DNA of 63,432 bases, filler included. It is 6 parts of 6 records of this genome, joined end to end, with 100 filler letters (N's around TTAATTAATTAA, not from the genome) between each part and the next. Parts side by side here need not be neighbours in the genome. Positions count along the whole stretch, not along the records: positions 55,670 to 63,432 come from SRR2962707_1898; 5 more parts are not named here. The stretch is one strand, 5' to 3'. The stretch's first letter is position 1, and each line of letters opens with the position of its first letter. Position numbers and translations under genes: made by a program. Positions 1 to 63,432 of the stretch are shown in pieces. A model generated the notes under the pieces. It searched no databases, was not told the origin of the DNA, and saw nothing but the letters and a program-made list of their open reading frames with translations.

Positions 1-28
1 CAGGGTTCGAATCCCTGTCTCTCCGCCA
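1..28 (+). tRNA. 3' portion of a tRNA, most likely tRNA-Ser (truncated by window start)
   Basis: T-arm CAGGG-TTCGAAT-CCCTG, acceptor strand TCTCTCC, discriminator G and encoded CCA. The anticodon is not visible; Ser is inferred from the implied GGAGAGA 5' strand and G73. Confidence 0.75.
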
Positions 29-502
29 TTCCTCCTCCTGCGAACCGCCGGTCCGCATAGATACCCCTCATTAACTGCGTATCCATAAAGGCTCAGGTCT
101 ATAAAACGCTACGGGCATGGACCAGAGAGACGCCAAACGGCGCATTTTGTACCGATTTACCGGTTTTTCTCTGTGGAGGTTTTTCGAGGTCACTGTACGG
201 CCGAATAGCCGCATATATTGATTTTATTCAGATCGGCGAAAACCCGAAAACCCCACTTCTTCTTGGGATTTCCAGTTGCTGTAGTAATTGAGAGGAGACG
301 AATGCTTAGTCCTGACCGAGCTTCAATTCGGCCCCTCTCCGATCACTTACTGTCCAATATCTTGGCTATTCCCTGAAACAAGACGCTCGCATATGAAAAT
401 CATTGAGCCTAAAAACCATGTGGCACTCTGCCATAGGTAAAGGGAAACACAATTATACAACAGCTCTCAAAACAGCAATGAACTGGGCTGCTCTCATCAC
501 TT

Positions 503-1774
503 CTATAGGATGAAGTTCGCGACGGCCTCGTCTTCGGTGATGTCAGTATACGTGTAACCCAACTCATCCATGCGGGCGAACAGGGCTTTAAAGCTGCCGA
601 CATCCGTCGATTCTATGCCGATCAATATGTGCCCGAAATTGCGCGCCGACTTCTTCAAGTATTCGAAGCGCGCGATGTCGTCATCGGGACCGAGAACGTT
701 CAGGAAGTCCTTGAGGGCGCCAGGGCGTTGGGGCAAACGGAGGATCAGGTATTTCTTTAAACCAGCTGCGCGCAGTGCCCGCTCTTTCACCTCCGGCAGT
801 CTCTCGAAATCGAAGTTACCACCTGACGTAACGCAGACGACGTTCTTGCCTGCCAGCCGTTCTGGTGCGAGTTTCCGCAAAGCGTGGATTGCCAACGCGC
901 CGGCCGGTTCAAGGACGATACCTTCTCTATTCAGAAACTCGACAATCGTCTCGCAAAGCTCGTCCTCATCGACGAGGACGACCGAAGTCGGGTCGACATC
1001 CCGCAGATACTCATAATTGAGCTCACCGATCGCCGCTACGGACGCACCATCAACGAAGCTGTCGATCCACTCCAGTTCAACACGTTTCCCAATCTCAAGG
1101 CTACGTTTCAAACTCGGCGCCCCCGCCGGTTCGACGAAAACGATTTCGGTCTCCGGAGATGCAGCTCGCATGATTGTGCGCACACCGGACGAAAGTCCGC
1201 CGCCGCCAACAGGCAGTACTAGAAGGTCAATCCCGAAATCGACCTGATTGAGCAGTTCCAAGCCAACCGTGGATTGCCCTTCAATAATGTCTTGGTGATC
1301 AAAAGGAGGCACCATGATCCAGTCGTTGGCTGCGGCGTAGTCGAGCGCCTCTCTATTGCAGGCGTCGAAAATATCCCCGAATAACTTTACTTCGATCAAG
1401 CCCTGGCCAAAAATGATCGTCTTGTCGATCTTCTGGCGTGGCGTCGTTACTGGCATAAAAACAATACCCGGCATGCCAAAGTGGTGGCATGCAAATGCGA
1501 AACCTTGCGCATGATTTCCGGCTGACGCGCAGACAAAGCCGTTGGGTTTGTGTCCACCGGCAAGGGCTTTGCGGAAAAAATTGAAGGCGCCGCGGAGCTT
1601 GTAACTTCGGACTGGCGTCAAGTCCTCCCGCTTCAAGAATATTTTCGCGCCAAAACGCTCGGATAGAAAAAGGTTCTGCTGCAGGGGCGTGGGCGACATG
1701 ACCTCCTCTAGCGAAGCGTGCGCCTCCTTGGCTGAGGCCAGGATGGTATGTTCAAATTTAGTTCTATTATCCAA
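503..1774 (-). CDS. ilvA: Threonine ammonia-lyase, short form with one C-terminal ACT-like domain
   Basis: LKREDLTPVRSYKLRGA (PLP lysine), CASAGNHAQG, PVGGGGL, SGGNFDFERL, QRPGALKDFL. TTG start with GGAGAG RBS. Confidence 0.93.
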   Translation of the reverse strand: MDNRTKFEHTILASAKEAHASLEEVMSPTPLQQNLFLSERFGAKIFLKREDLTPVRSYKLRGAFNFFRKALAGGHKPNGFVCASAGNHAQGFAFACHHFGMPGIVFMPVTTPRQKIDKTIIFGQGLIEVKLFGDIFDACNREALDYAAANDWIMVPPFDHQDIIEGQSTVGLELLNQVDFGIDLLVLPVGGGGLSSGVRTIMRAASPETEIVFVEPAGAPSLKRSLEIGKRVELEWIDSFVDGASVAAIGELNYEYLRDVDPTSVVLVDEDELCETIVEFLNREGIVLEPAGALAIHALRKLAPERLAGKNVVCVTSGGNFDFERLPEVKERALRAAGLKKYLILRLPQRPGALKDFLNVLGPDDDIARFEYLKKSARNFGHILIGIESTDVGSFKALFARMDELGYTYTDITEDEAVANFIL

Positions 1775-1954
1775 CTTTTGACTCTCCGGAAAATGCCAAG
1801 CACTTCATCATAACAATCGACAGCGCTCTATCAGTACAAATGTTTAACGTCGATCTCCAATCTCGGCGGGAACTGCGATAATGCCGATACAGATATCATC
1901 ACGCCAAATTCTTACCGGAACGAAACAAAGGTGCAGCCAACCTCATCTGTTCAT

Positions 1955-1976
1955 AAAATGGAATACATTCCATTTT
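1955..1976. promoter_or_regulatory. Perfect inverted repeat, candidate operator upstream of ilvA
   Basis: AAAATGGAAT-AC-ATTCCATTTT: 10-bp arms, 2-bp spacer, in an AT-rich intergenic region. Confidence 0.45.
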
Positions 1977-2200
1977 TGGAATTATGTTGCCAAGTTGACA
2001 CGGCGCCTGGCTAGCGGAACCTGCTGTATTGCGGCAAGGGTTATCCGTATTTTGATATCCCCGAAGATCAGGCCCTCAGGGACGACACCATGAAATCAAA
2101 ATCCAACCATGATTAACGGTAAATAGTGAAATGGCAGTGCCAGAGTAATCTGACACTGCCATTCCGAAACGTCTTACGTGGTTGGCCCGTCGCGCGCGGC

Positions 2201-2857
2201 CTAGATTTCCTCGATCGTCAGGCCGAAGCGCGACCCCGGGAGCGTGCCATTTGCCGTATCGTTATTGGTTGCTTCTTCCTGGGCGATCTTTTCCTGCGAC
2301 GCCTTCAGGATATCGGCCTGCCGTTCCAGCGGCACGACGGTCACGCCATCGGCATCACCAAGCACGATGTCGCCGGGCTTCACGGGACACATGGCGCAGG
2401 CGATGATCCCGTCGATGACGCCGCCGAAGCCTTTGCTTGGTCCCGCCGGGGAGGTTGCGATGGCAAACGTCGAGAAGCCAAGCTCGCGGATTTCGTCAAC
2501 ATCGCGGACCGCACCGTCGACGACCAGACCGGCAATGCCCCGCTGCATAGCGGCGCGGGTCATGATACCGCCCCAAACAGCGGTGTCCTTGTGCGCACGT
2601 GCGTCGATCACCAGAATTTCGCCCGGCTCAACCATGCCAATGGCGGCATGGCTTGCACCATTGTCGCCGACCATTGTGGTGACGGTACGCGCCTGACCGC
2701 AAAGCGTCATGCCCACACCAACGGGTTTCATGTCGCCGCACATGACGTTCGTCCGGTTCATGACGTCACCGGCAATCGCCGTCGGAATCTTGCGCCACTG
2801 GTCCAGCACGTCTGCGGACAGTTTTTCGAATAAAGTTTTGTGTTTTTGAACGGCCAT
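2201..2857 (-). CDS. RraA-family protein (HMG/CHA aldolase-like)
   Basis: GQARTV, GDNGASH, AVWGGIM, GLVVDGAVRDVDEI, PGDIVLGDADGV motifs. AGGAGG RBS. Confidence 0.88.
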   Translation of the reverse strand: MAVQKHKTLFEKLSADVLDQWRKIPTAIAGDVMNRTNVMCGDMKPVGVGMTLCGQARTVTTMVGDNGASHAAIGMVEPGEILVIDARAHKDTAVWGGIMTRAAMQRGIAGLVVDGAVRDVDEIRELGFSTFAIATSPAGPSKGFGGVIDGIIACAMCPVKPGDIVLGDADGVTVVPLERQADILKASQEKIAQEEATNNDTANGTLPGSRFGLTIEEI

Positions 2858-2890
2858 CTCGGGTCCTCCTTTATTATGTTACTTGTTGCA

Positions 2891-3436
2891 TTACGTAATA
2901 CCGACGAAATCGCCGTGTTTGCGCAGGTAAGGTGTCAGACCACCAGCCTGCAGGATATCGAGCATAATCGGCGAAAGGGACCCGCCGTCAATATCAAGGT
3001 CTTTTGACATATTGCGTACCCTCAGCGCCCCCTTCTCGACGAAGACACGGATCTCATCGCCCTCGTCAATATCGTCGGTATCGCAGATCACCGGCATCAG
3101 ACCATTGTTGATGGCGTTACGGTAATAGGCACGGGCGAAGCTTTTCGCGAGCACACATGACACCCCCGCAGCGCGGACGACGGTCACCGCCACTTCCATC
3201 GCCGAGCCGCAGCCGAAGTTGGTACCGGCCACGAAGACATCCCCCGCAACCACGCTTTCGCCCAGCGCCTTGTCGTAATCTTCAAGCAGGTACGCGCGCA
3301 GTTCATCCGCATCGATGGTAACACGTTTGCGCCGGGACGAGATGATGGAGTCCGTATTCACGTCGTCGCCGAGCAGACGAGCCCGGCCCGATACGGCGCA
3401 GTCTGCGCCCGGGTTATTGCGCGCGTTCTCGCTCAT
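2891..3436 (-). CDS. LeuD/DmdB-like small subunit of an aconitase-family hydro-lyase
   Basis: GDDVNTD, AGTNFGCGSAME, AKSFARAYYRNAINNGL, AGGL. The ATG overlaps the stop of the large subunit. Confidence 0.85.
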   Translation of the reverse strand: MSENARNNPGADCAVSGRARLLGDDVNTDSIISSRRKRVTIDADELRAYLLEDYDKALGESVVAGDVFVAGTNFGCGSAMEVAVTVVRAAGVSCVLAKSFARAYYRNAINNGLMPVICDTDDIDEGDEIRVFVEKGALRVRNMSKDLDIDGGSLSPIMLDILQAGGLTPYLRKHGDFVGIT

Positions 3437-4710
3437 GACAGGAATTTCCTCGGATCCGTGATCCGGCCTTCGACCGCGGCGGCCGCGCAAGCTTCCGGCG
3501 AGGCCAGATAAACCCGCGCTTTCGGATTGCCCATGCGGCCGGTGAAATTACGGTTTGCTGCCGAGATGACGACCTTGTCGTCACCCGGAATGGCGCCGCA
3601 GGTACCACAGCACGACCCGCAGCCCGGCGTCATCATCAGCGCCCCGAACTTAAGGAATTCCGCAAGCAGCCCGTTCGACGCCATATCACCGTAAACGCGG
3701 TCGGATGCGGGGGTGACCAGCAACTGAACCCCCGGTGCCTTGCCGCCACCGGCCTGCAGGATCCGCAGTGCATTTTCGAGGTCCGATTTGCGTCCCCCGG
3801 TACACGTTCCCAGATAGACCATGTCGACGGCCGTTCCCTCGTCGTCCCCAAGATCGACGATCTCGGCCGCTGCGCCGCCGACGGGGGGGCGCGCCAGTTT
3901 CGGGTTGAGCGTTTCCAGATTGATATCCAGGGTTTTCGCGTAGACCGCATCCGGGTCGGCTGAAACCGTCTGCATCTCATCCTCGGACAATCCCAGGTAT
4001 GCCGCCGTTTTTTCGTCGGCTTCAAAGATGCCCGCCTTGGCGCCCGCATCGGTCGACATGTTGGAAAGAATCATACGCTCTTCGAAGGTCAATGATTGCG
4101 CGCCTGCCCCGGTGAATTCCAGTGTCCGGTAACTCGCATCCCTGGGATCGAGCACGCGATTGATTTCGAGTGCGACATCCTTTGAATCCAGCCCGTCACG
4201 CAATTTGCCGGTCAAGTTGACCCGGATGCTTTCCGGCACCCGGAACCAGAGCTTGCCGGTCAGCATGACTGCTGCCAGATCGGACGAGCCGATCCCTGCG
4301 CCGAAGGCATTCACCGCGCCGTATTCGACCGAATGGCTGTCCGCGCCCACCACCAACATGCCGGGCCGGACATGGCCGCGCTCGATCATCAACTGGTGAC
4401 CTATACCGGCGCCGATCTCATAGATCACATTGCCGTTGCGCTTGGTGAATTCACGAATCCTGTCCTGCAGCGCGACCGTCGCGGGATTGTCCGGCGGGGC
4501 ATAATGATCGAGAGCGAAGATCAGGTTTTCCGGGTCGGCCAGCTTCTCGCCGCCCATATCGTGGAAGTAGTCAATGGCCATCGGCGCCGAACCATCGGTC
4601 GCCATCGCTGCGTCAACGCGGCAGACGACGGTCTCCCCCGCACGACATTCACGCCCGCAATGGCGGGACATGATCTTTTCGCTGATCGTCGCGGGGGATG
4701 AACCGTTCAC
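3433..4710 (-). CDS. LeuC/homoaconitase-like [4Fe-4S] large subunit
   Basis: TISEKI, GIGHQ, GADSHS, GTCTGGR, PGCGSCCG, ANRNFTGRMG, YLASP. Confidence 0.88.
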   Translation of the reverse strand: MNGSSPATISEKIMSRHCGRECRAGETVVCRVDAAMATDGSAPMAIDYFHDMGGEKLADPENLIFALDHYAPPDNPATVALQDRIREFTKRNGNVIYEIGAGIGHQLMIERGHVRPGMLVVGADSHSVEYGAVNAFGAGIGSSDLAAVMLTGKLWFRVPESIRVNLTGKLRDGLDSKDVALEINRVLDPRDASYRTLEFTGAGAQSLTFEERMILSNMSTDAGAKAGIFEADEKTAAYLGLSEDEMQTVSADPDAVYAKTLDINLETLNPKLARPPVGGAAAEIVDLGDDEGTAVDMVYLGTCTGGRKSDLENALRILQAGGGKAPGVQLLVTPASDRVYGDMASNGLLAEFLKFGALMMTPGCGSCCGTCGAIPGDDKVVISAANRNFTGRMGNPKARVYLASPEACAAAAVEGRITDPRKFLS

Positions 4711-4722
4711 GCCTGTCGTCCG

Positions 4723-5880
4723 TTATCCGTTTCGGCCAAGGAAGGCACGCGCCGCATCGACACCGGCCCGGGCATCACAATCGGCCCCGAGCTTTACGAG
4801 AACCTGACCGAGATGATCCAGGTCCGTCAGAATGTCGTCTTCCGTCGCTGCGCCCATGGTACCGATCCGTATCATCTTGCCGCGAAGCTCGTTACGCGCA
4901 CCGGCAATGACGGTGCCGTGATCTTCGTACATCATTCGCACCAGAGCGGTCCCGTCCAGCCCTACGGGGACGTGGAACACACCCACCGTGTTTGATGTCA
5001 TCGGTGCCGTCGGAAATAGCGCAAGGCCGAGCGCTTCCGCCCCTGCCCGCAATGTCGCCGACAATCGTTGGTGGCGGTTCAGGACGTTCTCCAGCCCTTC
5101 CTCATGAATGGCGGTCAGTGCTTCGTGCAACCCGGCGACCAGTGACACGGGCGGCGTAAACGCCGTTTGGCCCTTCTTCGCCGACTCTCTGGCCTTGCGG
5201 AAATCCCAGTAAAAGCGCGCCTGGCCTTTGTCCGCATCGACACGCTTCCAGGCCTTGTCGCTGACGCTGACAACCCCCAGTCCGGGCGGACACATCAGGG
5301 CCTTTTGTGACGCCGATACGAGCACATCGACCCCCCAGTCATCCTGGCGCATCTCGACCCCGCCAAGTCCACTGACGGAATCCACGATCAGGATCGCGTT
5401 GGTTTCCGCGACAACAGCGCCGATCGCTTCAAGATCGGTGACCGCCCCCGACGAACTTTCGTTGTGGATTGCGATGACCGCTGCGAAGTCGTCACCCGCA
5501 AGGCGTTCTTTCACCGCCTCTGCCGACACTGCGTCGCCCCACGCGACCTCGATCTCGACGACACCGTCGCCAACGCCGAGTGCCTCTGCGATGGCTTTGA
5601 ACCGTCCGCCCCATTGTCCGTTGGTCAGGATCAGTATCTTATCGCCGGGCGTGATGGTATTGGCGACCGCTGCCTCCATCACCCCGGTGCCGGAACTGGC
5701 AAAGATCATGACCTCATTCCGGGTGCCCATTACCGGACGCAGCATATCCGTTGTTTCGACCAGCATCCGGGAGAACTCCTGACCCCGGTGGCTGAAAATC
5801 GGCTTGGCTGTCGCTTGCATCACGCGTGCAGGGACCTCGGTCGGCCCCGGCAAGCGAAGCCTGTATACGGACTTAGTCAT
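4723..5880 (-). CDS. Class V PLP aminotransferase (serine-pyruvate/alanine-glyoxylate family)
   Basis: PGPTEVP, SSGTGVMEA, HNESSSG, VDSVSGLG, SQKALMCPPG, IRIGTMG. Confidence 0.9.
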   Translation of the reverse strand: MTKSVYRLRLPGPTEVPARVMQATAKPIFSHRGQEFSRMLVETTDMLRPVMGTRNEVMIFASSGTGVMEAAVANTITPGDKILILTNGQWGGRFKAIAEALGVGDGVVEIEVAWGDAVSAEAVKERLAGDDFAAVIAIHNESSSGAVTDLEAIGAVVAETNAILIVDSVSGLGGVEMRQDDWGVDVLVSASQKALMCPPGLGVVSVSDKAWKRVDADKGQARFYWDFRKARESAKKGQTAFTPPVSLVAGLHEALTAIHEEGLENVLNRHQRLSATLRAGAEALGLALFPTAPMTSNTVGVFHVPVGLDGTALVRMMYEDHGTVIAGARNELRGKMIRIGTMGAATEDDILTDLDHLGQVLVKLGADCDARAGVDAARAFLGRNG

Positions 5881-5920
5881 ATCGTTATTTCCTTAGTCTT
5901 TTTCTGTTTTATCGTTCAGG

Positions 5921-7963
5921 TCATGCAACCGCGGGACGGTCGCGCCACTTTGTCCACTGCGAGATCAGGACCGGCATCGCAAGAGCAAGCCCGATACCGC
6001 CGGACGGTATTCCCGGGGCAAAGAAGAACAGCGACGAGAAGCCGAGCAACCAACGCTGCCATCCCGGCATCGTCGCCACGAGATATCCCGTGAACGCCGA
6101 CCCGATCAGGAACACACCGATGATGCAGCCACTGAACGCAACGATGAATTCCTGCAGCGAGAACCCTTCGACCACGATCAGCAGCGATGGTGCGTACACG
6201 AACACCAGCGGCACCACTGCTTTCGCGTTGCCGAGCTTGAACGCGGTATTCCCCGCCTGGAACGGGTTGGCGCCGGCAATCCCGGCAGCGGCATATGCCG
6301 CCACGGCAACCGGTGGGGTGATATCCGCCAGCACGCCATAGAAGAACACATAGAAGTGCGACACCAGCTGCGGGATACCCAGGATCGCCAGCACCGGCGC
6401 CACCATCGTCACCAGAACGATGTAGGTCGCCGTCGTCGGCAGCCCCGCCCCCATCAGGATACAGGCGACCGCCACAAAGATCAGGGTGATGAACAATGTC
6501 AGCGAATCAACCGTGAACGGGAAGTACGGCAGCATGCCATGAATATTGGAGGCGAGCGTCCCTGCGAAGTCAGTCACGACGAACGAGACTTTGAAGCCCA
6601 TCCCGGAAATCGTGATGATACCGACGATGATGCCGACGGACGCTGCCGCCGCACCGACGGCAAGCGCATACTTGGCGCCCAACTGGAAAGCATCGACCAG
6701 ATCACGCACCGTGAGACGGTTTTTCGGATTGATGAACCCGACGATGATGCACGACGTGATTCCCCAGAACGCCGCCCAATAGGGTGTGAACCCCTTGACG
6801 ATCATGAAGATCAGGATGACCAGCGGGATCAGGATCAACCAGTTTTCCTTGATCAGATTGACGAAGACCGGCAGTTCCTCTTTCGAAAGACCACGCAAGC
6901 CTAGGCGCTTCGCTTCAAGGTGCACCATGACCATGACGGCGAAGAAGTGCAGGAAGGCCGGGACCAGGGCGGCAATCAGAATCGTGCGCAGCGGCACTTC
7001 CAGAAATTCGATCATCAGGAATGCGGCCGCGCCCATGATCGGCGGCGTGATCTGACCGCCGGTCGACGCTGCCGCTTCGACGGCCGCCGCGAAATGCGGC
7101 TTGTAGCCGATCTTTTTCATCGCCGGGATCGTCAACGAACCGGTCGTCACCGTATTGGCGATCGAGGACCCGGACAGCATACCGAACATCGCCGAGGACA
7201 GGACACTGACCTTGGCGGGACCGCCGGAATAACGGCCGGCAGCGCAATACGCGAGATCGATGAACAACTGCCCGAGGCCGATCCGTGTCGCAACGACACC
7301 GAACAGCACGAAGTGGAAAACATACGTCGCGACGACGTGAACCGGCAGACCGAATACGCCTTCCCCGGTCAGATACAGATGGTCGATCAGACCGGACCAG
7401 GTGCTGCCTGGATGCACCAGCGGCCCCGGCGCGTAATTGCCCCAAAGGCCATAGGCAATAAAGATCAGGCAGATGATCGGCAGCGCCACCCCCATGGAGC
7501 GGCGCGTCGTCTCGATCACGGCGGCGATCATGATCGTCCCGATAACGATGTCAATTTGCTCCGGATCGCCGATCCTGAAATTGATTGAGCCGACGATGCC
7601 TTCGATCCCGCCGTACGTTAGAGCGACCCAAAGCGACGCGATGATCGTCAGAATGAAGAACAGCCAGTCGTAGAGCGGCACCCCGCCCTTGCACCACCAG
7701 GCCTCGGTATCCGGGCTGATCGGCTTCCCGGCGTGAAGCGGAAACACGATGAAGATAAGGCCGAGAACGTAAGCCAGATGGACACCCGTGTGCAGGTGAG
7801 CTTCCAGGACGCCAAAACCGGACGTGTAATAGTGGAAAACAGAAAGAGTGAACAGCAGGCCGATCACCAGCCAGCGAACAGGCCCCCAGGTATCGCGGAA
7901 CTGAATTTCCGGATCATACTGCTCTTCCAGTTCACGGGCTTTTTCAAAATCAATCTGGGCCAT
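5921..7963 (-). CDS. TRAP transporter fused 4TM/12TM permease (TAXI type)
   Basis: GGPAKVSV, SGSSIANTVTTG, EAAASTGGQITPPIMGAAAF, GLPTTATY, DITPPVA. Highly hydrophobic. Confidence 0.93.
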   Translation of the reverse strand: MAQIDFEKARELEEQYDPEIQFRDTWGPVRWLVIGLLFTLSVFHYYTSGFGVLEAHLHTGVHLAYVLGLIFIVFPLHAGKPISPDTEAWWCKGGVPLYDWLFFILTIIASLWVALTYGGIEGIVGSINFRIGDPEQIDIVIGTIMIAAVIETTRRSMGVALPIICLIFIAYGLWGNYAPGPLVHPGSTWSGLIDHLYLTGEGVFGLPVHVVATYVFHFVLFGVVATRIGLGQLFIDLAYCAAGRYSGGPAKVSVLSSAMFGMLSGSSIANTVTTGSLTIPAMKKIGYKPHFAAAVEAAASTGGQITPPIMGAAAFLMIEFLEVPLRTILIAALVPAFLHFFAVMVMVHLEAKRLGLRGLSKEELPVFVNLIKENWLILIPLVILIFMIVKGFTPYWAAFWGITSCIIVGFINPKNRLTVRDLVDAFQLGAKYALAVGAAAASVGIIVGIITISGMGFKVSFVVTDFAGTLASNIHGMLPYFPFTVDSLTLFITLIFVAVACILMGAGLPTTATYIVLVTMVAPVLAILGIPQLVSHFYVFFYGVLADITPPVAVAAYAAAGIAGANPFQAGNTAFKLGNAKAVVPLVFVYAPSLLIVVEGFSLQEFIVAFSGCIIGVFLIGSAFTGYLVATMPGWQRWLLGFSSLFFFAPGIPSGGIGLALAMPVLISQWTKWRDRPAVA

Positions 7964-8037
7964 GTTGTTCGCACTCTGAGTTTATATTGGGAAAAAATTG
8001 AATAAATCGCGCCTTACGCGCGCATGCGTGACATGAA

Positions 8038-8063
8038 CCGGGGAGCGCTCTCACGCTCCCCGG
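8038..8063 (-). terminator. GC-rich intercistronic hairpin after the solute-binding gene (mRNA stabiliser or partial terminator)
   Basis: CCGGGGAGCG-CTCTCA-CGCTCCCCGG, perfect 10-bp stem, no strong U-tract. Confidence 0.5.
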
Positions 8064-8086
8064 CCAAGCGTTGATCAGAAATTGGC

Positions 8087-9118
8087 TTATTTAGCGCCGA
8101 CTTCCTTGTAGAACTTCTCCGCACCCGGGCAGATCGGGATCGGCACACCGTCAAACGCCGTTTCCAGCGTCAGGGATTTCCCTTTTGCATGACCGTTGGC
8201 GAGCAGCTTCTTGGCACGCGGATTGTCGAACAGGCCTTTGACGACACCGTAGTGGGTGGTGGCGTCGATGTCGCTGTTGGAAACCCAAAGTGCGCTGACT
8301 GCCACCGTTTCGGTGTCCTGGTCATTGCCCTTGTAGGTGCCACCCGGAATCTTGGCGGCGGAGTAGAATTTGACTTTATCGAGCAGGCGCTGGCGAGCTT
8401 CACCTTCGACCGGCACCATCACGGCGCCCTGCATCGAGGCCATTTCGACAACCGAAGAGTTCGGATAACCGGTGACCGTGATCCAGGCATCGGCATGACC
8501 GTCACGAATCATGTCCGCTGCGGTTTTGGATTTCACATACTCCGGCTTGAAGTCTTTCTTCTCGTCGAGGCCATATGCTTCAACGACCAGGCGTGCACCA
8601 ACCAGGGCGCCGGATGCGGGCAGCCCCATGCCGATGGTCTTGCCTTTGAAGTCCGACACTTTCTTGATGCCCGACTTGGTGCCGGCGACGACGTGCACGT
8701 GCTCCTGGAACAGCGATGCCAGAACGCAAAGGTTCTTCATCGGCTCCTTGCCCTCGAACGGACCGGTACCGGTATACGCCCAATAGGTCACGTCGGACTG
8801 CGCAAAGCCGCTTTCAACCTGGCCCGACTTGATGGAGTTCACGTTGGAGACGGAACCGTGCGCCGACTGGGCGACGGCAACAAGGCCTTCCATACCGCAG
8901 TTACCCCCTTTGTCGCATGGACGCGAACCCGGAGGGTTGCCGATCACCTGCGCCAGAAGACCGGACATGGGATAATACGTCCCGCCGGCCGACCCGGATG
9001 CAATCCGGAAGAATTTCATATCTTCTGCGTGGGCCGTCGCGGGCGAGAAGACCGCGGTCGCCGAAACGGCGAATACCGCCGCTGCGCCAAAGATGGTTTT
9101 AGATATATTCAATCTCAT
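8087..9118 (-). CDS. TAXI-family TRAP solute-binding protein
   Basis: Signal peptide ending AHA, then FRIASGSAGGTYYP, GSVSNV, QSDV, C-terminal PICPGAEKFYKE. Confidence 0.92.
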   Translation of the reverse strand: MRLNISKTIFGAAAVFAVSATAVFSPATAHAEDMKFFRIASGSAGGTYYPMSGLLAQVIGNPPGSRPCDKGGNCGMEGLVAVAQSAHGSVSNVNSIKSGQVESGFAQSDVTYWAYTGTGPFEGKEPMKNLCVLASLFQEHVHVVAGTKSGIKKVSDFKGKTIGMGLPASGALVGARLVVEAYGLDEKKDFKPEYVKSKTAADMIRDGHADAWITVTGYPNSSVVEMASMQGAVMVPVEGEARQRLLDKVKFYSAAKIPGGTYKGNDQDTETVAVSALWVSNSDIDATTHYGVVKGLFDNPRAKKLLANGHAKGKSLTLETAFDGVPIPICPGAEKFYKEVGAK

Positions 9119-9184
9119 AGTCCTTATTCTCCACTGGTTTCTGAGGGTACTAAGTTGAGGTATCGGCCGACTTGGCGGCCTACT

Positions 9185-9928
9185 CTACAGGCCGGCTTCC
9201 GTTGTCTGGACGGGTGTGTTCTCCAACATGGCCAAAAGCTCATGCCTGTAAATTTCGCGCGCATTGGAAAGGTGCCGACGGATTTCGCGCTCGGCACCCT
9301 CGGAATCTTTTGCCTTCAAACATTCAAGGACTGCTTGGTGTTCCGCGTGGATGTCGCTACCGCGATCCTCAATACCGACAATCAGATGCCGGTATCTCTC
9401 CTGGCGTAAAAGCGTCTGTGCCAGCAACTGCGAGGCAAACGCGTTGTTCGCGAGCCGGCGCAGCTCGTCATGGAACGCCGGCCCGGCATCCAACAGCCCG
9501 TCGATATCGTCGATATCCCGATAAGCCAGCACGCGTCTATTGATACGCTCGAGACCTTCCAGTGAAATTTCACCGGCCGCATACCGTTGACCCACGGTAT
9601 AGACAATCAGGCCTTCCAGGCGTTCGCGCGTCCGGGAAACATCATCCATCTCCTGCACCGACATCGCCGGCACGACAATGCCCCGCCCCTGCCCACGTCT
9701 TACCAGCCCCAGCAATTCAAGCCGATGCAAGGCTTCGCGCAGGGGTGTCCGGCTAACATTCAGGCTTTCAGAAAGCTCGATCTCTTTTAAGGGAAAGTCC
9801 TCGTTTGGCGGCGCACTCATAATGATGTGCAATAACTGGCTAAAGGCGGCATCTGCCAAACTCAAGCCATCCCCTTGAAAGGCAAGGACAAGCAGTTCGC
9901 TCAGTGGGTCATTACGAAAGTTTGGCAA
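9185..9928 (-). CDS. GntR-family regulator (FadR/FCD type)
   Basis: HTH LSESLNVSRTPLREALHRLELLGLV. FCD domain with FHDEL and EHQAVL. Confidence 0.88.
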   Translation of the reverse strand: MPNFRNDPLSELLVLAFQGDGLSLADAAFSQLLHIIMSAPPNEDFPLKEIELSESLNVSRTPLREALHRLELLGLVRRGQGRGIVVPAMSVQEMDDVSRTRERLEGLIVYTVGQRYAAGEISLEGLERINRRVLAYRDIDDIDGLLDAGPAFHDELRRLANNAFASQLLAQTLLRQERYRHLIVGIEDRGSDIHAEHQAVLECLKAKDSEGAEREIRRHLSNAREIYRHELLAMLENTPVQTTEAGL

Positions 9929-9954
9929 GTTTATGACATCCCCTCAGATTTTAC

Positions 9955-9970
9955 TGTATACATAAATACA
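9955..9970. promoter_or_regulatory. Candidate GntR/FadR operator in the divergent promoter region
   Basis: TGTATACATAAATACA contains the TGTATACA palindrome typical of FadR-subfamily boxes, just upstream of the gntR gene. Confidence 0.5.
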
Positions 9971-10095
9971 ATGACCGTGCAATAGGTCGGATTGTGGGGG
10001 AACCAATATACCGGCAGTCAGTTGGCGGTGTCGGTGATTTAGAAGATGATGAAGCCAAACGATATTCAACAACGTGCGAGTTGGGGTAAACAAGA

Positions 10096-10884
10096 ATGAA
10101 CAATGTAGCTGATCTGATCGTCACCACCAAGGCACATGGGGTGGCCCACATCCTGATAAATCGCGCCGAGAAGCGAAACGCGATGACGCTCAGCATGTGG
10201 CGCCAACTTGCCGAATCTCTCGAAGCGCTATCAACACAGCCGGATCTCCGGGTGCTGATTATCTCCGGAGCGGGTGATCGCAGTTTCTGTGCGGGCAACG
10301 ACATCAAGGAATATGCCACTATTCGCGCAACCCCCGAACAACGGCAAACCTACGATGCCGTGACGACGAAAACATATACCCTGCTCCGGGAGTTTCCGCG
10401 GCCGACGATCGCCTGCATTCGCGGGTTTTGCGTCGGCGGCGGCCTCGAACTCGCCCTGCTTTGCGACCTTCAAGTCGCGTCCCTGGAGGCAACCTTCGGT
10501 GTGACGCCGGCCAAGCTCGGGATCGGGTACAAGCTGGAGGACATCGAACTCCTGCTCGCACACGTTTCGCCGAAACATGCGAAGGAAATTCTGTTTACCG
10601 CCGCGCGTTTCACCACGTCAGACGCCGTACGTTGGGGCCTGATCAACCGTGCGGTCGATGCGTCTGAGCTGGAATCTCACGTCAACGCGCTGGCCGCCCA
10701 GATCGCCGCCAACGCCCCCATAACGGTCAGTGCGATCAAGACGTGCCTGGCGGAAGCCGTAAAAGCCGAGCCGAACCGAGAACTGTGCGACGAACTCGTG
10801 GCGGCCTGCGATGCCAGCGAGGACCGGATCGAAGGGCAGTCCGCCTTTGCCGAAAAACGTGATCCCGCTTTCAGGGGCGTTTAA
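10096..10884 (+). CDS. Enoyl-CoA hydratase/isomerase (crotonase) family protein
   Basis: NRAEKRNAM, FCAGNDI, GGGLELALLCD, AFAEKRDPAFRG. Confidence 0.9.
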   Translation: MNNVADLIVTTKAHGVAHILINRAEKRNAMTLSMWRQLAESLEALSTQPDLRVLIISGAGDRSFCAGNDIKEYATIRATPEQRQTYDAVTTKTYTLLREFPRPTIACIRGFCVGGGLELALLCDLQVASLEATFGVTPAKLGIGYKLEDIELLLAHVSPKHAKEILFTAARFTTSDAVRWGLINRAVDASELESHVNALAAQIAANAPITVSAIKTCLAEAVKAEPNRELCDELVAACDASEDRIEGQSAFAEKRDPAFRGV

Positions 10885-10924
10885 GGGTTGTCACCTCAGC
10901 CGGTCAGGTGACGATAACTGTGTC

Positions 10925-13900
10925 TCAATCCGCCGCCGCGACGGACGCCATCTGGCGCGAGATCAGTTGCGCGTAAGCACCGCCGGCGGCCAGCAATTCA
11001 TCGTGCGTGCCGGTTTCAAGTACCCTGCCCTGCTCCAGCACCACGATCAGATCCGCGTCGCGGATCGTCGATAGCCGGTGCGCGATGACGACGGTTGTCC
11101 GGTTTGCCTGCAACCGGTCGAGGGTCTTGCGCAGCGCCTGTTCGTTGACGGCATCCAGGTGAGACGTCGCTTCGTCGAGAATAAGCACCGGCGCATCCTT
11201 CAGAAAGGCCCGCGCAATCGCGACCCGCTGCCGCTGCCCACCGGAAAGGCTGGTGCCGCGTTCGCCGACCTGCGTATCGAGACCGTCCGGCAGGGTATCG
11301 ACCAGATCCGTCAGCGATGCATACGCGACGGCAGACCGCAACGCCGCGTCGTCGGCATCCGGGCGGCCGATCAGGATGTTGGCGCGAAGCGTGTCGTTGA
11401 AAAGGTAGGTGTCCTGCGCCACCAGTGCGATGCGCCGGCGCAGATCATCCAGTTCGTAGCGGCGCAGATCGACGCCGTTCATGGTGACGGTTCCCCGGTC
11501 CGGGTCCCAGAACCGCATCAACAATTGCGCCAAGGTCGTCTTCCCCGCCCCCGAGGTGCCGACCAGCGCGACCGTTTGGCCGGCCGGGATGGAGAAATTG
11601 ACGTTTTTCAGCGCCTGCCGATTTTGCCCTGGGTAGGAAAAATCGACGTCCACCAGAGACAATTCCACGGCTTCCGTGTGCGCCGGCACCCCCGGCCCGT
11701 CCTGCACAGCCACCGGCTCGTTTTCAAGCGCGTAGACCCGCCGCGTCGCGCCCAACGTGTCGGCCAGTTGCCGGCCGATCTGGGCAATCTCGGATACCGG
11801 CAGAAACGCCGCCATCGCGAGCAACGTCAGCAGCGGCAGCAGCGCCGGATCGAGACCGCCCCGGGCCGCGATGGTGCCGCCGGTAACAACCACCGCAAGC
11901 CCCCCGAGCCCGGTCAGCACCTCGAGCAGACTATGCTGCAGGGTCAATTCCGCAAAGAACGGCAGGCGAAGCCGGGCATGCGTTTCCGTCAGCGCATCCA
12001 GACGCTCGCCGCGACGGGCTTCCTGCTGGAAGGCAACGATCTCGGTCATCCCCTGTACCGCATCGACCGCGAACGCGGACAGCTCGCCCGCCGCCTCGCG
12101 CGCTCTGGAACCGAGCCAATCGACCCGCTTTCGGAGCAACAGCGGGCTGAGGCCGACGGCGACCAGGAACGGCGCCAGGGCAAGCGCGACCCAGATACTC
12201 TGCGATGCCAGTACGGCAAGAACGCCCGCCGGCACGAGAATGGCGACGAAGGCCGGCGCGACCGTATGTGCAAAGAAGTATTCGACCAGTTCAATGTCGT
12301 TGGTGGCAAGCGCCATCAGATCACCGGTCCGCCGCCGCACCAGGTAAGCCGGTGCCAGCTCGTCGAGCTTGCGGAAGGCGGCAATCCGCATTTCCGCCAA
12401 TAGACGGAACGCCATATCGTGCGCCGTCCATGATTCCAGCCAGTGCAGGACCCCGGATATCGGCGCCATGACCGCGAGCCCCCAGAGCCAGGGCTCGATC
12501 GGCTGGCCGTTCTTCAAGGCGTAGACCGTGAATGCGCTGAGCACGCCAACCCCGATAAAAGCCAGTACCCGCAAAACACCGAACGAGAAGGTCGCGACCA
12601 ACTTGGCTTTCCACGGCATGATCACCTTCATCAAAACCGCGACGACCTGATACCACGTCAATCCCTCGGCAGCGATGATCCCCTCCGTCGGTGCTGCATT
12701 GGCCCCGCCGGGGACGTCCGCGATTGTTTCCGCCGCCGGGGCGGCAGTCGCCGCCTTGAGGGCGCCGACGTTGTGCCGTTCGCGCGCCTGTTCCGACATC
12801 AGCCGGGCATAGACGCCGTTCTCCTGCATCAGCACCGCGTGGCTGCCGCTTTCGACGATCCGCCCTTCGTCGAGGACGAGGATGCGGTCGCAACCGATGA
12901 CGCTCGACAAACGGTGCGCCAACGTCAGCGTCGTGCGCCCCTTCATCAATCGGTCCAGGGCTTCTTGAATTGTCGCCTCGTTCTCGGCGTCGACGGCCGA
13001 CAATGCCTCGTCGAGCACAAGGATCGGCGCATCGCGCAGCAGCGCCCGCGCAATGGCGACCCGTTGGCGCTGACCGCCGGAAAGCTTGATGCCCTTCTCG
13101 CCGATGACGGTGTCATAGCCCTGCGGCAGCGTCATGATGAAGTCGTGGATGTTGGCAGTTTCTGCCGCCGCGCGGACGTCGTCCGCTGTCGCGTCCGGCC
13201 GCCCGACGCGGATGTTGTCATCAATGGTGCCGTGAAACAGGAACGTGTCCTGATTGACGACCGAGATCATGGCGCGGATCTGCTCGAACGAGAGATCGCG
13301 CAGATCGTGCCCGCCGATGCGGATGCCGCCCTTCTCGGGATCATAGAAGCGCAGCAAAAGGCGGACGATCGACGACTTCCCGCCACCCGACGTGCCGACA
13401 ACGCCGATCCGCGCCCCGGCGGCGATATGGAAATCGAGACCGTTGTGCACCGTGCGCCGTGTGCCCGGATAACGGAAATGGACGTCATCGAAATCGATGG
13501 TCGGCGCCAGCGGGGCATCAAGCGGGGCCGGACCCGCATCGGCAACGAGCGGTGCCTGATCGAGAATCCGATAGATTCCTTGCGCCGCCGACATACCGAC
13601 CATCCCCTGGTGCAGCACGGTCCGCAGTTCCCGCATCGGCCGATAGACCTCAACGCCGAGCATCAGAATGATGAGCAGTGCCGAGAGCTGCATTTCACCG
13701 CTCTCGACACGCATGGCGCCGACGGCAAGCGCCGCCGCCGCGCCGCAAGCGATGGACGTGTCGGTGATGCCGCGGCCAAGGGCGCTCGTCGCGAGCACCC
13801 ACATCGTCCGTTGAAACACGTCCCGGGCCTTGAATTCGAGAACGTCTGCCCGCGCCTTGCTCTGTCCGAAGGCCTTCAGCGTTGCCAGCCCCTGGATGGA

Positions 13901-14500
13901 ATCCAGAAACTCGGCGGCAAATCGGGCGTACGCGACCTGGCGGCCACGGGCATTGCGTACGTCCCAGCGGTGCCACAGGGCGGGCGCAAACAGGGCGATG
14001 GCCGCGAATAACAGCGTGACGGCCGCGACCGGCACGTCGATCGAGGCAACCACGCAGAAAATCAGGATCGGCGTCAGGAGCGCGATCAGGAACTGCGGCA
14101 GGAACTGTCCGAAGTAGGTTTCAAGCTGCTCGACACCGTCGATCAGGGATAACGACAAGGCGCCGGAACGGCTTGTCGCGACGGTGCCGGGTCCGAGCGC
14201 GGCGATCTTGTCATAGATGGTGCGGCGGACTTTCTTTTGCACCCGGGCCGCGGTCTCATGAGCAACCAGCGCCCGCCAGTGCTCGAACACGCCCCGGAGC
14301 ACCATGACCACGGCGATCATGGCAATCGGCATCATCAGTTCCGCCGGTTCATCGCCGGCGAAGATGCGGCCGATCAACCAGCCCAGGAGACCGAGACGGG
14401 CCATCCCAAAACCGACGGCAACAAGCCCGATCAGTGTCGCCCATGCGATGCGGCCTCTGACACCATCGGTGAATGACCATAGCCGCCGTTCGAAGTGCAT
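10925..14500 (-). CDS. Full-length fused type IV ABC transporter (TMD-NBD-TMD-NBD), IrtAB/YbtPQ/CydDC-like
   Basis: Two hydrophobic domains and two NBDs: GTSGGGKS/LSGGQRQR/LDEALS and GTSGAGKT/LSGGQRQR/LDEATS. Confidence 0.9.
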   Translation of the reverse strand: MHFERRLWSFTDGVRGRIAWATLIGLVAVGFGMARLGLLGWLIGRIFAGDEPAELMMPIAMIAVVMVLRGVFEHWRALVAHETAARVQKKVRRTIYDKIAALGPGTVATSRSGALSLSLIDGVEQLETYFGQFLPQFLIALLTPILIFCVVASIDVPVAAVTLLFAAIALFAPALWHRWDVRNARGRQVAYARFAAEFLDSIQGLATLKAFGQSKARADVLEFKARDVFQRTMWVLATSALGRGITDTSIACGAAAALAVGAMRVESGEMQLSALLIILMLGVEVYRPMRELRTVLHQGMVGMSAAQGIYRILDQAPLVADAGPAPLDAPLAPTIDFDDVHFRYPGTRRTVHNGLDFHIAAGARIGVVGTSGGGKSSIVRLLLRFYDPEKGGIRIGGHDLRDLSFEQIRAMISVVNQDTFLFHGTIDDNIRVGRPDATADDVRAAAETANIHDFIMTLPQGYDTVIGEKGIKLSGGQRQRVAIARALLRDAPILVLDEALSAVDAENEATIQEALDRLMKGRTTLTLAHRLSSVIGCDRILVLDEGRIVESGSHAVLMQENGVYARLMSEQARERHNVGALKAATAAPAAETIADVPGGANAAPTEGIIAAEGLTWYQVVAVLMKVIMPWKAKLVATFSFGVLRVLAFIGVGVLSAFTVYALKNGQPIEPWLWGLAVMAPISGVLHWLESWTAHDMAFRLLAEMRIAAFRKLDELAPAYLVRRRTGDLMALATNDIELVEYFFAHTVAPAFVAILVPAGVLAVLASQSIWVALALAPFLVAVGLSPLLLRKRVDWLGSRAREAAGELSAFAVDAVQGMTEIVAFQQEARRGERLDALTETHARLRLPFFAELTLQHSLLEVLTGLGGLAVVVTGGTIAARGGLDPALLPLLTLLAMAAFLPVSEIAQIGRQLADTLGATRRVYALENEPVAVQDGPGVPAHTEAVELSLVDVDFSYPGQNRQALKNVNFSIPAGQTVALVGTSGAGKTTLAQLLMRFWDPDRGTVTMNGVDLRRYELDDLRRRIALVAQDTYLFNDTLRANILIGRPDADDAALRSAVAYASLTDLVDTLPDGLDTQVGERGTSLSGGQRQRVAIARAFLKDAPVLILDEATSHLDAVNEQALRKTLDRLQANRTTVVIAHRLSTIRDADLIVVLEQGRVLETGTHDELLAAGGAYAQLISRQMASVAAAD

Positions 14501-14793
14501 GTGTCGTGTCTCCCTGGAAAACGACTGCGACGTCGCCGTTATTCAAACTGTGAAGGGCTGTCTCTGGCAAAACAGGTGGAACCTGCAATCCTCACCGGAT
14601 CGTCCCACGGGTCAAGCCCGGATCGACGGACGGGATTTTGCGGAAACACCCATTGTTCCAGTTGTTTTTCCGCGGAAATCCGGGGTATTATGAAAGCTAG
14701 TCAGACGCCTTCAGACGAATCCAACCAGACTCCAAGCCCCGTCACGATTCAGGCAATCACCCCTTTTTCTCATATGAAAAAAAGAGAATATAA

Positions 14794-15603
14794 ATGACAA
14801 CGAACATCCCCTTTTCGATGGTCCCGCTCCCCGCACAGCGATCCCAAAAACCCCGCACAACGGGACTGACCATGATGATGGACTGGGGTTTGCCGATAAA
14901 TCAGGCTTCCGATTACATGGGGCTTTTGGCCCCGTATGTGGATCTGGTCAAAATCGTCGTCGGGACGGCCCGGCTCTATCCGGAAGACTATCTCGTCAAG
15001 AAACTGAACATCTACAAAGCCGCCGGCGTCATGCCGTTTCTGGGCGGACAGTTTTCAGAATATGTATTCGCGACCCAGGGATGGAGCGCCATGCAGGGCT
15101 TCTTCGCGGAAGCCAAGCGGCTTGGTTTCGACGCGCTCGAGATTTCCGATAACTGCGTCCCGCTCGACGATCAGGAACGCGCCAGGATGATCAAGATGGC
15201 GGTCGCCGAAGGTCTGGAAGTCCATGGCGAGGTCGGCTCCAAGGTCGTCAACCAGTCACCCGATGACCTGATTGACCAGACCAAGGTCTGCTTCGACGCC
15301 GGCTGCCACATCGTCCTCGTCGAGGGGGCGGAACTGGTGACCAATGGCAAGGTCAACGAGGCGATGATGACGGCGCTCAAGAGCGGGCTCGACCTTGAGC
15401 GTACATTGATGGAACTGACCGGTCCGTGGATCAAGGGCGTGACGCTGAATGACGTCTTCGAATTGAAGAAGTTTCTGCTGACCGAGTTCGGCCCGGATGT
15501 AAACCTGGCCAACGTCATGCCGCAAGACGTCATCGAGACCGAGGCCTACAGGTGCGGTCTTTCCGTGGTCGGCCCGACGTCCAGGTCCCACCCGTCGGAA
15601 TAG
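14794..15603 (+). CDS. Phosphosulfolactate synthase (ComA/HSA32)-family protein, divergent
   Basis: KPRTTGLTMMMDWGL, VDLVKIVVGT, GFDALEISD, GEVGSK, FGPDVNLANV, ETEAYRCGL match the ComA TIM-barrel pattern. Confidence 0.8.
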   Translation: MTTNIPFSMVPLPAQRSQKPRTTGLTMMMDWGLPINQASDYMGLLAPYVDLVKIVVGTARLYPEDYLVKKLNIYKAAGVMPFLGGQFSEYVFATQGWSAMQGFFAEAKRLGFDALEISDNCVPLDDQERARMIKMAVAEGLEVHGEVGSKVVNQSPDDLIDQTKVCFDAGCHIVLVEGAELVTNGKVNEAMMTALKSGLDLERTLMELTGPWIKGVTLNDVFELKKFLLTEFGPDVNLANVMPQDVIETEAYRCGLSVVGPTSRSHPSE

Positions 15604-15623
15604 AACTCAGGCGCCGTTCATCT

Positions 15624-16178
15624 TCAGCGGCCCCCCTGCGGTCCTGCTTTCGCAAACCACTCGGCCATGTATCCGGCTCTGCTGCGCTCCACCGCCAGCG
15701 ACCAGTTCGCCTCAGCCTGACGCCAGATCAGCACAGGCACATCGGCAAACAACGTCCGCTTCATGCACCCGGCCGCGAGACCGTCCACGGAAAGAGAGAC
15801 GAACCCGCCCCGGGCCAGCAACGCCGCCGCGCCGGGGCCGGAAAGCTCGAACCAGTGCAGCGCATCGCTGTAGGGCGTGGCATGAACGCGGCGGTCGGGG
15901 AAGGCGTTGCCAATCGCCGCCAGCACAGCCGCTTCATCGTCTTGCTCAACCCGCAACAGCCACGATCTCGGCGACAACCAGAATGCCGTATGCGGGGCCT
16001 CAATACACACCGTTCCCGGTGCCGTCGGTACGGTGATAGCACAGCTTTCACTGAGCGCCGCGGCGGCCTCGGCGCCATCAATGGCGCTGACGATGAGCAC
16101 ATACGCGCAACCGTCCGCAGTGCAGATTTCAATCTGCGACATATCCAGCGGCGTCCCGGCGGCATCCAGCGTATTCAT
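15624..16178 (-). CDS. soxG: Heterotetrameric sarcosine oxidase family gamma subunit
   Basis: WLSPRSWLL, ELSGPGA, VERSRAGYMAEW. Overlaps the stop of the alpha subunit. Confidence 0.75.
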   Translation of the reverse strand: MNTLDAAGTPLDMSQIEICTADGCAYVLIVSAIDGAEAAAALSESCAITVPTAPGTVCIEAPHTAFWLSPRSWLLRVEQDDEAAVLAAIGNAFPDRRVHATPYSDALHWFELSGPGAAALLARGGFVSLSVDGLAAGCMKRTLFADVPVLIWRQAEANWSLAVERSRAGYMAEWFAKAGPQGGR

Positions 16179-18730
16179 GCCATCAGCCTTTCGTTGTCGG
16201 GATCATAGGGGCCGGGGCGGCAGACCTCTGCCTTGATGACATCACCGTCGTCATAGATCCGAACCGTCTCGCCCATGCGTTCGCTGCCGTTCTCAAGCAG
16301 CGCCAGCCCCACATGGTAGCCGAGCGATGGACTGAAGCACGCCGAGGTGACATATCCCTCGCTCCGGCACGGGGGCCGGGTATCGTCACCTACAAGAATC
16401 CGTCCGCCGGCCCTGAGGGGTGCCGCCGTGCATTTGATCCCGACCAGCTGTTCGCGGTTTTCGCTCACCGCGTAGGCCAGGGACAATGAGCGGCGGCCGA
16501 TGAAGTCACCTGGCTTTTTATCAATGATGCCGCCCATGCCGAGATCGAGCGGCGTCGTGCGCCCGTTGGTGTCCGCGCCGACATGCAGATAGCCCTTTTC
16601 AAGACGCAGCCGCAGCCATGCTTCCAGCCCGACGAGGCATCCGCCCATCGGCGCGGCGATCTCCATCAATCGTTCGAGCAGGGTGTCCCCCTGGGCTGCC
16701 GGGACATTGATCTCGTATTGCAGCTCGCCGGTAAAGCTGACCCGGGACACCCGCGTCACCATCCCGCCGGCAACCCCTTCGCGAAAAGACATGTGCGGAA
16801 ATGCTGTGCTCGAAATATCGAAATCCGGTAACAGTGCGGCCAGCACCTCACGCGCGCGGGGGCCGGCAACGGCAATCGATGCCCAGTTCGACGTCACCGG
16901 TGCGACGGCGACCCGCATCGACGGCCATTCGGTCTGGCGCCAGCGTTCCAGCCATGCCGCGACCGTATCCGCGTTCCCCGACGAACACCCGACGACAAAA
17001 AGATTGTCGTCGATACAGGTGAGCACACCGTCATCGAAGATCACCCCGTCTTCGTGCAGCATCAGCGAATAGCGGATGCGCCCGGGCTTCAGGGTCGTGA
17101 TATTGGAAACGTAAAACAGGTCGAGAAACGCCCGCGCGTCGGGACCGGCGACCTCGATCTTGCCCAGTGGCGAGCCGTCGAACAGGCCGACGGCGTGACG
17201 GACCGCCGCCATTTCCTTTTGGGCCGCCACTTCACGACCGTTGCCGTTCTGCCGGTACCAGTCGGGCCGGAGCCAGCCGACATCTTCGAACACCGCGCCT
17301 GCTGCTACATGGATGTCATGGGCCGGAAGATGCCGGGCCGCACGGTACAGCGCGCCGGTCCTGTTCGCGGCGACGGCTCCCATCGGCACCGCCGTATAGG
17401 GGGGGCGAAACGTGGTGGTGCCGACCTCGGAGATGTCGCGTCCGCTAAGACCGGCCATGATCGCCAGTCCGTTGATGTTCGAGGTGCGCCCCTGATCGGT
17501 GCCCATGCCGAGGGTGGTGTAGCGTTTCAGATGCTCCACCGAGACGTAGCCTTCGCGGGACGCAAGTTCGATATCGGCGACGGTGACGTCATTCTGCAGA
17601 TCGACGAACATCGTCCCTGTATCCCCCGTTGGCGGACGCCAGTAGGCTTCGATGTTGAACGGGTTGGTGACGGCGTCTGCGGCATCCTGTTTCTTGCCCA
17701 ACACCGCATGCGCCGCCGCAACACCGCTGGCGCGGGCCTGATCCGGGGTCATCGGGGACTGCACGTCCCCGGCCCCGGTCCAGTTGTCCGGCAACACCCC
17801 CGGCACGAATGCCGCAATATCCGGATCATAGACCGGCTTGCTGCCCCGGTGCGCAGCCAGATGCACCAATGGCGAGACCCCGCCGGCAAGCGCCAGACCG
17901 TCGCATTCGATGCGCCGCGCCGCCCCTCCGGACCGTGCACGCACGGTAATTCCGCTGAGCCGAGTGCTGCCGTGGGTATCGGTGATTTCCGATCCCGTCA
18001 TCAGCGGAATGCCTTGCGCCTCAAGCACCGATTGCAGCCGCTCGGGCGTCGTATCTCGGACGTCGATAACGCAAGCCACCTCGATCCCGGCGCGCGATGC
18101 AACAAGGGCGGCATCGTAGCCTGCATCGTTGTTGGTGAAGACGCAGACCCGCGTTGCCGGGATCACGGCGAATTCCCTGATATAGCGCGACATCGCCGAG
18201 GCCAGCATGACTCCCGGCCGGTCGTTGCCGGGAAAGACCAGAGGGCGCTCAACCGAGCCTGTCGCCAAAATCACTTTTCCGGCCCTGAGTTTCCAATGCC
18301 GCTGCAGTTCAACGCCGTCATCGGCATGCACGGATTGCAGCAGCGTGAAGACGTTCCCTTCATACGCCCCGGTGACGACGGTGCTGCCCAGTACGTGAAT
18401 ATCGTCGGCAGCATCAAGGGCGGCTGCGGTGTCGTGTAGCCACACATCTGCGGTGCGCCCGTCAATGTCGGCGTCGGTCCACGCCAGTGCACCGCCCAGT
18501 CGCGACCGGTCATCGGCCAGCACAACCTTGCAACCACTGTTGATCAGCGCATGCGCCGCAGCCATCCCGGCGGTCCCGCCACCGATGATCAGCACGTCAC
18601 AACTGGCGTGCACGCGCTCGGCGGGCCGGACGGCGGCGGTCGCATCGATATGCCCGAACCCGGTGGTGCGGCGGATCAACGGCTCGAACCAGCGCCAGTT
18701 CGGCCACATGAAAGTCTTGTAGTAGAACCC
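16175..18730 (-). CDS. soxA: Heterotetrameric sarcosine oxidase family alpha subunit (5' truncated at contig end)
   Basis: The frame is open to the contig edge (GFYYKTFMWP). DVLIIGGGTAG, FVDLQNDVT, EHLKRYTTLGMGTDQG, TTFRPPY and a GcvT-like C-terminus. Confidence 0.92.
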   Translation of the reverse strand, partial: GFYYKTFMWPNWRWFEPLIRRTTGFGHIDATAAVRPAERVHASCDVLIIGGGTAGMAAAHALINSGCKVVLADDRSRLGGALAWTDADIDGRTADVWLHDTAAALDAADDIHVLGSTVVTGAYEGNVFTLLQSVHADDGVELQRHWKLRAGKVILATGSVERPLVFPGNDRPGVMLASAMSRYIREFAVIPATRVCVFTNNDAGYDAALVASRAGIEVACVIDVRDTTPERLQSVLEAQGIPLMTGSEITDTHGSTRLSGITVRARSGGAARRIECDGLALAGGVSPLVHLAAHRGSKPVYDPDIAAFVPGVLPDNWTGAGDVQSPMTPDQARASGVAAAHAVLGKKQDAADAVTNPFNIEAYWRPPTGDTGTMFVDLQNDVTVADIELASREGYVSVEHLKRYTTLGMGTDQGRTSNINGLAIMAGLSGRDISEVGTTTFRPPYTAVPMGAVAANRTGALYRAARHLPAHDIHVAAGAVFEDVGWLRPDWYRQNGNGREVAAQKEMAAVRHAVGLFDGSPLGKIEVAGPDARAFLDLFYVSNITTLKPGRIRYSLMLHEDGVIFDDGVLTCIDDNLFVVGCSSGNADTVAAWLERWRQTEWPSMRVAVAPVTSNWASIAVAGPRAREVLAALLPDFDISSTAFPHMSFREGVAGGMVTRVSRVSFTGELQYEINVPAAQGDTLLERLMEIAAPMGGCLVGLEAWLRLRLEKGYLHVGADTNGRTTPLDLGMGGIIDKKPGDFIGRRSLSLAYAVSENREQLVGIKCTAAPLRAGGRILVGDDTRPPCRSEGYVTSACFSPSLGYHVGLALLENGSERMGETVRIYDDGDVIKAEVCRPGPYDPDNERLMA

Positions 18731-18830
18731 NNNNNNNNNNNNNNNNNNNNNNNNNNNNNNNNNNNNNNNNNNNNTTAATTAATTAANNNNNNNNNNNNNN
18801 NNNNNNNNNNNNNNNNNNNNNNNNNNNNNN
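18731..18830. other. Artificial contig spacer
   Basis: N-run, TTAATTAATTAA (stops in all six frames), N-run; 100 nt. Confidence 0.99.
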
Positions 18831-19331
18831 CAAGGGTATTCCGAGGCCGCACGGGCCGTATTGGCGCAGCCGGATGGCGTTGCGTGGGTCATATTTGATG
18901 CGCGGATCGCCGACATTTCCCGCCAGTTCGAAGATTTCAAGAACGCTGAAGGCCAAGGTGCGGTGATCACCGATGACACTTTCGAAACACTGGCAGCAAA
19001 GGCCGGATTGCCCGCAGATGCCGTGGTAAAAACGATGTCTGATATCCCCACGGATGGCCGTGACGCTTTTGGCCGCGTATGGGACACCCCTGCCCTCTCC
19101 CCGCCGTTCTGCGCGGTCAAGGTGACTGGCGCGCTGTTCCACACGCAGGGCGGCCTTGAGGTTGACCCTAGCACGGCAAAGGTGCGCAGGGCGGCGGGTG
19201 GTACATTCGACAATCTATACGCCGCTGGTGGGGCCGCTTGCGGGGTCTCGGGCAAGGGCGACAGCGGCTATCTGTCTGGCAACGGCCTGCTGGCGGCCGT
19301 CACCTTGGGGTTCCTCGCGGGACGCGGTTAA
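18831..19331 (+). CDS. FAD-binding oxidoreductase, fumarate reductase/3-ketosteroid dehydrogenase flavoprotein family (C-terminal fragment)
   Basis: ALFHTQGGLEVD, NLYAAGGAACG, YLSGNGLLAAVTLGFLAG. Confidence 0.8.
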   Translation, partial: QGYSEAARAVLAQPDGVAWVIFDARIADISRQFEDFKNAEGQGAVITDDTFETLAAKAGLPADAVVKTMSDIPTDGRDAFGRVWDTPALSPPFCAVKVTGALFHTQGGLEVDPSTAKVRRAAGGTFDNLYAAGGAACGVSGKGDSGYLSGNGLLAAVTLGFLAGRG

Positions 19332-20422
19332 CCCTTTTCCAGCTTCTCGCGAATATCCTGCATGATCGCTTCGATCATGTCGGTCGACGTGCCTTTGCCG
19401 CTGATGCGGATAAGAAACCCCTTGTCGTCCAGCTCGCGCTTGAGAGTCACGCCCGTCGCTGTAACAAGCGTGTCTTTGCTCTTCCAACCCGGCGCTGGCG
19501 GCACTGTTTTAGGGCGCCCGCCGCGATTGGTATCGGGTGCGTCGCCCTGATATTCCGACAGCACTTTTTCGATCAACGCCCATTCGCTTTTGGCGTCACC
19601 GCCCTGCCCTGCCCCCAGCACGTCACGCAGGCGTGCCTCGGCACCGGCGCGCAGTCCTGTCGCCAACCGCAATCCGTCTTTCTCGCGCATGTTCTCTGGA
19701 AACTCCAGCATATCGCCCAGCTCCTCAAAGATCATCGCAAAGGACCGGATCTTGCTCCGCTTGGCCTTTGACGCTGCCGCGAACATCTGCGCAACGGCAT
19801 CCTCGGTCGACGAGAACGCGCCTTGCTGGGCGGCGATTGCTGCAATCCGTCCACGCTCGTAATGGCTAAGATCCTGACGAATCTCGTTCTCTTCCACCAT
19901 TGCCACAAACGCGCCGCCCATCTGATTGGGGTCACGCATGACGGCCTTGATCGCCTTGAACCGCGCGTCGCCGGTGCGGGCATAAAGGTTCTGCTGGGCG
20001 ATCAGGCGGCGATAGCCTGACAGCAACCCATATTGCCGGCCTGAGGGCGACGCCTTGAGGCTGTAAACTTCGATCGGCATCCGCAGGCCATTGGCGCTAA
20101 TCGAATGCTCAAGCTCGTCCATCGCTTCCTGGTCCAGCACGGTTCTGTCGCGCTGCATCGACAAGGGTTCAATCGCGTCAATCGGTATCTCGAAAATGAT
20201 CAGCCCGGCGGCATCCGCATCGCGGAACCTTTGCGCCTCGGCGCTATCGCGGGCACGGGCGGCGCGTTCTTCGGTTGTGCCAACCTCGTAAGCATCCGCC
20301 GTATCTGCGGCGACCTGCGCAATGGGCGCGGCAGCGCGGGCAGGGGTTTCGCGGCGAAACTCCTCTTCGATGCGGCTCATATCATCCGCAGATGGGGCTT
20401 CCAGTTTCCTACGCTTCGCCAT
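19328..20422 (-). CDS. parB: ParB-family plasmid partition protein
   Basis: SISANGLRMPIEV, YGLLSGYRRL, MVEENEIRQDLS. Overlaps the parA stop. Confidence 0.9.
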   Translation of the reverse strand: MAKRRKLEAPSADDMSRIEEEFRRETPARAAAPIAQVAADTADAYEVGTTEERAARARDSAEAQRFRDADAAGLIIFEIPIDAIEPLSMQRDRTVLDQEAMDELEHSISANGLRMPIEVYSLKASPSGRQYGLLSGYRRLIAQQNLYARTGDARFKAIKAVMRDPNQMGGAFVAMVEENEIRQDLSHYERGRIAAIAAQQGAFSSTEDAVAQMFAAASKAKRSKIRSFAMIFEELGDMLEFPENMREKDGLRLATGLRAGAEARLRDVLGAGQGGDAKSEWALIEKVLSEYQGDAPDTNRGGRPKTVPPAPGWKSKDTLVTATGVTLKRELDDKGFLIRISGKGTSTDMIEAIMQDIREKLEKG

Positions 20423-21809
20423 TGTTTGCACCCTCTTGTTTCAGCGCCTGCAAATCACGCCACCACGTGCCCAGCACGACCTCTTTGACCTCGGCCCAAG
20501 TACGGTCGAATGTCTCGCGACCCCGCACATATGTATCACGGTTAAATTCGCGATAGTCGGCCTCGTAAATGCCATTCACCTGCTCACCGGCCTGACCAAC
20601 CATGGCTGTGACCTCTTGGCGGTAGGTTGTCATAAAGTCACCAAAATAGGCCTGAATGACATTCGCCAGATCGGTTTGCTGGCCTGCGTCAAAACGGGTG
20701 ATCAGTGCGCGCACCGCGTCCCATTCGAACTTCATCTCCGACAGTCCTTCTTGGCGGCGAATACGATTTTCGCCTTCCTCGATGCTGGCAAAAGTCGAAT
20801 AGAGCATGTCGAAAAACCGGCCGGTGGAATCAAACTCAAGGAATGACGCACCAAGTGGGACCAACAGAATATCGGCAGCGGCCAAGGCGTTAATGGTCAG
20901 ATATCCTAGGGCAGGGGGCGTATCTATGAAGATCAGGTCATAGTCATCCAACGCCCCTTCGGAAGATAGCGCATTGGTGAGCGCGTCCCACAGGGGCCAT
21001 GATTTCACCTGCATACGCCAGACCGGTACCTGAAACTCGGCCCAATACAGGTTCAGCTGCGCGCCGATCAGATCAATATTCGGCCAATGCGTCGACTGGA
21101 TGAGGTTTCGCGGCGAAACCTTGAGGCTTTCAGTTAGCGTTTCGTCCAAAGGAAGCTCAGGCGCACCGCGGGCTTGGCGGACAGCGTTTTCGGCTTGCAG
21201 ATGGCGGGCGAAATCCTTGGCCAGCAATGGGAAAGCCGTTGACCATTCATCCGGCACATCGCCGCCCATGATCGACGTCAACGACCCCTGACTGTCGAGA
21301 TCAATAACCAATACCCGATAGCCGTCGAGCGCCGCAGACATCGCCAGATGCGCACAAGTAGAGGTTTTGCCGACCCCGCCTTTAAAGTTCGCGACGGAGA
21401 TGATTTTGGCGGGCAACCCTTCGGGCCGCCAAGACTTATACTGCTTGTTCGACGCGCCCTCGGTCGCGAAATGCTCACGGAGCTGCAAGACTTCTTCGAG
21501 GGTGAACCACTTTGATCCTGCTTCACCGCTGCCTTGGGGAAGGTCAGGATGGGCCTTCAAGACCCGGCGTAAGTGGGCAGGGGCCACATCCAACAGATAG
21601 CGGCATATCTCCCATGTTGAGAACTTGCGCAGCCGTTTTTTGCCATCTGGGGCATACCCACGACGGGCCAAATCATCCCGACCTTTGCTGGCGAATGCAG
21701 CGGCTTTCGCGAATCGCGCGGTATCGATAGGGTCAGAAAGACGGGCAGCTGCCGCTTCTGGATCGATATTGAAATACGAAGGTGTCGGTGCTTTGGGGGT
21801 TGATGACAT
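20409..21809 (-). CDS. parA: ParA-family plasmid partition ATPase with N-terminal HTH extension
   Basis: VANFKGGVGKT, VIDLDSQGS, FIDTPPALG. GAGGAT RBS before the ATG at 21809. Confidence 0.92.
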   Translation of the reverse strand: MSSTPKAPTPSYFNIDPEAAAARLSDPIDTARFAKAAAFASKGRDDLARRGYAPDGKKRLRKFSTWEICRYLLDVAPAHLRRVLKAHPDLPQGSGEAGSKWFTLEEVLQLREHFATEGASNKQYKSWRPEGLPAKIISVANFKGGVGKTSTCAHLAMSAALDGYRVLVIDLDSQGSLTSIMGGDVPDEWSTAFPLLAKDFARHLQAENAVRQARGAPELPLDETLTESLKVSPRNLIQSTHWPNIDLIGAQLNLYWAEFQVPVWRMQVKSWPLWDALTNALSSEGALDDYDLIFIDTPPALGYLTINALAAADILLVPLGASFLEFDSTGRFFDMLYSTFASIEEGENRIRRQEGLSEMKFEWDAVRALITRFDAGQQTDLANVIQAYFGDFMTTYRQEVTAMVGQAGEQVNGIYEADYREFNRDTYVRGRETFDRTWAEVKEVVLGTWWRDLQALKQEGANNGEA

Positions 21810-21927
21810 ATATCCTCGGCCATGTATGCGAAACAAGTGAGTATCCCCTTATCTATCGCACATCATATGCCTTATGTGAATCTGAATCCGACTATTTCTG
21901 GAAAACCTAAGTAACTATATCAGAAGA

Positions 21928-21943
21928 ACACCACATATAGTGT
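21928..21943. promoter_or_regulatory. NrdR-box-like 16-mer
   Basis: ACACCACATATAGTGT matches the NrdR consensus acaCwAtATaTwGtgt at 14 of 16 positions. Confidence 0.45.
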
Positions 21944-22014
21944 AAGAGTCTTTAGTCTCTTTAAGATGTTTGCAACGAATAATATAAAATAAATCAGGTG
22001 GTTAGATTGATCTC

Positions 22015-22124
22015 GGTGCCTGAATACGGGACAAAAGGTACCTTTTAACAGGGCCAAGGGTGCCCGAATACGGGGGAATAGGCGCCGATTCGCAGGAAGA
22101 CGGGCGCCGATCTGCGGTAGCTTG
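22015..22124 (+). repeat. Five degenerate 22-bp direct repeats (iterons), predicted replication origin
   Basis: GGYRCC cores at 22015, 22037, 22059, 22081 and 22103 (exact 22-bp period). Inverted copy at 22183-22201. Adjacent AT-rich tract at about 21880-22000. Confidence 0.8.
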
Positions 22125-22337
22125 GGGATTAGGCTCTAATTTGTGCTGATTAGGGTCTGTTCGCAAATTCCGCATTTTGAGCTGTCCCGTAAATTGGCAC
22201 CTTTGATGGGGCTTACACCCGACTAAGGCGGGATCACTAAAGGCACCCATAGCCGTATTGCCTTGAGGTGCCTTTTAACGCAAACTGACCATGAGGCAAC
22301 AGATCGGACCCGAATCCGACAGCCAAAGGGCAGGGCG

Positions 22338-23519
22338 ATGAAACGACAGGATATTGATATTCCCAAAGACAGGCTGACCGGCGCGCTGCGACGCGGGTCC
22401 GTGAAAAAGCACGTGGCGGCGATCCACGTCTCGGGCAAGCTGACACTGCTGCAACGCAAGCTCAGCAATGTTTTGCTGCTGAACGCCTATGACACGCTGA
22501 CCAGCCAGCAGGTTCATATGATCGACGCCCGCACTTTGTGTCTGATGATCGGCTATAATTCGAATGACATGGACACGCTGAAACAATCCCTGCGCGGGTT
22601 GGCCGAGACCGTGGCGGAATGGGATATGCTAGACGAAAAGGGCCAGCAGGAATGGGGCGTGTCAAGCTTGCTGAGCTATGCAAAGCTCAAGGGCGGGGTC
22701 TGCGAATACGCATATTCCCCTGCATTAGCGTCGAAACTGAATGACCCCAAAGTTTTCGCCCTGATCAATTTGAACATCCAACGGCGGTTTACCAGCGGGC
22801 ACGCCTTGGCGCTTTACGAGAATTGCTATCGCTTTGTGCGGACCGGCAGCACCGGGTGGTGGTCTCTTGATCTGTTTCGCAGGCTGATGGGCGTCGAAGA
22901 CAGTGCCTATTACGCGGTTTATAAGCAGCTGAACGCCAAGATCATCAAACCGGCCGTGGCCGAGGTAAACAAAACGTCGAACATCGTTGTGGTGCCGGAA
23001 ATTCGCAAACGGGGGCGCGTCGTCACGGATATCAGGTTCAAGATTTCCGAGAACCCGCAATTGGCCATTCTGGATCTGGATGATGGCGAAGGTGTGCGTA
23101 AGTCGGATGTGTACAGCCGGCTTCAGGCGTTGGGGGTGAGCGACCGCTTGGCGCGCCAATGGATCGCGCATCATGGCGAGGACCATGTCGGCGAGAAAAT
23201 AACCTATGTGGCAGGGCAGGGGGGCGTGCAAAACCCTGTCGGGTATCTGGCCGCAGCCCTGCGCGACGATTTCACCACTGAGCCCACCGCCACGAAACCG
23301 ACCAGCGCCCGCGCGAAACTGTTGGAACGGGTGCGCGATCTGGTGGCCGCCCGCACCCCCACGCAGCGCGATGCGGACCGGCGGTTGTTTATGTCGATGA
23401 TCGATAGCGCAGATGCGCGCGCCGACTTTGAACGCCACGGCTGGATGTCTGCCCTAAACACCGCCGCCATCAAAGCGTTTTGGCAAGACCTGCAACCAGA
23501 TGCATTTGATGATATTTAG
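22338..23519 (+). CDS. Plasmid/chromid replication initiator, Rep_3 family (Rhodobacterales RepB-type)
   Basis: KLTLLQRKLSNVLLLNAY, SGHALALYE, YKQLNAKIIKPAVAEVN, GRVVTDIRF winged-helix pattern. Divergent from parAB. Confidence 0.85.
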   Translation: MKRQDIDIPKDRLTGALRRGSVKKHVAAIHVSGKLTLLQRKLSNVLLLNAYDTLTSQQVHMIDARTLCLMIGYNSNDMDTLKQSLRGLAETVAEWDMLDEKGQQEWGVSSLLSYAKLKGGVCEYAYSPALASKLNDPKVFALINLNIQRRFTSGHALALYENCYRFVRTGSTGWWSLDLFRRLMGVEDSAYYAVYKQLNAKIIKPAVAEVNKTSNIVVVPEIRKRGRVVTDIRFKISENPQLAILDLDDGEGVRKSDVYSRLQALGVSDRLARQWIAHHGEDHVGEKITYVAGQGGVQNPVGYLAAALRDDFTTEPTATKPTSARAKLLERVRDLVAARTPTQRDADRRLFMSMIDSADARADFERHGWMSALNTAAIKAFWQDLQPDAFDDI

Positions 23520-23561
23520 CTTTGATCATCTGTTCCAAAATAGGTATGAGCATTTTACAGC

Positions 23562-23638
23562 GGTCCCGTAGCTCAACTGGATAGAGCACCTGACTTCTAA
23601 TCAGGGGGTTGGGGGTTCGAGTCCTCCCGGGATCGCCA
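23562..23638 (+). tRNA. tRNA-Arg(TCT)
   Basis: Full cloverleaf: acceptor GGTCCCG/CGGGATC, D-arm GCTC/GAGC, anticodon arm CCTGA-CTTCTAA-TCAGG, TTCGAG loop, encoded CCA. Confidence 0.96.
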
Positions 23639-23732
23639 CTTCAAAACTTATCTGAACACATCGTTTGACCAGTCGGATGTAACCAAGCGTCAAGACTTCA
23701 GTTGCCGGTATACCCACTCTGGATGCCACCCA

Positions 23733-23761
23733 TTTTCATAAAGCTTTCACAAAACTGTCGA
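23733..23761 (+). promoter_or_regulatory. Pho box (PhoB site) upstream of phoD
   Basis: TTTTCAT-AAAG-CTTTCAC-AAAA-CTGTCGA: three CTGTCAT-like heptamers at an 11-bp period. Confidence 0.75.
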
Positions 23762-23821
23762 TGGAGTGAAATCCTGATTTGGAATGACGCTGTTATCAGC
23801 AACATTCAGGAGGCGCAGTTT

Positions 23822-25357
23822 ATGCCACGTATTTCCTTCACCCGCCGTCAGGCTCTCATGAGCTCCGCGGCTCTTGGCGCGTCACTGGCGATGCCGTCCC
23901 TTTCGCGTGCGCAATCGCGCCCCTTAATTACCCATGGCGTGATGTCCGGCGACGTCGCCCATGACGGCGCAATGATCTGGAGCCGCGCGGACCGCGAGGC
24001 GAAGATGCTCGTGGAATGGGCAACGACCGAGAGCATGGAAAATGCGCAGGCTGTCCCCGCTTTGGCCGTTGGTACGCCAACGGATTACACAGGCAAGATG
24101 GCGTTGACTGGCCTGCCCAGCGATCAAGATATCTTTTACCGGGTGACGATGACCGATCTGGCAGATGGCACCATGTCCGAGCCCACATTGGGCAAATTCC
24201 GCACCGCCCCGATGGGCAATCGCGATGTCAGTTTTGTCTGGTCGGGTGACACCGCCGGTCAGGGTTGGGGCATCGACGAGGATCGCGGCGGTATGACTAC
24301 TTATGCCACGATGCTGGGCCACACCCCCGACTTTTTCCTGCATTCAGGCGATACTGTCTATGCCGACGGCCCGCTGAAGGAAGAGGTGGAACTGGACGAC
24401 GGGACCATCTGGAAGAACATCGTCACGCCTGCCAAAAGCAAGGTTGCCGAAACCCTTGATGAATTCCGGGGCCAACATCTGTACAACTACATGGACCGCA
24501 ATGTTCAGGCGTTCAACGCGGCGGTGCCGATCATCGCGCAGTGGGATGACCACGAGGTTACGAACAATTGGTACCCCAACGAAGTGCTTGCCAGCGATGA
24601 CCGCTATGTTGTCAAATCAATGCAAACGCTTTCGGCACGCGCCGCCCATGCGTTTCACGAGATGATGCCAACGCGGCAAAATCTGGCAGAACCGAAGCGG
24701 GTCTATCGCAAGGTTTCTTATGGTCCGCTGTTGGATATCTTTGTAATCGACATGCGCACCTACCGTGGTGACAACACCGCCAACACCGAAACAGAGGCCA
24801 CGCCGTTTCTGGGTGCAGAGCAAATGGCTTGGCTCAAGCGCGAAATGGTGAACTCCACTGCTACGTGGAAGGTTATCGCGTCTGACATGCCGATCGGGAT
24901 GATGGTGCGCGACGGCGACACGAACATGGAGAACGGGGCGAATGGTGACGGTCCGGTGCTGGGTCGCGAGCAGGATATTGCGGCGGTGCTTTCCTTCATC
25001 AAGGCTGCAGAAATCGCGAACACGGTCTGGCTGACGGCAGATGTCCATTACACCGCGGCGCATCACTACTCACCAGATCGGGCGGTCTTTCAGGAGTTCG
25101 AACCGTTCTGGGAATTCGTGTCAGGCCCGTTGCATGCCGGTACCTTCGGCCCGTCCAGCTATGACAACACCTTTGGCCCCGAGGTGCGGTTCGCCAAGCA
25201 CCCCGAAGAGGGCAAGGCAAACCTGCCCCCCAGCGATGGTCTGCAGTTTTTCGGCAAGGTCGACATTGCAGCCGACACTGCCGTGATGACTGTGCGGTTG
25301 ATGGATAGCGCAGATGTCGAACTGTGGTCGGTCGAGCTTGAACCGAAAGCAGTCTGA
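23822..25357 (+). CDS. phoD: Alkaline phosphatase D family, Tat-exported
   Basis: TRRQAL twin-arginine signal, HSGDTVYAD, WDDHEVTNNW, DMRTYR, TADVHY. CAGGAGG RBS. Confidence 0.93.
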   Translation: MPRISFTRRQALMSSAALGASLAMPSLSRAQSRPLITHGVMSGDVAHDGAMIWSRADREAKMLVEWATTESMENAQAVPALAVGTPTDYTGKMALTGLPSDQDIFYRVTMTDLADGTMSEPTLGKFRTAPMGNRDVSFVWSGDTAGQGWGIDEDRGGMTTYATMLGHTPDFFLHSGDTVYADGPLKEEVELDDGTIWKNIVTPAKSKVAETLDEFRGQHLYNYMDRNVQAFNAAVPIIAQWDDHEVTNNWYPNEVLASDDRYVVKSMQTLSARAAHAFHEMMPTRQNLAEPKRVYRKVSYGPLLDIFVIDMRTYRGDNTANTETEATPFLGAEQMAWLKREMVNSTATWKVIASDMPIGMMVRDGDTNMENGANGDGPVLGREQDIAAVLSFIKAAEIANTVWLTADVHYTAAHHYSPDRAVFQEFEPFWEFVSGPLHAGTFGPSSYDNTFGPEVRFAKHPEEGKANLPPSDGLQFFGKVDIAADTAVMTVRLMDSADVELWSVELEPKAV

Positions 25358-25370
25358 ACGATCAAACAAC

Positions 25371-25401
25371 GGGGGCGGCTATCACAGGCCGCCCCCATTT
25401 T
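25371..25401 (+). terminator. Intrinsic terminator hairpin between convergent phoD and TRAP genes
   Basis: GGGGGCGGC...GCCGCCCCC stem followed by ATTTT. Confidence 0.7.
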
Positions 25402-25427
25402 GATCCCGGAACCCGGATCAATTTCGA

Positions 25428-26430
25428 TCAAATAAACACACCCGAAAATACAACGGCTAGCCCGGCACCGACCATAAGCACAGTTGGCACAATGGTGCGT
25501 GCGCCGATCAGCCCGTATGAGACAAGCGTTAACCCGACTGCTACTCGTAGCTTCGCAATGATCGCGGCAATCGGTGTTTCGGCCAGTCGCAGCATGTCGG
25601 GGTTCGCGATCATCCCCAAGGGGATGATATACAGACCAACGCCAAGCGCCATTGCCGTCATCGCCACCTTGAGCCAGTTTTCACCAATCATGCCCGCCGC
25701 GATAAAGACAGCACCGCAGACCGGCGGCGTGATCGTGGACAGGAGCGCAAACCAGAACACAAACAGATGGGCCTGCAAAGGTTCTAACCCCAATTGCGTC
25801 AGCGCCGGACCTGCGACTGAGACACAGATGACATAGGCGGCTGTCGTGGGGACCTCCATGCCAAGGATCAGGCAGGCAAGTGCGGTCAGCAACAGCGAAG
25901 GCCAAAGCAACCCGCCCGACCCTTCGAGGATCAGCGATGTGATTTTCACCCCCAGACCTGTGATCGACAGGACCCCGATAATGATAGACGCACACAGGAT
26001 AATGGCCGCGATCATCGACACTTGCTTGGCCGCGTTCAGCACTGCGCCAGTGAAGCGGTCAATAATCTGGGCGCGGTCGCTTTTCAGGTCGGCGTTGATG
26101 AACAGCAGCAATGCACCCGCAAGAATGGCCAGCGCGGCAGAATATTCAGGCGTGAATTTTGCGGCAAACATCGCCCATAGCAGCACCGAAAACGGCACAA
26201 GAAAGAACAGCGAGGTGATGATCACATCGCGCCGGGCAGGGCGGTCGGCAACATCCACACCTTTCAGGTCAAACCGCCGCGCGTAGGCGTTGATGCCAAC
26301 CCAAACGGCAAGGAAATACAAAAAGGCAGGCAGGATCGCCGCAGCCATGATTGAGGTGTAGGGCACGCCCGTCAGCTCAACCATCACAAAGGCCCCCGCA
26401 CCCATCAGCGGCGGCATGATCTGCCCGCCT
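25428..26430 (-). CDS. TRAP fused permease (C-terminal part, 5' truncated)
   Basis: GGQIMPPLMGAGAF, GMEVPTTAAY, STITPPVC. Confidence 0.88.
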
Positions 26431-26530
26431 NNNNNNNNNNNNNNNNNNNNNNNNNNNNNNNNNNNNNNNNNNNNTTAATTAATTAANNNNNNNNNNNNNN
26501 NNNNNNNNNNNNNNNNNNNNNNNNNNNNNN
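26431..26530. other. Artificial contig spacer
   Basis: N-run with TTAATTAATTAA. Confidence 0.99.
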
Positions 26531-26570
26531 GTCGTTGTTGTCGTCGTCGTTGTTGTTGTTCGGCTGCGCT
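26531..26570. repeat. (GTC/GTT)n trinucleotide microsatellite at contig edge
   Basis: gtcgttgttgtcgtcgtcgttgttgttgtt. Confidence 0.7.
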
Positions 26571-27265
26571 CTTTCTCTGTTAGTTGCCGCGTGAACGGAC
26601 AACAACTGGGCATTTTACTGCATTGACACCAACGTCAGCCTTCCAAGATTGGACGTAAAGTATGCATGCTTTTGGACTGTGTCGTTGTTACTACTACTTA
26701 CTAGTTTGTTGTCGATGCTTTTACGAGCTGTTCGGTGCGGTGTGGTCAATGAAGGAAGCGGGGCGGCAATGCTGGACTCCTCAGTTGAAGCAGTGACACC
26801 AACTTACTGGGCCGTAGAGGCTACAATATCTTCAGCACACAACTATGCACTCAGGGACTGAACGCACACAGAGCCCAGCACTACCACACTGATTGAATGG
26901 TCTTTTCTCTTGCGGATCACGAAGGTAGAATCAAGCGCTCTCAACTTATTGATACTGGATAATCCGCCAAGCGAGCTCATTTTCGGACGACACGACGCTG
27001 CCGTTGGTGCGATTGGGGACACTTCCACATGAAAAGTGGTTGTCGACAAACAAGCGCTTCGGCTTCTGTTCCGTCGTTCGACCGTGTGTGACATTCCAGC
27101 TCTTTCACAAACAGGCGCATCTACGCCGGAGCGCTCGCCATCGAACGGATCGCGCGGTCCAATCGTGACCCACAGATTTTGGTTTGCACCGACGAGATTT
27201 TTTTTGTTTTTGTTTTTATTCGTTTCGAGTGTCGAGCATCAGGCGCGCGTGCCGAGGACGTCACG

Positions 27266-30200
27266 ATGCCCTTCACGCTTTTTTCAGCAGGATTGCTCGT
27301 GACTGTAGCTGCTTTGGGAACTAGCCCAGGAGCAGCGACAGCTGTATCCGGTGCGACCCCTTATTTAAGCACTCAAACTTCCAGTCGGCGACGTGGAGGC
27401 TACAGCAAAGTTACCAAGGCGGCGAGCCCACAGGCTCATCCCTTCTGGACCAGAGTGTCAAGAGAAACACTCTACGATGACAAACGTCGTGTTTGGGACT
27501 TTTTTCGTGACATGGACCAGGATTCGGTAACCTACAAACATGAAAACATTTTTGGCAACATGGATATCGACGGTGACAACAAGCTTTTGTGGAAGGAGTT
27601 TCGCTTTGCTTTTAGTTTTCAAGAAAACCCTGACGAGGCCGCGAAAGAAATGTGGCTGAAAGACGACAAAGATGGCGACGGTGTGATCACGTTTGCAGAG
27701 TTTGACGGCTTCAAAGGCATTGGGGACAGCAGCAACTCAATTGAGTTCCCAGAATTTGTGTCGTTTTTTCGCCGCAACAGGTGCGTGGGACAACTGTCTC
27801 GTCGAACGTGTTGGTTGGTGCTGTGCAGCACACTGCCCATTGTTGTCGGCGCCTGGTTGTTGATCGCTTGCTATCACATTGTAGGCGCCGATTCTTGGAC
27901 GAGCTTGGCCCACAGTTTGAGTCAACGTTGACCAATTCTGGAATCGAGGCGTTGTGGGAAGCACATCCAAAAGCTGATGATGGCCAAAGCATCAGCTGGG
28001 GCCTATTTCAAGGCCCGAAGGGCAAGCGACCTCGCTTTGTCGGCCAGTCTCAATCGATGACGAGGGACGAAATGTTGGCGCAGCGTGAAACGCTGCGCGC
28101 GGAGGAACTCGCAGGGATTAATCAAAACATCTTTGGAAAATTTGACTCCAACGGCGACACATTTTTGACACTCGAGGAGTACACATTGTCGTTGTCGGAG
28201 CGGCGCAAACCAAGTAATATTGGCTTCCTTTTCAGCTTGGAGGACGAGGACCAGGATGGCCTGATATCGTTCGTGCCGTAACACTCACAGATTTTGAGTG
28301 CATTACATGGTCATGTGTGTTAGGTCCAGGAATTTCGAGCGTTCTGAATTTTATTCTGACAATTAGGTACGAGGAGTTCAACGGCCCGAAGCTATTCTAC
28401 ACCGAACAACAGTTGCGGGCACGCCACCGATTCGAAGACTTGCTCACTCCGAAAATGCTAACACCAAACGAAACTCGAGCGGCGATCATCACGGACTTCA
28501 CCGGTAAGATGGAAGCTTGGGCAGATGAGCGCTTCGTCGATCAGCGTCTTGAAAAATTGGGAGAAAGCGGGCTCGTTACCCGTGAGGCAGCTCAGGAGGC
28601 ACTCGAGCTTCTCCTATCTGACGCATTTCCAGTCCCCCGCCACTGGGAGATGCTCGAAATCGTTAAACCCAAGGGCAGCCGAACAATTGATGGCGAAGAC
28701 ACAGGAGCAATGGTTCAAATCATGCTGTCGATGGTTCGCTACCTAGCCGTCCGCTACGAGACAACCCAGATTCATGAAATCCGCGAAATCATGATTGAAC
28801 TGCTCGACCGTGGTCTTTCCGCATCAGATATGAGTCCGTGGGTCCAAGATGTGCTTCCATTGGTGCTGGAGCTCCCAAAGGCTTTTCATACAGATTTTAT
28901 TATGAACGCCGCGCTTATTCGTCAAACCAAGATTGTGAAGCCTTTTTATGTTGACAAGGCCAAAAATATTGGTGTCTCGACTCTCATGCATGTCACGGAA
29001 GAAATATCCAATGTTGTAACGAAGCATTTCTTCCAGATTGGCGATCAAATGAGGCTTGCAAATAGCACCTTCCAAGAGGCGTATAAAGCAATGGCGCAGC
29101 ATTCTGGAAACCGTGGCATTGAATGGCGTGGTGATTGGTTTGAAGTTGAGTACAAAGGCCTCTATGCCGCCTCTGAAACATTTCGTTCAGTCGTGAAACA
29201 ATGGAACAGCCCGAGTGGCCCTGAGACATTTATACACCGCTCCACCGGGGTAGAAGTTGGAGAGGACGTCTTCATGTCATACACTGACGTTTTCGACGGC
29301 TTTCCGGGTCTTGATTTTGGAGAAGAAATAGCAATTCAGCTCCCGAACCACGGGTGGAATATTTTCCACATTGCGGCACTGCATGGCTGGATGAGGACAC
29401 CCGCGTAAGCATGCCACATCCCCCGATTTGAATTTTGCCAATAAACTTTGCTTGTGAATGAAGCCGAGGGCGAAACTGTTTCATGCACATTATGTAGGTA
29501 CTTGCATCGCAAACTTCAGCAACAGCTAGAAACTCAGCGAAATGACGCACAAGCAACGCAGCGCATTTTGGATCGGCTTGCCTTGTCGCTTGTCCAACAA
29601 GATCATGAAACCCAACGAACACCATTGCATACTGCTGCCCTCATGTATGGAGGAAATTCATCCATTTTTAAAGCGCTTGTCGCGCTTGAGCGGTTTGTTT
29701 TTTCTGAGCCCATTGCTATGAGCTTTGTGCGTTGCCATCGGGATGATTGCCTTAGTACCTCCATATCTTCCTGAATATCTTCACAGGACAGCAACCCGTA
29801 CACCAGGGGCAATTGACGACGCAATGTGCGCCTTGGACATAGACCTTTCTGACAACGGCGATCTAAGGCGCTTTAATGAGGTGCTTGACCTCCACGGAAA
29901 CTCGCCTCTGGACTATTGTGTAGGCACTGCTAACTTTGTTACTGCTGACAATGAATGGCATGCCAAAGACACCAGCCCAGGTTCATACGCTGTGTACGTA
30001 TGCACAAAAGTTAGAGATTTTTTGACTGGAAAACATGGCGGAGTTGGGATTTTATGTCAAAGCAGTGTTTTAATTTCTTTTGCATCGGTGCCGTGATCTG
30101 TGCAGGTACAAGTCATTGAACTTAGGGCGAAGCATTGTGCAGGAACAGCGACTGCGCGACCACCCTCTTCCTGAACTTGAACCGGCCAGTCGATCGGGGG

Positions 30201-31679
30201 ACGGAGGATGGAAGCAATTCGGTGCCCGGCCGGACTTAGACCAGTACCCTGGCCGCTGTGACATCTTGGAAGTCCAAGGCTTACCAACGCCTCAAAAGCT
30301 GAAGGAGTGCGTTTTACCCGCAAGCGATTGGCATTCATTATGGATCTGGTTTAAGGCGTTGCGCATCATAACTCGAAATGTTTAATGACAACATTGTTAA
30401 AGGTACATGGATTCAGCCATTCCGGTTGTCATGCGTGGTGCTGGCCGCGACCTTGATCTCCCACGTGAAGTTTGGACAGTAGAAAACATCAGACGGCGGT
30501 TTGGAGATGTTGAGGTATCTCTTGGTCACATCCCATACGCCGATCAATTTGACTCTGCGTACAACCCAAAAGTCAAAACAACTGCTACAATGCGTGACTT
30601 TTTGAACACGTTTTCTGAAAGTGGTGAGTTAACACTTGCAGAAGCAATTGTCTTTTACTTGGCATTTCTGCGCCTAGGTGTTCAAGTATTCGGTACTTGA
30701 CTTTGCAACAGGTGAAGTCGGGAGTACAACGGTGCCCGAGTACTTATTTTCAACGGACTTTTATCTGAAAAACCCTTCGTTTCTTGACAATTTCACCACT
30801 CCATTTGACATGGTACAATTTCAATTCCTTTTGACTGACATTGGTAGAGCAAGTACTGATCTCAGCAGCTAAACAGGATTCTTCATTTGTAGGTCCGGAA
30901 TATATCCGGGACAACCGTTACACAAGGTGCGATTGCGACCACCTTTGTTGGTCTCGAACTGAACGCACAGGCGTTTATTGGCGCTCCAGCTTCAGGAGCA
31001 CCAATGCACTTCCACCAGGTGTGAGGTCATGCGTCTCAAGTGTGCTGGGCAGTTTTGTTCTCCACCTCCACTTACCCTTTATTGGTCTTGCAATGCTATT
31101 GGTATTTTCCAAAGGCGGCCCTCAACTATCTAGCGTACGGACGCAAGCGATGGTCATTGTTGCCGCCTGAAAAAGCCATTTACAGTGTTTTGCCGGTGCG
31201 TCAACGTCACCAAGAGTCGGGTCTGCCCTATAGATCGCTTGTTGTCCGTGCTGGCTACAGTTCTGAACATTGATGAAGAAATTATTTTGTTGGCAAACTC
31301 AATGCTTAGGCTGTGCAATGGTTCACTCAAAAAAATAACCAATTCGAGGGCATTGTCGAATTTGTCCAAGAGGCAGAAGATATTGTGCTGCTCCCGAATT
31401 TCTGGTCACATGCCACGTTAAATCTTGAATCCAGTGTCGGATACGCCTTCGAGTTTGAGTACCGCCCCTGGTGCGGAAGCAAGAACAGTCAACAGTATAA
31501 AACCAGCGACTTTGCCTGTTGCAACTTATGTCCTCATAGATCGGTGTGCCTCTTCGTACTGGCATGCAAATAGGCTCAGCAAAATCAACCCTGATCTTTA
31601 CAACCAACAGTTCCAACGCAGACAAACAAAGCACCACGAAGGCTGGTACATCCCTCCACAATACGGTGCGAGACGATAA
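27266..31679 (+). CDS. Eukaryotic multi-exon gene: signal peptide, multiple EF-hands, ankyrin-like repeats and a JmjC/cupin domain (JMJD8-like)
   Basis: Frame-preserving GT-AG introns at 27781-27884, 28269-28366, 29405-29497, 29693-29786, 29994-30105, 30307-30402, 30624-30711, 31019-31114, 31196-31309. EF loops DIDGDNKLLWKE, DKDGDGVITFAE, DSNGDTFLTLEE, DEDQDGLISYEE. Ankyrin-like GWNIFHIAA and RTPLHTAA. JmjC GAPMHFH...YGRKRWSLLPP...WSHATLN. Junctions at about 30813-30970 and the 3' end are unresolved. Confidence 0.72.
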
Positions 31680-31928
31680 ATCTGCGCTGCGCTTAGCATG
31701 CTATTGGCTGTTATTGCGACTCACTATTGTGTGCTGTTTGTGCGTGGTAGGCAATTGGGCAGTGAGGGTTCTTCGAGAAGGGGATGTTGATTAATCACTT
31801 CAAGCACGTGTCAGAAACAAAAAAATCGTGTCCACACGGTGCTAGAATCTCGGATGAATAAAATAAATAATTGAATAATAGTAGCTATTTTGCTATTTTG
31901 ATCTTCCACGGTTGCAATTCTCTTCGCA

Positions 31929-34711
31929 TCAGCGGCCAACATCTTCAGCATCCTTGTGGCTTTCTTCGTAAGACCGACCAATGACGCTCATGATACCTGC
32001 CGTGTATGCATCAAACAGCAACGCAGCAAGTGGGTTTTGCTTGCCGAGGCAACCTACGTGCAGTTGCGCGTTTCCGGTTACAAAAAGCACACATGAATCT
32101 GTACCTTGGTTTCTGTGCAATGTCACCTCGCAGCGGTCCTCAACGGCTGCTTTTATGGGACCAAGGCCATTTCCAAACAATCTGTTAAATTCAATGATTC
32201 CACGCCCACGTTCACGGACCCAAACGCCAGCATACCCGTTTTTTGAGATTTCGTTGTCTTTCACAAATGGTTTAGCGCCCTTGCACGGAAAAAAGCAAAG
32301 AATGGTGTGGAGTTAGCACAGGACTCCATAATTCACGTGCAGTACTACATCATTCAAATCTTGGCGTACCTTGGCGATTGTCAAGCCGTTTCCTTCATTC
32401 TTGACGATTCGATTTGAAGCTAGGGTTGGAGCAGAGTTAGGATGCCACACGCCTACACCGTCACCGTGGCCCGAAGTGATGTCATTGTTACGAATTGAGG
32501 GAGAGGCACCAAACCGAATCCACATTCCGTAGCCGTCTGCACTTTGGATCCAATTGCCAACAACCTGGCAAAGCGTTGACTGCCCTTCGCAAACGATACC
32601 ATCGTCGCAGGCAGAGTATCTGTGAATCATTAAACATGTACAGCGCGATTAGCATTCGTCAACAGGGCTGTTACGAGACACAGTTGTTTGTGCCTTAGCA
32701 GCAAAAACGTACAACTTGTTGTCCTCAATAGAAACAAGCACCGCTTGTGCGCTCGATGAATTGGTTGCTGTTCGCACAACTATGCCTCCGCCCGTCAAAA
32801 TGCAGCGGGATATCTTTGTTGCAGCAGCGACAAGTAGCACGCCGCATTGAATGTCAGAAAATACCTGGGAAGCATTTGCAGAATTGACAAGAGTTGAGCC
32901 ACATTGGAACACTGAACCACGTCCACCAATCGTGGCAATGCTCTTGTATTCAATACCGTCCAGAAACGAACTCGAAGATTCTGAACTTGAGCCCGTTTGT
33001 GACGTAATTGAATGCATGGGACTTTTCGTAGCTTTTCATCGTCCGCTGCCTCTCTCGCCAGCGCGTCGCCTTTGCTCAATTCCGCTCCACGTATTGGAGG
33101 TGTCATACGCAACAGCTGTGCAATAGCAGCCGGTGTGCGTGTGGGCGACTTGAACTCGACCCGAACCCACGAACTTTAACACAACCAACAACAAGCAGAG
33201 AGACCAAGGACAAACATGTACTTGATTTAGCAACACAACTAAACGGCACAACCGATGACAATAGCAGCCACGACAGACACAGTTGTTGCACCATGGCGCA
33301 AACGGCACCAACAATATTGTAAGGCCCCCACAAACACGTACCCTAGAGTCCGTGTTAAAGTGACATCTTTGTCGATGATAAGTGGCCGATCGGTGAACGT
33401 GTACGTGCCAGTGCCGAGACTGACAACAGCCTTGACATGGACGTCAGGTGTAATAGGTTCTCAATTCTTCATGAACGGTGACTCAAAGAAGTGCAGTCAA
33501 ACAGAAAAACTAACAAATGTGCCACTCACTTTTGCTTTTGGTGGGATAGACGCCAACGCTTCGTCCAGAGTCGAAAATTTTCTTTCGGTGATGTGCCGTG
33601 GAGTCGACGCTCGCGCAGCCTGCTGCTGCGCCGGTGCATTCCCCATTTCATGCTCAAAGAAGTACTCTACGGTCACAATTCCAGGGATGCTGCGAAGCCG
33701 AAGCTTTTCCTTCTCTTCCAAGTGGGCGTCGTTTAGCTTCTCTTTGAGCCGGGCTGCCTCGGCTTCCAGCCTCGCAACTTCTGCCTGACGATCCAAAACT
33801 TTTTGCTTCTGGTCATCGTAGTGCTGCATGACTGCAGGGTGCAGCAAACCCAATTCGCGTCGGTACCGGTTTCGCTCGTCTCGATCGACGACCGCATTGC
33901 CATCACGCTCGTAGTCGGCAAGCTTGGACATGTTTATTGGCCGAACAGCATGAGGGCCAAAAAATCTCTGTGCCATGGTCACTTTTTTCGCTGCTGCACG
34001 AAACCGGTCGAGTGCTGACGCGGCATGTATGCTATTTTCACCGCTGACGTTCTTGGCAGGCGTTGATGAGCGGTTGCTTTTCTTGTCGTTTCGGCTCGCG
34101 CTCGTGATTTGACCTCGAGGCAAATTCTGAAAGCTGGCTGCAAGCGATGGGAGTCGAGACTTGTCAGCCCATGGAGAGGTCGCCGCACTGCCCTGAGGCA
34201 CCCGTCCAGCAGCACTGCTGCCGCGAGTTGCCTGTTGCTTGGAGACTGGCCTTGATATGGCTGTCACTGTATTCGACAGTAGGCGCCAGGCTGCTGGAGC
34301 TTCCCACGAGCTGTCCCCCGTAGCATGATCAAAATAGTACGGTATTCCAGTGGCTTCGTCCACGTACTCCTCCCAGTCGTTGGCGCCTTCTGCAAGGCGC
34401 GCTGCACCAAACTCGCAGTGGCCCACCACCACACCTGCCAGTGCGTCGTCGTCTGCGTGGTAGCTCTGGTGTGCTTCCCCGTGACTCTGCAGCAGGACTG
34501 GGCGGTCCTGCCCATACCGGTAGGACGCAGACTGACGGCGGTCTTCTCGAACGTGCCGTTCGTTACGCTGAGGATGTTGCTGGCGGGGCCGGTGGGTCCC
34601 TCCAGCGATCGACAGCTTGACGGGAGTCAAGTTCGGCAGCAACACAGGCAGCTCATCCGACTCTTCTCGGTGCCCCCCGTCCGGGTGCCTCCCCCTGCGA
34701 TGTTCGCTCAT
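31929..34711 (-). CDS. Eukaryotic multi-exon gene: WW domain, coiled coil and right-handed parallel beta-helix (FBXO11/NosD-like repeats); boundaries approximate
   Basis: WW motif WEEYVDEATGIPYYFDHATGDSSWEAP. Beta-helix repeats PSIRNNDITSGHGDGVGV, PTLASNRIVKNEGNGLTI, VKDNEISKNGYAGVWV spread over several ORF segments. Confidence 0.62.
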
Positions 34712-34854
34712 GCTAGATGTATGTTGGAGGGCGGCTATCAAGCCATGTCCCCTGGAAAAGCAAGTCCTCTGCCCCTCCTGCCCCTGTGTTCGTAAGTTCT
34801 TTAATTATTCATTCCGTGAGGTTTCCCAACAATTAAAAAACTTACGAACAGAGG

Positions 34855-34876
34855 GAGAGAGAGAGAGAGAGAGAGA
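34855..34876. repeat. (GA)n microsatellite at contig end
   Basis: Uninterrupted GA dinucleotides up to the spacer. Confidence 0.9.
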
Positions 34877-34976
34877 NNNNNNNNNNNNNNNNNNNNNNNN
34901 NNNNNNNNNNNNNNNNNNNNTTAATTAATTAANNNNNNNNNNNNNNNNNNNNNNNNNNNNNNNNNNNNNNNNNNNN
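34877..34976. other. Artificial contig spacer
   Basis: N-run with TTAATTAATTAA. Confidence 0.99.
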
Positions 34977-35988
34977 CTTCCACGATGCCGATGTGCGCCC
35001 CGAAGGTGTGGATTTCGCTGAAAACACCAGAAATTTGCGCGAGATCGTCGATTATTTCGAGGAAAAGCAGGCGGCAACTGGCGTCAAACTGCTCTGGGGT
35101 ACGGCAAATCTGTTTTCAAACCGGCGTTTCATGTCCGGTGCGGCGACGAATCCCGACCCGGATGTCTTTGCCTTTTCCGCCGCCACTGTAAAGACCTGCA
35201 TGGACGCGACCAAACAGCTCGGGGGCGAAAATTATGTTCTATGGGGAGGGCGCGAAGGGTACGAAACCCTGCTAAACACCGACCTTGCCCGGGAACGCGC
35301 CCATGCAGGGCGGTTCCTGCAGATGGTAGTCGATTACAAACACAAGATAGGCTTTGACGGCACGATCCTGATCGAACCAAAGCCGCAGGAGCCTACAAAG
35401 CATCAATACGATTACGACGTCGCCACAGTTTATGGCTTCCTCAAGGAATTCGGACTTGAGAACGAGGTGAAGATGAACATCGAACAGGGGCATGCCATTC
35501 TGGCCGGCCATTCGTTCGAACATGAACTGGCGATGGCGCGCAGCCTGGGCATCTTTGGCTCGATCGACATGAACCGGAACGATTATCAGTCCGGCTGGGA
35601 CACCGACCAATTCCCCAACAATGTACCCGAGATGGCGCTAGCCTATTACGAGGTGCTGCGCGCGGGCGGGTTCACGACCGGCGGCACCAACTTCGACGCC
35701 AAGCTGCGTCGTCAGTCGCTGGACGCCGAGGATCTGATCCTGGCCCATGTGGGCGGGATGGATGCCTGCGCGTCGGGGCTCAAGGCTGCGGCAGCCATGC
35801 TTGAGGATGGCAAACTAGAAGCGGCACGGAATGCGCGGTATTCTGGGTGGGAAAAGACGACGTCCAAGACGATGCTTGAAAGCGATCTTGGCAGTATCGC
35901 CGCCCGAGTCGAGGCCGAAGGGATTAATCCGCAGCCGCGTTCAGGTCGACAGGAGCGTCTGGAGAACCTCGTCAACAGATACCTGTAA
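34977..35988 (+). CDS. xylA: Xylose isomerase, class II (5' truncated)
   Basis: [59 protein letters not shown]. Confidence 0.96.
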
Positions 35989-36078
35989 CAAGGCAAGACA
36001 ACTGCCTGCGGTCAGCCAGTCAAGGTGAACGCTGCCAGTCCTGACATCCCTTTGAAACCCGCCTAATGCAACTGAGTT

Positions 36079-36435
36079 TCAAAGGGGAACGTCGTCATAT
36101 TTGCGGGCCGAAACAGCCTTTATCTCACCGATAGCTTGCGTGGCTGCGCCGGACACCTGGCCAGAAATGCTTGTCGCCTGTTCGGTATATTGCTCGATCG
36201 CTTTCTTGAAATATTCAGACTGCAGTTCCAGAAAATCCTGCGGGCGGCGGCAGGCGAATATGGCTTGCTGCGTCTTCAGATCTTGCTGCCACCGCTCTGT
36301 CATGAAACGCGTCGCCCGTGCGATAAGATCCAGCCATGTCGCGATATTGACAGTCTGCGCAACATGCGAGATTTCAAGCGCATTTTCCGGCGCGGCAGAA
36401 ACAGTAGAGGTCTTTTCTTGAATCGCATGGTTCAT
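36079..36435 (-). CDS. Phasin-family (Phasin_2-like) small protein
   Basis: FMTERWQQDLKTQQAIFACRRPQDFLELQSEYFKKAIEQY pattern, C-terminal YDDVPL. CAGGAG RBS. Confidence 0.7.
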   Translation of the reverse strand: MNHAIQEKTSTVSAAPENALEISHVAQTVNIATWLDLIARATRFMTERWQQDLKTQQAIFACRRPQDFLELQSEYFKKAIEQYTEQATSISGQVSGAATQAIGEIKAVSARKYDDVPL

Positions 36436-36522
36436 GGCGGCGGCTCCTGAAATTGTGTCCCAAGACCGCAGATGATCCAACGGCCTTCCTGCCAAGGGTA
36501 TCCGTAAAGCTGCGAACCCGCA

Positions 36523-36536
36523 TTGATGAAGATCAA
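36523..36536. promoter_or_regulatory. FNR/FnrL/FixK box
   Basis: Perfect TTGAT-GAAG-ATCAA about 90 bp upstream of the phasin start. Confidence 0.75.
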
Positions 36537-37349
36537 CATCGCCCGTGAGGCGATCGTATGAGAATGGATCGCAATTTTATTCCAAGATCTGATCCAACTA
36601 CCCATCATGTCCCGGGTCAAGCACTCTGGAGTTTACGTTGCACCACAACAGATGCCGAACTGTCGGGGCCGACCGTCTAACAAGGCGCCGAGACCGGTGC
36701 ATTTCTTACGTGCCTGTCAATCTCGTACGCGCCGACCCATTGCCCGGCGGGAGAAACTACAGAAATCCAAGCGTAAATCAGACCTGGCGCCATCGGCGTC
36801 TATGGTGCTGACATTACACGGACACATCGTGAAAGACAGCACGGGCCAATGATCGGAGCGTAATCAGCCCTTGGTCGCGAATTTGGAAAGCCCATTATTG
36901 TCCCAGCTAGAGAACGAGCACTATATCAGCAAATAGGTACAGACAACGGCGTGATCTTAGCTACGAGGGCTTTCGCGGCGTCTTGCCTAACAATCGCAGA
37001 TATCGAGGTTTGGACCTGGCCTCGGCGCACGAGTGCCTGTCAACGTTGCCGACCCGATCGATTTTGGTGAAATACCGGCGCCGAACGGTCAGGATATGAA
37101 ATTAACTGGCGCACCTCTTTGCGAAGATCTGGATGTCAAAGCTGTCCTGCTCGATGTCACACCGGTAAACTTCAAAGCGCCCTTGACGGGACGGATCTCG
37201 GAAAGAACTTCGTTCTTGGGATTTGCGTGGCCATGATGGCGCTGACTTTTGACCAGGCGATCCTGAAATAGGCGCGCGATCAGAAAACCATGCTCGGCCT
37301 GGTAGGCTAAACGGAATGCTCGCACCTTTTGGGGCGGGAATCCCCTAAA

Positions 37350-37450
37350 CCTTGGTCCACATCCCTGCCACTTGGTGGATCAGATGAGGGATGACCCGTT
37401 CCACATCTTGCAGAGATATTCGCAAGGCGTGGGGTCGCCGAGGCCATCGG
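37350..37450 (-). mobile_element. Degenerate IS481-family transposase C-terminal remnant
   Basis: Minus-strand translation TPCEYLCKMW and, after a frameshift, LIHQVAGMWT resemble the IS481 ending TPYEFICKxW...PIHQMPGLNT. Confidence 0.5.
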
Positions 37451-37482
37451 CTTGCGTGTTCAGCGGATCCTGGCTGACGTCA

Positions 37483-38379
37483 TCAAAGCGATTTATGTTC
37501 GGCAGGGAAACGATCCTCTGGATCTTCGAACAGCTGATTTGCCTTCTGAGGAAAAAGCGCAGGATCCATCACTGTCGCAGTGTTCAGGTAATCATGAAAA
37601 TGCACGGCGCAATTGATTGTGTCCGATACAATCACCGCAAATTGTGCAGGTGAAGAATAGCACGCTTGCTGTTCCGTGCGTCCACGAAAATAGAGCTCAA
37701 CATTATGTTGGTTTCCCTTGATCGTCGCGCAGGGATAGCCCCCCCAGCTTCCAGCCGTTGCGATATGGCAATGACCTGCCAGTATTTGGACAATCTCGGC
37801 GCCACTTTCGTTCAGAACCTCCAGCAATCGGTCAGGCTCGCTCAGACGGTAGGTATCTACTGGCATTTGAAAAGCGCATGGGTTGTGGTGGAGCAAGATG
37901 ATTACTTTTAGCCCTAGGTCTTTAGCTTCGGTCAATCGTTCGAAAATCCACGCCAGCCTCTTCTCACACAATAGGCTAAAGCGGATATGCATATCAGGCT
38001 CTGATGTGTCGAGCATCAAAATTCGATGCCCTTTAATGTCTTCAAAACCCTGCACAAAGCCGTTTACGTCTACCATCGGCGATCTGGCATTTGCCAAATA
38101 GACATTTCGGTCATCGTGATTGCCCATCATCACACGCTGCGGTACAGAAAAATCTGCGCGAATCTGCTCGAATTGCTCATATGCCGCGACCTCTGCACTA
38201 TCCGCGATATCTCCCGCAAAGACACATAGATCAGCATCGGCGTACAAACGATTTGCATCGTTTATCGCCTCGGCAAACCGGCCGGCAGTGTTCAAACCCT
38301 TCCTAATCTCATCTTTTGGGAAAAGGTGGATATCGCTCATAACGACAAGCTTTAGAACGCTGCTTAAATAATTGGACAT
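37483..38379 (-). CDS. Metallophosphoesterase, GpdQ/CpdA(Icc)-like phosphodiesterase
   Basis: All five calcineurin-like motifs: SDIH, GDIAD, GNHD, HHNP, GHCH. No signal peptide. Confidence 0.88.
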   Translation of the reverse strand: MSNYLSSVLKLVVMSDIHLFPKDEIRKGLNTAGRFAEAINDANRLYADADLCVFAGDIADSAEVAAYEQFEQIRADFSVPQRVMMGNHDDRNVYLANARSPMVDVNGFVQGFEDIKGHRILMLDTSEPDMHIRFSLLCEKRLAWIFERLTEAKDLGLKVIILLHHNPCAFQMPVDTYRLSEPDRLLEVLNESGAEIVQILAGHCHIATAGSWGGYPCATIKGNQHNVELYFRGRTEQQACYSSPAQFAVIVSDTINCAVHFHDYLNTATVMDPALFPQKANQLFEDPEDRFPAEHKSL

Positions 38380-38383
38380 TTTC

Positions 38384-39214
38384 TTATTCCTTATCAACAA
38401 GGTCACGGGCCCAATCGCCTAGAAGCGAAATGGAGATTGTGGCGATCAAGATGACAAAACCGGGCATCAGTGCCACCCAGGGCGCGTTATAAAGCTGGTC
38501 TCGTCCCTGTCCGATCAGCACCCCAAGAGAGGTATCGGGCGGCTGAATGCCTATCCCCAGAAAGCTCAGCGTCGACTCTACCAAGATCGTTCTGGGAAAA
38601 TTGATCGACATATTCACCAAAAGCACCGCCGCCGCGTTTGGCAGAATGGAACGGGTGATGATCCGTACGGGACTCGCTCCAAACACGATCTGGGCCTGCA
38701 CATAAGGCTGGCTTTTGGCAGAAAGTGCTATGGCGCGGGCCAGTCGCGCATATTGTTCCCATCCGTAGATCACCATAATCATAACAAAGACCATGAAATT
38801 AACCTCAGGAAATGCCGCTAACAAGGCAAGCGCCAGAATGAGGTTTGGGATCGTTGATTGAAAATCGATAAGAACGCCAATCAGATTATCGACCCAGCCG
38901 CCAACCCATGCGCCCACGAATCCCAGGGTGACGCCCAGAACGGCACCACCGATTGTACCAAGCGCGGCGATTGTCATCGACACCTGAATGCCACGCAGCA
39001 GCAAACTTAGAATATCACGGCCAAGGCTGTCAGTGCCAAGCGGGTTACCCCAGTCACCGCCAAGAAAGATGGGGGATTGAAATCGGTTGCGCAGATCGAC
39101 TTGTGTGATGTCATGCGGCGCCAGAAGTTGGGCAAAAACTGCACAGATTAGTAGGGTCGCGACAACTGCAAAAGAAAGCACAATAAGTAACGGAAGATGT
39201 CGGAATGAATTCAT
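38384..39214 (-). CDS. Peptide/nickel-family ABC permease (DppC-like)
   Basis: LGTDSLGRD, ESTLSFLGIG, LLGDWARD. Confidence 0.92.
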   Translation of the reverse strand: MNSFRHLPLLIVLSFAVVATLLICAVFAQLLAPHDITQVDLRNRFQSPIFLGGDWGNPLGTDSLGRDILSLLLRGIQVSMTIAALGTIGGAVLGVTLGFVGAWVGGWVDNLIGVLIDFQSTIPNLILALALLAAFPEVNFMVFVMIMVIYGWEQYARLARAIALSAKSQPYVQAQIVFGASPVRIITRSILPNAAAVLLVNMSINFPRTILVESTLSFLGIGIQPPDTSLGVLIGQGRDQLYNAPWVALMPGFVILIATISISLLGDWARDLVDKE

Positions 39215-39222
39215 TTTATGTC

Positions 39223-40167
39223 CTATACGGCATTTTGCGTGCGCGCTTTGAAGCGGGCATCAGCAATACGCGGGTCGACATAGCCGTAGGCAATATCCGC
39301 CAGAAGGTTAGCCAGGATAACGGTTGTTCCCGTTAAAAGGATAATGACCTGCACCACAGCATAGTCACGGTTGGCAATCCCCGTGATTAAAAGCCGCCCA
39401 ACACCGGGCCAGCTAAACACGCTCTCGACCACGATGGCGAAAGTGAGGATGTTACCGAACTCAAGAGCTGTGATGGTAATAAGTGGCAAAAGCACGTTCG
39501 GCAAACCATGCATGCACAATATGACGCGGCGGGTCAGGCCGCTGGCTTGTGCCGTCTCGATCATCGGGTGCGACAAGACCTCGACCATCGCCGAGCGCGT
39601 AAACCGAGCGTAGATTGCAGCCGTCGCGATAGCGAGCGTTGCAGAGGGCATGATGTACGACTGCCAGCTTACAATTCCAGATGGCGGCAACCACGCCAAC
39701 CAGACCGAAAAAACAAACATCAGCAACAATCCCAGAAGAAAGGATGGGATGGCCAGCGCAACGACAGCCAAAACAATCGTAACCCGATCCGACGCTTTAC
39801 CGCGGTTCATGGCAGCAAAGATCCCAAGCGGTACACCGAGGATGATAGAAACCAACATCGTGGGTAGCATGAGGGAGAGTGTTGCAGGCAAACGAGAGAC
39901 CACAAGTCCCCACGCAGGTTCACCCGTGCGAAATGAGATGCCAAAATCCAAATGACGGATGCCATCGAGATAAATCAGAAATTGCTTCCAAAGCGGATAA
40001 TTGAGGCCCCATTTTTCACGGAAGGCGTCCAATGTTGCCATGTCGATGTCTTCGCCAAATTTCGCGACGGCTGGGTCTCCACTGACGGCCAACGTAAAAA
40101 ACGTAAAGGCGATCAGCAGCAACAGCGTTAGAATAGCCCGGCCGATGCGAGTGATAAACCATGTCAT
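39223..40167 (-). CDS. Peptide/nickel-family ABC permease (DppB-like)
   Basis: GDPA, DFGISF, RLPATL, VESVFSWPGVGRL, DPRI. Confidence 0.92.
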   Translation of the reverse strand: MTWFITRIGRAILTLLLLIAFTFFTLAVSGDPAVAKFGEDIDMATLDAFREKWGLNYPLWKQFLIYLDGIRHLDFGISFRTGEPAWGLVVSRLPATLSLMLPTMLVSIILGVPLGIFAAMNRGKASDRVTIVLAVVALAIPSFLLGLLLMFVFSVWLAWLPPSGIVSWQSYIMPSATLAIATAAIYARFTRSAMVEVLSHPMIETAQASGLTRRVILCMHGLPNVLLPLITITALEFGNILTFAIVVESVFSWPGVGRLLITGIANRDYAVVQVIILLTGTTVILANLLADIAYGYVDPRIADARFKARTQNAV

Positions 40168-41822
40168 GCGTAAACACCCTCGGCCACGGGCGGTGTGCCC
40201 ACCTTTGCAGGCAAAACCGGAACAGCGGATAGCAGTGTTCGCGTGTAAGCATGCGAGGGTGACTTAAATAGCTGTTCGGTATGGTTTTTCTCGACCAGCT
40301 GCCCCTGCCGCATCACTGCAACGCTGTCGCAAATCTGATGGATCACCGAAAAATCATGACTGATGAACAGGATCGCAACGCCAAATTTTTCCCTCAAATC
40401 CATAAGCAAGTTTAAGACACGTGCTTGAACAGTTGCATCCAAGGCCGAAACAGATTCGTCACAAATCAGCACTTTGGGCTGCAACGCGAGCGCGCGCGCG
40501 ATTGTCGCGCGTTGACGCTGGCCACCCGACAAACTCCCCGGTTTGCGGTTATAGAGGCTCTCATCAAGCCGTGTTTCCGCCAGTAATATCCGCGCGCGTT
40601 CGTCACGTTCTGCATTGGTCCCAACACCGTGAATATCAAGCGGCTGGCGCACCTGACGCAAGATTCGCGCAGAGGGATCGAGCGCGCCGCGCGGGTCTTG
40701 AAAGATGTATTGGACATCGCGACGCCATGCCTTGTTTGGGGCCGCCCAATTCAAAACCTCGCCGCCCAGTGTGACCTGGCCTTGCGAAGGTGAGGCTAGC
40801 CCTACAGCGGTCTTGGCCAACGTGCTTTTACCCGAACCGGACTCGCCAACAAGTCCAAGGATTTCGCCCTGTCTCAGCGTAAGGTTCACTTCATCCACTG
40901 CGTTGAAAGCGTCACCATTGCCACGCCTGTATCGCACGCTAATGTCTGCAAAACTCAGCACTGAATCGTTGGCGCGGATACACGGCGGGGCTGCTGGTGG
41001 CGGCGTTGTATCGCCCGCAGACAGGCCCAAACGACGCCCACGTGTGGAAGGCCGCGGGAGGGCCGCAAGCATCTGTTTGGTATAATTATGTTGCGGTGCC
41101 GTCAGGACGTCCTGAACGGTTCCTTGTTCGACAACTCGTCCTTGCCGCATAACCAAAACGCGATCACACAGCTGATAGACAACACCAAGATCATGCGTGA
41201 CGAGGATAATCGCCATGCCGCGGTCCGATGCCAGCCCTTTCATCTGCTTAAGAATGCCCGCTTGAACAGTGACATCGAGCGCGGTTGTGGGTTCGTCGGC
41301 AATTAAAACTTTGGGGTTGTGCGCAAGAGCGCATGCGATGGCGATCCGTTGGCATTGGCCACCTGAAAGCTGATGGGCGTAACTGTCCATGAGTTTTTCA
41401 GGATCGGCCAATCCTGCTTGCTGTAAAATTGGAACAGGGTCTGACTTCGTACGCAGGGCCAAGTGTCGACGGACTGTCATCAATGGGTCAAGCGCGCTCA
41501 TCGGATCTTGGAAAATCATTGAAATACTAGGTCCGCGCAGGCGTGCAGTGGCACGTTTGTCCGACAGGTCCAGGTTCTGGCCTTCGAAACACATTGACCC
41601 AGAAAGCGTTGCCGACTGAGGCAACATTCCCATCAACGCACGGCAAATCACACTTTTACCTGCGCCGCTTTCGCCGACAATGCCAAGTATCTCGCTTGGG
41701 TAGAGGTCAAAAGAAATATCCTCACATGCAGGCAATGCTGCGCTCTGCGCAAAGCGAACACCGCCCCCTTGCATCGAAAGCAAGGGGGCGGTGATGTCCG
41801 AGGCAAGACGCTTATGAGTCAT
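40164..41822 (-). CDS. Fused dual-ATPase subunit of peptide-family ABC transporter (DppD/F-like)
   Basis: GESGAGKS/LSGGQCQR/ADEPTT and GESGSGKS/LSGGQRQR/CDESVS. Confidence 0.93.
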   Translation of the reverse strand: MTHKRLASDITAPLLSMQGGGVRFAQSAALPACEDISFDLYPSEILGIVGESGAGKSVICRALMGMLPQSATLSGSMCFEGQNLDLSDKRATARLRGPSISMIFQDPMSALDPLMTVRRHLALRTKSDPVPILQQAGLADPEKLMDSYAHQLSGGQCQRIAIACALAHNPKVLIADEPTTALDVTVQAGILKQMKGLASDRGMAIILVTHDLGVVYQLCDRVLVMRQGRVVEQGTVQDVLTAPQHNYTKQMLAALPRPSTRGRRLGLSAGDTTPPPAAPPCIRANDSVLSFADISVRYRRGNGDAFNAVDEVNLTLRQGEILGLVGESGSGKSTLAKTAVGLASPSQGQVTLGGEVLNWAAPNKAWRRDVQYIFQDPRGALDPSARILRQVRQPLDIHGVGTNAERDERARILLAETRLDESLYNRKPGSLSGGQRQRATIARALALQPKVLICDESVSALDATVQARVLNLLMDLREKFGVAILFISHDFSVIHQICDSVAVMRQGQLVEKNHTEQLFKSPSHAYTRTLLSAVPVLPAKVGTPPVAEGVYA

Positions 41823-43360
41823 TAATTGAACTGCACGCTATCAGTCGTTAGGTCCATGTATTCTGATGCAATCGGATCATAGGACAAACGATCTGCCCTG
41901 ATGCCTTTGAAGCCTGCAAGCGAATGAAGAATCGCGCCGTTCGGATCCTCTTCAAAGGTGTCCAGCATCTGGGCAAAGATTTTGCGGCGTTCTTGGGTGT
42001 CGGTCGATGTCTCAAGGATTTCGCCAAGTGCCAACATCTCTGGGGAAATGATGAAATGGCTACCAGCGCGGCCACCATCGGGGCCAAAGCGGCGCCAGAA
42101 TTGCCCCATAGGATCGGGGTAATAAGCCGTGAACGATCCATCAAAGATATGGCGTGTTTCCGTATCTTCGTTGATTTGGTCCCAGTTTTCTTTAACTTCC
42201 AACTTCACGTTCAGGCCCGCGTCTTGCCACATGGATTGCAGGACCTGTGCTGTTTCCAACTGTTTGGTGTAGTAGCCATTTAGAACCCGGTAGACGATTT
42301 CTTGGTTCTGATAGCCTGCTTCTTTCAGAAGTGCTTTGGCTTTTTCGACATTATATTCTGGTTGGGGGCGGTCAGCGAGGTACATGTCCCCAAATGTTGG
42401 CATTTGCCATCCATTGGTCACAACCGTTTTGCCTGCGTAGAATGTGTCTGCCAAAAGCTGACGATCAATGGAAAGGTTTAGCGCGTGACGGATACGCGGA
42501 TCCTTTAGGGTTTCGTTGGTGGAATCATAGAACAGGCCGCGAATATTTTCGCTCGACGCGCCAACAACAGCGGTCTGCGGATTTCCTTCAATCTGGGCAA
42601 AATCGTCAGCGCCGATCTCAGTGATGATGTCGAATTGGCCTGAAAGCAGGCCTGCGATCCGTGTGGAAAGTTCGCCTACAGCAGAAAATGTCACGGTGTC
42701 AGCTGCGGCTTTGGTGTCGCCCCAATAGCCATCAAAAGCCTCAAAGACGACTTGGTTGCCGACTTCATACTTCGCCAGCTTGTAGGGGCCAGTTCCGATA
42801 GCGAGCGCTGCAAAATCTGGATAATTTTCGGCGGCATTAAAGGCATCAGCCGAGATAATGTGCGACGGAAACGATGCAAAGCGGTTCAGCGCAATGGCAT
42901 CCTCAGCCTTCATGTGGATACGGACAGTCATGTCATCGATAATTTCGACGGTGTCGATACCACCGAAAAACTGCCGGGATTCGACGGGGACATTCTCGTC
43001 CAGACCTCGGCGTACTGGTGCAAAGGTTGCGACGACATCGGCTGCATCCAAGGTGTCACCATTGTGGAACGTAACGCCTTCGCGCAGCTTGAACTCCAGT
43101 GTTTTACCGTCAATAACGGTCCATTCGCTCGCCAGGCCTGGTTTCAACTTTCCGCCATCGCGGTAGTCTGTTTTCACGAGCGTTTCGTACAGCGAATAGA
43201 CCATCCGCAGGTTTACGTTGGAATTCTCGGTGACCGGGTCAAGGCTGTCGGGAACGTCCTGAACTGCGATGATCAGGTCTTTGGCCTCGGCACCGCTGGG
43301 GCCGGTAGCTATGAAAAATGCTGCCAGCGCTGCAAACGCGGTGGATGGATAGTTCGACAT
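41822..43360 (-). CDS. Family 5 ABC solute-binding protein
   Basis: Signal peptide ending AEA, FKLREGVTFHNG, IGTGPYKL, DPRIRHALNLSIDR. Confidence 0.92.
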   Translation of the reverse strand: MSNYPSTAFAALAAFFIATGPSGAEAKDLIIAVQDVPDSLDPVTENSNVNLRMVYSLYETLVKTDYRDGGKLKPGLASEWTVIDGKTLEFKLREGVTFHNGDTLDAADVVATFAPVRRGLDENVPVESRQFFGGIDTVEIIDDMTVRIHMKAEDAIALNRFASFPSHIISADAFNAAENYPDFAALAIGTGPYKLAKYEVGNQVVFEAFDGYWGDTKAAADTVTFSAVGELSTRIAGLLSGQFDIITEIGADDFAQIEGNPQTAVVGASSENIRGLFYDSTNETLKDPRIRHALNLSIDRQLLADTFYAGKTVVTNGWQMPTFGDMYLADRPQPEYNVEKAKALLKEAGYQNQEIVYRVLNGYYTKQLETAQVLQSMWQDAGLNVKLEVKENWDQINEDTETRHIFDGSFTAYYPDPMGQFWRRFGPDGGRAGSHFIISPEMLALGEILETSTDTQERRKIFAQMLDTFEEDPNGAILHSLAGFKGIRADRLSYDPIASEYMDLTTDSVQFN

Positions 43361-43397
43361 AGGACGTTCCTTTGAAACTATATTTAGTCTCTGAAAA

Positions 43398-43413
43398 TCT
43401 GGTATAGACCAGA
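43398..43413. promoter_or_regulatory. HutC-subfamily (PhnF/PhnR-type) operator
   Basis: Near-perfect palindrome TCTGGTATAGACCAGA. The core TGGTATAGACCA fits the HutC-subfamily GT-N-TA-N-AC pattern; it lies 38 bp upstream of the SBP start. Confidence 0.75.
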
Positions 43414-43516
43414 GAACTTGGATTGTGACCTATGCCAAATTTGTTTAGTTTTTGTGACAATATCCTTAGAAACTCACGATCCCCACCACACTCTCCAATA
43501 CGAAAAGGGTTCTAAC

Positions 43517-44299
43517 GTGACTGCCGCCCCCCCCCATGGACCTCACCGAGATCCTTCGCTTCTGACGCAGCAAACCTCTATCGGGGTAGACCTCAAGCAG
43601 CCGCTCTATCTTACAATCCGCGATAATCTGATAGAAGAAATACGCTCAGGCCTGCATGCATCTGGCGACCGGTTGCCGTCAGAACGCTCTATTGCCGAAG
43701 AGCATGGGGTGGCGCGCATGACGGCCCGCAAAGCCCTAAGTATTCTTGAATCCGAGGGCGCAATCTATAGCTCTGATCGCCGTGGTTATTTTGTAAGTAA
43801 GCTACGTGTGCAGTATGATCCGCTGAGCACTATCAATCTAATGCGGCAGATGCGTAACCAGGGCCTGCTCACCGAAAATATTTACATTGGTCGGCAAATG
43901 TTGGAAGCTAAAGGTTGGTATGCGGATCACTTTGAAGTTCCAGCCGGTACACCGCTTGTTCTTGAACGTTCCGTTGTTCAAATCGAAGGACGTCGACTGG
44001 TTTATGGCGAAGATTGCCTGCTGTTAGAGGCGGCGCCCGGATATGCGGAGCAACCCTATATTTCACCAATGACGCAAAACTTGCATAAAAACTATGGCCT
44101 GAAAGCGCGCCAAATATCGGCTCGCATGAGTGTGACTAATATCCCCTTTGTTCCGTCTAAACATCTAGGCGTATCCACGGATACAATGGGGATCAGTTTG
44201 ACCCACGTCAGGAAATTAGAAGGACGCGTAATCTTGGTTGATCGCAGTTTTTGGCTAAGTGACTCGGTTGAATTGGTGCTTGAGAATATGATATCGTAG
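43517..44299 (+). CDS. GntR/HutC-subfamily regulator with UTRA domain, PhnR-like
   Basis: GDRLPSERSIAEEHGVARMTARKAL, YSSDRRGYFV, QYDP and a C-terminal UTRA-like domain. Start codon uncertain (GTG 43517). Confidence 0.85.
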   Translation: MTAAPPHGPHRDPSLLTQQTSIGVDLKQPLYLTIRDNLIEEIRSGLHASGDRLPSERSIAEEHGVARMTARKALSILESEGAIYSSDRRGYFVSKLRVQYDPLSTINLMRQMRNQGLLTENIYIGRQMLEAKGWYADHFEVPAGTPLVLERSVVQIEGRRLVYGEDCLLLEAAPGYAEQPYISPMTQNLHKNYGLKARQISARMSVTNIPFVPSKHLGVSTDTMGISLTHVRKLEGRVILVDRSFWLSDSVELVLENMIS

Positions 44300-44469
44300 G
44301 GGACGGTGGCGCCGCAAAAACTTTGAAAGACTGACGGCCTTTTTCAACAATGCAGGGCTTGTCGCAATAAGCCGTCGCTGAACGATCTGCCATTTCCGTA
44401 TACACATTTACCCCATGGTTTCTGTGACGGTTGCCTCGTACACTTGCCAGTGGGCCCAGCGCCCTAGCA

Positions 44470-44618
44470 TGTATCCGAACTAAATCGTCAGCGTATCCCC
44501 GGTCGTTATACGCGGGCCAGTTCGTGGGCTTGTAATCGGGGGTCTCTGCCAATGCTCTTCAGCTATCAAGCTGCATGCACAAAATGAATCCAGCACAAGC
44601 TTTGTGCAACAAATCCGG
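44470..44618 (-). mobile_element. IS5-family (IS903 group) left-end remnant
   Basis: Terminal-IR-like GGATTTGTTGCACAAA followed by a degenerate transposase N-terminus YKPTNWPAYN and a broken RGSLTIWFD-like segment. Confidence 0.7.
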
Positions 44619-44819
44619 GTTCAGTCCGTGGCATCGGTCATTCAAAAGTTCGATATTTGTACGTTAACTATAAGAAATTCCACCGCTGTTGAGTGCAGAA
44701 CCTCTTGGTAATTTAAAACCAGCATGCCAAATTGCGAAAATTTGCGGGGCGGACGTCGAAATGCAAATGACTATTTCGGAAAGAAGACGCGATCCAGATC
44801 ATCCATCGTTTTTGTCACA

Positions 44820-45749
44820 TTATAGGTGAACACGTTCCCGGCGAAGCAACTCCAGAAAATCCTGAAGGATAAGAGAATGCTTTCTATCCGCTCTCCAGAT
44901 CGCGCAAATTGGAGTTGAATATCCAAAGTTTTCGGGAAGGATTTCAAAAAATTCGCCCTGTATGATGTTCTGACAATGCCTTGGAAAGTAACCCAGATAA
45001 ACGCCGCTGCGCACCAGCGCGAGGACGGCTTCTGTCTGGTAGACCGTACTTCCCACAGGGAATTTCTGCTTTCGTTGACGCAGGCGCTCGCTTTCGAAAT
45101 AGGCCCGATGCACCAGTTTATGCTTGCAAACCTCTTCTTCGGTCAGTGAACTATTTGTGCGAATGGCATCAACCAACGGGTGCTCGCCGCCGCAAAACAG
45201 GCCGACGTCCTCGTCATAAAGCGCGACGTAATCCAGACTCGGATGACGTTGGTAGTCGGGCACAATTCCAATATGTAACTTGCCGTCAATGATGCCTCTT
45301 TCGACCTCATTGGGCGAACCCGTCATTAGATTGATGGATACATCCGGCGCAACTTCTTGAAATTTTTGCATACTCGAAACGAGGGGATTTTTCGTGTCTG
45401 ACATCGAAAAATCGATCATTCCAATTTCAATCTTGCCGACCATCTGATTGCTGATACTGGCGATCTTGGACGTGAAATCCTCGGTCGTGGTCAAGAATTG
45501 ATCGATGTAGTCGTAAGCCTGCCGCCCCTGCTGGGTCAGATAAAAACCGCTCCGTCCTCGGTGGCACAGGCGCAGACCCAACCGTGTCTCTAGATCCGAT
45601 ATCTGTCGCGAGATCGTTGAGCGGCCGACCCCCAGCTCTGTTTGGGCGGCAGACAGGCCACCGCACTCGATGACCGCCTTAAACACCCGCATGAGCCGCA
45701 GATCGACATCGTTCACCTTACCGGAAAAGGCCTTCTTACGACGTGCCAT
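44820..45749 (-). CDS. LysR-family transcriptional regulator
   Basis: DLRLMRVFKAVIECGGLSAAQTELGVGRSTISRQISDLETRLG HTH. Divergent from the ureohydrolase. Confidence 0.93.
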   Translation of the reverse strand: MARRKKAFSGKVNDVDLRLMRVFKAVIECGGLSAAQTELGVGRSTISRQISDLETRLGLRLCHRGRSGFYLTQQGRQAYDYIDQFLTTTEDFTSKIASISNQMVGKIEIGMIDFSMSDTKNPLVSSMQKFQEVAPDVSINLMTGSPNEVERGIIDGKLHIGIVPDYQRHPSLDYVALYDEDVGLFCGGEHPLVDAIRTNSSLTEEEVCKHKLVHRAYFESERLRQRKQKFPVGSTVYQTEAVLALVRSGVYLGYFPRHCQNIIQGEFFEILPENFGYSTPICAIWRADRKHSLILQDFLELLRRERVHL

Positions 45750-45867
45750 CTCTTATGTTCCTTGGGCCATTTCTGTTTCACCAATATGAAACAGAAGTTA
45801 CAGATGTTCCAATTTAATCGCACATGATTTGTGAGGTACCATCAGGCGTAAAATAAGGAGAAACCGA

Positions 45868-46926
45868 TTGGCCTGGTCTGATGAGAAACTTGCCGAGTTG
45901 CGGCAAACCTTTGCCGATTCAACCGGCGGTGATTTGCAAAACCCCAGGTTTCAGCAGATCGCGGGCAAGATTTTTTCCGAAGGCGGGCGACGCGCGGCCC
46001 CGTATTCGGGAATGCCAACCTTGCTGGACGCGCCGCACCGCAGTGTAGACGCTGATCAGATGGATATCAGTGATCTGGATGTCGCATTATTCGGTGTGCC
46101 CATGGATCTGGGTGTGACCAACCGCAACGGGTCACGGTTCGGTCCGCGCGCATTGCGGGCGATTGAACGGGTTGGCCCCTACAACGATGCGCTGGACTGC
46201 GCGCCGGTACATGAAATGGCCGTCGCCGATATCGGGGATGTCCCGATGCAAAGCCGTTTTGATCTGGCCCAAAGCCATACCGACATCGAATCCTTTGTTG
46301 CGAAAATCGTGGCTGAAGGCGTCATTCCCATGGCCGTTGGCGGTGATCATTCAATCAGCCACCCGATCCTTAGATCTGTCGGCGCAAACCGCCCTGTCGG
46401 TATGATCCACATTGATGCCCATTGCGACACCGGCGGATCGTACGAAGGCGAGAAATTCCACCATGGTGGCCCGTTCCGAAACGCCGTGCTCGAGGGCGTT
46501 TTAGACCCTGAACGTACGATCCAAATCGGCATTCGAGGTGCTGCAAAATACATTTGGGAATTCTCGGAAATGTCCGGCATGACCGTGATTGAAGCCGCCG
46601 AAGTTTCCAGTGCTGGTATACCGGATATCATCCGCCGGGCGCGTGAGGTGATCGGCGACGGGCCAACCTATCTGTCGTTCGATATCGACAGCCTGGACCC
46701 CGCCTTTGCACCCGGAACCGGCACGCCAGAGGTTGGCGGACTGACAACGCGCGAGGCCATGGCGATTATTCGCGGCATGAAGGGGGCCAATCTGGTAGGT
46801 GGTGATGTGGTCGAAGTGGCGCCTGCTTATGACCCGACGACCAACACCGCACAAAACGGTGCACAGATGTATTTCGAGATACTGAGCCTGATACAGTTTT
46901 CGCCGTTTCGCACGCAAACCCGGTGA
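45868..46926 (+). CDS. Ureohydrolase (agmatinase/guanidinobutyrase-like)
   Basis: GGDHS, DAHCD, SFDIDSLDPAFAPGTGTP, DVVEVAP. TTG start with AAGGAG RBS. Confidence 0.9.
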   Translation: MAWSDEKLAELRQTFADSTGGDLQNPRFQQIAGKIFSEGGRRAAPYSGMPTLLDAPHRSVDADQMDISDLDVALFGVPMDLGVTNRNGSRFGPRALRAIERVGPYNDALDCAPVHEMAVADIGDVPMQSRFDLAQSHTDIESFVAKIVAEGVIPMAVGGDHSISHPILRSVGANRPVGMIHIDAHCDTGGSYEGEKFHHGGPFRNAVLEGVLDPERTIQIGIRGAAKYIWEFSEMSGMTVIEAAEVSSAGIPDIIRRAREVIGDGPTYLSFDIDSLDPAFAPGTGTPEVGGLTTREAMAIIRGMKGANLVGGDVVEVAPAYDPTTNTAQNGAQMYFEILSLIQFSPFRTQTR

Positions 46927-46994
46927 GCAACGGATAGCAGTAACACCAGTGGATTCTCAAGGGTCGTCGCGACGGTTTCCGCCATCTCAGTTTC

Positions 46995-47094
46995 NNNNNN
47001 NNNNNNNNNNNNNNNNNNNNNNNNNNNNNNNNNNNNNNTTAATTAATTAANNNNNNNNNNNNNNNNNNNNNNNNNNNNNNNNNNNNNNNNNNNN
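46995..47094. other. Artificial contig spacer
   Basis: N-run with TTAATTAATTAA. Confidence 0.99.
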
Positions 47095-47964
47095 GTTCGC
47101 CTCAAAACCGTCCATCTCGACCAGCAATTGGTTCAACGTCTGTTCACGTTCGTCGTTGCCACCACCATAGCCGGCACCACGCGAGCGGCCCACGGCATCG
47201 ATTTCGTCGATGAACACGATACATGGCGCATTCTTTTTGGCTTGCTCGAACATGTCACGGACACGCGATGCACCAACACCAACGAACATCTCGACAAAGT
47301 CAGAACCCGAAATGGTGAAGAACGGCACGCCTGCTTCGCCCGCGATTGCACGCGCCAGCAGTGTTTTACCAGTACCGGGAGGGCCCTCAAGCAACGCGCC
47401 TTTGGGGATTTTACCACCAAGACGGCTGAACTTTTGCGGGTTACGCAAGAATTCAACGATCTCTTCCAGTTCTTCTTTGGCCTCGTCGATGCCTGCAACG
47501 TCATCAAACGTCACGCGGCCATGCTTTTCGGTCAGCATCTTGGCCTTGGACTTACCAAAGCCCATGGCACCGCCTTTGCCGCCGCCCTGCATGCGGTTCA
47601 TGAAATAAATCCACACACCGATCAACAACAGGATCGGCAACAGCGACATCAGGAATGTCTGGAAACCAGATTGCTGCTGCGGCTCTGCGCGCACAGGCAC
47701 ATCGTTTGCCATCAGCAATGATGTGACTTCGGCGTCTTGTGGCATGATCGTGACATAGTCAGAGCCATCAGCACGACGGAAGCGAACCTGTTCGCCATCC
47801 AGCGTGACATTACGGACATCGCCCGCCTCAACTGCTGTTACAAATTCGGAATAGCTGATTTCGCGACTTTGCAGGCCACCGGTTGATCCGCTGAACAGGT
47901 TGAACAACGCCAACACCAACAACATCAAAACGACCCAAAAGGCGAGATTACGCATATTACCCAA
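47095..47964 (-). CDS. ftsH: ATP-dependent zinc metalloprotease FtsH (3' truncated)
   Basis: Two TM helices, [47 protein letters not shown] start with AGGAGA RBS. Confidence 0.96.
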
Positions 47965-48042
47965 GGAAACTCTCCTAAATCCGGGGGACGACATCAAGAC
48001 GATGTGCCCGTTGTCTATAAGATAGAGACGCTGGGCACATGT

Positions 48043-49302
48043 TCAATGCGTTATGTGTGCGGCAAAAAAGGTATCTTCACCGCGATTAAGCCGTGCTTGC
48101 CAGTTTTGCGGCCAACCAGCAAGGGGTGCGGCAATCAAGCGCGTGCCATTCCATACCGCCGGTGTCGATAAAAGCGCAGCACGCGGAATGTCCAAAGCAC
48201 GCCAATCTGGGCAGCAGCTTAACCCTTCGGCCCCAAGCGCGCAAAGGGTTAGGGGGTCTGTAGGCCCAATTTCGCCAGCGGGCGGCGTTAGATACCATCG
48301 GTTATCCCACAGGTCCCCTACTTTCGCCTTAACGTCGGCGACAGTATTTAACTCTCTGAAAATCCATAGTTTTTTACCTTTCCGCCTTAACTCGCACCCC
48401 TGCAATGTCGCCGAGGGGGCGTGCTTTAGTGTGTCTAACACAGACATCACCGCGCTGCTGCGGGGCGCGTAATAGGCCCCGTTCACCCATTTGAGCGCAT
48501 GTACAATAAGACGTCGGCGCAGCTCAGGATGTTGGGCTGCGAGCGCTTTTTCATCAATTGCAACGGCACCAGCCCGCACTGTCACAATTTCGCGGGAAAT
48601 TGTCAGCATTTGGTGCTGGAGCGCGTCTTTTACGGCCCACAGATTTTGCGAGACGTCGCTGATGGCGTCTGCGTCAATACCCAATTCCGATAGAATCGAC
48701 AGTGCCTTGCGGGTTCGGACACGGTCAAACCGGTCGTCATCATTGCTGGGGTCATCCACCCAATCAACGTTCTGCGCACTTAGATAATCCCGCAAATCCA
48801 GCCTGCGGGCCTGTAAAAGCGGTCTGACCCATTGCATGCCTTCGCGTTCAAAACGGTGCGGCATCGCCGCCAATCCATCGACGCCCGCACGACGCCCCAC
48901 ACGCATGAGAAACGTTTCAGCCTGATCGTCCATCGTGTGCCCAAGGGCGATGCAGTCAATACCCAGCTGACGCCCCCAGTGCGCCAACAGACCATATCGG
49001 GCTTTTCGGGCCTCGCCCTGCAAATTCCCGCTACGATCCCAGTCTTTCCAATCAAGGGTGTGATGGCTTAGCCCAAGCCGCGCGCAGATCGCGGCAACCA
49101 TGGCCGCCTCACCGGCGGCTTCAGGGCGCAGGCCGTGATTGACTGTCGCAACGGAAATTTTGATGCCATGATCCTGCGCAAAGCTGTGCAAAAGATGCAG
49201 TAATGCCAGTGAATCGCTGCCGCCGGAAACGGCGACGCCGATGGCGCGGGGAGGATCAGGTAAAAACTGGTCAGCAATCAGCCGCGCCAGATCAACGGTC
49301 AT
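48043..49302 (-). CDS. tilS: tRNA(Ile)-lysidine synthetase
   Basis: AVSGGSDS, TVNHGLR, ARKARY, GHTMDDQAETFLMR, DDPSN. Confidence 0.95.
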   Translation of the reverse strand: MTVDLARLIADQFLPDPPRAIGVAVSGGSDSLALLHLLHSFAQDHGIKISVATVNHGLRPEAAGEAAMVAAICARLGLSHHTLDWKDWDRSGNLQGEARKARYGLLAHWGRQLGIDCIALGHTMDDQAETFLMRVGRRAGVDGLAAMPHRFEREGMQWVRPLLQARRLDLRDYLSAQNVDWVDDPSNDDDRFDRVRTRKALSILSELGIDADAISDVSQNLWAVKDALQHQMLTISREIVTVRAGAVAIDEKALAAQHPELRRRLIVHALKWVNGAYYAPRSSAVMSVLDTLKHAPSATLQGCELRRKGKKLWIFRELNTVADVKAKVGDLWDNRWYLTPPAGEIGPTDPLTLCALGAEGLSCCPDWRALDIPRAALLSTPAVWNGTRLIAAPLAGWPQNWQARLNRGEDTFFAAHITH

Positions 49303-49306
49303 CGGA

Positions 49307-50125
49307 TCACTGGCAATTCAGCGCAGCACGCTCGCTTGCCGCTTGCGGCACGAATGGGCTGGTCGGAAAGCGCGTTGCGACCTCGCCCAGCGTCACACAT
49401 GCTTCTTGAACCTGATCAAGCGCACCAAGCGATTTGCCCAAATGATACAAAGCTTCAGGGGCCGTCGCACCGACCGGATCCGCGCTAAAGCTGGCCAGAT
49501 AGGCGCGCGCAGCTTCGCGTGTATCACTTAGCCCGGTTAGGGCCTCACCCCGGCGCAAATCGGCCTCTGGGCCTAGCGGGCCACCTGGGTAGGTCTGATT
49601 AAAGGTCGCAAACTGGTCAGCGGCGGCGCGAAAGTCACCGGCTGCGAGCGCCGCCTTCGCCCGCTCAAAATCATCAGCTTCGCCAACGGCAAGTTCGGCA
49701 GTGTTGGTGGGTGCCGGCGCGGGTGCGGGCACATTGGTCACAGGCGCTTCGCCACCGCCAAGGGTCGACGTTTGACCAATGGCCCCCACATCGCCGCCTT
49801 CAAGTTCGACCAGACGGAATTCGAGATCGCCAATCCGGTTTGTACCGTCGGCCACAACGCGGTTGATCTTGTTCTCAAGCTCTTCGGTTTTGGATGTCAG
49901 CCGTTGCAGTTCGCTTTCCATCGCGTTCATGCGGTCCAGCACGGAACCACCGGTCAGGTTCAAAGACGCCCCGCCGGTGGTGGAAAGCTCGCGCCGCAGT
50001 TTTTGTACTTCGACATTTAGAATGGTCAATTCCTGACGCACATCCGCCAAGGTTTGCGCGTCCTGCGCCTGTGCTGCGACCGGCCCAAAAGCCAGCCCCA
50101 GCACCACCATCATAACAAACCGCAT
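49307..50125 (-). CDS. cpoB: Tol-Pal system TPR protein CpoB/YbgF
   Basis: Signal peptide, coiled coil and TPR (APEALYHLGKSL, EAC). Located after pal. Confidence 0.9.
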   Translation of the reverse strand: MRFVMMVVLGLAFGPVAAQAQDAQTLADVRQELTILNVEVQKLRRELSTTGGASLNLTGGSVLDRMNAMESELQRLTSKTEELENKINRVVADGTNRIGDLEFRLVELEGGDVGAIGQTSTLGGGEAPVTNVPAPAPAPTNTAELAVGEADDFERAKAALAAGDFRAAADQFATFNQTYPGGPLGPEADLRRGEALTGLSDTREAARAYLASFSADPVGATAPEALYHLGKSLGALDQVQEACVTLGEVATRFPTSPFVPQAASERAALNCQ

Positions 50126-50154
50126 TGTGATCATCCTAACCGTTTCGTTCCAGT

Positions 50155-50676
50155 TTAGCTCGACAGGCCACCGGCCAGCACTGTGACAGCACGGCGGTTT
50201 TTGGCATAGCATGCTTCTTGCGAACACACTTCGATCGGGCGTTCCTTGCCATAGCTGAGGGTACGCAGACGGTTGCCGGAAATGCCGCGGGACACCAGAT
50301 ATTCACGTGCCGCGTTCGCCCGACGTGCACCAAGGGCCACGTTGTATTCACGTGTGCCTTGCTCGTCCGCGTGACCTTCGATGATCGCCTGATAATCAGT
50401 GTTCTGATTCAGCCAGTTGGCCTGACCGTCCAAAGTCGCCTGCCCCTCGGGTGTCAATGTAGATTGATCAACGTTGAACAACACGCGGTCGCCGATGGAC
50501 TGCTGGAAATACGCCGTCGAAGCGGGATCATTTGCGCTGCCGGGGATAATCCCGCCATTTGCGCCGGTCAGACCGCCCGCGCCATTCATGTTATCCCCGC
50601 CAAAGCGGTTCGGGTTCGTACACGCCGACACGGCGAGCGCGGCGATCAAAAGAGTGCTGGTCAGAATACGGTTCAT
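50155..50676 (-). CDS. pal: Peptidoglycan-associated lipoprotein
   Basis: Lipobox VSAC, IEGHADEQGTREYNVALGARRA, SYGKERP, NRRA. Confidence 0.96.
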   Translation of the reverse strand: MNRILTSTLLIAALAVSACTNPNRFGGDNMNGAGGLTGANGGIIPGSANDPASTAYFQQSIGDRVLFNVDQSTLTPEGQATLDGQANWLNQNTDYQAIIEGHADEQGTREYNVALGARRANAAREYLVSRGISGNRLRTLSYGKERPIEVCSQEACYAKNRRAVTVLAGGLSS

Positions 50677-50757
50677 GGGGTCTGCCTCTGTAAAGTTGGC
50701 GTTAATCTAGTTTCGTTTGTGTTAGCACAGCGCCTTGGCGTTGGGAATCACCAAGGG

Positions 50758-52080
50758 TTATTGCTGGAGCGGCGACCATGACGGGTCAGACCCGCCTTCT
50801 TGGGTCCGCACGGGTTTCAGGTTCCGGCCCGAGATATCGACGGAATACAACGAAGATGATCCCCCGGTCCCTTGGGTTTCACGCGCAAACATGATCACGC
50901 GGCCGTTGGGGGCCCACGTCGGGCCTTCATCCAGGAACGACGCCGTAAGCAAGCGTTCCTCGGAACCATCCAGACGCATCACACCAATGTGAAAGCGGCC
51001 TTTGTTCTGTTTTGTGAACGCGACCAGATCACCACGCGGCGACCAGACTGGCGTGCCATAGCGGCCCTCGCCAAACGAGATACGCTGCGCCTCACCGCCG
51101 CTTGCGGGCATGACATAGAGCTGGGGACTGCCTGACCGGTCGCTTTCAAACACGATCTTGCTGCCGTCGGGCGAATAGCTTGGTGCTGTTTCGATCGCTG
51201 GCGTGTTTGTCAGCCGGACAGATTGCCCACTGCCGATATCCATCGTGTAGATATCAGTATTCCCGCCTTGGGACAGAGAATACACAACCGTGTTCCCCGA
51301 AGGCGAGAAGCGCGGCGCAAAGCTCATCGTGCCATCGGCGCTTTCGAGAACGCGGCGTTGAACCGATCCGATGTCCAGAACATAGATGCGGGGAAAGCCG
51401 CTTTCGTAGCTGGTATAAAGAATACGGTCACCCGAGGGCGAAAAGCGTGGGGCCAAAACGATCGCCGCGCTGTCGGTCAGGTAGCGCACGTTGGCACCGT
51501 CATAATCCATGACGGCCAGACGTTTTTTACGTTCCTCTTTGGGGCCTGTTTCGGACACGTAAACAACGCGACTGTCGAAATACCCGCCCTCGCCGGTGAT
51601 CCGCGAATAAACGGCGTCGGCAACCTTATGCGCCATGCGACGCCAGCCATCGATCGTGCCCGAAAACTGCAAGCCCGATCCAAGCTCGGCACCAGAATAC
51701 ACATCGTACAGGCGGAACTTTACGTTCAAGGTGTTCCCCGACACGCTGACGGCACCGGTGATCAGGGCTTGGGCGTTGATGGCTTTCCAGTCGGCGTATT
51801 GCACCGGCGCGTTAAAATCGCTGACCGTTGAGATAAAGGCGCTCGCCGGGATTTCACGGAACAACCCGGACCCGACCAGATCTTCGGAAACGACGCGCGC
51901 CAGATCAACTGCCATCTGCCCTGCATCGCCGCTCTCGGGTTGAAAGGTCGGAACGGCAAAGGGCAAAGGTTCAATAACGCCTTCGGTGATTTCGATCCGC
52001 AAGGGGCCTTGCTGGGCCTGAACGGTCCCTGCGACGGCACAGATCAGCGCCAGACACATGCTCAATACTCGTAAAATCAT
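50758..52080 (-). CDS. tolB: Tol-Pal beta-propeller protein
   Basis: [21 protein letters not shown]40 repeats (PRFSP, PSYSPDG, PVWSPRG). Confidence 0.96.
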
Positions 52081-53213
52081 TTGATGCGCATCCTTTCAGG
52101 ATTAAATGTCATCTCAATATTCTGCCATTGGCCAAATTTATCTACAGGAAGCTGGTATCCACGCGATCCACAGCGGATAATTGCCCGTCTGGCCGCCTCG
52201 TACGCCTGACCTGCGGCAGCCGGTGAGCCGCCAGAACTGCCTGTCATGGTGATACTGTTGGTCTGCGGTGTGCCATCTTGGTTCATTTGAACGCTGACGA
52301 TCACAGTTGTACGCAATGCCTCAGACGATAGCGACCCAACGTTCCAACAGGCCGAAACAGCCAAGCGCAGCGATTCCTTTTCGCCGTTCGACAGTGGCGG
52401 GCCGGAAGGCGCAGCAGCGGGTGATGCAGGCGCGGGGGGGGCTGGCTTATCTTCGCCGCCCAAAGCCTCGGCCAAGGCCGCTGCAACGGCATCTTTGTCC
52501 ACGGCGGGCTGCGCAGGTTTGGGTGTCTCAACGGCTTCAGCCACCTGCGGCGCAGGCGGTTTTGGCCGGCGCGCCGGGGGGCGGGCAGATTGATTGGGTG
52601 CCGCTTTCGGGGCCTCGGCAGCCTCGGTGACAATCTCGGTTGTTGCCTCTTCCGGTGCGGTTGCTTCTTGCGCCTCTTCCACGACTTTCTCGGCAGGTGC
52701 ATCAGGCGTTGCGGCCTCCTGCTCGACGACGTCCGGACGTGCCTCGGGGTCTGGCTGTTCAACCGCTTCGGGTGCCACACGATCAACCGGACGCGGCACG
52801 GCAACGGGTGCAACCTCGGGGGCCAGCACGGCAACCTCGGCCGGGGGTTCGGGCCGTTCCGGCGCGGTTTCGCTGACCTCAGCCGCAGGCGGCGGTGGTG
52901 TCGGCTCTACCACTTCAGGCTCAGGCTGCGATGCCTCAGGCTCTATCGGTGCTGGCTGCTGAATTTCAGGTTCAGGTTTCTGTGCGGCCTCAGGCGTCTC
53001 GGCGGGCGCTTGCGGGGCTTCGGGTTGCTCAACCTCGGTCTGCTCCTCAGACGATTGCGACGCCGCAACAATGGCATCAAACTCGGCTGCAGACAGCACC
53101 GACACTTCTTGCATCTCAAATGGTTCTGGGTTCGGCCTGAAAAGGCCGCCAAAAAGCAAAAAGGCAATCAGCCCGACATGCCCTGCACCAGAAATGTAAT
53201 GCCCCGTGTGCAT
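52077..53213 (-). CDS. tolA: TolA-like energy transducer
   Basis: N-terminal TM with SxxxH, Pro/Glu/Ala-rich linker, C-terminal CWN...AARRAIIRC...FNP. Confidence 0.85.
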
Positions 53214-53215
53214 GG

Positions 53216-53695
53216 TTAACCGCCCGACGTCCCTGTGCCGTCCAGCTTTGGGCCACCCGTTTCAGTCACCAAACCAATGTTGGAAAAACCGCCCGCGTTC
53301 AGGGCACCCATCACTTCCATGACCATGGCATAGGAAACAGCCCCATCCGCGCGCAGAAAGACCCGGTCGCTTGCCCGCTCTGTCGCAATCGCACGCAGCT
53401 TGGCAATCAGGTCATCGCGTTCTGTTGGCGTCTTTTGAATTTGCACTGATCCGTCCGCCAAAAGCGTGATGGTCAAAGGTTCCTCTTGATCCGAGGGCAA
53501 GGCCGTTGCCGCGGTTTTCGGCAGTTCAACCGGAACACCCACCGTCAACAACGGTGCCGCGACCATAAAGATGATCAACAGCACCAGCATAACGTCCACA
53601 AAGGGCGTGATGTTGATTTCGGCCATCGGGGCCGCGCGACCACGACGCCGCCCGCGCCCGCCGCCGCCCGATTTTTTTGCGATACCAGCGCCCAT
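53216..53695 (-). CDS. tolR: TolR
   Basis: EINITPFVDVMLVLLIIFMV, LRAD. Confidence 0.94.
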   Translation of the reverse strand: MGAGIAKKSGGGGRGRRRGRAAPMAEINITPFVDVMLVLLIIFMVAAPLLTVGVPVELPKTAATALPSDQEEPLTITLLADGSVQIQKTPTERDDLIAKLRAIATERASDRVFLRADGAVSYAMVMEVMGALNAGGFSNIGLVTETGGPKLDGTGTSGG

Positions 53696-53698
53696 CGG

Positions 53699-54394
53699 TC
53701 AGCTATCCAACTGACGGCTTAGAATGGTTGCGAATTCATCGGCAAATGCTTCGTAACCGCCCAAAATACGGTCTGAATCGGCACTGAGCTTGTTATAGAA
53801 AATAACCGCAGGAATAGCTGCCAGCAGGCCGATACCCGTCGCCAAAAGCGCCTCGGCGATACCGGGGGCCACAACTACAAGGCTGGTGTTCTGCTGCGAT
53901 GCGATTTCGATAAACGAATTCATGATACCGAAAACCGTACCGAACAGCCCGACAAACGGTGCCGTCGATCCGACGGTCGCCAAAACAGGCAACCCCTTTT
54001 GCAGTTTTTCGGCTTCCTTGGCGATTGCCACATCCATCGACCGATCAATGCGCGCCGTGGCACCGGGGATCAGGTCGCCATCATCACGGTGCGACCTGCG
54101 CCATTCCGTCATCCCTGCGGCAAAAATCTTTTCTGCGGCACCGTCAGGATCAGGCCCGATTGTGTCGTACAATCCATCCAAAGGCTCGCCCGACCAGAAC
54201 GCCCGATCAAAGGCATCGGCCTCGGCCCTGAACCTGCGATACTGCATGATTTTCTGAACGATGATTGACCACGACCAGAAAGATGCGACCAGCAAACTGA
54301 TCATGACTAATTTCACGGTGAATGTCGCGCGCAGGAATAACCCCAAGAGCGAGAAATCAATCTCGCTCGCCGCCGCCAGCGTTTCTGCTTCCAT
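53699..54394 (-). CDS. tolQ: TolQ
   Basis: LATVGSTAPFVGLFGTVFGIM, VAPGIAEALLATGIGL. Confidence 0.95.
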   Translation of the reverse strand: MEAETLAAASEIDFSLLGLFLRATFTVKLVMISLLVASFWSWSIIVQKIMQYRRFRAEADAFDRAFWSGEPLDGLYDTIGPDPDGAAEKIFAAGMTEWRRSHRDDGDLIPGATARIDRSMDVAIAKEAEKLQKGLPVLATVGSTAPFVGLFGTVFGIMNSFIEIASQQNTSLVVVAPGIAEALLATGIGLLAAIPAVIFYNKLSADSDRILGGYEAFADEFATILSRQLDS

Positions 54395-54526
54395 CGGTTC
54401 TGCTCTTTACTAAGGGCCCCTTTCGGGGCTGTTCTGCCTCAACGGCCCTGTTTTCCAAGGCGCTATTTGGCACAAGCTTAGCCGAGTGCAATGTCGATTG
54501 CTAGGATTATGGCGTCAATCCGCGCG

Positions 54527-54913
54527 TCACAGCGGCAGTGAGCGGAGTTTCGCTGGCAATCTGCACGGTTTCCCGCTTGCAGCGATGCAGACGATCGTGA
54601 CGGCGGCACGAAACAGCAACGTCTCGTCGCGCCATACCTCTTGGGCCATTTCCATACGCGCAGGCCCGATGGACGTCGCCCATGTGCGCACCTCAAGCAG
54701 ATCGTCGAAAACCGCAGGCGCAATATAGTCTGCCTCGACCCTGCGCACGGCAAAAACCACGCCGTCCGCTTTCATCTCAAGCTGGTCGATCCCGATCTCG
54801 CGCACCCAATCGCTGCGCCCGCGTTCAATATACCGCAGATAATTCGCGTAATATACGATCCCCGCCATATCAGTATCTTCATAGTAAACTCGAATGGGCA
54901 GAATATGGGTCAT
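54527..54913 (-). CDS. ybgC: Tol-Pal-associated acyl-CoA thioesterase
   Basis: RVYYEDTDMAGIVYYANYLRYIERGRS. Confidence 0.93.
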   Translation of the reverse strand: MTHILPIRVYYEDTDMAGIVYYANYLRYIERGRSDWVREIGIDQLEMKADGVVFAVRRVEADYIAPAVFDDLLEVRTWATSIGPARMEMAQEVWRDETLLFRAAVTIVCIAASGKPCRLPAKLRSLPL

Positions 54914-55533
54914 TGGGGTTTGTTTAACCTCGCAAAAAGGCGCAGTGCATGGGACGCATCCTGCGCAACAGATGGCAACACAGGATCATAAGCCGCCCGC
55001 AAAAGTTCGGCAACATCAGGCCGCAGGATCGTTGTGCCCTCCGCCACAGCCAAGGGCGACTGGTCTTTGAATGCCCCCTCAGACCAAAGCAAAAAGGACT
55101 GCACAATCTGGTTCAGCGCCAAGGTTTGTGCGGGGACCGCGCTTAGATGCTTGTCCATGCGCAGGAAGACAAAGCACGCCTTGATCGCGCCATCCTCGTC
55201 AAACCGGAACAAACGGTACTGGTTGGCATCCACGGCCTTCAACTTCTCGACCAAAGGCGTCAAATCCGGCACCAGCCGGTCCAGCCCTGGCACCTCGGGC
55301 AACTCGTCCCATTCTTTGAAAAAGAACATCATCAGGTTGCTGCCCAATTCCGGGTCCGTCTCGGCAATCTTGTGGCCGGACAGCACGCAAACCGCCTCTA
55401 GCGCCCCTTTGATGACCGACAACGTCGCATCATCCACCCCGAACACAACCGGGGACACAGGCCGCCCCCAACGTGCAAACGCAAAGTCGCCACTGTCGCG
55501 TGTGAACAGTTTCTCGATATCTTGTGGTGTCAT
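54910..55533 (-). CDS. Hypothetical protein translationally coupled to ybgC
   Basis: Long ORF whose stop overlaps the ybgC ATG (ATGA). No motif recognised. Confidence 0.75.
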   Translation of the reverse strand: MTPQDIEKLFTRDSGDFAFARWGRPVSPVVFGVDDATLSVIKGALEAVCVLSGHKIAETDPELGSNLMMFFFKEWDELPEVPGLDRLVPDLTPLVEKLKAVDANQYRLFRFDEDGAIKACFVFLRMDKHLSAVPAQTLALNQIVQSFLLWSEGAFKDQSPLAVAEGTTILRPDVAELLRAAYDPVLPSVAQDASHALRLFARLNKPQ

Positions 55534-55569
55534 CAGGTCTTCCAAATGGTCTAAAATCCTCGCCGAAGG

Positions 55570-55669
55570 NNNNNNNNNNNNNNNNNNNNNNNNNNNNNNN
55601 NNNNNNNNNNNNNTTAATTAATTAANNNNNNNNNNNNNNNNNNNNNNNNNNNNNNNNNNNNNNNNNNNN
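55570..55669. other. Artificial contig spacer
   Basis: N-run with TTAATTAATTAA. Confidence 0.99.
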
Positions 55670-55703
55670 GTTGGTTTATGGTTTGTCGTTTTTAGTTTTC
55701 AGT

Positions 55704-56000
55704 TTTTGATAAACTAAAAATTCAAAAAGTATCAGAATACAAAAATCTATATATCTTGTTTCTTTACTCTTGCTTCCTCCCAACTTCCAACTTTTTACTT
55801 CAGACTATTTCAATCTTTCAACCTTTGAATAAGCAGTAGGCTTTTGATAAAATGCAAATTCGAAAAAGCATAAGAACACAAAAATCTTTACTCTATACTC
55901 TTTATTCTTGTTTCCTTCGAACTTTTTACTTCCGTCTACCGACTTCAGTCTTCCGACTTAAAACTTCAAACTTCAAAACTTACCCTCAACTTTAAACTTT
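55704..56000. repeat. Imperfect ~135-bp duplication containing mixed 7-mer and 8-mer tandem arrays
   Basis: Similar units at 55704-55801 and 55842-55932. Arrays TCTTTAC/TCTATAC/TCTTTAT/TCTTGTT (55885-55912), CTTCCGT/CTACCGA/CTTCAGT/CTTCCGA (55929-55956), AAACTTC repeats. Confidence 0.75.
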
Positions 56001-56102
56001 TTCACCTAATACTCAACAGTTCCAAACAAAACACTTGGCTAATTTGTTACTTGTTAGTATCTTTCAACTTGAAAGTATTGACGAACCTTAAACATTTACA
56101 AA

Positions 56103-58049
56103 ATGTTAGAAGAAAAAGATGATAACCTGCAGCCAGAGGCAGACGGAAGTGAAAAAAATAGCGAGACGCCGCAAATTGACAATCAAGAGAGTGTTACTAC
56201 CGAAGAAACGGTAAGTGAAGTGGAAGTAACTGCTGATGCTGAAGGAGAAAATAATGATGATCCGCAGAATGAAATAGATGAGTCGAATGCGGAAGATGCG
56301 GAAGATGAAGGACACAAAGAGCGTCATGAAATTCCTATGCTAGACTATCATGCCATGAATATGGATACGTTAGTTGAGGAACTCAATATACTTATTACAA
56401 AAGAAAAAATACAGGCTATAAAAAGTCATGTTGACCAAATAAAATCGGAGTTTGATCTAAAATTTCAAGAACTCTTAGAACAGAAAAAAGAAGATTTTAT
56501 CCAAGAGGGAGGCAATGAAATTGACTTTAATTATTCTTCGCCAGTTAAGAAGCGTTTTAACGAACTATATAATGAATATAGAGATAAACGCAATCAATAT
56601 TATAAGAATCTAGAACATCGATTGGATCTAAATCTAAAAAATAGATTAGATATTATTGAGGAATTAAAGGGCTTGATTAATGTTGAAGAAAATATTAACG
56701 ACACTTATAAGCACTTTAAGGAGTTACAAGAACGATGGCGAAATGCTGGCCCGATTCCACGTGTAAATTACAATGATGTTTGGCGCACCTACCACCACCA
56801 TGTGGAGATATTTTACGATTTCTTAGATTTAAATAGAGACCTACGCGATTTAGATTTTAAACATAATTTAGAAGAAAAAGAAAAAATTATTGCTCAGGCA
56901 GAATCTCTTGCCGAGATGGGCGATGTAAACAAGGCATTTAGAGAATTACAGTTGCTTCATAAAATATGGAAAGAAGATTTAGGTCCTGTAGATAGAGAAC
57001 ATCGAGATGCTATTTGGGATCGTTTTAGCGCTGCTACCAAAGCAATACATCAAAAGCGACAAGAATATTTTAAGAATCAAGATGTAATACATGAAGCTAA
57101 TCTTTTAGTAAAACAAGATATTATTAAAAAGATTGAAGCTATTACGCAGCAAAAAGTAAATAACCACAGTAGCTGGCAAAAACTCATAAAAGAAGTAGAA
57201 GCTTTACGAGAAGAGTTTTTTAATGCTGGGAGAGTTCCTTACAAAGTAAATGAACAAACTTGGGCTGCCTTTAAAGAAGCTGTGCGTAAATTCAACAGAA
57301 ATAAAAATTCTTTTTATAAAGGACTTAAAAAAGACCAGCAAGACAATCTAGATAAAAAAATGGAATTGGTAAAATTGGCTGAATCCCTAAAAGACAGTGA
57401 TGAATGGGAAAAAACTACGCCAATAATGAAGAAAATTCAATCTGATTGGAAAAATATCGGTCATGTTCCAAGAAAATATTCTGATAAAATCTGGAATGAA
57501 TTTAAGTCTGCTTGTAACCATTATTTCGATCGACTTCATGCTAAGAAAAACGAGCATTTTAAAGATGAAATGGAAGCTTTCGAACAGAAGAAGGCATATT
57601 TAGATAATTTAAAAGAATTCCAATTATCTGGAGACAAGGAAAAAGACTTAGAGCAAGTAAAAGCTATTATTGCCGACTGGAAGGCTATCGGAAGAATCCC
57701 TCATAGCAAAAAAAGCATTGAAGGAAAATTCAACAAAATATTGGATGCATTATTCAAGAAATTAGACCTCGATAAGCAAAAGGCGGAACTTATAAAATAT
57801 GGGAACAAGCTAGATCAACTGGCAAATGCAGATAATGATACGCTAATTAATAATGAACGTGTATTTATCCGTAGAAAAATTGACGAAGTAAAATCGGAAA
57901 TACGTCAATTGGAGAATAATTTACAGTTCTTTAATGCAGATGAAAGCAATCCTATTGTAAAAGAGGTGATGAATAATATTGATAAACACCATGAAGATTT
58001 AAATTTATGGAAAGCAAAACTCAAAAAGCTTAAAAACATAAATCAATAA
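56103..58049 (+). CDS. DUF349-domain helical-repeat protein (Bacteroidota)
   Basis: Acidic N-terminus and repeated motifs LQERWRNAGPIP, WKEDLGPV, WKNIGHVP, WKAIGRIP. Confidence 0.85.
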   Translation: MLEEKDDNLQPEADGSEKNSETPQIDNQESVTTEETVSEVEVTADAEGENNDDPQNEIDESNAEDAEDEGHKERHEIPMLDYHAMNMDTLVEELNILITKEKIQAIKSHVDQIKSEFDLKFQELLEQKKEDFIQEGGNEIDFNYSSPVKKRFNELYNEYRDKRNQYYKNLEHRLDLNLKNRLDIIEELKGLINVEENINDTYKHFKELQERWRNAGPIPRVNYNDVWRTYHHHVEIFYDFLDLNRDLRDLDFKHNLEEKEKIIAQAESLAEMGDVNKAFRELQLLHKIWKEDLGPVDREHRDAIWDRFSAATKAIHQKRQEYFKNQDVIHEANLLVKQDIIKKIEAITQQKVNNHSSWQKLIKEVEALREEFFNAGRVPYKVNEQTWAAFKEAVRKFNRNKNSFYKGLKKDQQDNLDKKMELVKLAESLKDSDEWEKTTPIMKKIQSDWKNIGHVPRKYSDKIWNEFKSACNHYFDRLHAKKNEHFKDEMEAFEQKKAYLDNLKEFQLSGDKEKDLEQVKAIIADWKAIGRIPHSKKSIEGKFNKILDALFKKLDLDKQKAELIKYGNKLDQLANADNDTLINNERVFIRRKIDEVKSEIRQLENNLQFFNADESNPIVKEVMNNIDKHHEDLNLWKAKLKKLKNINQ

Positions 58050-58150
58050 TATATTCAAAGTAAGGTTGCATACTATTTTATTAAAAAAAGCAATCTAAAA
58101 AGGTGTATTCAGAAAATATCCTTATTCCATATAAGTAATTGAAATAACAA

Positions 58151-58192
58151 AAACCCCCGAAAAAGGCTGTTTAGAGCTAAAATCGGGGGTTT
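58151..58192. terminator. Hairpin between convergent DUF349 and rfbA genes, probable bidirectional terminator
   Basis: AAACCCCCGA...TCGGGGGTTT 10-bp inverted repeat with A/T flanks. Confidence 0.6.
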
Positions 58193-58256
58193 CTTATTCC
58201 ATTCGGTTATGAAAACACAGAAAATTAGTGAATTTTCAGTATACATTTTCCTCTTT

Positions 58257-59117
58257 TTATTTCAATATACTCAATAGCCTTTTTCCATAACCGCTTTTCA
58301 TTAACGGCTCAATTAAAGCTATAAATTCTTCTTTTGTAATATAACCCATTTCATAGGCAGCACCTTCTATAGCTCCAATTTTAAGTCCTTGTCGCTCTTC
58401 AATAACTTCTACAAATTGAGAAGCCTGCATTAAAGATTGAAATGTTCCTGTATCCAGCCATGCAGTCCCTCTATCCATAATACCAACCTGTAATTTTCCT
58501 CGCTCAAGATACACTTTATTAATATCGGTAATCTCTAACTCTCCTCTTTTACTTGGCTTGATATTTTTTGCTATTGTCACCACCTCATTGTCATAAAAAT
58601 AAATCCCTGGAACCGCATAATTCGATTTTGGACTTTGTGGCTTCTCCTCAATTGAAATAGCTTGCCCATTTTTATCAAACTCTACTACACCATATCGCTC
58701 TGGATCATGAACATGATATGCATAAACAATTCCGCCATCAGGATTGTTATTTTCTTGTAACAACTTATCTAATCCAGTTCCATAAAATATATTATCTCCT
58801 AAAATCAAAGCTACTTTATCATTTCCAATAAAGTCTGCTCCAATAATAAAAGCTTCTGCCAAACCATTAGGATGTTCTTGTACCGCATATTCAAAAACAC
58901 AACCATACTTTTTACCATCTCCCAGCAATTCTTTAAACAACGGTAAATCTTTTGGAGTAGAAATGATTAATACTTCTCGAATTCCTGCTCGCATTAACGT
59001 AGAAAGCGGATAATAAATCATCGGTTTATCATAAATAGGCATTAACTGCTTACTAACCGATAATGTTAATGGATGTAATCGTGTTCCTGAGCCTCCAGCG
59101 AGAATAATTCCTTTCAT
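58257..59117 (-). CDS. rfbA: Glucose-1-phosphate thymidylyltransferase
   Basis: [55 protein letters not shown]. Confidence 0.97.
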
Positions 59118-59127
59118 TATTTTTATA

Positions 59128-59188
59128 TTGTTATAAAGTTATGCTGTTACAGTGTTACATTTTTTTATTATCATGTTACGGAGTTATG
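59128..59188. repeat. Octamer tandem array (NNGTTAYR) downstream of the four-helix-bundle gene
   Basis: TTGTTATA AAGTTATG CTGTTACA GTGTTACA ... ATGTTACG GAGTTATG. Confidence 0.85.
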
Positions 59189-59537
59189 TTACTATACTTT
59201 TTATAAGTTTTGATAACATTCTTCGAATGTATATAACTTGATTGTTTAAACTTGTTATATCTTCAATGTATTTCAATCTATTTGAGATTTCTATTTGAGT
59301 CTCTAATTCTGACAATGATCCCATCGCAATATGTAAAAAACGCTGAAACTCTTTACCTCCTTTTCTTCCTGCGCCTTCTGATATATTTGAAGGTATTGAA
59401 ATTGCCGCCCTCCTCATCTGACTCGTTAATCCATATTGCTCTCCATTCGGAAAAGTTGTCGTTACACGATAAATATGTTCAACTAAATCCATAGATTCTT
59501 GCCAAACTTTTAAATCTTGATGCGAATTAATTTTCAT
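59184..59537 (-). CDS. Four-helix-bundle protein (23S rRNA IVP/TIGR02436 family, Avd-like fold)
   Basis: HQDLKVWQESMDL, FPNGEQYGLTSQMRRAAISIPSNISEGAGR, FLHIAMGSLSELETQ. Confidence 0.93.
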   Translation of the reverse strand: MKINSHQDLKVWQESMDLVEHIYRVTTTFPNGEQYGLTSQMRRAAISIPSNISEGAGRKGGKEFQRFLHIAMGSLSELETQIEISNRLKYIEDITSLNNQVIYIRRMLSKLIKSIVT

Positions 59538-59542
59538 TATCA

Positions 59543-59732
59543 CTGTTATTATATGGTTGTTCTGTTACATGGCTATTTTGTTATGTAGTTATGATGTTAC
59601 CTAGTTACACTACTATCAAATCAAGTTGTGCTGTTCACTGCTACAAATAATCACAATGTAATAATTATAGTCCTAAAAACTTCATAACTACATAACAGCG
59701 TGACTTCGTAACCATCTAGAGCTACATAGCTA
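59543..59732. repeat. Two oppositely oriented octamer arrays forming a long imperfect inverted repeat upstream of the four-helix-bundle gene
   Basis: NNGTTAYN array at 59554-59609 and NRTAACNN array at 59683-59732. Perfect 16-bp inverted repeat: 59579-59594 with 59682-59697. Confidence 0.85.
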
Positions 59733-60824
59733 ACACCCATATTGCTTATCATAATACCTCTGATATTCTCCAGAGGTTACTTGCGCCAACCAGTCACTAT
59801 TATTTAAATACCAATCGATAGTTTTTGCTAATCCTTCTTCAAAAGTAACCGAAGGCTCCCACCCCAGTTCTTTGTTAACTTTAGAAGCATCAATAGCATA
59901 ACGTAAGTCATGCCCTGGTCGGTCTTTTACATAGGTAATCAATGCTTCCGATTCGCCTTCCCTTCTGCCTAACTTTTCATCCATCAATTTACATAGCAAT
60001 TTAACCAAATCGATGTTTTTCCATTCGTTAAAACCTCCAATATTATAAGTCTCCTGATTTCCTCCTTCATGAAAAGCTAAATCAATAGCCCTTGCATGAT
60101 CTATTACATACAACCAATCGCGCGTATAATTTCCATCTCCATAAACTGGTAATGGTTTTTTCTGAATGATATTATTGATAAATAATGGAATTAATTTCTC
60201 CGGAAAGTGATTAGGCCCATAATTATTAGAACAATTACTTATAACATACGGCAAACCATAAGTTTCTCCATAAGCTCTTACAAAATGATCTGAGCTTGCT
60301 TTTGAAGCGGAATAGGGCGAGTTTGGATCGTATGAAGTGGTTTCGGTAAACAGCCCATCTTCTCCTAAAGACCCATAAACCTCATCGGTACTTACATGAT
60401 AAAAACGAGCCTCCTCCCAGCCTCCCCCATTGGGGTGAGGAGTGTGTGACCAAAGTTTTTTTGCCGCATTTAACAAATTCATTGTCCCGATAACATTTGT
60501 CTTCACAAAAGCCAACGGATCTTCAATAGAACGGTCTACGTGACTTTCTGCCGCCAGGTGTATTACTCCATCGAATTTATATTGCTGAAATAACTGATTT
60601 ATAAACGACTCATCTGTAATGTCTCCTTTTACAAAAGTATAATTAGAAGCATTCTCTATGTCCTTCAGGTTCTCTAAATTCCCTGCATAGGTTAAAGCAT
60701 CCAAATTAATGATTTGATAGAATGGGTATTTATTTACAAACAACCGAACCACATGAGAGCCTATAAATCCTGCTCCTCCAGTTATTAAGATTTTTTTATT
60801 TTTATTATCAGAACTATTATTCAT
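59730..60824 (-). CDS. rfbB: dTDP-glucose 4,6-dehydratase
   Basis: ILITGGAGFIGS, LDALTYAGN, HLAAESHVDRSI, STDEVYG, PYSASKA, DRPGHDLRYA. Confidence 0.97.
   Translation of the reverse strand: MNNSSDNKNKKILITGGAGFIGSHVVRLFVNKYPFYQIINLDALTYAGNLENLKDIENASNYTFVKGDITDESFINQLFQQYKFDGVIHLAAESHVDRSIEDPLAFVKTNVIGTMNLLNAAKKLWSHTPHPNGGGWEEARFYHVSTDEVYGSLGEDGLFTETTSYDPNSPYSASKASSDHFVRAYGETYGLPYVISNCSNNYGPNHFPEKLIPLFINNIIQKKPLPVYGDGNYTRDWLYVIDHARAIDLAFHEGGNQETYNIGGFNEWKNIDLVKLLCKLMDEKLGRREGESEALITYVKDRPGHDLRYAIDASKVNKELGWEPSVTFEEGLAKTIDWYLNNSDWLAQVTSGEYQRYYDKQYGC
60408..60443. repeat. GC-rich REP-like palindromic element lying in frame inside rfbB
   Basis: AGCCTCCTCCCAGCCTCCCCCATTGGGGTGAGGAGT with hairpin CCTCCCCC-ATT-GGGGTGAGG in an otherwise AT-rich gene. 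It falls within the peptide HTPHPNGGGWEEA. Confidence 0.6.
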
Positions 60825-60904
60825 TTTAACCTTGGTTTTCTTGACCTATGAAAAAAAGATTTAAGGCGATTCCCAATATTTTTTTCACTCCTATCACAAA
60901 GGTA

Positions 60905-62170
60905 TTACAATCTCTCTGTAACCAATTCTTTAGGTAAAAAACTTTTCACATCATAAATAACCGTTCGCGGACTAGATTTTAACTTTTCAAAATCCAATTC
61001 TAAAAACTGATTATGACCAACTGCCAAAACAATAGTTTCGTATCTCTCTGTTATTTCATCTATTAAATCTACTCCATAATACTTTTTCACTTCCTCTTTA
61101 TCTGCATATGGGTCGTAAGTATCTACATTCAAACCAAAGCCTTCTAATTCTTCAATAACATCTATCACTCTAGAATTTCTAACATCGGGGCAATTCTCTT
61201 TAAAGGTAATTCCCAACACCAACGCCTTTGCATTTTTTACTGGAAGCTGATCTTTCACCATCAGTTTAACGATTTTATTGGCAATAAAAATCCCCATATC
61301 GTTATTAATACGTCGTCCAGATAAAATTACCTGTGGATGGTATCCTAATCGTTCTGCTTTATGAGTTAGATAATATGGATCCACTCCTATACAATGCCCT
61401 CCTACCAAACCTGGACGGAAAGGTAAAAAATTCCATTTAGTGCCTGCCGCTTCCAATACCTCAACGGTATCTACTCCTATTCTATCAAAAATAAGTGCCA
61501 ATTCGTTCACTAAGGAAATATTAATATCTCGTTGCGTATTTTCAATAATCTTAGAAGCTTCTGCCACTTTTATACTCGATGCTTTATGAGTTCCTGCGGT
61601 AATTATACAGTTATAAAGTTTATCCACCTCTTCAGCTATCTCGGGAGTACTTCCTGAGGTTACTTTCATAATATTTGGAAGTCTTCGCTCTTTATCCCCT
61701 GGATTTATTCGTTCTGGGGAATATCCACAATAAAAATCTTCATTAAATACTAATCCGCTTGAAGCTTCTAATACTGGCACACAATCTTCCTCAGTACAGC
61801 CAGGGTATGTTGTAGATTCGTACACTACAATATCTCCTCTCTGAAGATATTTCCCTACAGTTGTACTAGCAGAAATTAATGGTGTTAAATCTGGCTGTTT
61901 AAAATCGTTTACTGGTGTTGGAACCGTTACTATATACATATTGCAATCTTTAAGATCGCTTTCATCAGAGCTAAAAATAAGTCCTTTAGCGTCTTTTAAA
62001 TCATCATCTAAAACCTCATCTGTAACATCTTTTCCTTCTTTTAATTCTGAAACTCTCTTTTTATTGATATCAAAACCTATTACCGAAAATTCTTTTCTAG
62101 CAAATTCAACTGCCAATGGTAACCCTACGTATCCTAAACCTATTACGGCTATTTTATATTTTTCTTTCAT
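60905..62170 (-). CDS. Nucleotide-sugar dehydrogenase (UDP-GlcNAc/GalNAc 6-dehydrogenase, TviB/WbpO-like)
   Basis: IAVIGLGYVGLPLA, YESTTYPG, SPERINPGD, GGHCIGVDPYYL, FKENCPDVRNS. Confidence 0.93.
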   Translation of the reverse strand: MKEKYKIAVIGLGYVGLPLAVEFARKEFSVIGFDINKKRVSELKEGKDVTDEVLDDDLKDAKGLIFSSDESDLKDCNMYIVTVPTPVNDFKQPDLTPLISASTTVGKYLQRGDIVVYESTTYPGCTEEDCVPVLEASSGLVFNEDFYCGYSPERINPGDKERRLPNIMKVTSGSTPEIAEEVDKLYNCIITAGTHKASSIKVAEASKIIENTQRDINISLVNELALIFDRIGVDTVEVLEAAGTKWNFLPFRPGLVGGHCIGVDPYYLTHKAERLGYHPQVILSGRRINNDMGIFIANKIVKLMVKDQLPVKNAKALVLGITFKENCPDVRNSRVIDVIEELEGFGLNVDTYDPYADKEEVKKYYGVDLIDEITERYETIVLAVGHNQFLELDFEKLKSSPRTVIYDVKSFLPKELVTERL

Positions 62171-62434
62171 GTGTATATTTATTGTTTTTTTGCGGTCACA
62201 TGGAACATCCAAAATAATCATTCCGTTGTGTGTTCAAAAATCATACATGGATGTTTCACCTTTATTTAATTTTATTATTTATCATTTAAAAATTGAGTTC
62301 CTATATCTTGCCCCCAATTTTTAACAACTCACAAAATAATATATCTTTTTATCATATACGAAGCGTTTGTAAAAATAGGCTTTCTTATTAAGAAACTTTA
62401 ACCTTCTCCATGAGAAACTCCTAATTGTAGCAAC

Positions 62435-62471
62435 AAAAAAAAAGAGGCTTTTGAAATAAATCAAAAGCCTC
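62435..62471 (-). terminator. Intrinsic terminator downstream of the toxin-antitoxin pair
   Basis: Perfect 11-bp stem GAGGCTTTTGA/TCAAAAGCCTC followed on the minus strand by U9. Confidence 0.85.
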
Positions 62472-62649
62472 ATAGCAGTTATATTTTTTTACTAAATAAA
62501 GCTATTCTGCATGGTGACCCAACTATGAATAGCTATGTGGTTAAGCGCATCACTTTGCAGATAAGCACAAAACTAAAAATTTACAAGGATTTCCAGAAGA
62601 AGGTATAGACAAGCAATTACTTATAGCTATTGTCAGGACATGCGTTTTT

Positions 62650-62953
62650 TTATATTTCTTTACTTAGTTTATTTGGGTCTCGCCTCGAGTCAAATATTGT
62701 AATAATATTAATCTGCTTTGAATTATAGCGATAATATAAAGTCGTTTGTTTTGTAATTACGCACTTCTTTAATCCTTTACCTTTTTTTGATTCTGGAAAT
62801 ATTTCAGGCTGTTTTTTTAATTACTTTTATTGATGAATCTAACTTCTTAACAAATTCGGTTTTAACCTTAACAGACCATTCTGTTATTAAATACTCTAAA
62901 AGTTTATCTAATTTCTTCTCGGCAGTTTTTGAAACAACAACTTTCCTGCTCAA
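62650..62953 (-). pseudogene. RelE/ParE-family toxin with a +1 frameshift in an A7 run
   Basis: TTG start 1 nt after the antitoxin stop. SKTAEKKLDKLLEYLITEWS continues, after removing one A at 62812-62818, as QPEIFPES...CVITKQTTLYYR...ITIFDSRRDP. The span is 304 nt (3n+1). Confidence 0.82.
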
Positions 62954-62954
62954 T

Positions 62955-63176
62955 TTATCTATGTTTCTGTATAAAAGTATCGTAATCCGTTACTTCTTCA
63001 TTTTCTATTTCAAGAGAAGCTTCTTCTATTTCTTTACGTTGCTCAATAGATAAATCATCCCAGAAGTCGGATGCTTCTTCTTTTTTAAATATTTTTTTAA
63101 TGGATTCAATTATTTTTGGATTTTCGGTGTCCAATAGCATTTTAACCAGCTCTATTTTCTCTGCTTGAATATTCAT
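62955..63176 (-). CDS. Putative antitoxin (addiction-module component)
   Basis: 73-aa acidic protein with KIELVKMLL and DFWDDLS..QRKEIE, directly upstream of the RelE/ParE gene. Confidence 0.78.
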   Translation of the reverse strand: MNIQAEKIELVKMLLDTENPKIIESIKKIFKKEEASDFWDDLSIEQRKEIEEASLEIENEEVTDYDTFIQKHR

Positions 63177-63432
63177 TGCATCTCATCTTATATTCAAAAA
63201 TAATGATTTTAAGCTAAATTTATGTTGGGATAATAGATTTTTAAATGAAATCTAACTATAAATTAATAGTAGACTGAAAGCTTGTTTGCCATAAATTCTA
63301 CAATATAACTTTTATTCACTACCTATATATACTAACAACCCCTCCAAGAGAGGGGATAGTATAAACCTATGAATTTGTGACTGAAATTTATAGAAACTAA
63401 TCGTAAACTACCTCGGAGCAAGCTCACGAGGC

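Follow-up and report, generated by a model that had tools for sequence, protein, structure and literature searches.

The closest described counterpart of the locus analyzed here is the intervening sequence (IVS) of bacterial 23S rRNA. In the account given in PMC4990558, the 23S IVS of Coxiella burnetii carries an open reading frame (ORF) of the PF05635 family after two to three tandem heptamers, RNase III cuts the heptamer-containing stem, and the ORF seems to be untranslated and decaying. The same account cites ORF-bearing 23S IVS from Leptospira and others, as well as a homopentamer for the PF05635 family. A relative by fold is Avd, the accessory protein of diversity-generating retroelements (DGRs), which, as described in bioRxiv 10.1101/2023.10.23.563531, binds an RNA stem-loop in the DGR RNA next to the transcript of its own gene, while the distal flanks of this RNA pair with each other. 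Tandem heptamers have also been surveyed in their own right. The Nostoc heptamer GGGGA(C/T)T and the Xanthomonas heptamer GGGAATC form over-represented tandem arrays, which PMC4692102 reads as G-quadruplex formers. X. campestris has 186 GGGAATC arrays, including 70 convergent pairs, and one array overlaps the start of XCC0516, a gene labelled just "conserved" in that survey. The terms "S23" and "intervening" are absent from the main text of PMC4692102 (0 occurrences), which makes no tie to the PF05635 family. XCC0516 is nevertheless a crystallised member of this family.

Other repeat elements are relevant for comparison. The heptamers of Calothrix and Anabaena go by the name STRR. In REPIN-RAYT systems the RAYT is an HUH transposase and the REPs are single palindromic units. 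Correia/NEMIS and ERIC are inverted-repeat elements that are co-transcribed with operons, and their RNase-cut hairpins alter the stability of flanking cistrons.

The window, that is, the whole 63,432-nt stretch analyzed here, consists of six contigs joined by N linkers. The locus of interest lies on the contig at 55670-63432 (7,763 nt, 33% GC; the other five contigs are 50-60% GC), which leaves 7.8 kb of usable context. Along the minus strand, rfbB is followed by array A, array B, a 117-aa PF05635 gene, array C, and rfbA, such that the rfbB-rfbA gap is filled by the gene and three GTTA/TAAC arrays of period 8 (Table 1). The arrays and the gene are located where the preliminary description had placed them. 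Array A begins on the TAG stop codon of rfbB (59732-59730), array B is directly upstream of the PF05635 gene and stops 17 nt ahead of the ATG, and array C overlaps the stop codon of this gene and lies 10 nt from the rfbA ATG (59117). A scan of the whole window for GTTA-N4-GTTA-N4-GTTA with one mismatch allowed returned 11 matches, all of them in the three arrays (C and B with 4 each on the plus strand, A with 3 on the minus strand), against 0.05 expected and with 0/100 shuffles reaching 11; by the same scan, no further GTTA/TAAC array is present on the contig.

Table 1. Features of the rfbB-rfbA junction (positions along the window)
Feature	Position	Strand	Basis
rfbB/rmlB-type dTDP-glucose 4,6-dehydratase, upstream host gene	59730-60824	-	PF16363, 341.9 bits
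Array A, G-type, GTTA every 8 nt (mRNA sense)	59683-59732	-	3 pattern matches
A-B loop, 73 nt	59610-59682	-	apical part of A:B hairpin in minimum-free-energy fold
Array B, C-type, TAAC every 8 nt	59554-59609	-	4 matches on + strand
PF05635/TIGR02436 four-helix-bundle gene, 117 aa	59184-59537	-	ATG 59537, stop 59184-59186
Array C, C-type, TAAC every 8 nt	59128-59188	-	4 matches on + strand; TRF period 8 at 59118-59169
rfbA/rmlA-type glucose-1-phosphate thymidylyltransferase, downstream host gene	58257-59117	-	PF00483, 256.5 bits

The ORFs of the 7.8-kb contig are DUF349, rfbA, the cassette gene, rfbB, a UDP-glucose-dehydrogenase-type gene, and ParE-like fragments. Neither a transposase nor a reverse transcriptase is among them, in line with the preliminary description, and there is no integrase. 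The hallmarks of a DGR are absent beside the cassette gene, with no template/variable repeat on the contig. No Rfam family (best E = 0.15) and no rRNA match were found on the contig, and none in the A-B loop. The host proteins are 54% (rfbB) and 77% (rfbA) identical to those of L002, a locus with the same junction. An in-frame GC-rich insert was suspected in the window rfbB and rejected, as the site has no inverted repeat and the protein aligns gap-free to that of L002.

The 117-aa protein matches PF05635 (132.9 bits, cut-off 33.8), TIGR02436 (132.8 bits, cut-off 24) and NF008911 (142.7 bits, cut-off 137), and it matches the sequence of 2gsc_A at E = 2.8e-31. Its predicted structure has four helices (pLDDT 94) and resembles XCC0516 (2GSC, TM 0.91), BT_0352 (2RLD, TM 0.82) and Avd (TM 0.76-0.83). 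The last comparison, together with a weak profile match to PHROG 3206 ("Avd protein of DGR", E = 5e-6), agrees with the Avd-like fold noted earlier for this family. Both solved relatives, 2GSC and 2RLD, were deposited as five chains of one sequence, and the PF05635 protein is probably pentameric. PF05635 is the sole domain match, no catalytic domain is recognisable, and PADLOC matched no defence family. Cassette proteins are basic, with a median pI of 9.0 (9.3 for the window protein), and their dN/dS of 0.04-0.12 indicates purifying selection. The PF05635/TIGR02436 family comprises at least 5,248 clusters (90% identity) at E <= 0.001 and has two crystal structures. Many family members are found on very short contigs.

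The pairing of the three arrays in the window copy is uneven. Arrays A and B are complementary at 19/20 positions and contain the perfect 16-bp inverted repeat that had been described, which is situated inside a longer predicted stem. The A:B duplex has a predicted energy of -25.2 kcal/mol (RNAduplex), and 2.4% of 695 other contig windows pair with A equally well or better. Over 206 nt the A:B fold reaches -50.2 kcal/mol with z = -2.18; for the whole cassette z is only -1.46. It had also been claimed that A can pair alternatively with C and so loop out the entire ORF. The 14/16 pairs between 59706-59691 and 59151-59136 are present, two of them G-U as read by hand, within an inverted repeat of 26 nt at 77%, but they are not exceptional. 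The A:C duplex is predicted at -21.2 kcal/mol (RNAduplex), and in pairing with A it is matched or surpassed by 11% of 695 other contig windows; 24/336 control genes (7%) also attain its 16/20 pairs in a 20-nt window; and 9/14 non-cognate arms are at least as stable. Thus, the ORF-enclosing A:C pairing of the window copy is at chance level. Folding favours A:B over A:C by about 16 kcal/mol, and A:C is predicted only with B blocked, when A engages C through 14 positions. The local A:B hairpin is therefore predicted to dominate in the window copy, and the proposal of a switch between mutually exclusive A:B and A:C pairings finds little footing in these energies.

To place the window copy among its relatives, we surveyed the flanks of 80 related loci from many phyla, which scored best against a profile built from Flavobacteriia relatives and are not a random sample of the family; control "genes" were crude longest-ORF calls. 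Periodicity was measured by autocorrelation of the 80 nt nearest the gene, taking the best lag. A lag of 7 or 8 was found upstream of 58/77 PF05635 genes (84/352 controls) and downstream of 60/77 (83/352 controls), and period-7/8 arrays are about 16 times denser beside PF05635 genes than elsewhere in the same loci, which answers the concern that such arrays might be equally common at unrelated sites. Arrays differ greatly in length, from 4 to about 15 units, and other unit types, such as GTGAAA and GGTTCAAAG, occur in related cassettes. For complementarity between the two flanks, we required 16 or more Watson-Crick pairs in an ungapped 20-nt window. Such a window is present in 53/77 genes, with the remaining 24/77 lacking one, versus 24/336 controls; raising the threshold to 17 pairs leaves 42/77 and 10/336. 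In 25/78 loci the upstream arm finds its best partner in its own downstream arm, ahead of all GC-matched non-cognate arms, and in 43/78 the own arm ranks within the top 10% (Wilcoxon p = 3e-11), and with longer flanks the own arm beats all 14 sampled non-cognates in 32/75. The arms also have a fixed polarity: G-rich 5' and C-rich 3' in 41/80 loci and the reverse in 0/80, against 20 and 20 of 372 in controls. The claim that gene and arrays form one cassette is thus upheld: across many phyla, homologs retain periodic flanks whose arms are inverted and complementary.

Individual groups of loci refine this picture. In five orthologous Flavobacterium cassettes a 19-bp terminal stem encloses the ORF, with 88% of cells paired versus 25-58% in slid controls and a covariation score of 0.163 versus 0.083 (12/500 shuffles as high). 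RNAalifold on five sdhA-sdhB cassettes recovers a long-range helix of 7 bp only, because the arrays do not align. Copies on Calothrix and Nostoc plasmids share the cassette layout. By predicted stability, the sense strand exceeds the antisense strand in 39 loci and falls below it in 38, and given this lack of G-U strand asymmetry, pairing at the RNA level and at the DNA level cannot be told apart. Two further measures were set aside. The number of 6-mers shared between flanks did not discriminate (5/77 genes above the control 95th percentile) and was replaced by the periodicity, cognate-arm, and 20-nt-window measures, and an automatic G/C-type classifier was dropped as noisy, having left 19/76 genes without arrays and mislabelled the window.

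The A-B-ORF-C pattern anticipated around homologs does recur among the nearest protein relatives at other junctions, in L001 (pgi-ugd) and L007 (sdhA-sdhB), and also in L008, and L001 and L007 keep it despite a different unit sequence, yet the three-array layout is a minority, clade-specific form. A one-sided upstream hairpin (at least 15/16 pairs) is not enriched, being found in 4/75 genes and 4/163 controls. It had further been suggested that repeat type tracks protein clade. In a partial Mantel test of array 4-mer similarity against protein identity, with GC controlled, r is 0.15 over all pairs and 0/2000 permutations are as high, but this association is no longer significant once same-context or same-locus pairs (52/3,081) are dropped (r = 0.04, 279/2000 permutations as high). 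A trend between motif and clade is seen only above 55% protein identity.

The cassettes occupy junctions between canonical operon partners, including dnaK-dnaJ, thyA-folA, sdhA-sdhB, rimP-nusA, nuoC-nuoD, ilvN-ilvC, gmd-fcl, and others, and this range of hosts does not support the earlier idea that the cassette specifically tunes the dTDP-rhamnose genes. The cassette gene and both its neighbours point the same way in 55/70 loci, compared with 272/450 control triplets, and the median gaps are 67 and 46 nt; the other 15/70 loci do not share orientation on both sides, and the nrdB-nrdA junction of a Nostoc plasmid carries its copy in antisense. The cassette has no terminator-like site, and promoter-like sites are not enriched in a sigma-70 scan, which does not cover Bacteroidota promoters. 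As solitary genes in housekeeping operons, with no integrase on the contig, the cassettes differ from integron gene cassettes.

These cassettes are mostly vertically inherited and are widespread across bacterial phyla. The sdhA-sdhB copies of Flavobacteriales and Cytophagales are mutual nearest relatives at 59-82% identity, copies within one genome are old paralogs that show no recent burst, and cassette positions persist from genus to genus. Plasmid homologs were found in 37/72,556 records, mostly cyanobacterial megaplasmids, and the family is therefore not typically plasmid-borne. Some near relatives are at different junctions: the window protein (rfbB-rfbA) and L001 (pgi-ugd) are 68% identical, and L014/L025 at wzm-wzt are 64-68% identical to L058 at ugd-epimerase. 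Conversely, the gmd-fcl junction has unrelated copies in three phyla (45-51% identity). Two cassettes with different units occur 2 kb apart in L010, and L037 likewise has two with different units.

Arrays of this kind are also found without the gene. ORF-less inverted heptad hairpins are present in the same loci, at L015 6233-6309, L061 1837-1947, L071 5979-6138, and L077 8990-9216, and further in L042, L004, and L053. Their units resemble those of the nearby cassette (mean best identity 0.69 versus 0.55 for GC-matched other loci, p = 6e-7), and 21/62 ORF-less arrays reach a unit identity of at least 0.85 with it. Away from the PF05635 genes there are 65 arrays of period 7, compared with 10 of period 6 and 7 of period 9. 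Like the GGGAATC and GGGGA(C/T)T arrays, the cassette arrays consist of tandem 7-nt intergenic units, mostly between co-oriented genes, often as convergent inverted pairs, and of a length that varies between relatives. G-rich units of the Xanthomonas/Nostoc type flank the gene in L029, L056, L064, L071, and the Nostoc and Calothrix copies, whereas most cassette units (TAAC, GTGAAA, GGTTCAAAG) cannot form quadruplexes.

We give about even chances to the hypothesis that the window locus is one copy of a widespread operon-embedded cassette that is built and works like the 23S rRNA IVS. The resemblance to the IVS suggested earlier is supported in several respects: the same protein family is encoded within, inverted repeats bracket the ORF in most of the related loci, short tandem repeats of variable copy number are located just upstream of it (the octamer array B here), and the element is probably co-transcribed with its host gene, apparently lacking a separate promoter. 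Unlike the IVS, the host is a protein-coding operon and not helix 25 or 45 of rRNA, and cutting an mRNA differs in its consequences from cutting an rRNA. The cassette ORF is under strong purifying selection, unlike the decaying Coxiella ORF; both arms are whole tandem arrays with the fixed polarity described above; and a third array plus a local hairpin set the window copy apart. Avd offers a parallel for the protein, in that both are basic four-helix bundles, but sequence identity is only 8%, no reverse transcriptase or template/variable repeat accompanies the cassette gene on its contig, and the DGR literature considered here does not report Avd genes with heptad-array flanks.

We envisage the cassette as a promoterless basic PF05635 gene flanked by reverse-complementary tandem arrays of 7-8-nt units and placed between co-transcribed genes. 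In the operon transcript, the arms would pair into a long imperfect duplex that would loop out the cassette or fold it into a hairpin, bringing the neighbouring genes together. This duplex would be a substrate for RNase III, which processes double-strand RNA, and the encoded protein would bind the arm stem, as its structural relative Avd does with its own RNA. In the window copy the A:B hairpin would be dominant, leaving array C single-stranded before rfbA. What is observed is the build of the cassette and its conservation, the complementary and polar arms, the location within operons, and the purifying selection on the protein; by analogy with the IVS and Avd, we infer that pairing takes place in RNA rather than DNA, that RNase III cleaves the stem, and that the protein binds it.

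Several other explanations must be weighed against this IVS-like hypothesis. The ORF-less hairpins, their similarity to the units of nearby cassettes, and the marked excess of period 7 away from the PF05635 genes would also be expected of a REPIN-RAYT-like system acting in trans, in which the protein maintains or binds all heptad arrays of its genome, on DNA or RNA, and its own gene is array-flanked as an element of the same family; action on DNA would concern hairpins or cruciforms at replication. The GGGAATC array that overlaps the start of XCC0516, as given in PMC4692102, points in the same direction, and the G-rich 5' polarity is the same whichever DNA strand is read and hence fits a DNA-level interpretation too. 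As in REPIN-RAYT, a single-copy-type gene is flanked by inverted short repeats that, in related loci, are also dispersed gene-free as hairpin-forming pairs, and inheritance is mostly vertical. Nevertheless, there is no HUH/tyrosine transposase between the repeats and no recognised catalytic motif, with PF05635 the only domain matched and PADLOC empty, and in contrast to REPs the repeats are tandem arrays whose units differ between cassettes of one genome, as in the pairs of L010 and L037. The motif does not track protein clade across contexts, and within-genome copies are old paralogs in positions kept across genera, not bursts. We consider such a trans system rather unlikely. Correia/NEMIS and ERIC elements, which like the cassettes are small inverted-repeat elements inside operons, differ from them in having no ORF and no tandem 7-8-nt units and in being high-copy and near-identical within a genome.

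A mobile DNA of the MITE/IS type, in which the arrays are ends for an unlinked transposase, the ORF is cargo or an accessory, and the rfbB-rfbA copy is neutral, would account for near relatives at different junctions, for the three unrelated occupations of gmd-fcl, for a three-array layout that moves with the window/L001/L007 clade over three junctions, and for the many family members on very short contigs, as is typical of repeats. It is hard to reconcile with array units that differ between copies, which therefore offer no common end sequence, or with the strong purifying selection on the ORF and its vertical retention at sdhA-sdhB, which do not resemble a neutral parasite. The contig has no transposase, no target-site duplication was seen among the filled sites available, and plasmid records rarely carry homologs. 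We regard this explanation as quite improbable. The probability appears to be lower again for a locus-specific RNA switch, in which the protein would bind single-stranded B or C, compete with A:B pairing, and thereby set its own translation and that of rfbA. Such a switch agrees with the conservation of the 7-8-nt period but not the sequence, with a basic protein whose solved relatives were deposited as five chains, with the re-pairing of A to C when B is blocked, and with the retention of A-B-ORF-C in L001 and L007 despite changed units. It does not agree with the minority status of that layout, the lack of enrichment of upstream hairpins, the many unrelated operons that host the cassette, the chance-level A:C pairing, or the variable number of units per array. 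Finally, the low GC content of the contig, the A:C pairing within chance range, and the joined contigs of the window might raise the suspicion of chance low-complexity AT-rich sequence or of an assembly artefact. The pattern scan and the flank-complementarity counts refute this reading, whose probability is practically nil: the architecture is repeated in independent assemblies from many phyla, and a 99%-identical protein is encoded on a 132,545-nt contig from another source.

Beyond the IVS-like hypothesis for the window locus, we tentatively raise a wider view, somewhat doubtful at present, that PF05635 proteins, the excess of heptameric tandem repeats, and ORF-bearing 23S IVS belong to one phylum-spanning, vertically kept system. 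Inverted 7-8-nt arrays would fold the host transcript, and a pentameric protein would act on them in cis and possibly also genome-wide in trans on ORF-less hairpins. If this is true, a very large family of "function unknown" has a nucleic-acid target that can be read from the flanks of its genes. The array flanks give each PF05635 copy a predicted nucleic-acid partner, tie the family to the RNase III-processed rRNA IVS and to the RNA-binding Avd, and offer an explanation for heptameric arrays previously read as quadruplex formers. A search of openly accessible full texts returned no paper stating the PF05635-array association; what it did return was a note on heptamers in Coxiella and the survey of Xanthomonas and Nostoc repeats. 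The arrays also matter for annotation, as they break assemblies and split operons. In L071, an ORF-less hairpin lies in frame within the coding gene rfbD, and arrays in this locus can provide downstream genes with start codons and N-terminal residues.

The gene and its arrays had been taken for one cassette in the preliminary description, and this proposal is supported and generalised, since arrays, complementarity and polarity are kept around homologs. A profile built from 20 relatives of the 117-aa gene found at least 601 confirmed places in species-representative genomes, and the best 80 of these were fetched with 5-kb flanks each (loci carry L numbers); they represent Bacteroidota, several Proteobacteria classes, Acidobacteriota, Nitrospirota, Gemmatimonadota, Ignavibacteriota, candidate-phyla bacteria and others. 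The intact gene was located in 78/80 loci and in the window (L017 and L049 were left out by the ORF filter; some copies were added later), and 336-372 other ORFs of the same loci, crude longest-ORF calls, served as controls. At almost every locus a short tandem array lies directly 5' of the start codon, and a second array, starting at the stop codon or a few bases off, is its reverse complement. The repeat unit varies by locus: GTTA/TAAC (window, L001, L002, L003, L024, L034), GTGAGGA/CTCCTCA (L013), GTGAAAC/GTTTCAC (L012), GGATTTG/CAAATCC (L064), GGTGACA/TGTCACC (L015), GGGCGGC (L077) and GGTTCAAAG (five Flavobacterium loci). Copies from cyanobacterial plasmids of Calothrix and Nostoc (n = 2) share the layout, with heptamers GGGTGTA and GGGAGTA.

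The architecture, its conservation, and the complementarity and polarity of the arms are shown by comparison with the controls. Within the proximal 80 nt the best autocorrelation lag was 7 or 8 upstream of 58/77 genes and downstream of 60/77, versus 84/352 and 83/352 controls, and the 39.75 kb adjoining these genes hold 80 period-7/8 arrays of at least three copies (2.0 per kb), versus 84 in the remaining 664 kb of the loci (0.127 per kb). When Watson-Crick pairs were counted in 20-nt ungapped windows between 200 nt of upstream and 130 nt of downstream flank, at least 16/20 pairs were found for 53/77 genes versus 24/336 controls, and at least 17/20 for 42/77 versus 10/336. As a pairing partner of the upstream arm, a locus's own downstream arm beats every GC-matched arm of unrelated loci in 25/78 loci and ranks in the best tenth in 43/78; with longer flanks it beats all 14 sampled non-cognates in 32/75. 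Read in the sense direction, the 60 nt before the gene are rich in G and poor in C, and the 60 nt after it have the opposite composition, in 41/80 loci, the reverse occurring in 0/80 (controls, 20/372 and 20/372 for the two directions), and this polarity is identical from either DNA strand. In five orthologous Flavobacterium cassettes, the ORF is enclosed by a terminal stem of 19 bp with four doubly changed pairs, with 88% of cells paired versus 25-58% in slid controls and a covariation score reached by 12/500 shuffles; these five sequences lend modest support to an ORF-enclosing stem.

The rfbB-rfbA cassette itself was confirmed as described, with its 117-aa gene, three arrays and pairings. 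The pattern GTTA-N4-GTTA-N4-GTTA, with at most one mismatch, occurs 11 times in the window (0.05 expected), always within arrays C and B (plus strand) or A (minus strand). The A:B inverted repeat is a perfect 16-bp complement inside 19/20 complementary bases, and A pairs with C at 14/16 positions, two of them G-U. The A:B hairpin, but not A:C, is part of the minimum-free-energy structure predicted for the cassette transcript; the upstream 206 nt fold at -50.2 kcal/mol (z = -2.18, 4/200 shuffles as good) and the whole 641-nt cassette has z = -1.46 (2/20 shuffles as good). In RNAduplex, A:B scores -25.2 kcal/mol and A:C -21.2; among 695 other contig windows, 2.4% are as good a partner for A as B is, and 11% as good as C. 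With B blocked, the predicted fold loses about 16 kcal/mol and A re-pairs with C at 14 positions. Of the two pairings proposed to be mutually exclusive, A:C is predicted to be physically possible and to form once B is blocked, but on its own it does not rise above chance. Neither an rfb-specific RNA switch nor a role tuned to the rfb genes finds support; the same cassette type splits many unrelated operons, such as dnaK-dnaJ and sdhA-sdhB.

The cassette is embedded in operons. In 55/70 loci the gene and both its neighbours are co-oriented, as are 272/450 control triplets, and the arrays take up essentially all of the median gaps of 67 and 46 nt. Pfam domains in 67 upstream and 22 downstream neighbours identify canonical operon partners that the cassette splits: rfbB-rfbA (window, L002), pgi-ugd (L001), gmd-epimerase (L006, L079; L013 with gmd upstream), dnaK-dnaJ (L012), thyA-folA (L064), ahcY-metF (L015), sdhA-sdhB (L007, L031, L054, L065, L070), ABC-2 permease-ATPase (L014, L025, L028), rimP-nusA (L061), nuoC-nuoD (L040), ilvN-ilvC (L035) and leuA-leuB (L037). 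L032 likewise has rfbB as its upstream neighbour, and the L071 cassette lies within an rfb cluster. Nucleotide-sugar or polysaccharide genes make up 13/67 upstream neighbours in a sample biased toward relatives of the window protein, and we therefore read no function into them. Copies at sdhA-sdhB in Flavobacteriales and Cytophagales are mutual nearest relatives (59-82% identity), which points to vertical retention over a long time. Given this retention, and given that the copies at gmd-fcl in three phyla are unrelated to one another (45-51% identity) and that the window protein's nearest relative (L001, 68%) sits at a different junction, movement does take place, though rarely.

Most loci have a G-rich arm, the ORF and a C-rich arm. 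In the window, L001, L007 and L008, a C-type array stands at the start codon and a G-type array farther upstream, giving a local hairpin. The window, L001 and L007 genes are close relatives, and because their layout is identical despite three junctions and differing units, it seems from these comparisons to have been inherited along with the cassette. L002 (Sediminicola), also at rfbB-rfbA and with an RfbA 77% identical, has the simple form; L009, L014, L027 and L046 are mirror images with the extra array downstream. One-sided hairpins are a minority form (4/75 upstream, 2/75 downstream) and were no commoner than near controls. Two or three gene copies occur within a few kb in L010, L037, L062 (three places) and L079, and in L010 and L037 the unit differs between the two copies.

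The 117-aa protein is a clear member of both PF05635 (132.9 bits, cut-off 33.8) and TIGR02436, and matches crystallised XCC0516 with E = 2.8e-31. Its predicted model (pLDDT 94) superposes with TM 0.91 on 2GSC, 0.82 on 2RLD and 0.76-0.83 on the retroelement protein Avd. Selection on the protein is evident, with dN/dS of 0.04-0.12 in orthologous pairs and 36/117 columns invariant among 20 aligned relatives; the median pI is 9.0 (window protein, 9.3). The cassette protein is functional.

We read the element as an intervening-sequence-type cassette outside rRNA, resident in mRNA operons. The 428-nt intervening sequence of Coxiella 23S rRNA has a PF05635-family ORF, regarded as untranslated and decaying, with tandem GACAGAT heptamers ahead of it, two or three depending on the strain (PMC4990558). 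Heptameric repeats are over-represented in bacteria, and Xanthomonas campestris has 186 GGGAATC arrays, interpreted as quadruplex formers; 70 belong to convergent pairs, and most lie where the adjacent genes are co-oriented (PMC4692102). One array overlaps the start of XCC0516 (structure 2GSC), listed only as 'conserved', and a convergent pair is listed between groES and groEL (PMC4692102 supplement); the PF05635 family goes unmentioned there (PMC4692102). Avd, described as a pentamer, is positively charged and binds an RNA stem-loop (bioRxiv 10.1101/2023.10.23.563531). The cassette joins three observations that were formerly separate; no statement of a general gene-array association was found in the openly searchable full-text literature.

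We hypothesize, at what we judge an even chance, that the two arms pair in the operon transcript and that RNase III processes the resulting duplex, to which the encoded four-helix-bundle protein binds; we infer pairing in RNA rather than DNA, the cleavage and the binding. The tandem build of the arms would let pairing tolerate register shifts, and slippage would renew it. As a speculation, the fixed polarity may reflect that transcribing the C-poor arm first avoids a C-rich, G-poor stretch lying unpaired ahead of the ORF. Several observations speak against this mechanism: G-U strand asymmetry is absent (sense more stable in 39 loci, less in 38), 15/70 loci are not co-oriented on both sides, the Nostoc copy L082 lies antisense within nrdAB, and the window's ORF-enclosing A:C pairing is at chance level. 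The main rival, which we consider rather improbable, is a REPIN-RAYT-like system whose protein would act in trans to serve every array in the genome. Inverted heptad pairs without an ORF are present in cassette-bearing loci, their units having a mean best identity of 0.69 to the nearby cassette's versus 0.55 to GC-matched other loci, with 21/62 at 0.85 or more.

Such ORF-less hairpins often share their unit with a cassette a few hundred bases off. One, in a MAG contig (L071), has GGGGAGT and ACTCCCA units separated by a loop of about 100 nt, and lies in frame and without stop codons inside rfbD, where it breaks the match to the RmlD domain in two; this is a single case. The cassette gene's stop codon there overlaps the rfbD start (ATGA), and the C-type array (ACTCCCC x four) codes for roughly the first ten residues predicted for RmlD; the rfbD start seems to have been supplied by the cassette. 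Upstream of its gene the L082 cassette has seven GGGAGTA units, and downstream it has five units complementary to them.

Coordinates of features in the window and in the loci carrying relatives
Sequence	Feature	Coordinates	Strand
Window	N44-TTAATTAATTAA-N44 linkers	18731-18830, 26431-26530, 34877-34976, 46995-47094, 55570-55669
Window	Contig bearing the cassette	55670-63432
Window	Short periodic repeats	55670-56020
Window	DUF349 gene	56103-58049
Window	rfbA (fourth in order)	58257-59117	minus
Window	117-aa gene (third)	59184-59537	minus
Window	rfbB (second)	59730-60824	minus
Window	UDP-glucose/GDP-mannose-dehydrogenase-family gene (first)	60905-62221	minus
Window	73-aa ORF, then ParE/RelE-like toxin gene	62653-62950 and 62955-63176	minus
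L010	Two gene copies	592-964 and 2474-2837
L037	Two gene copies	2160-2520 and 4994-5354
L079	Two gene copies	545-955 and 4436-4805
L082 (Nostoc edaphicum plasmid)	Cassette between nrdB and nrdA	1100-1600	antisense
L004	ORF-less inverted heptad/octad hairpin, neighbouring intergenic region	8172-8355
L015	as above	6233-6309
L042	as above	1241-1323
L061	as above	1837-1947
L077	as above	8990-9216
L071	ORF-less element within rfbD	5979-6138
L071	rfbD ORF	5342-6412
L071	Stop/start overlap and C-type array	5340-5380

The window joins six contigs through five linkers, and the cassette lies on the last (7,763 nt). Its GC content is 33% and that of the other five 50-60%; the last contig therefore probably comes from a different organism, through bin contamination or a mixed set. 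It begins inside short periodic repeats with units near GTTTTTA, TCTTTAC and ACTTCAAA, for which no inverted partner was found on the contig, and the assembly break at 55670 may lie inside another repeat element. A direct repeat of about 138 nt, in two copies, lies upstream of the DUF349 gene. The ParE/RelE-like toxin gene is in two reading frames, split at an A-run, its first piece matching PF05016 weakly (E = 0.0033, below cut-off), and is either part of a broken toxin-antitoxin pair or the product of a sequencing error.
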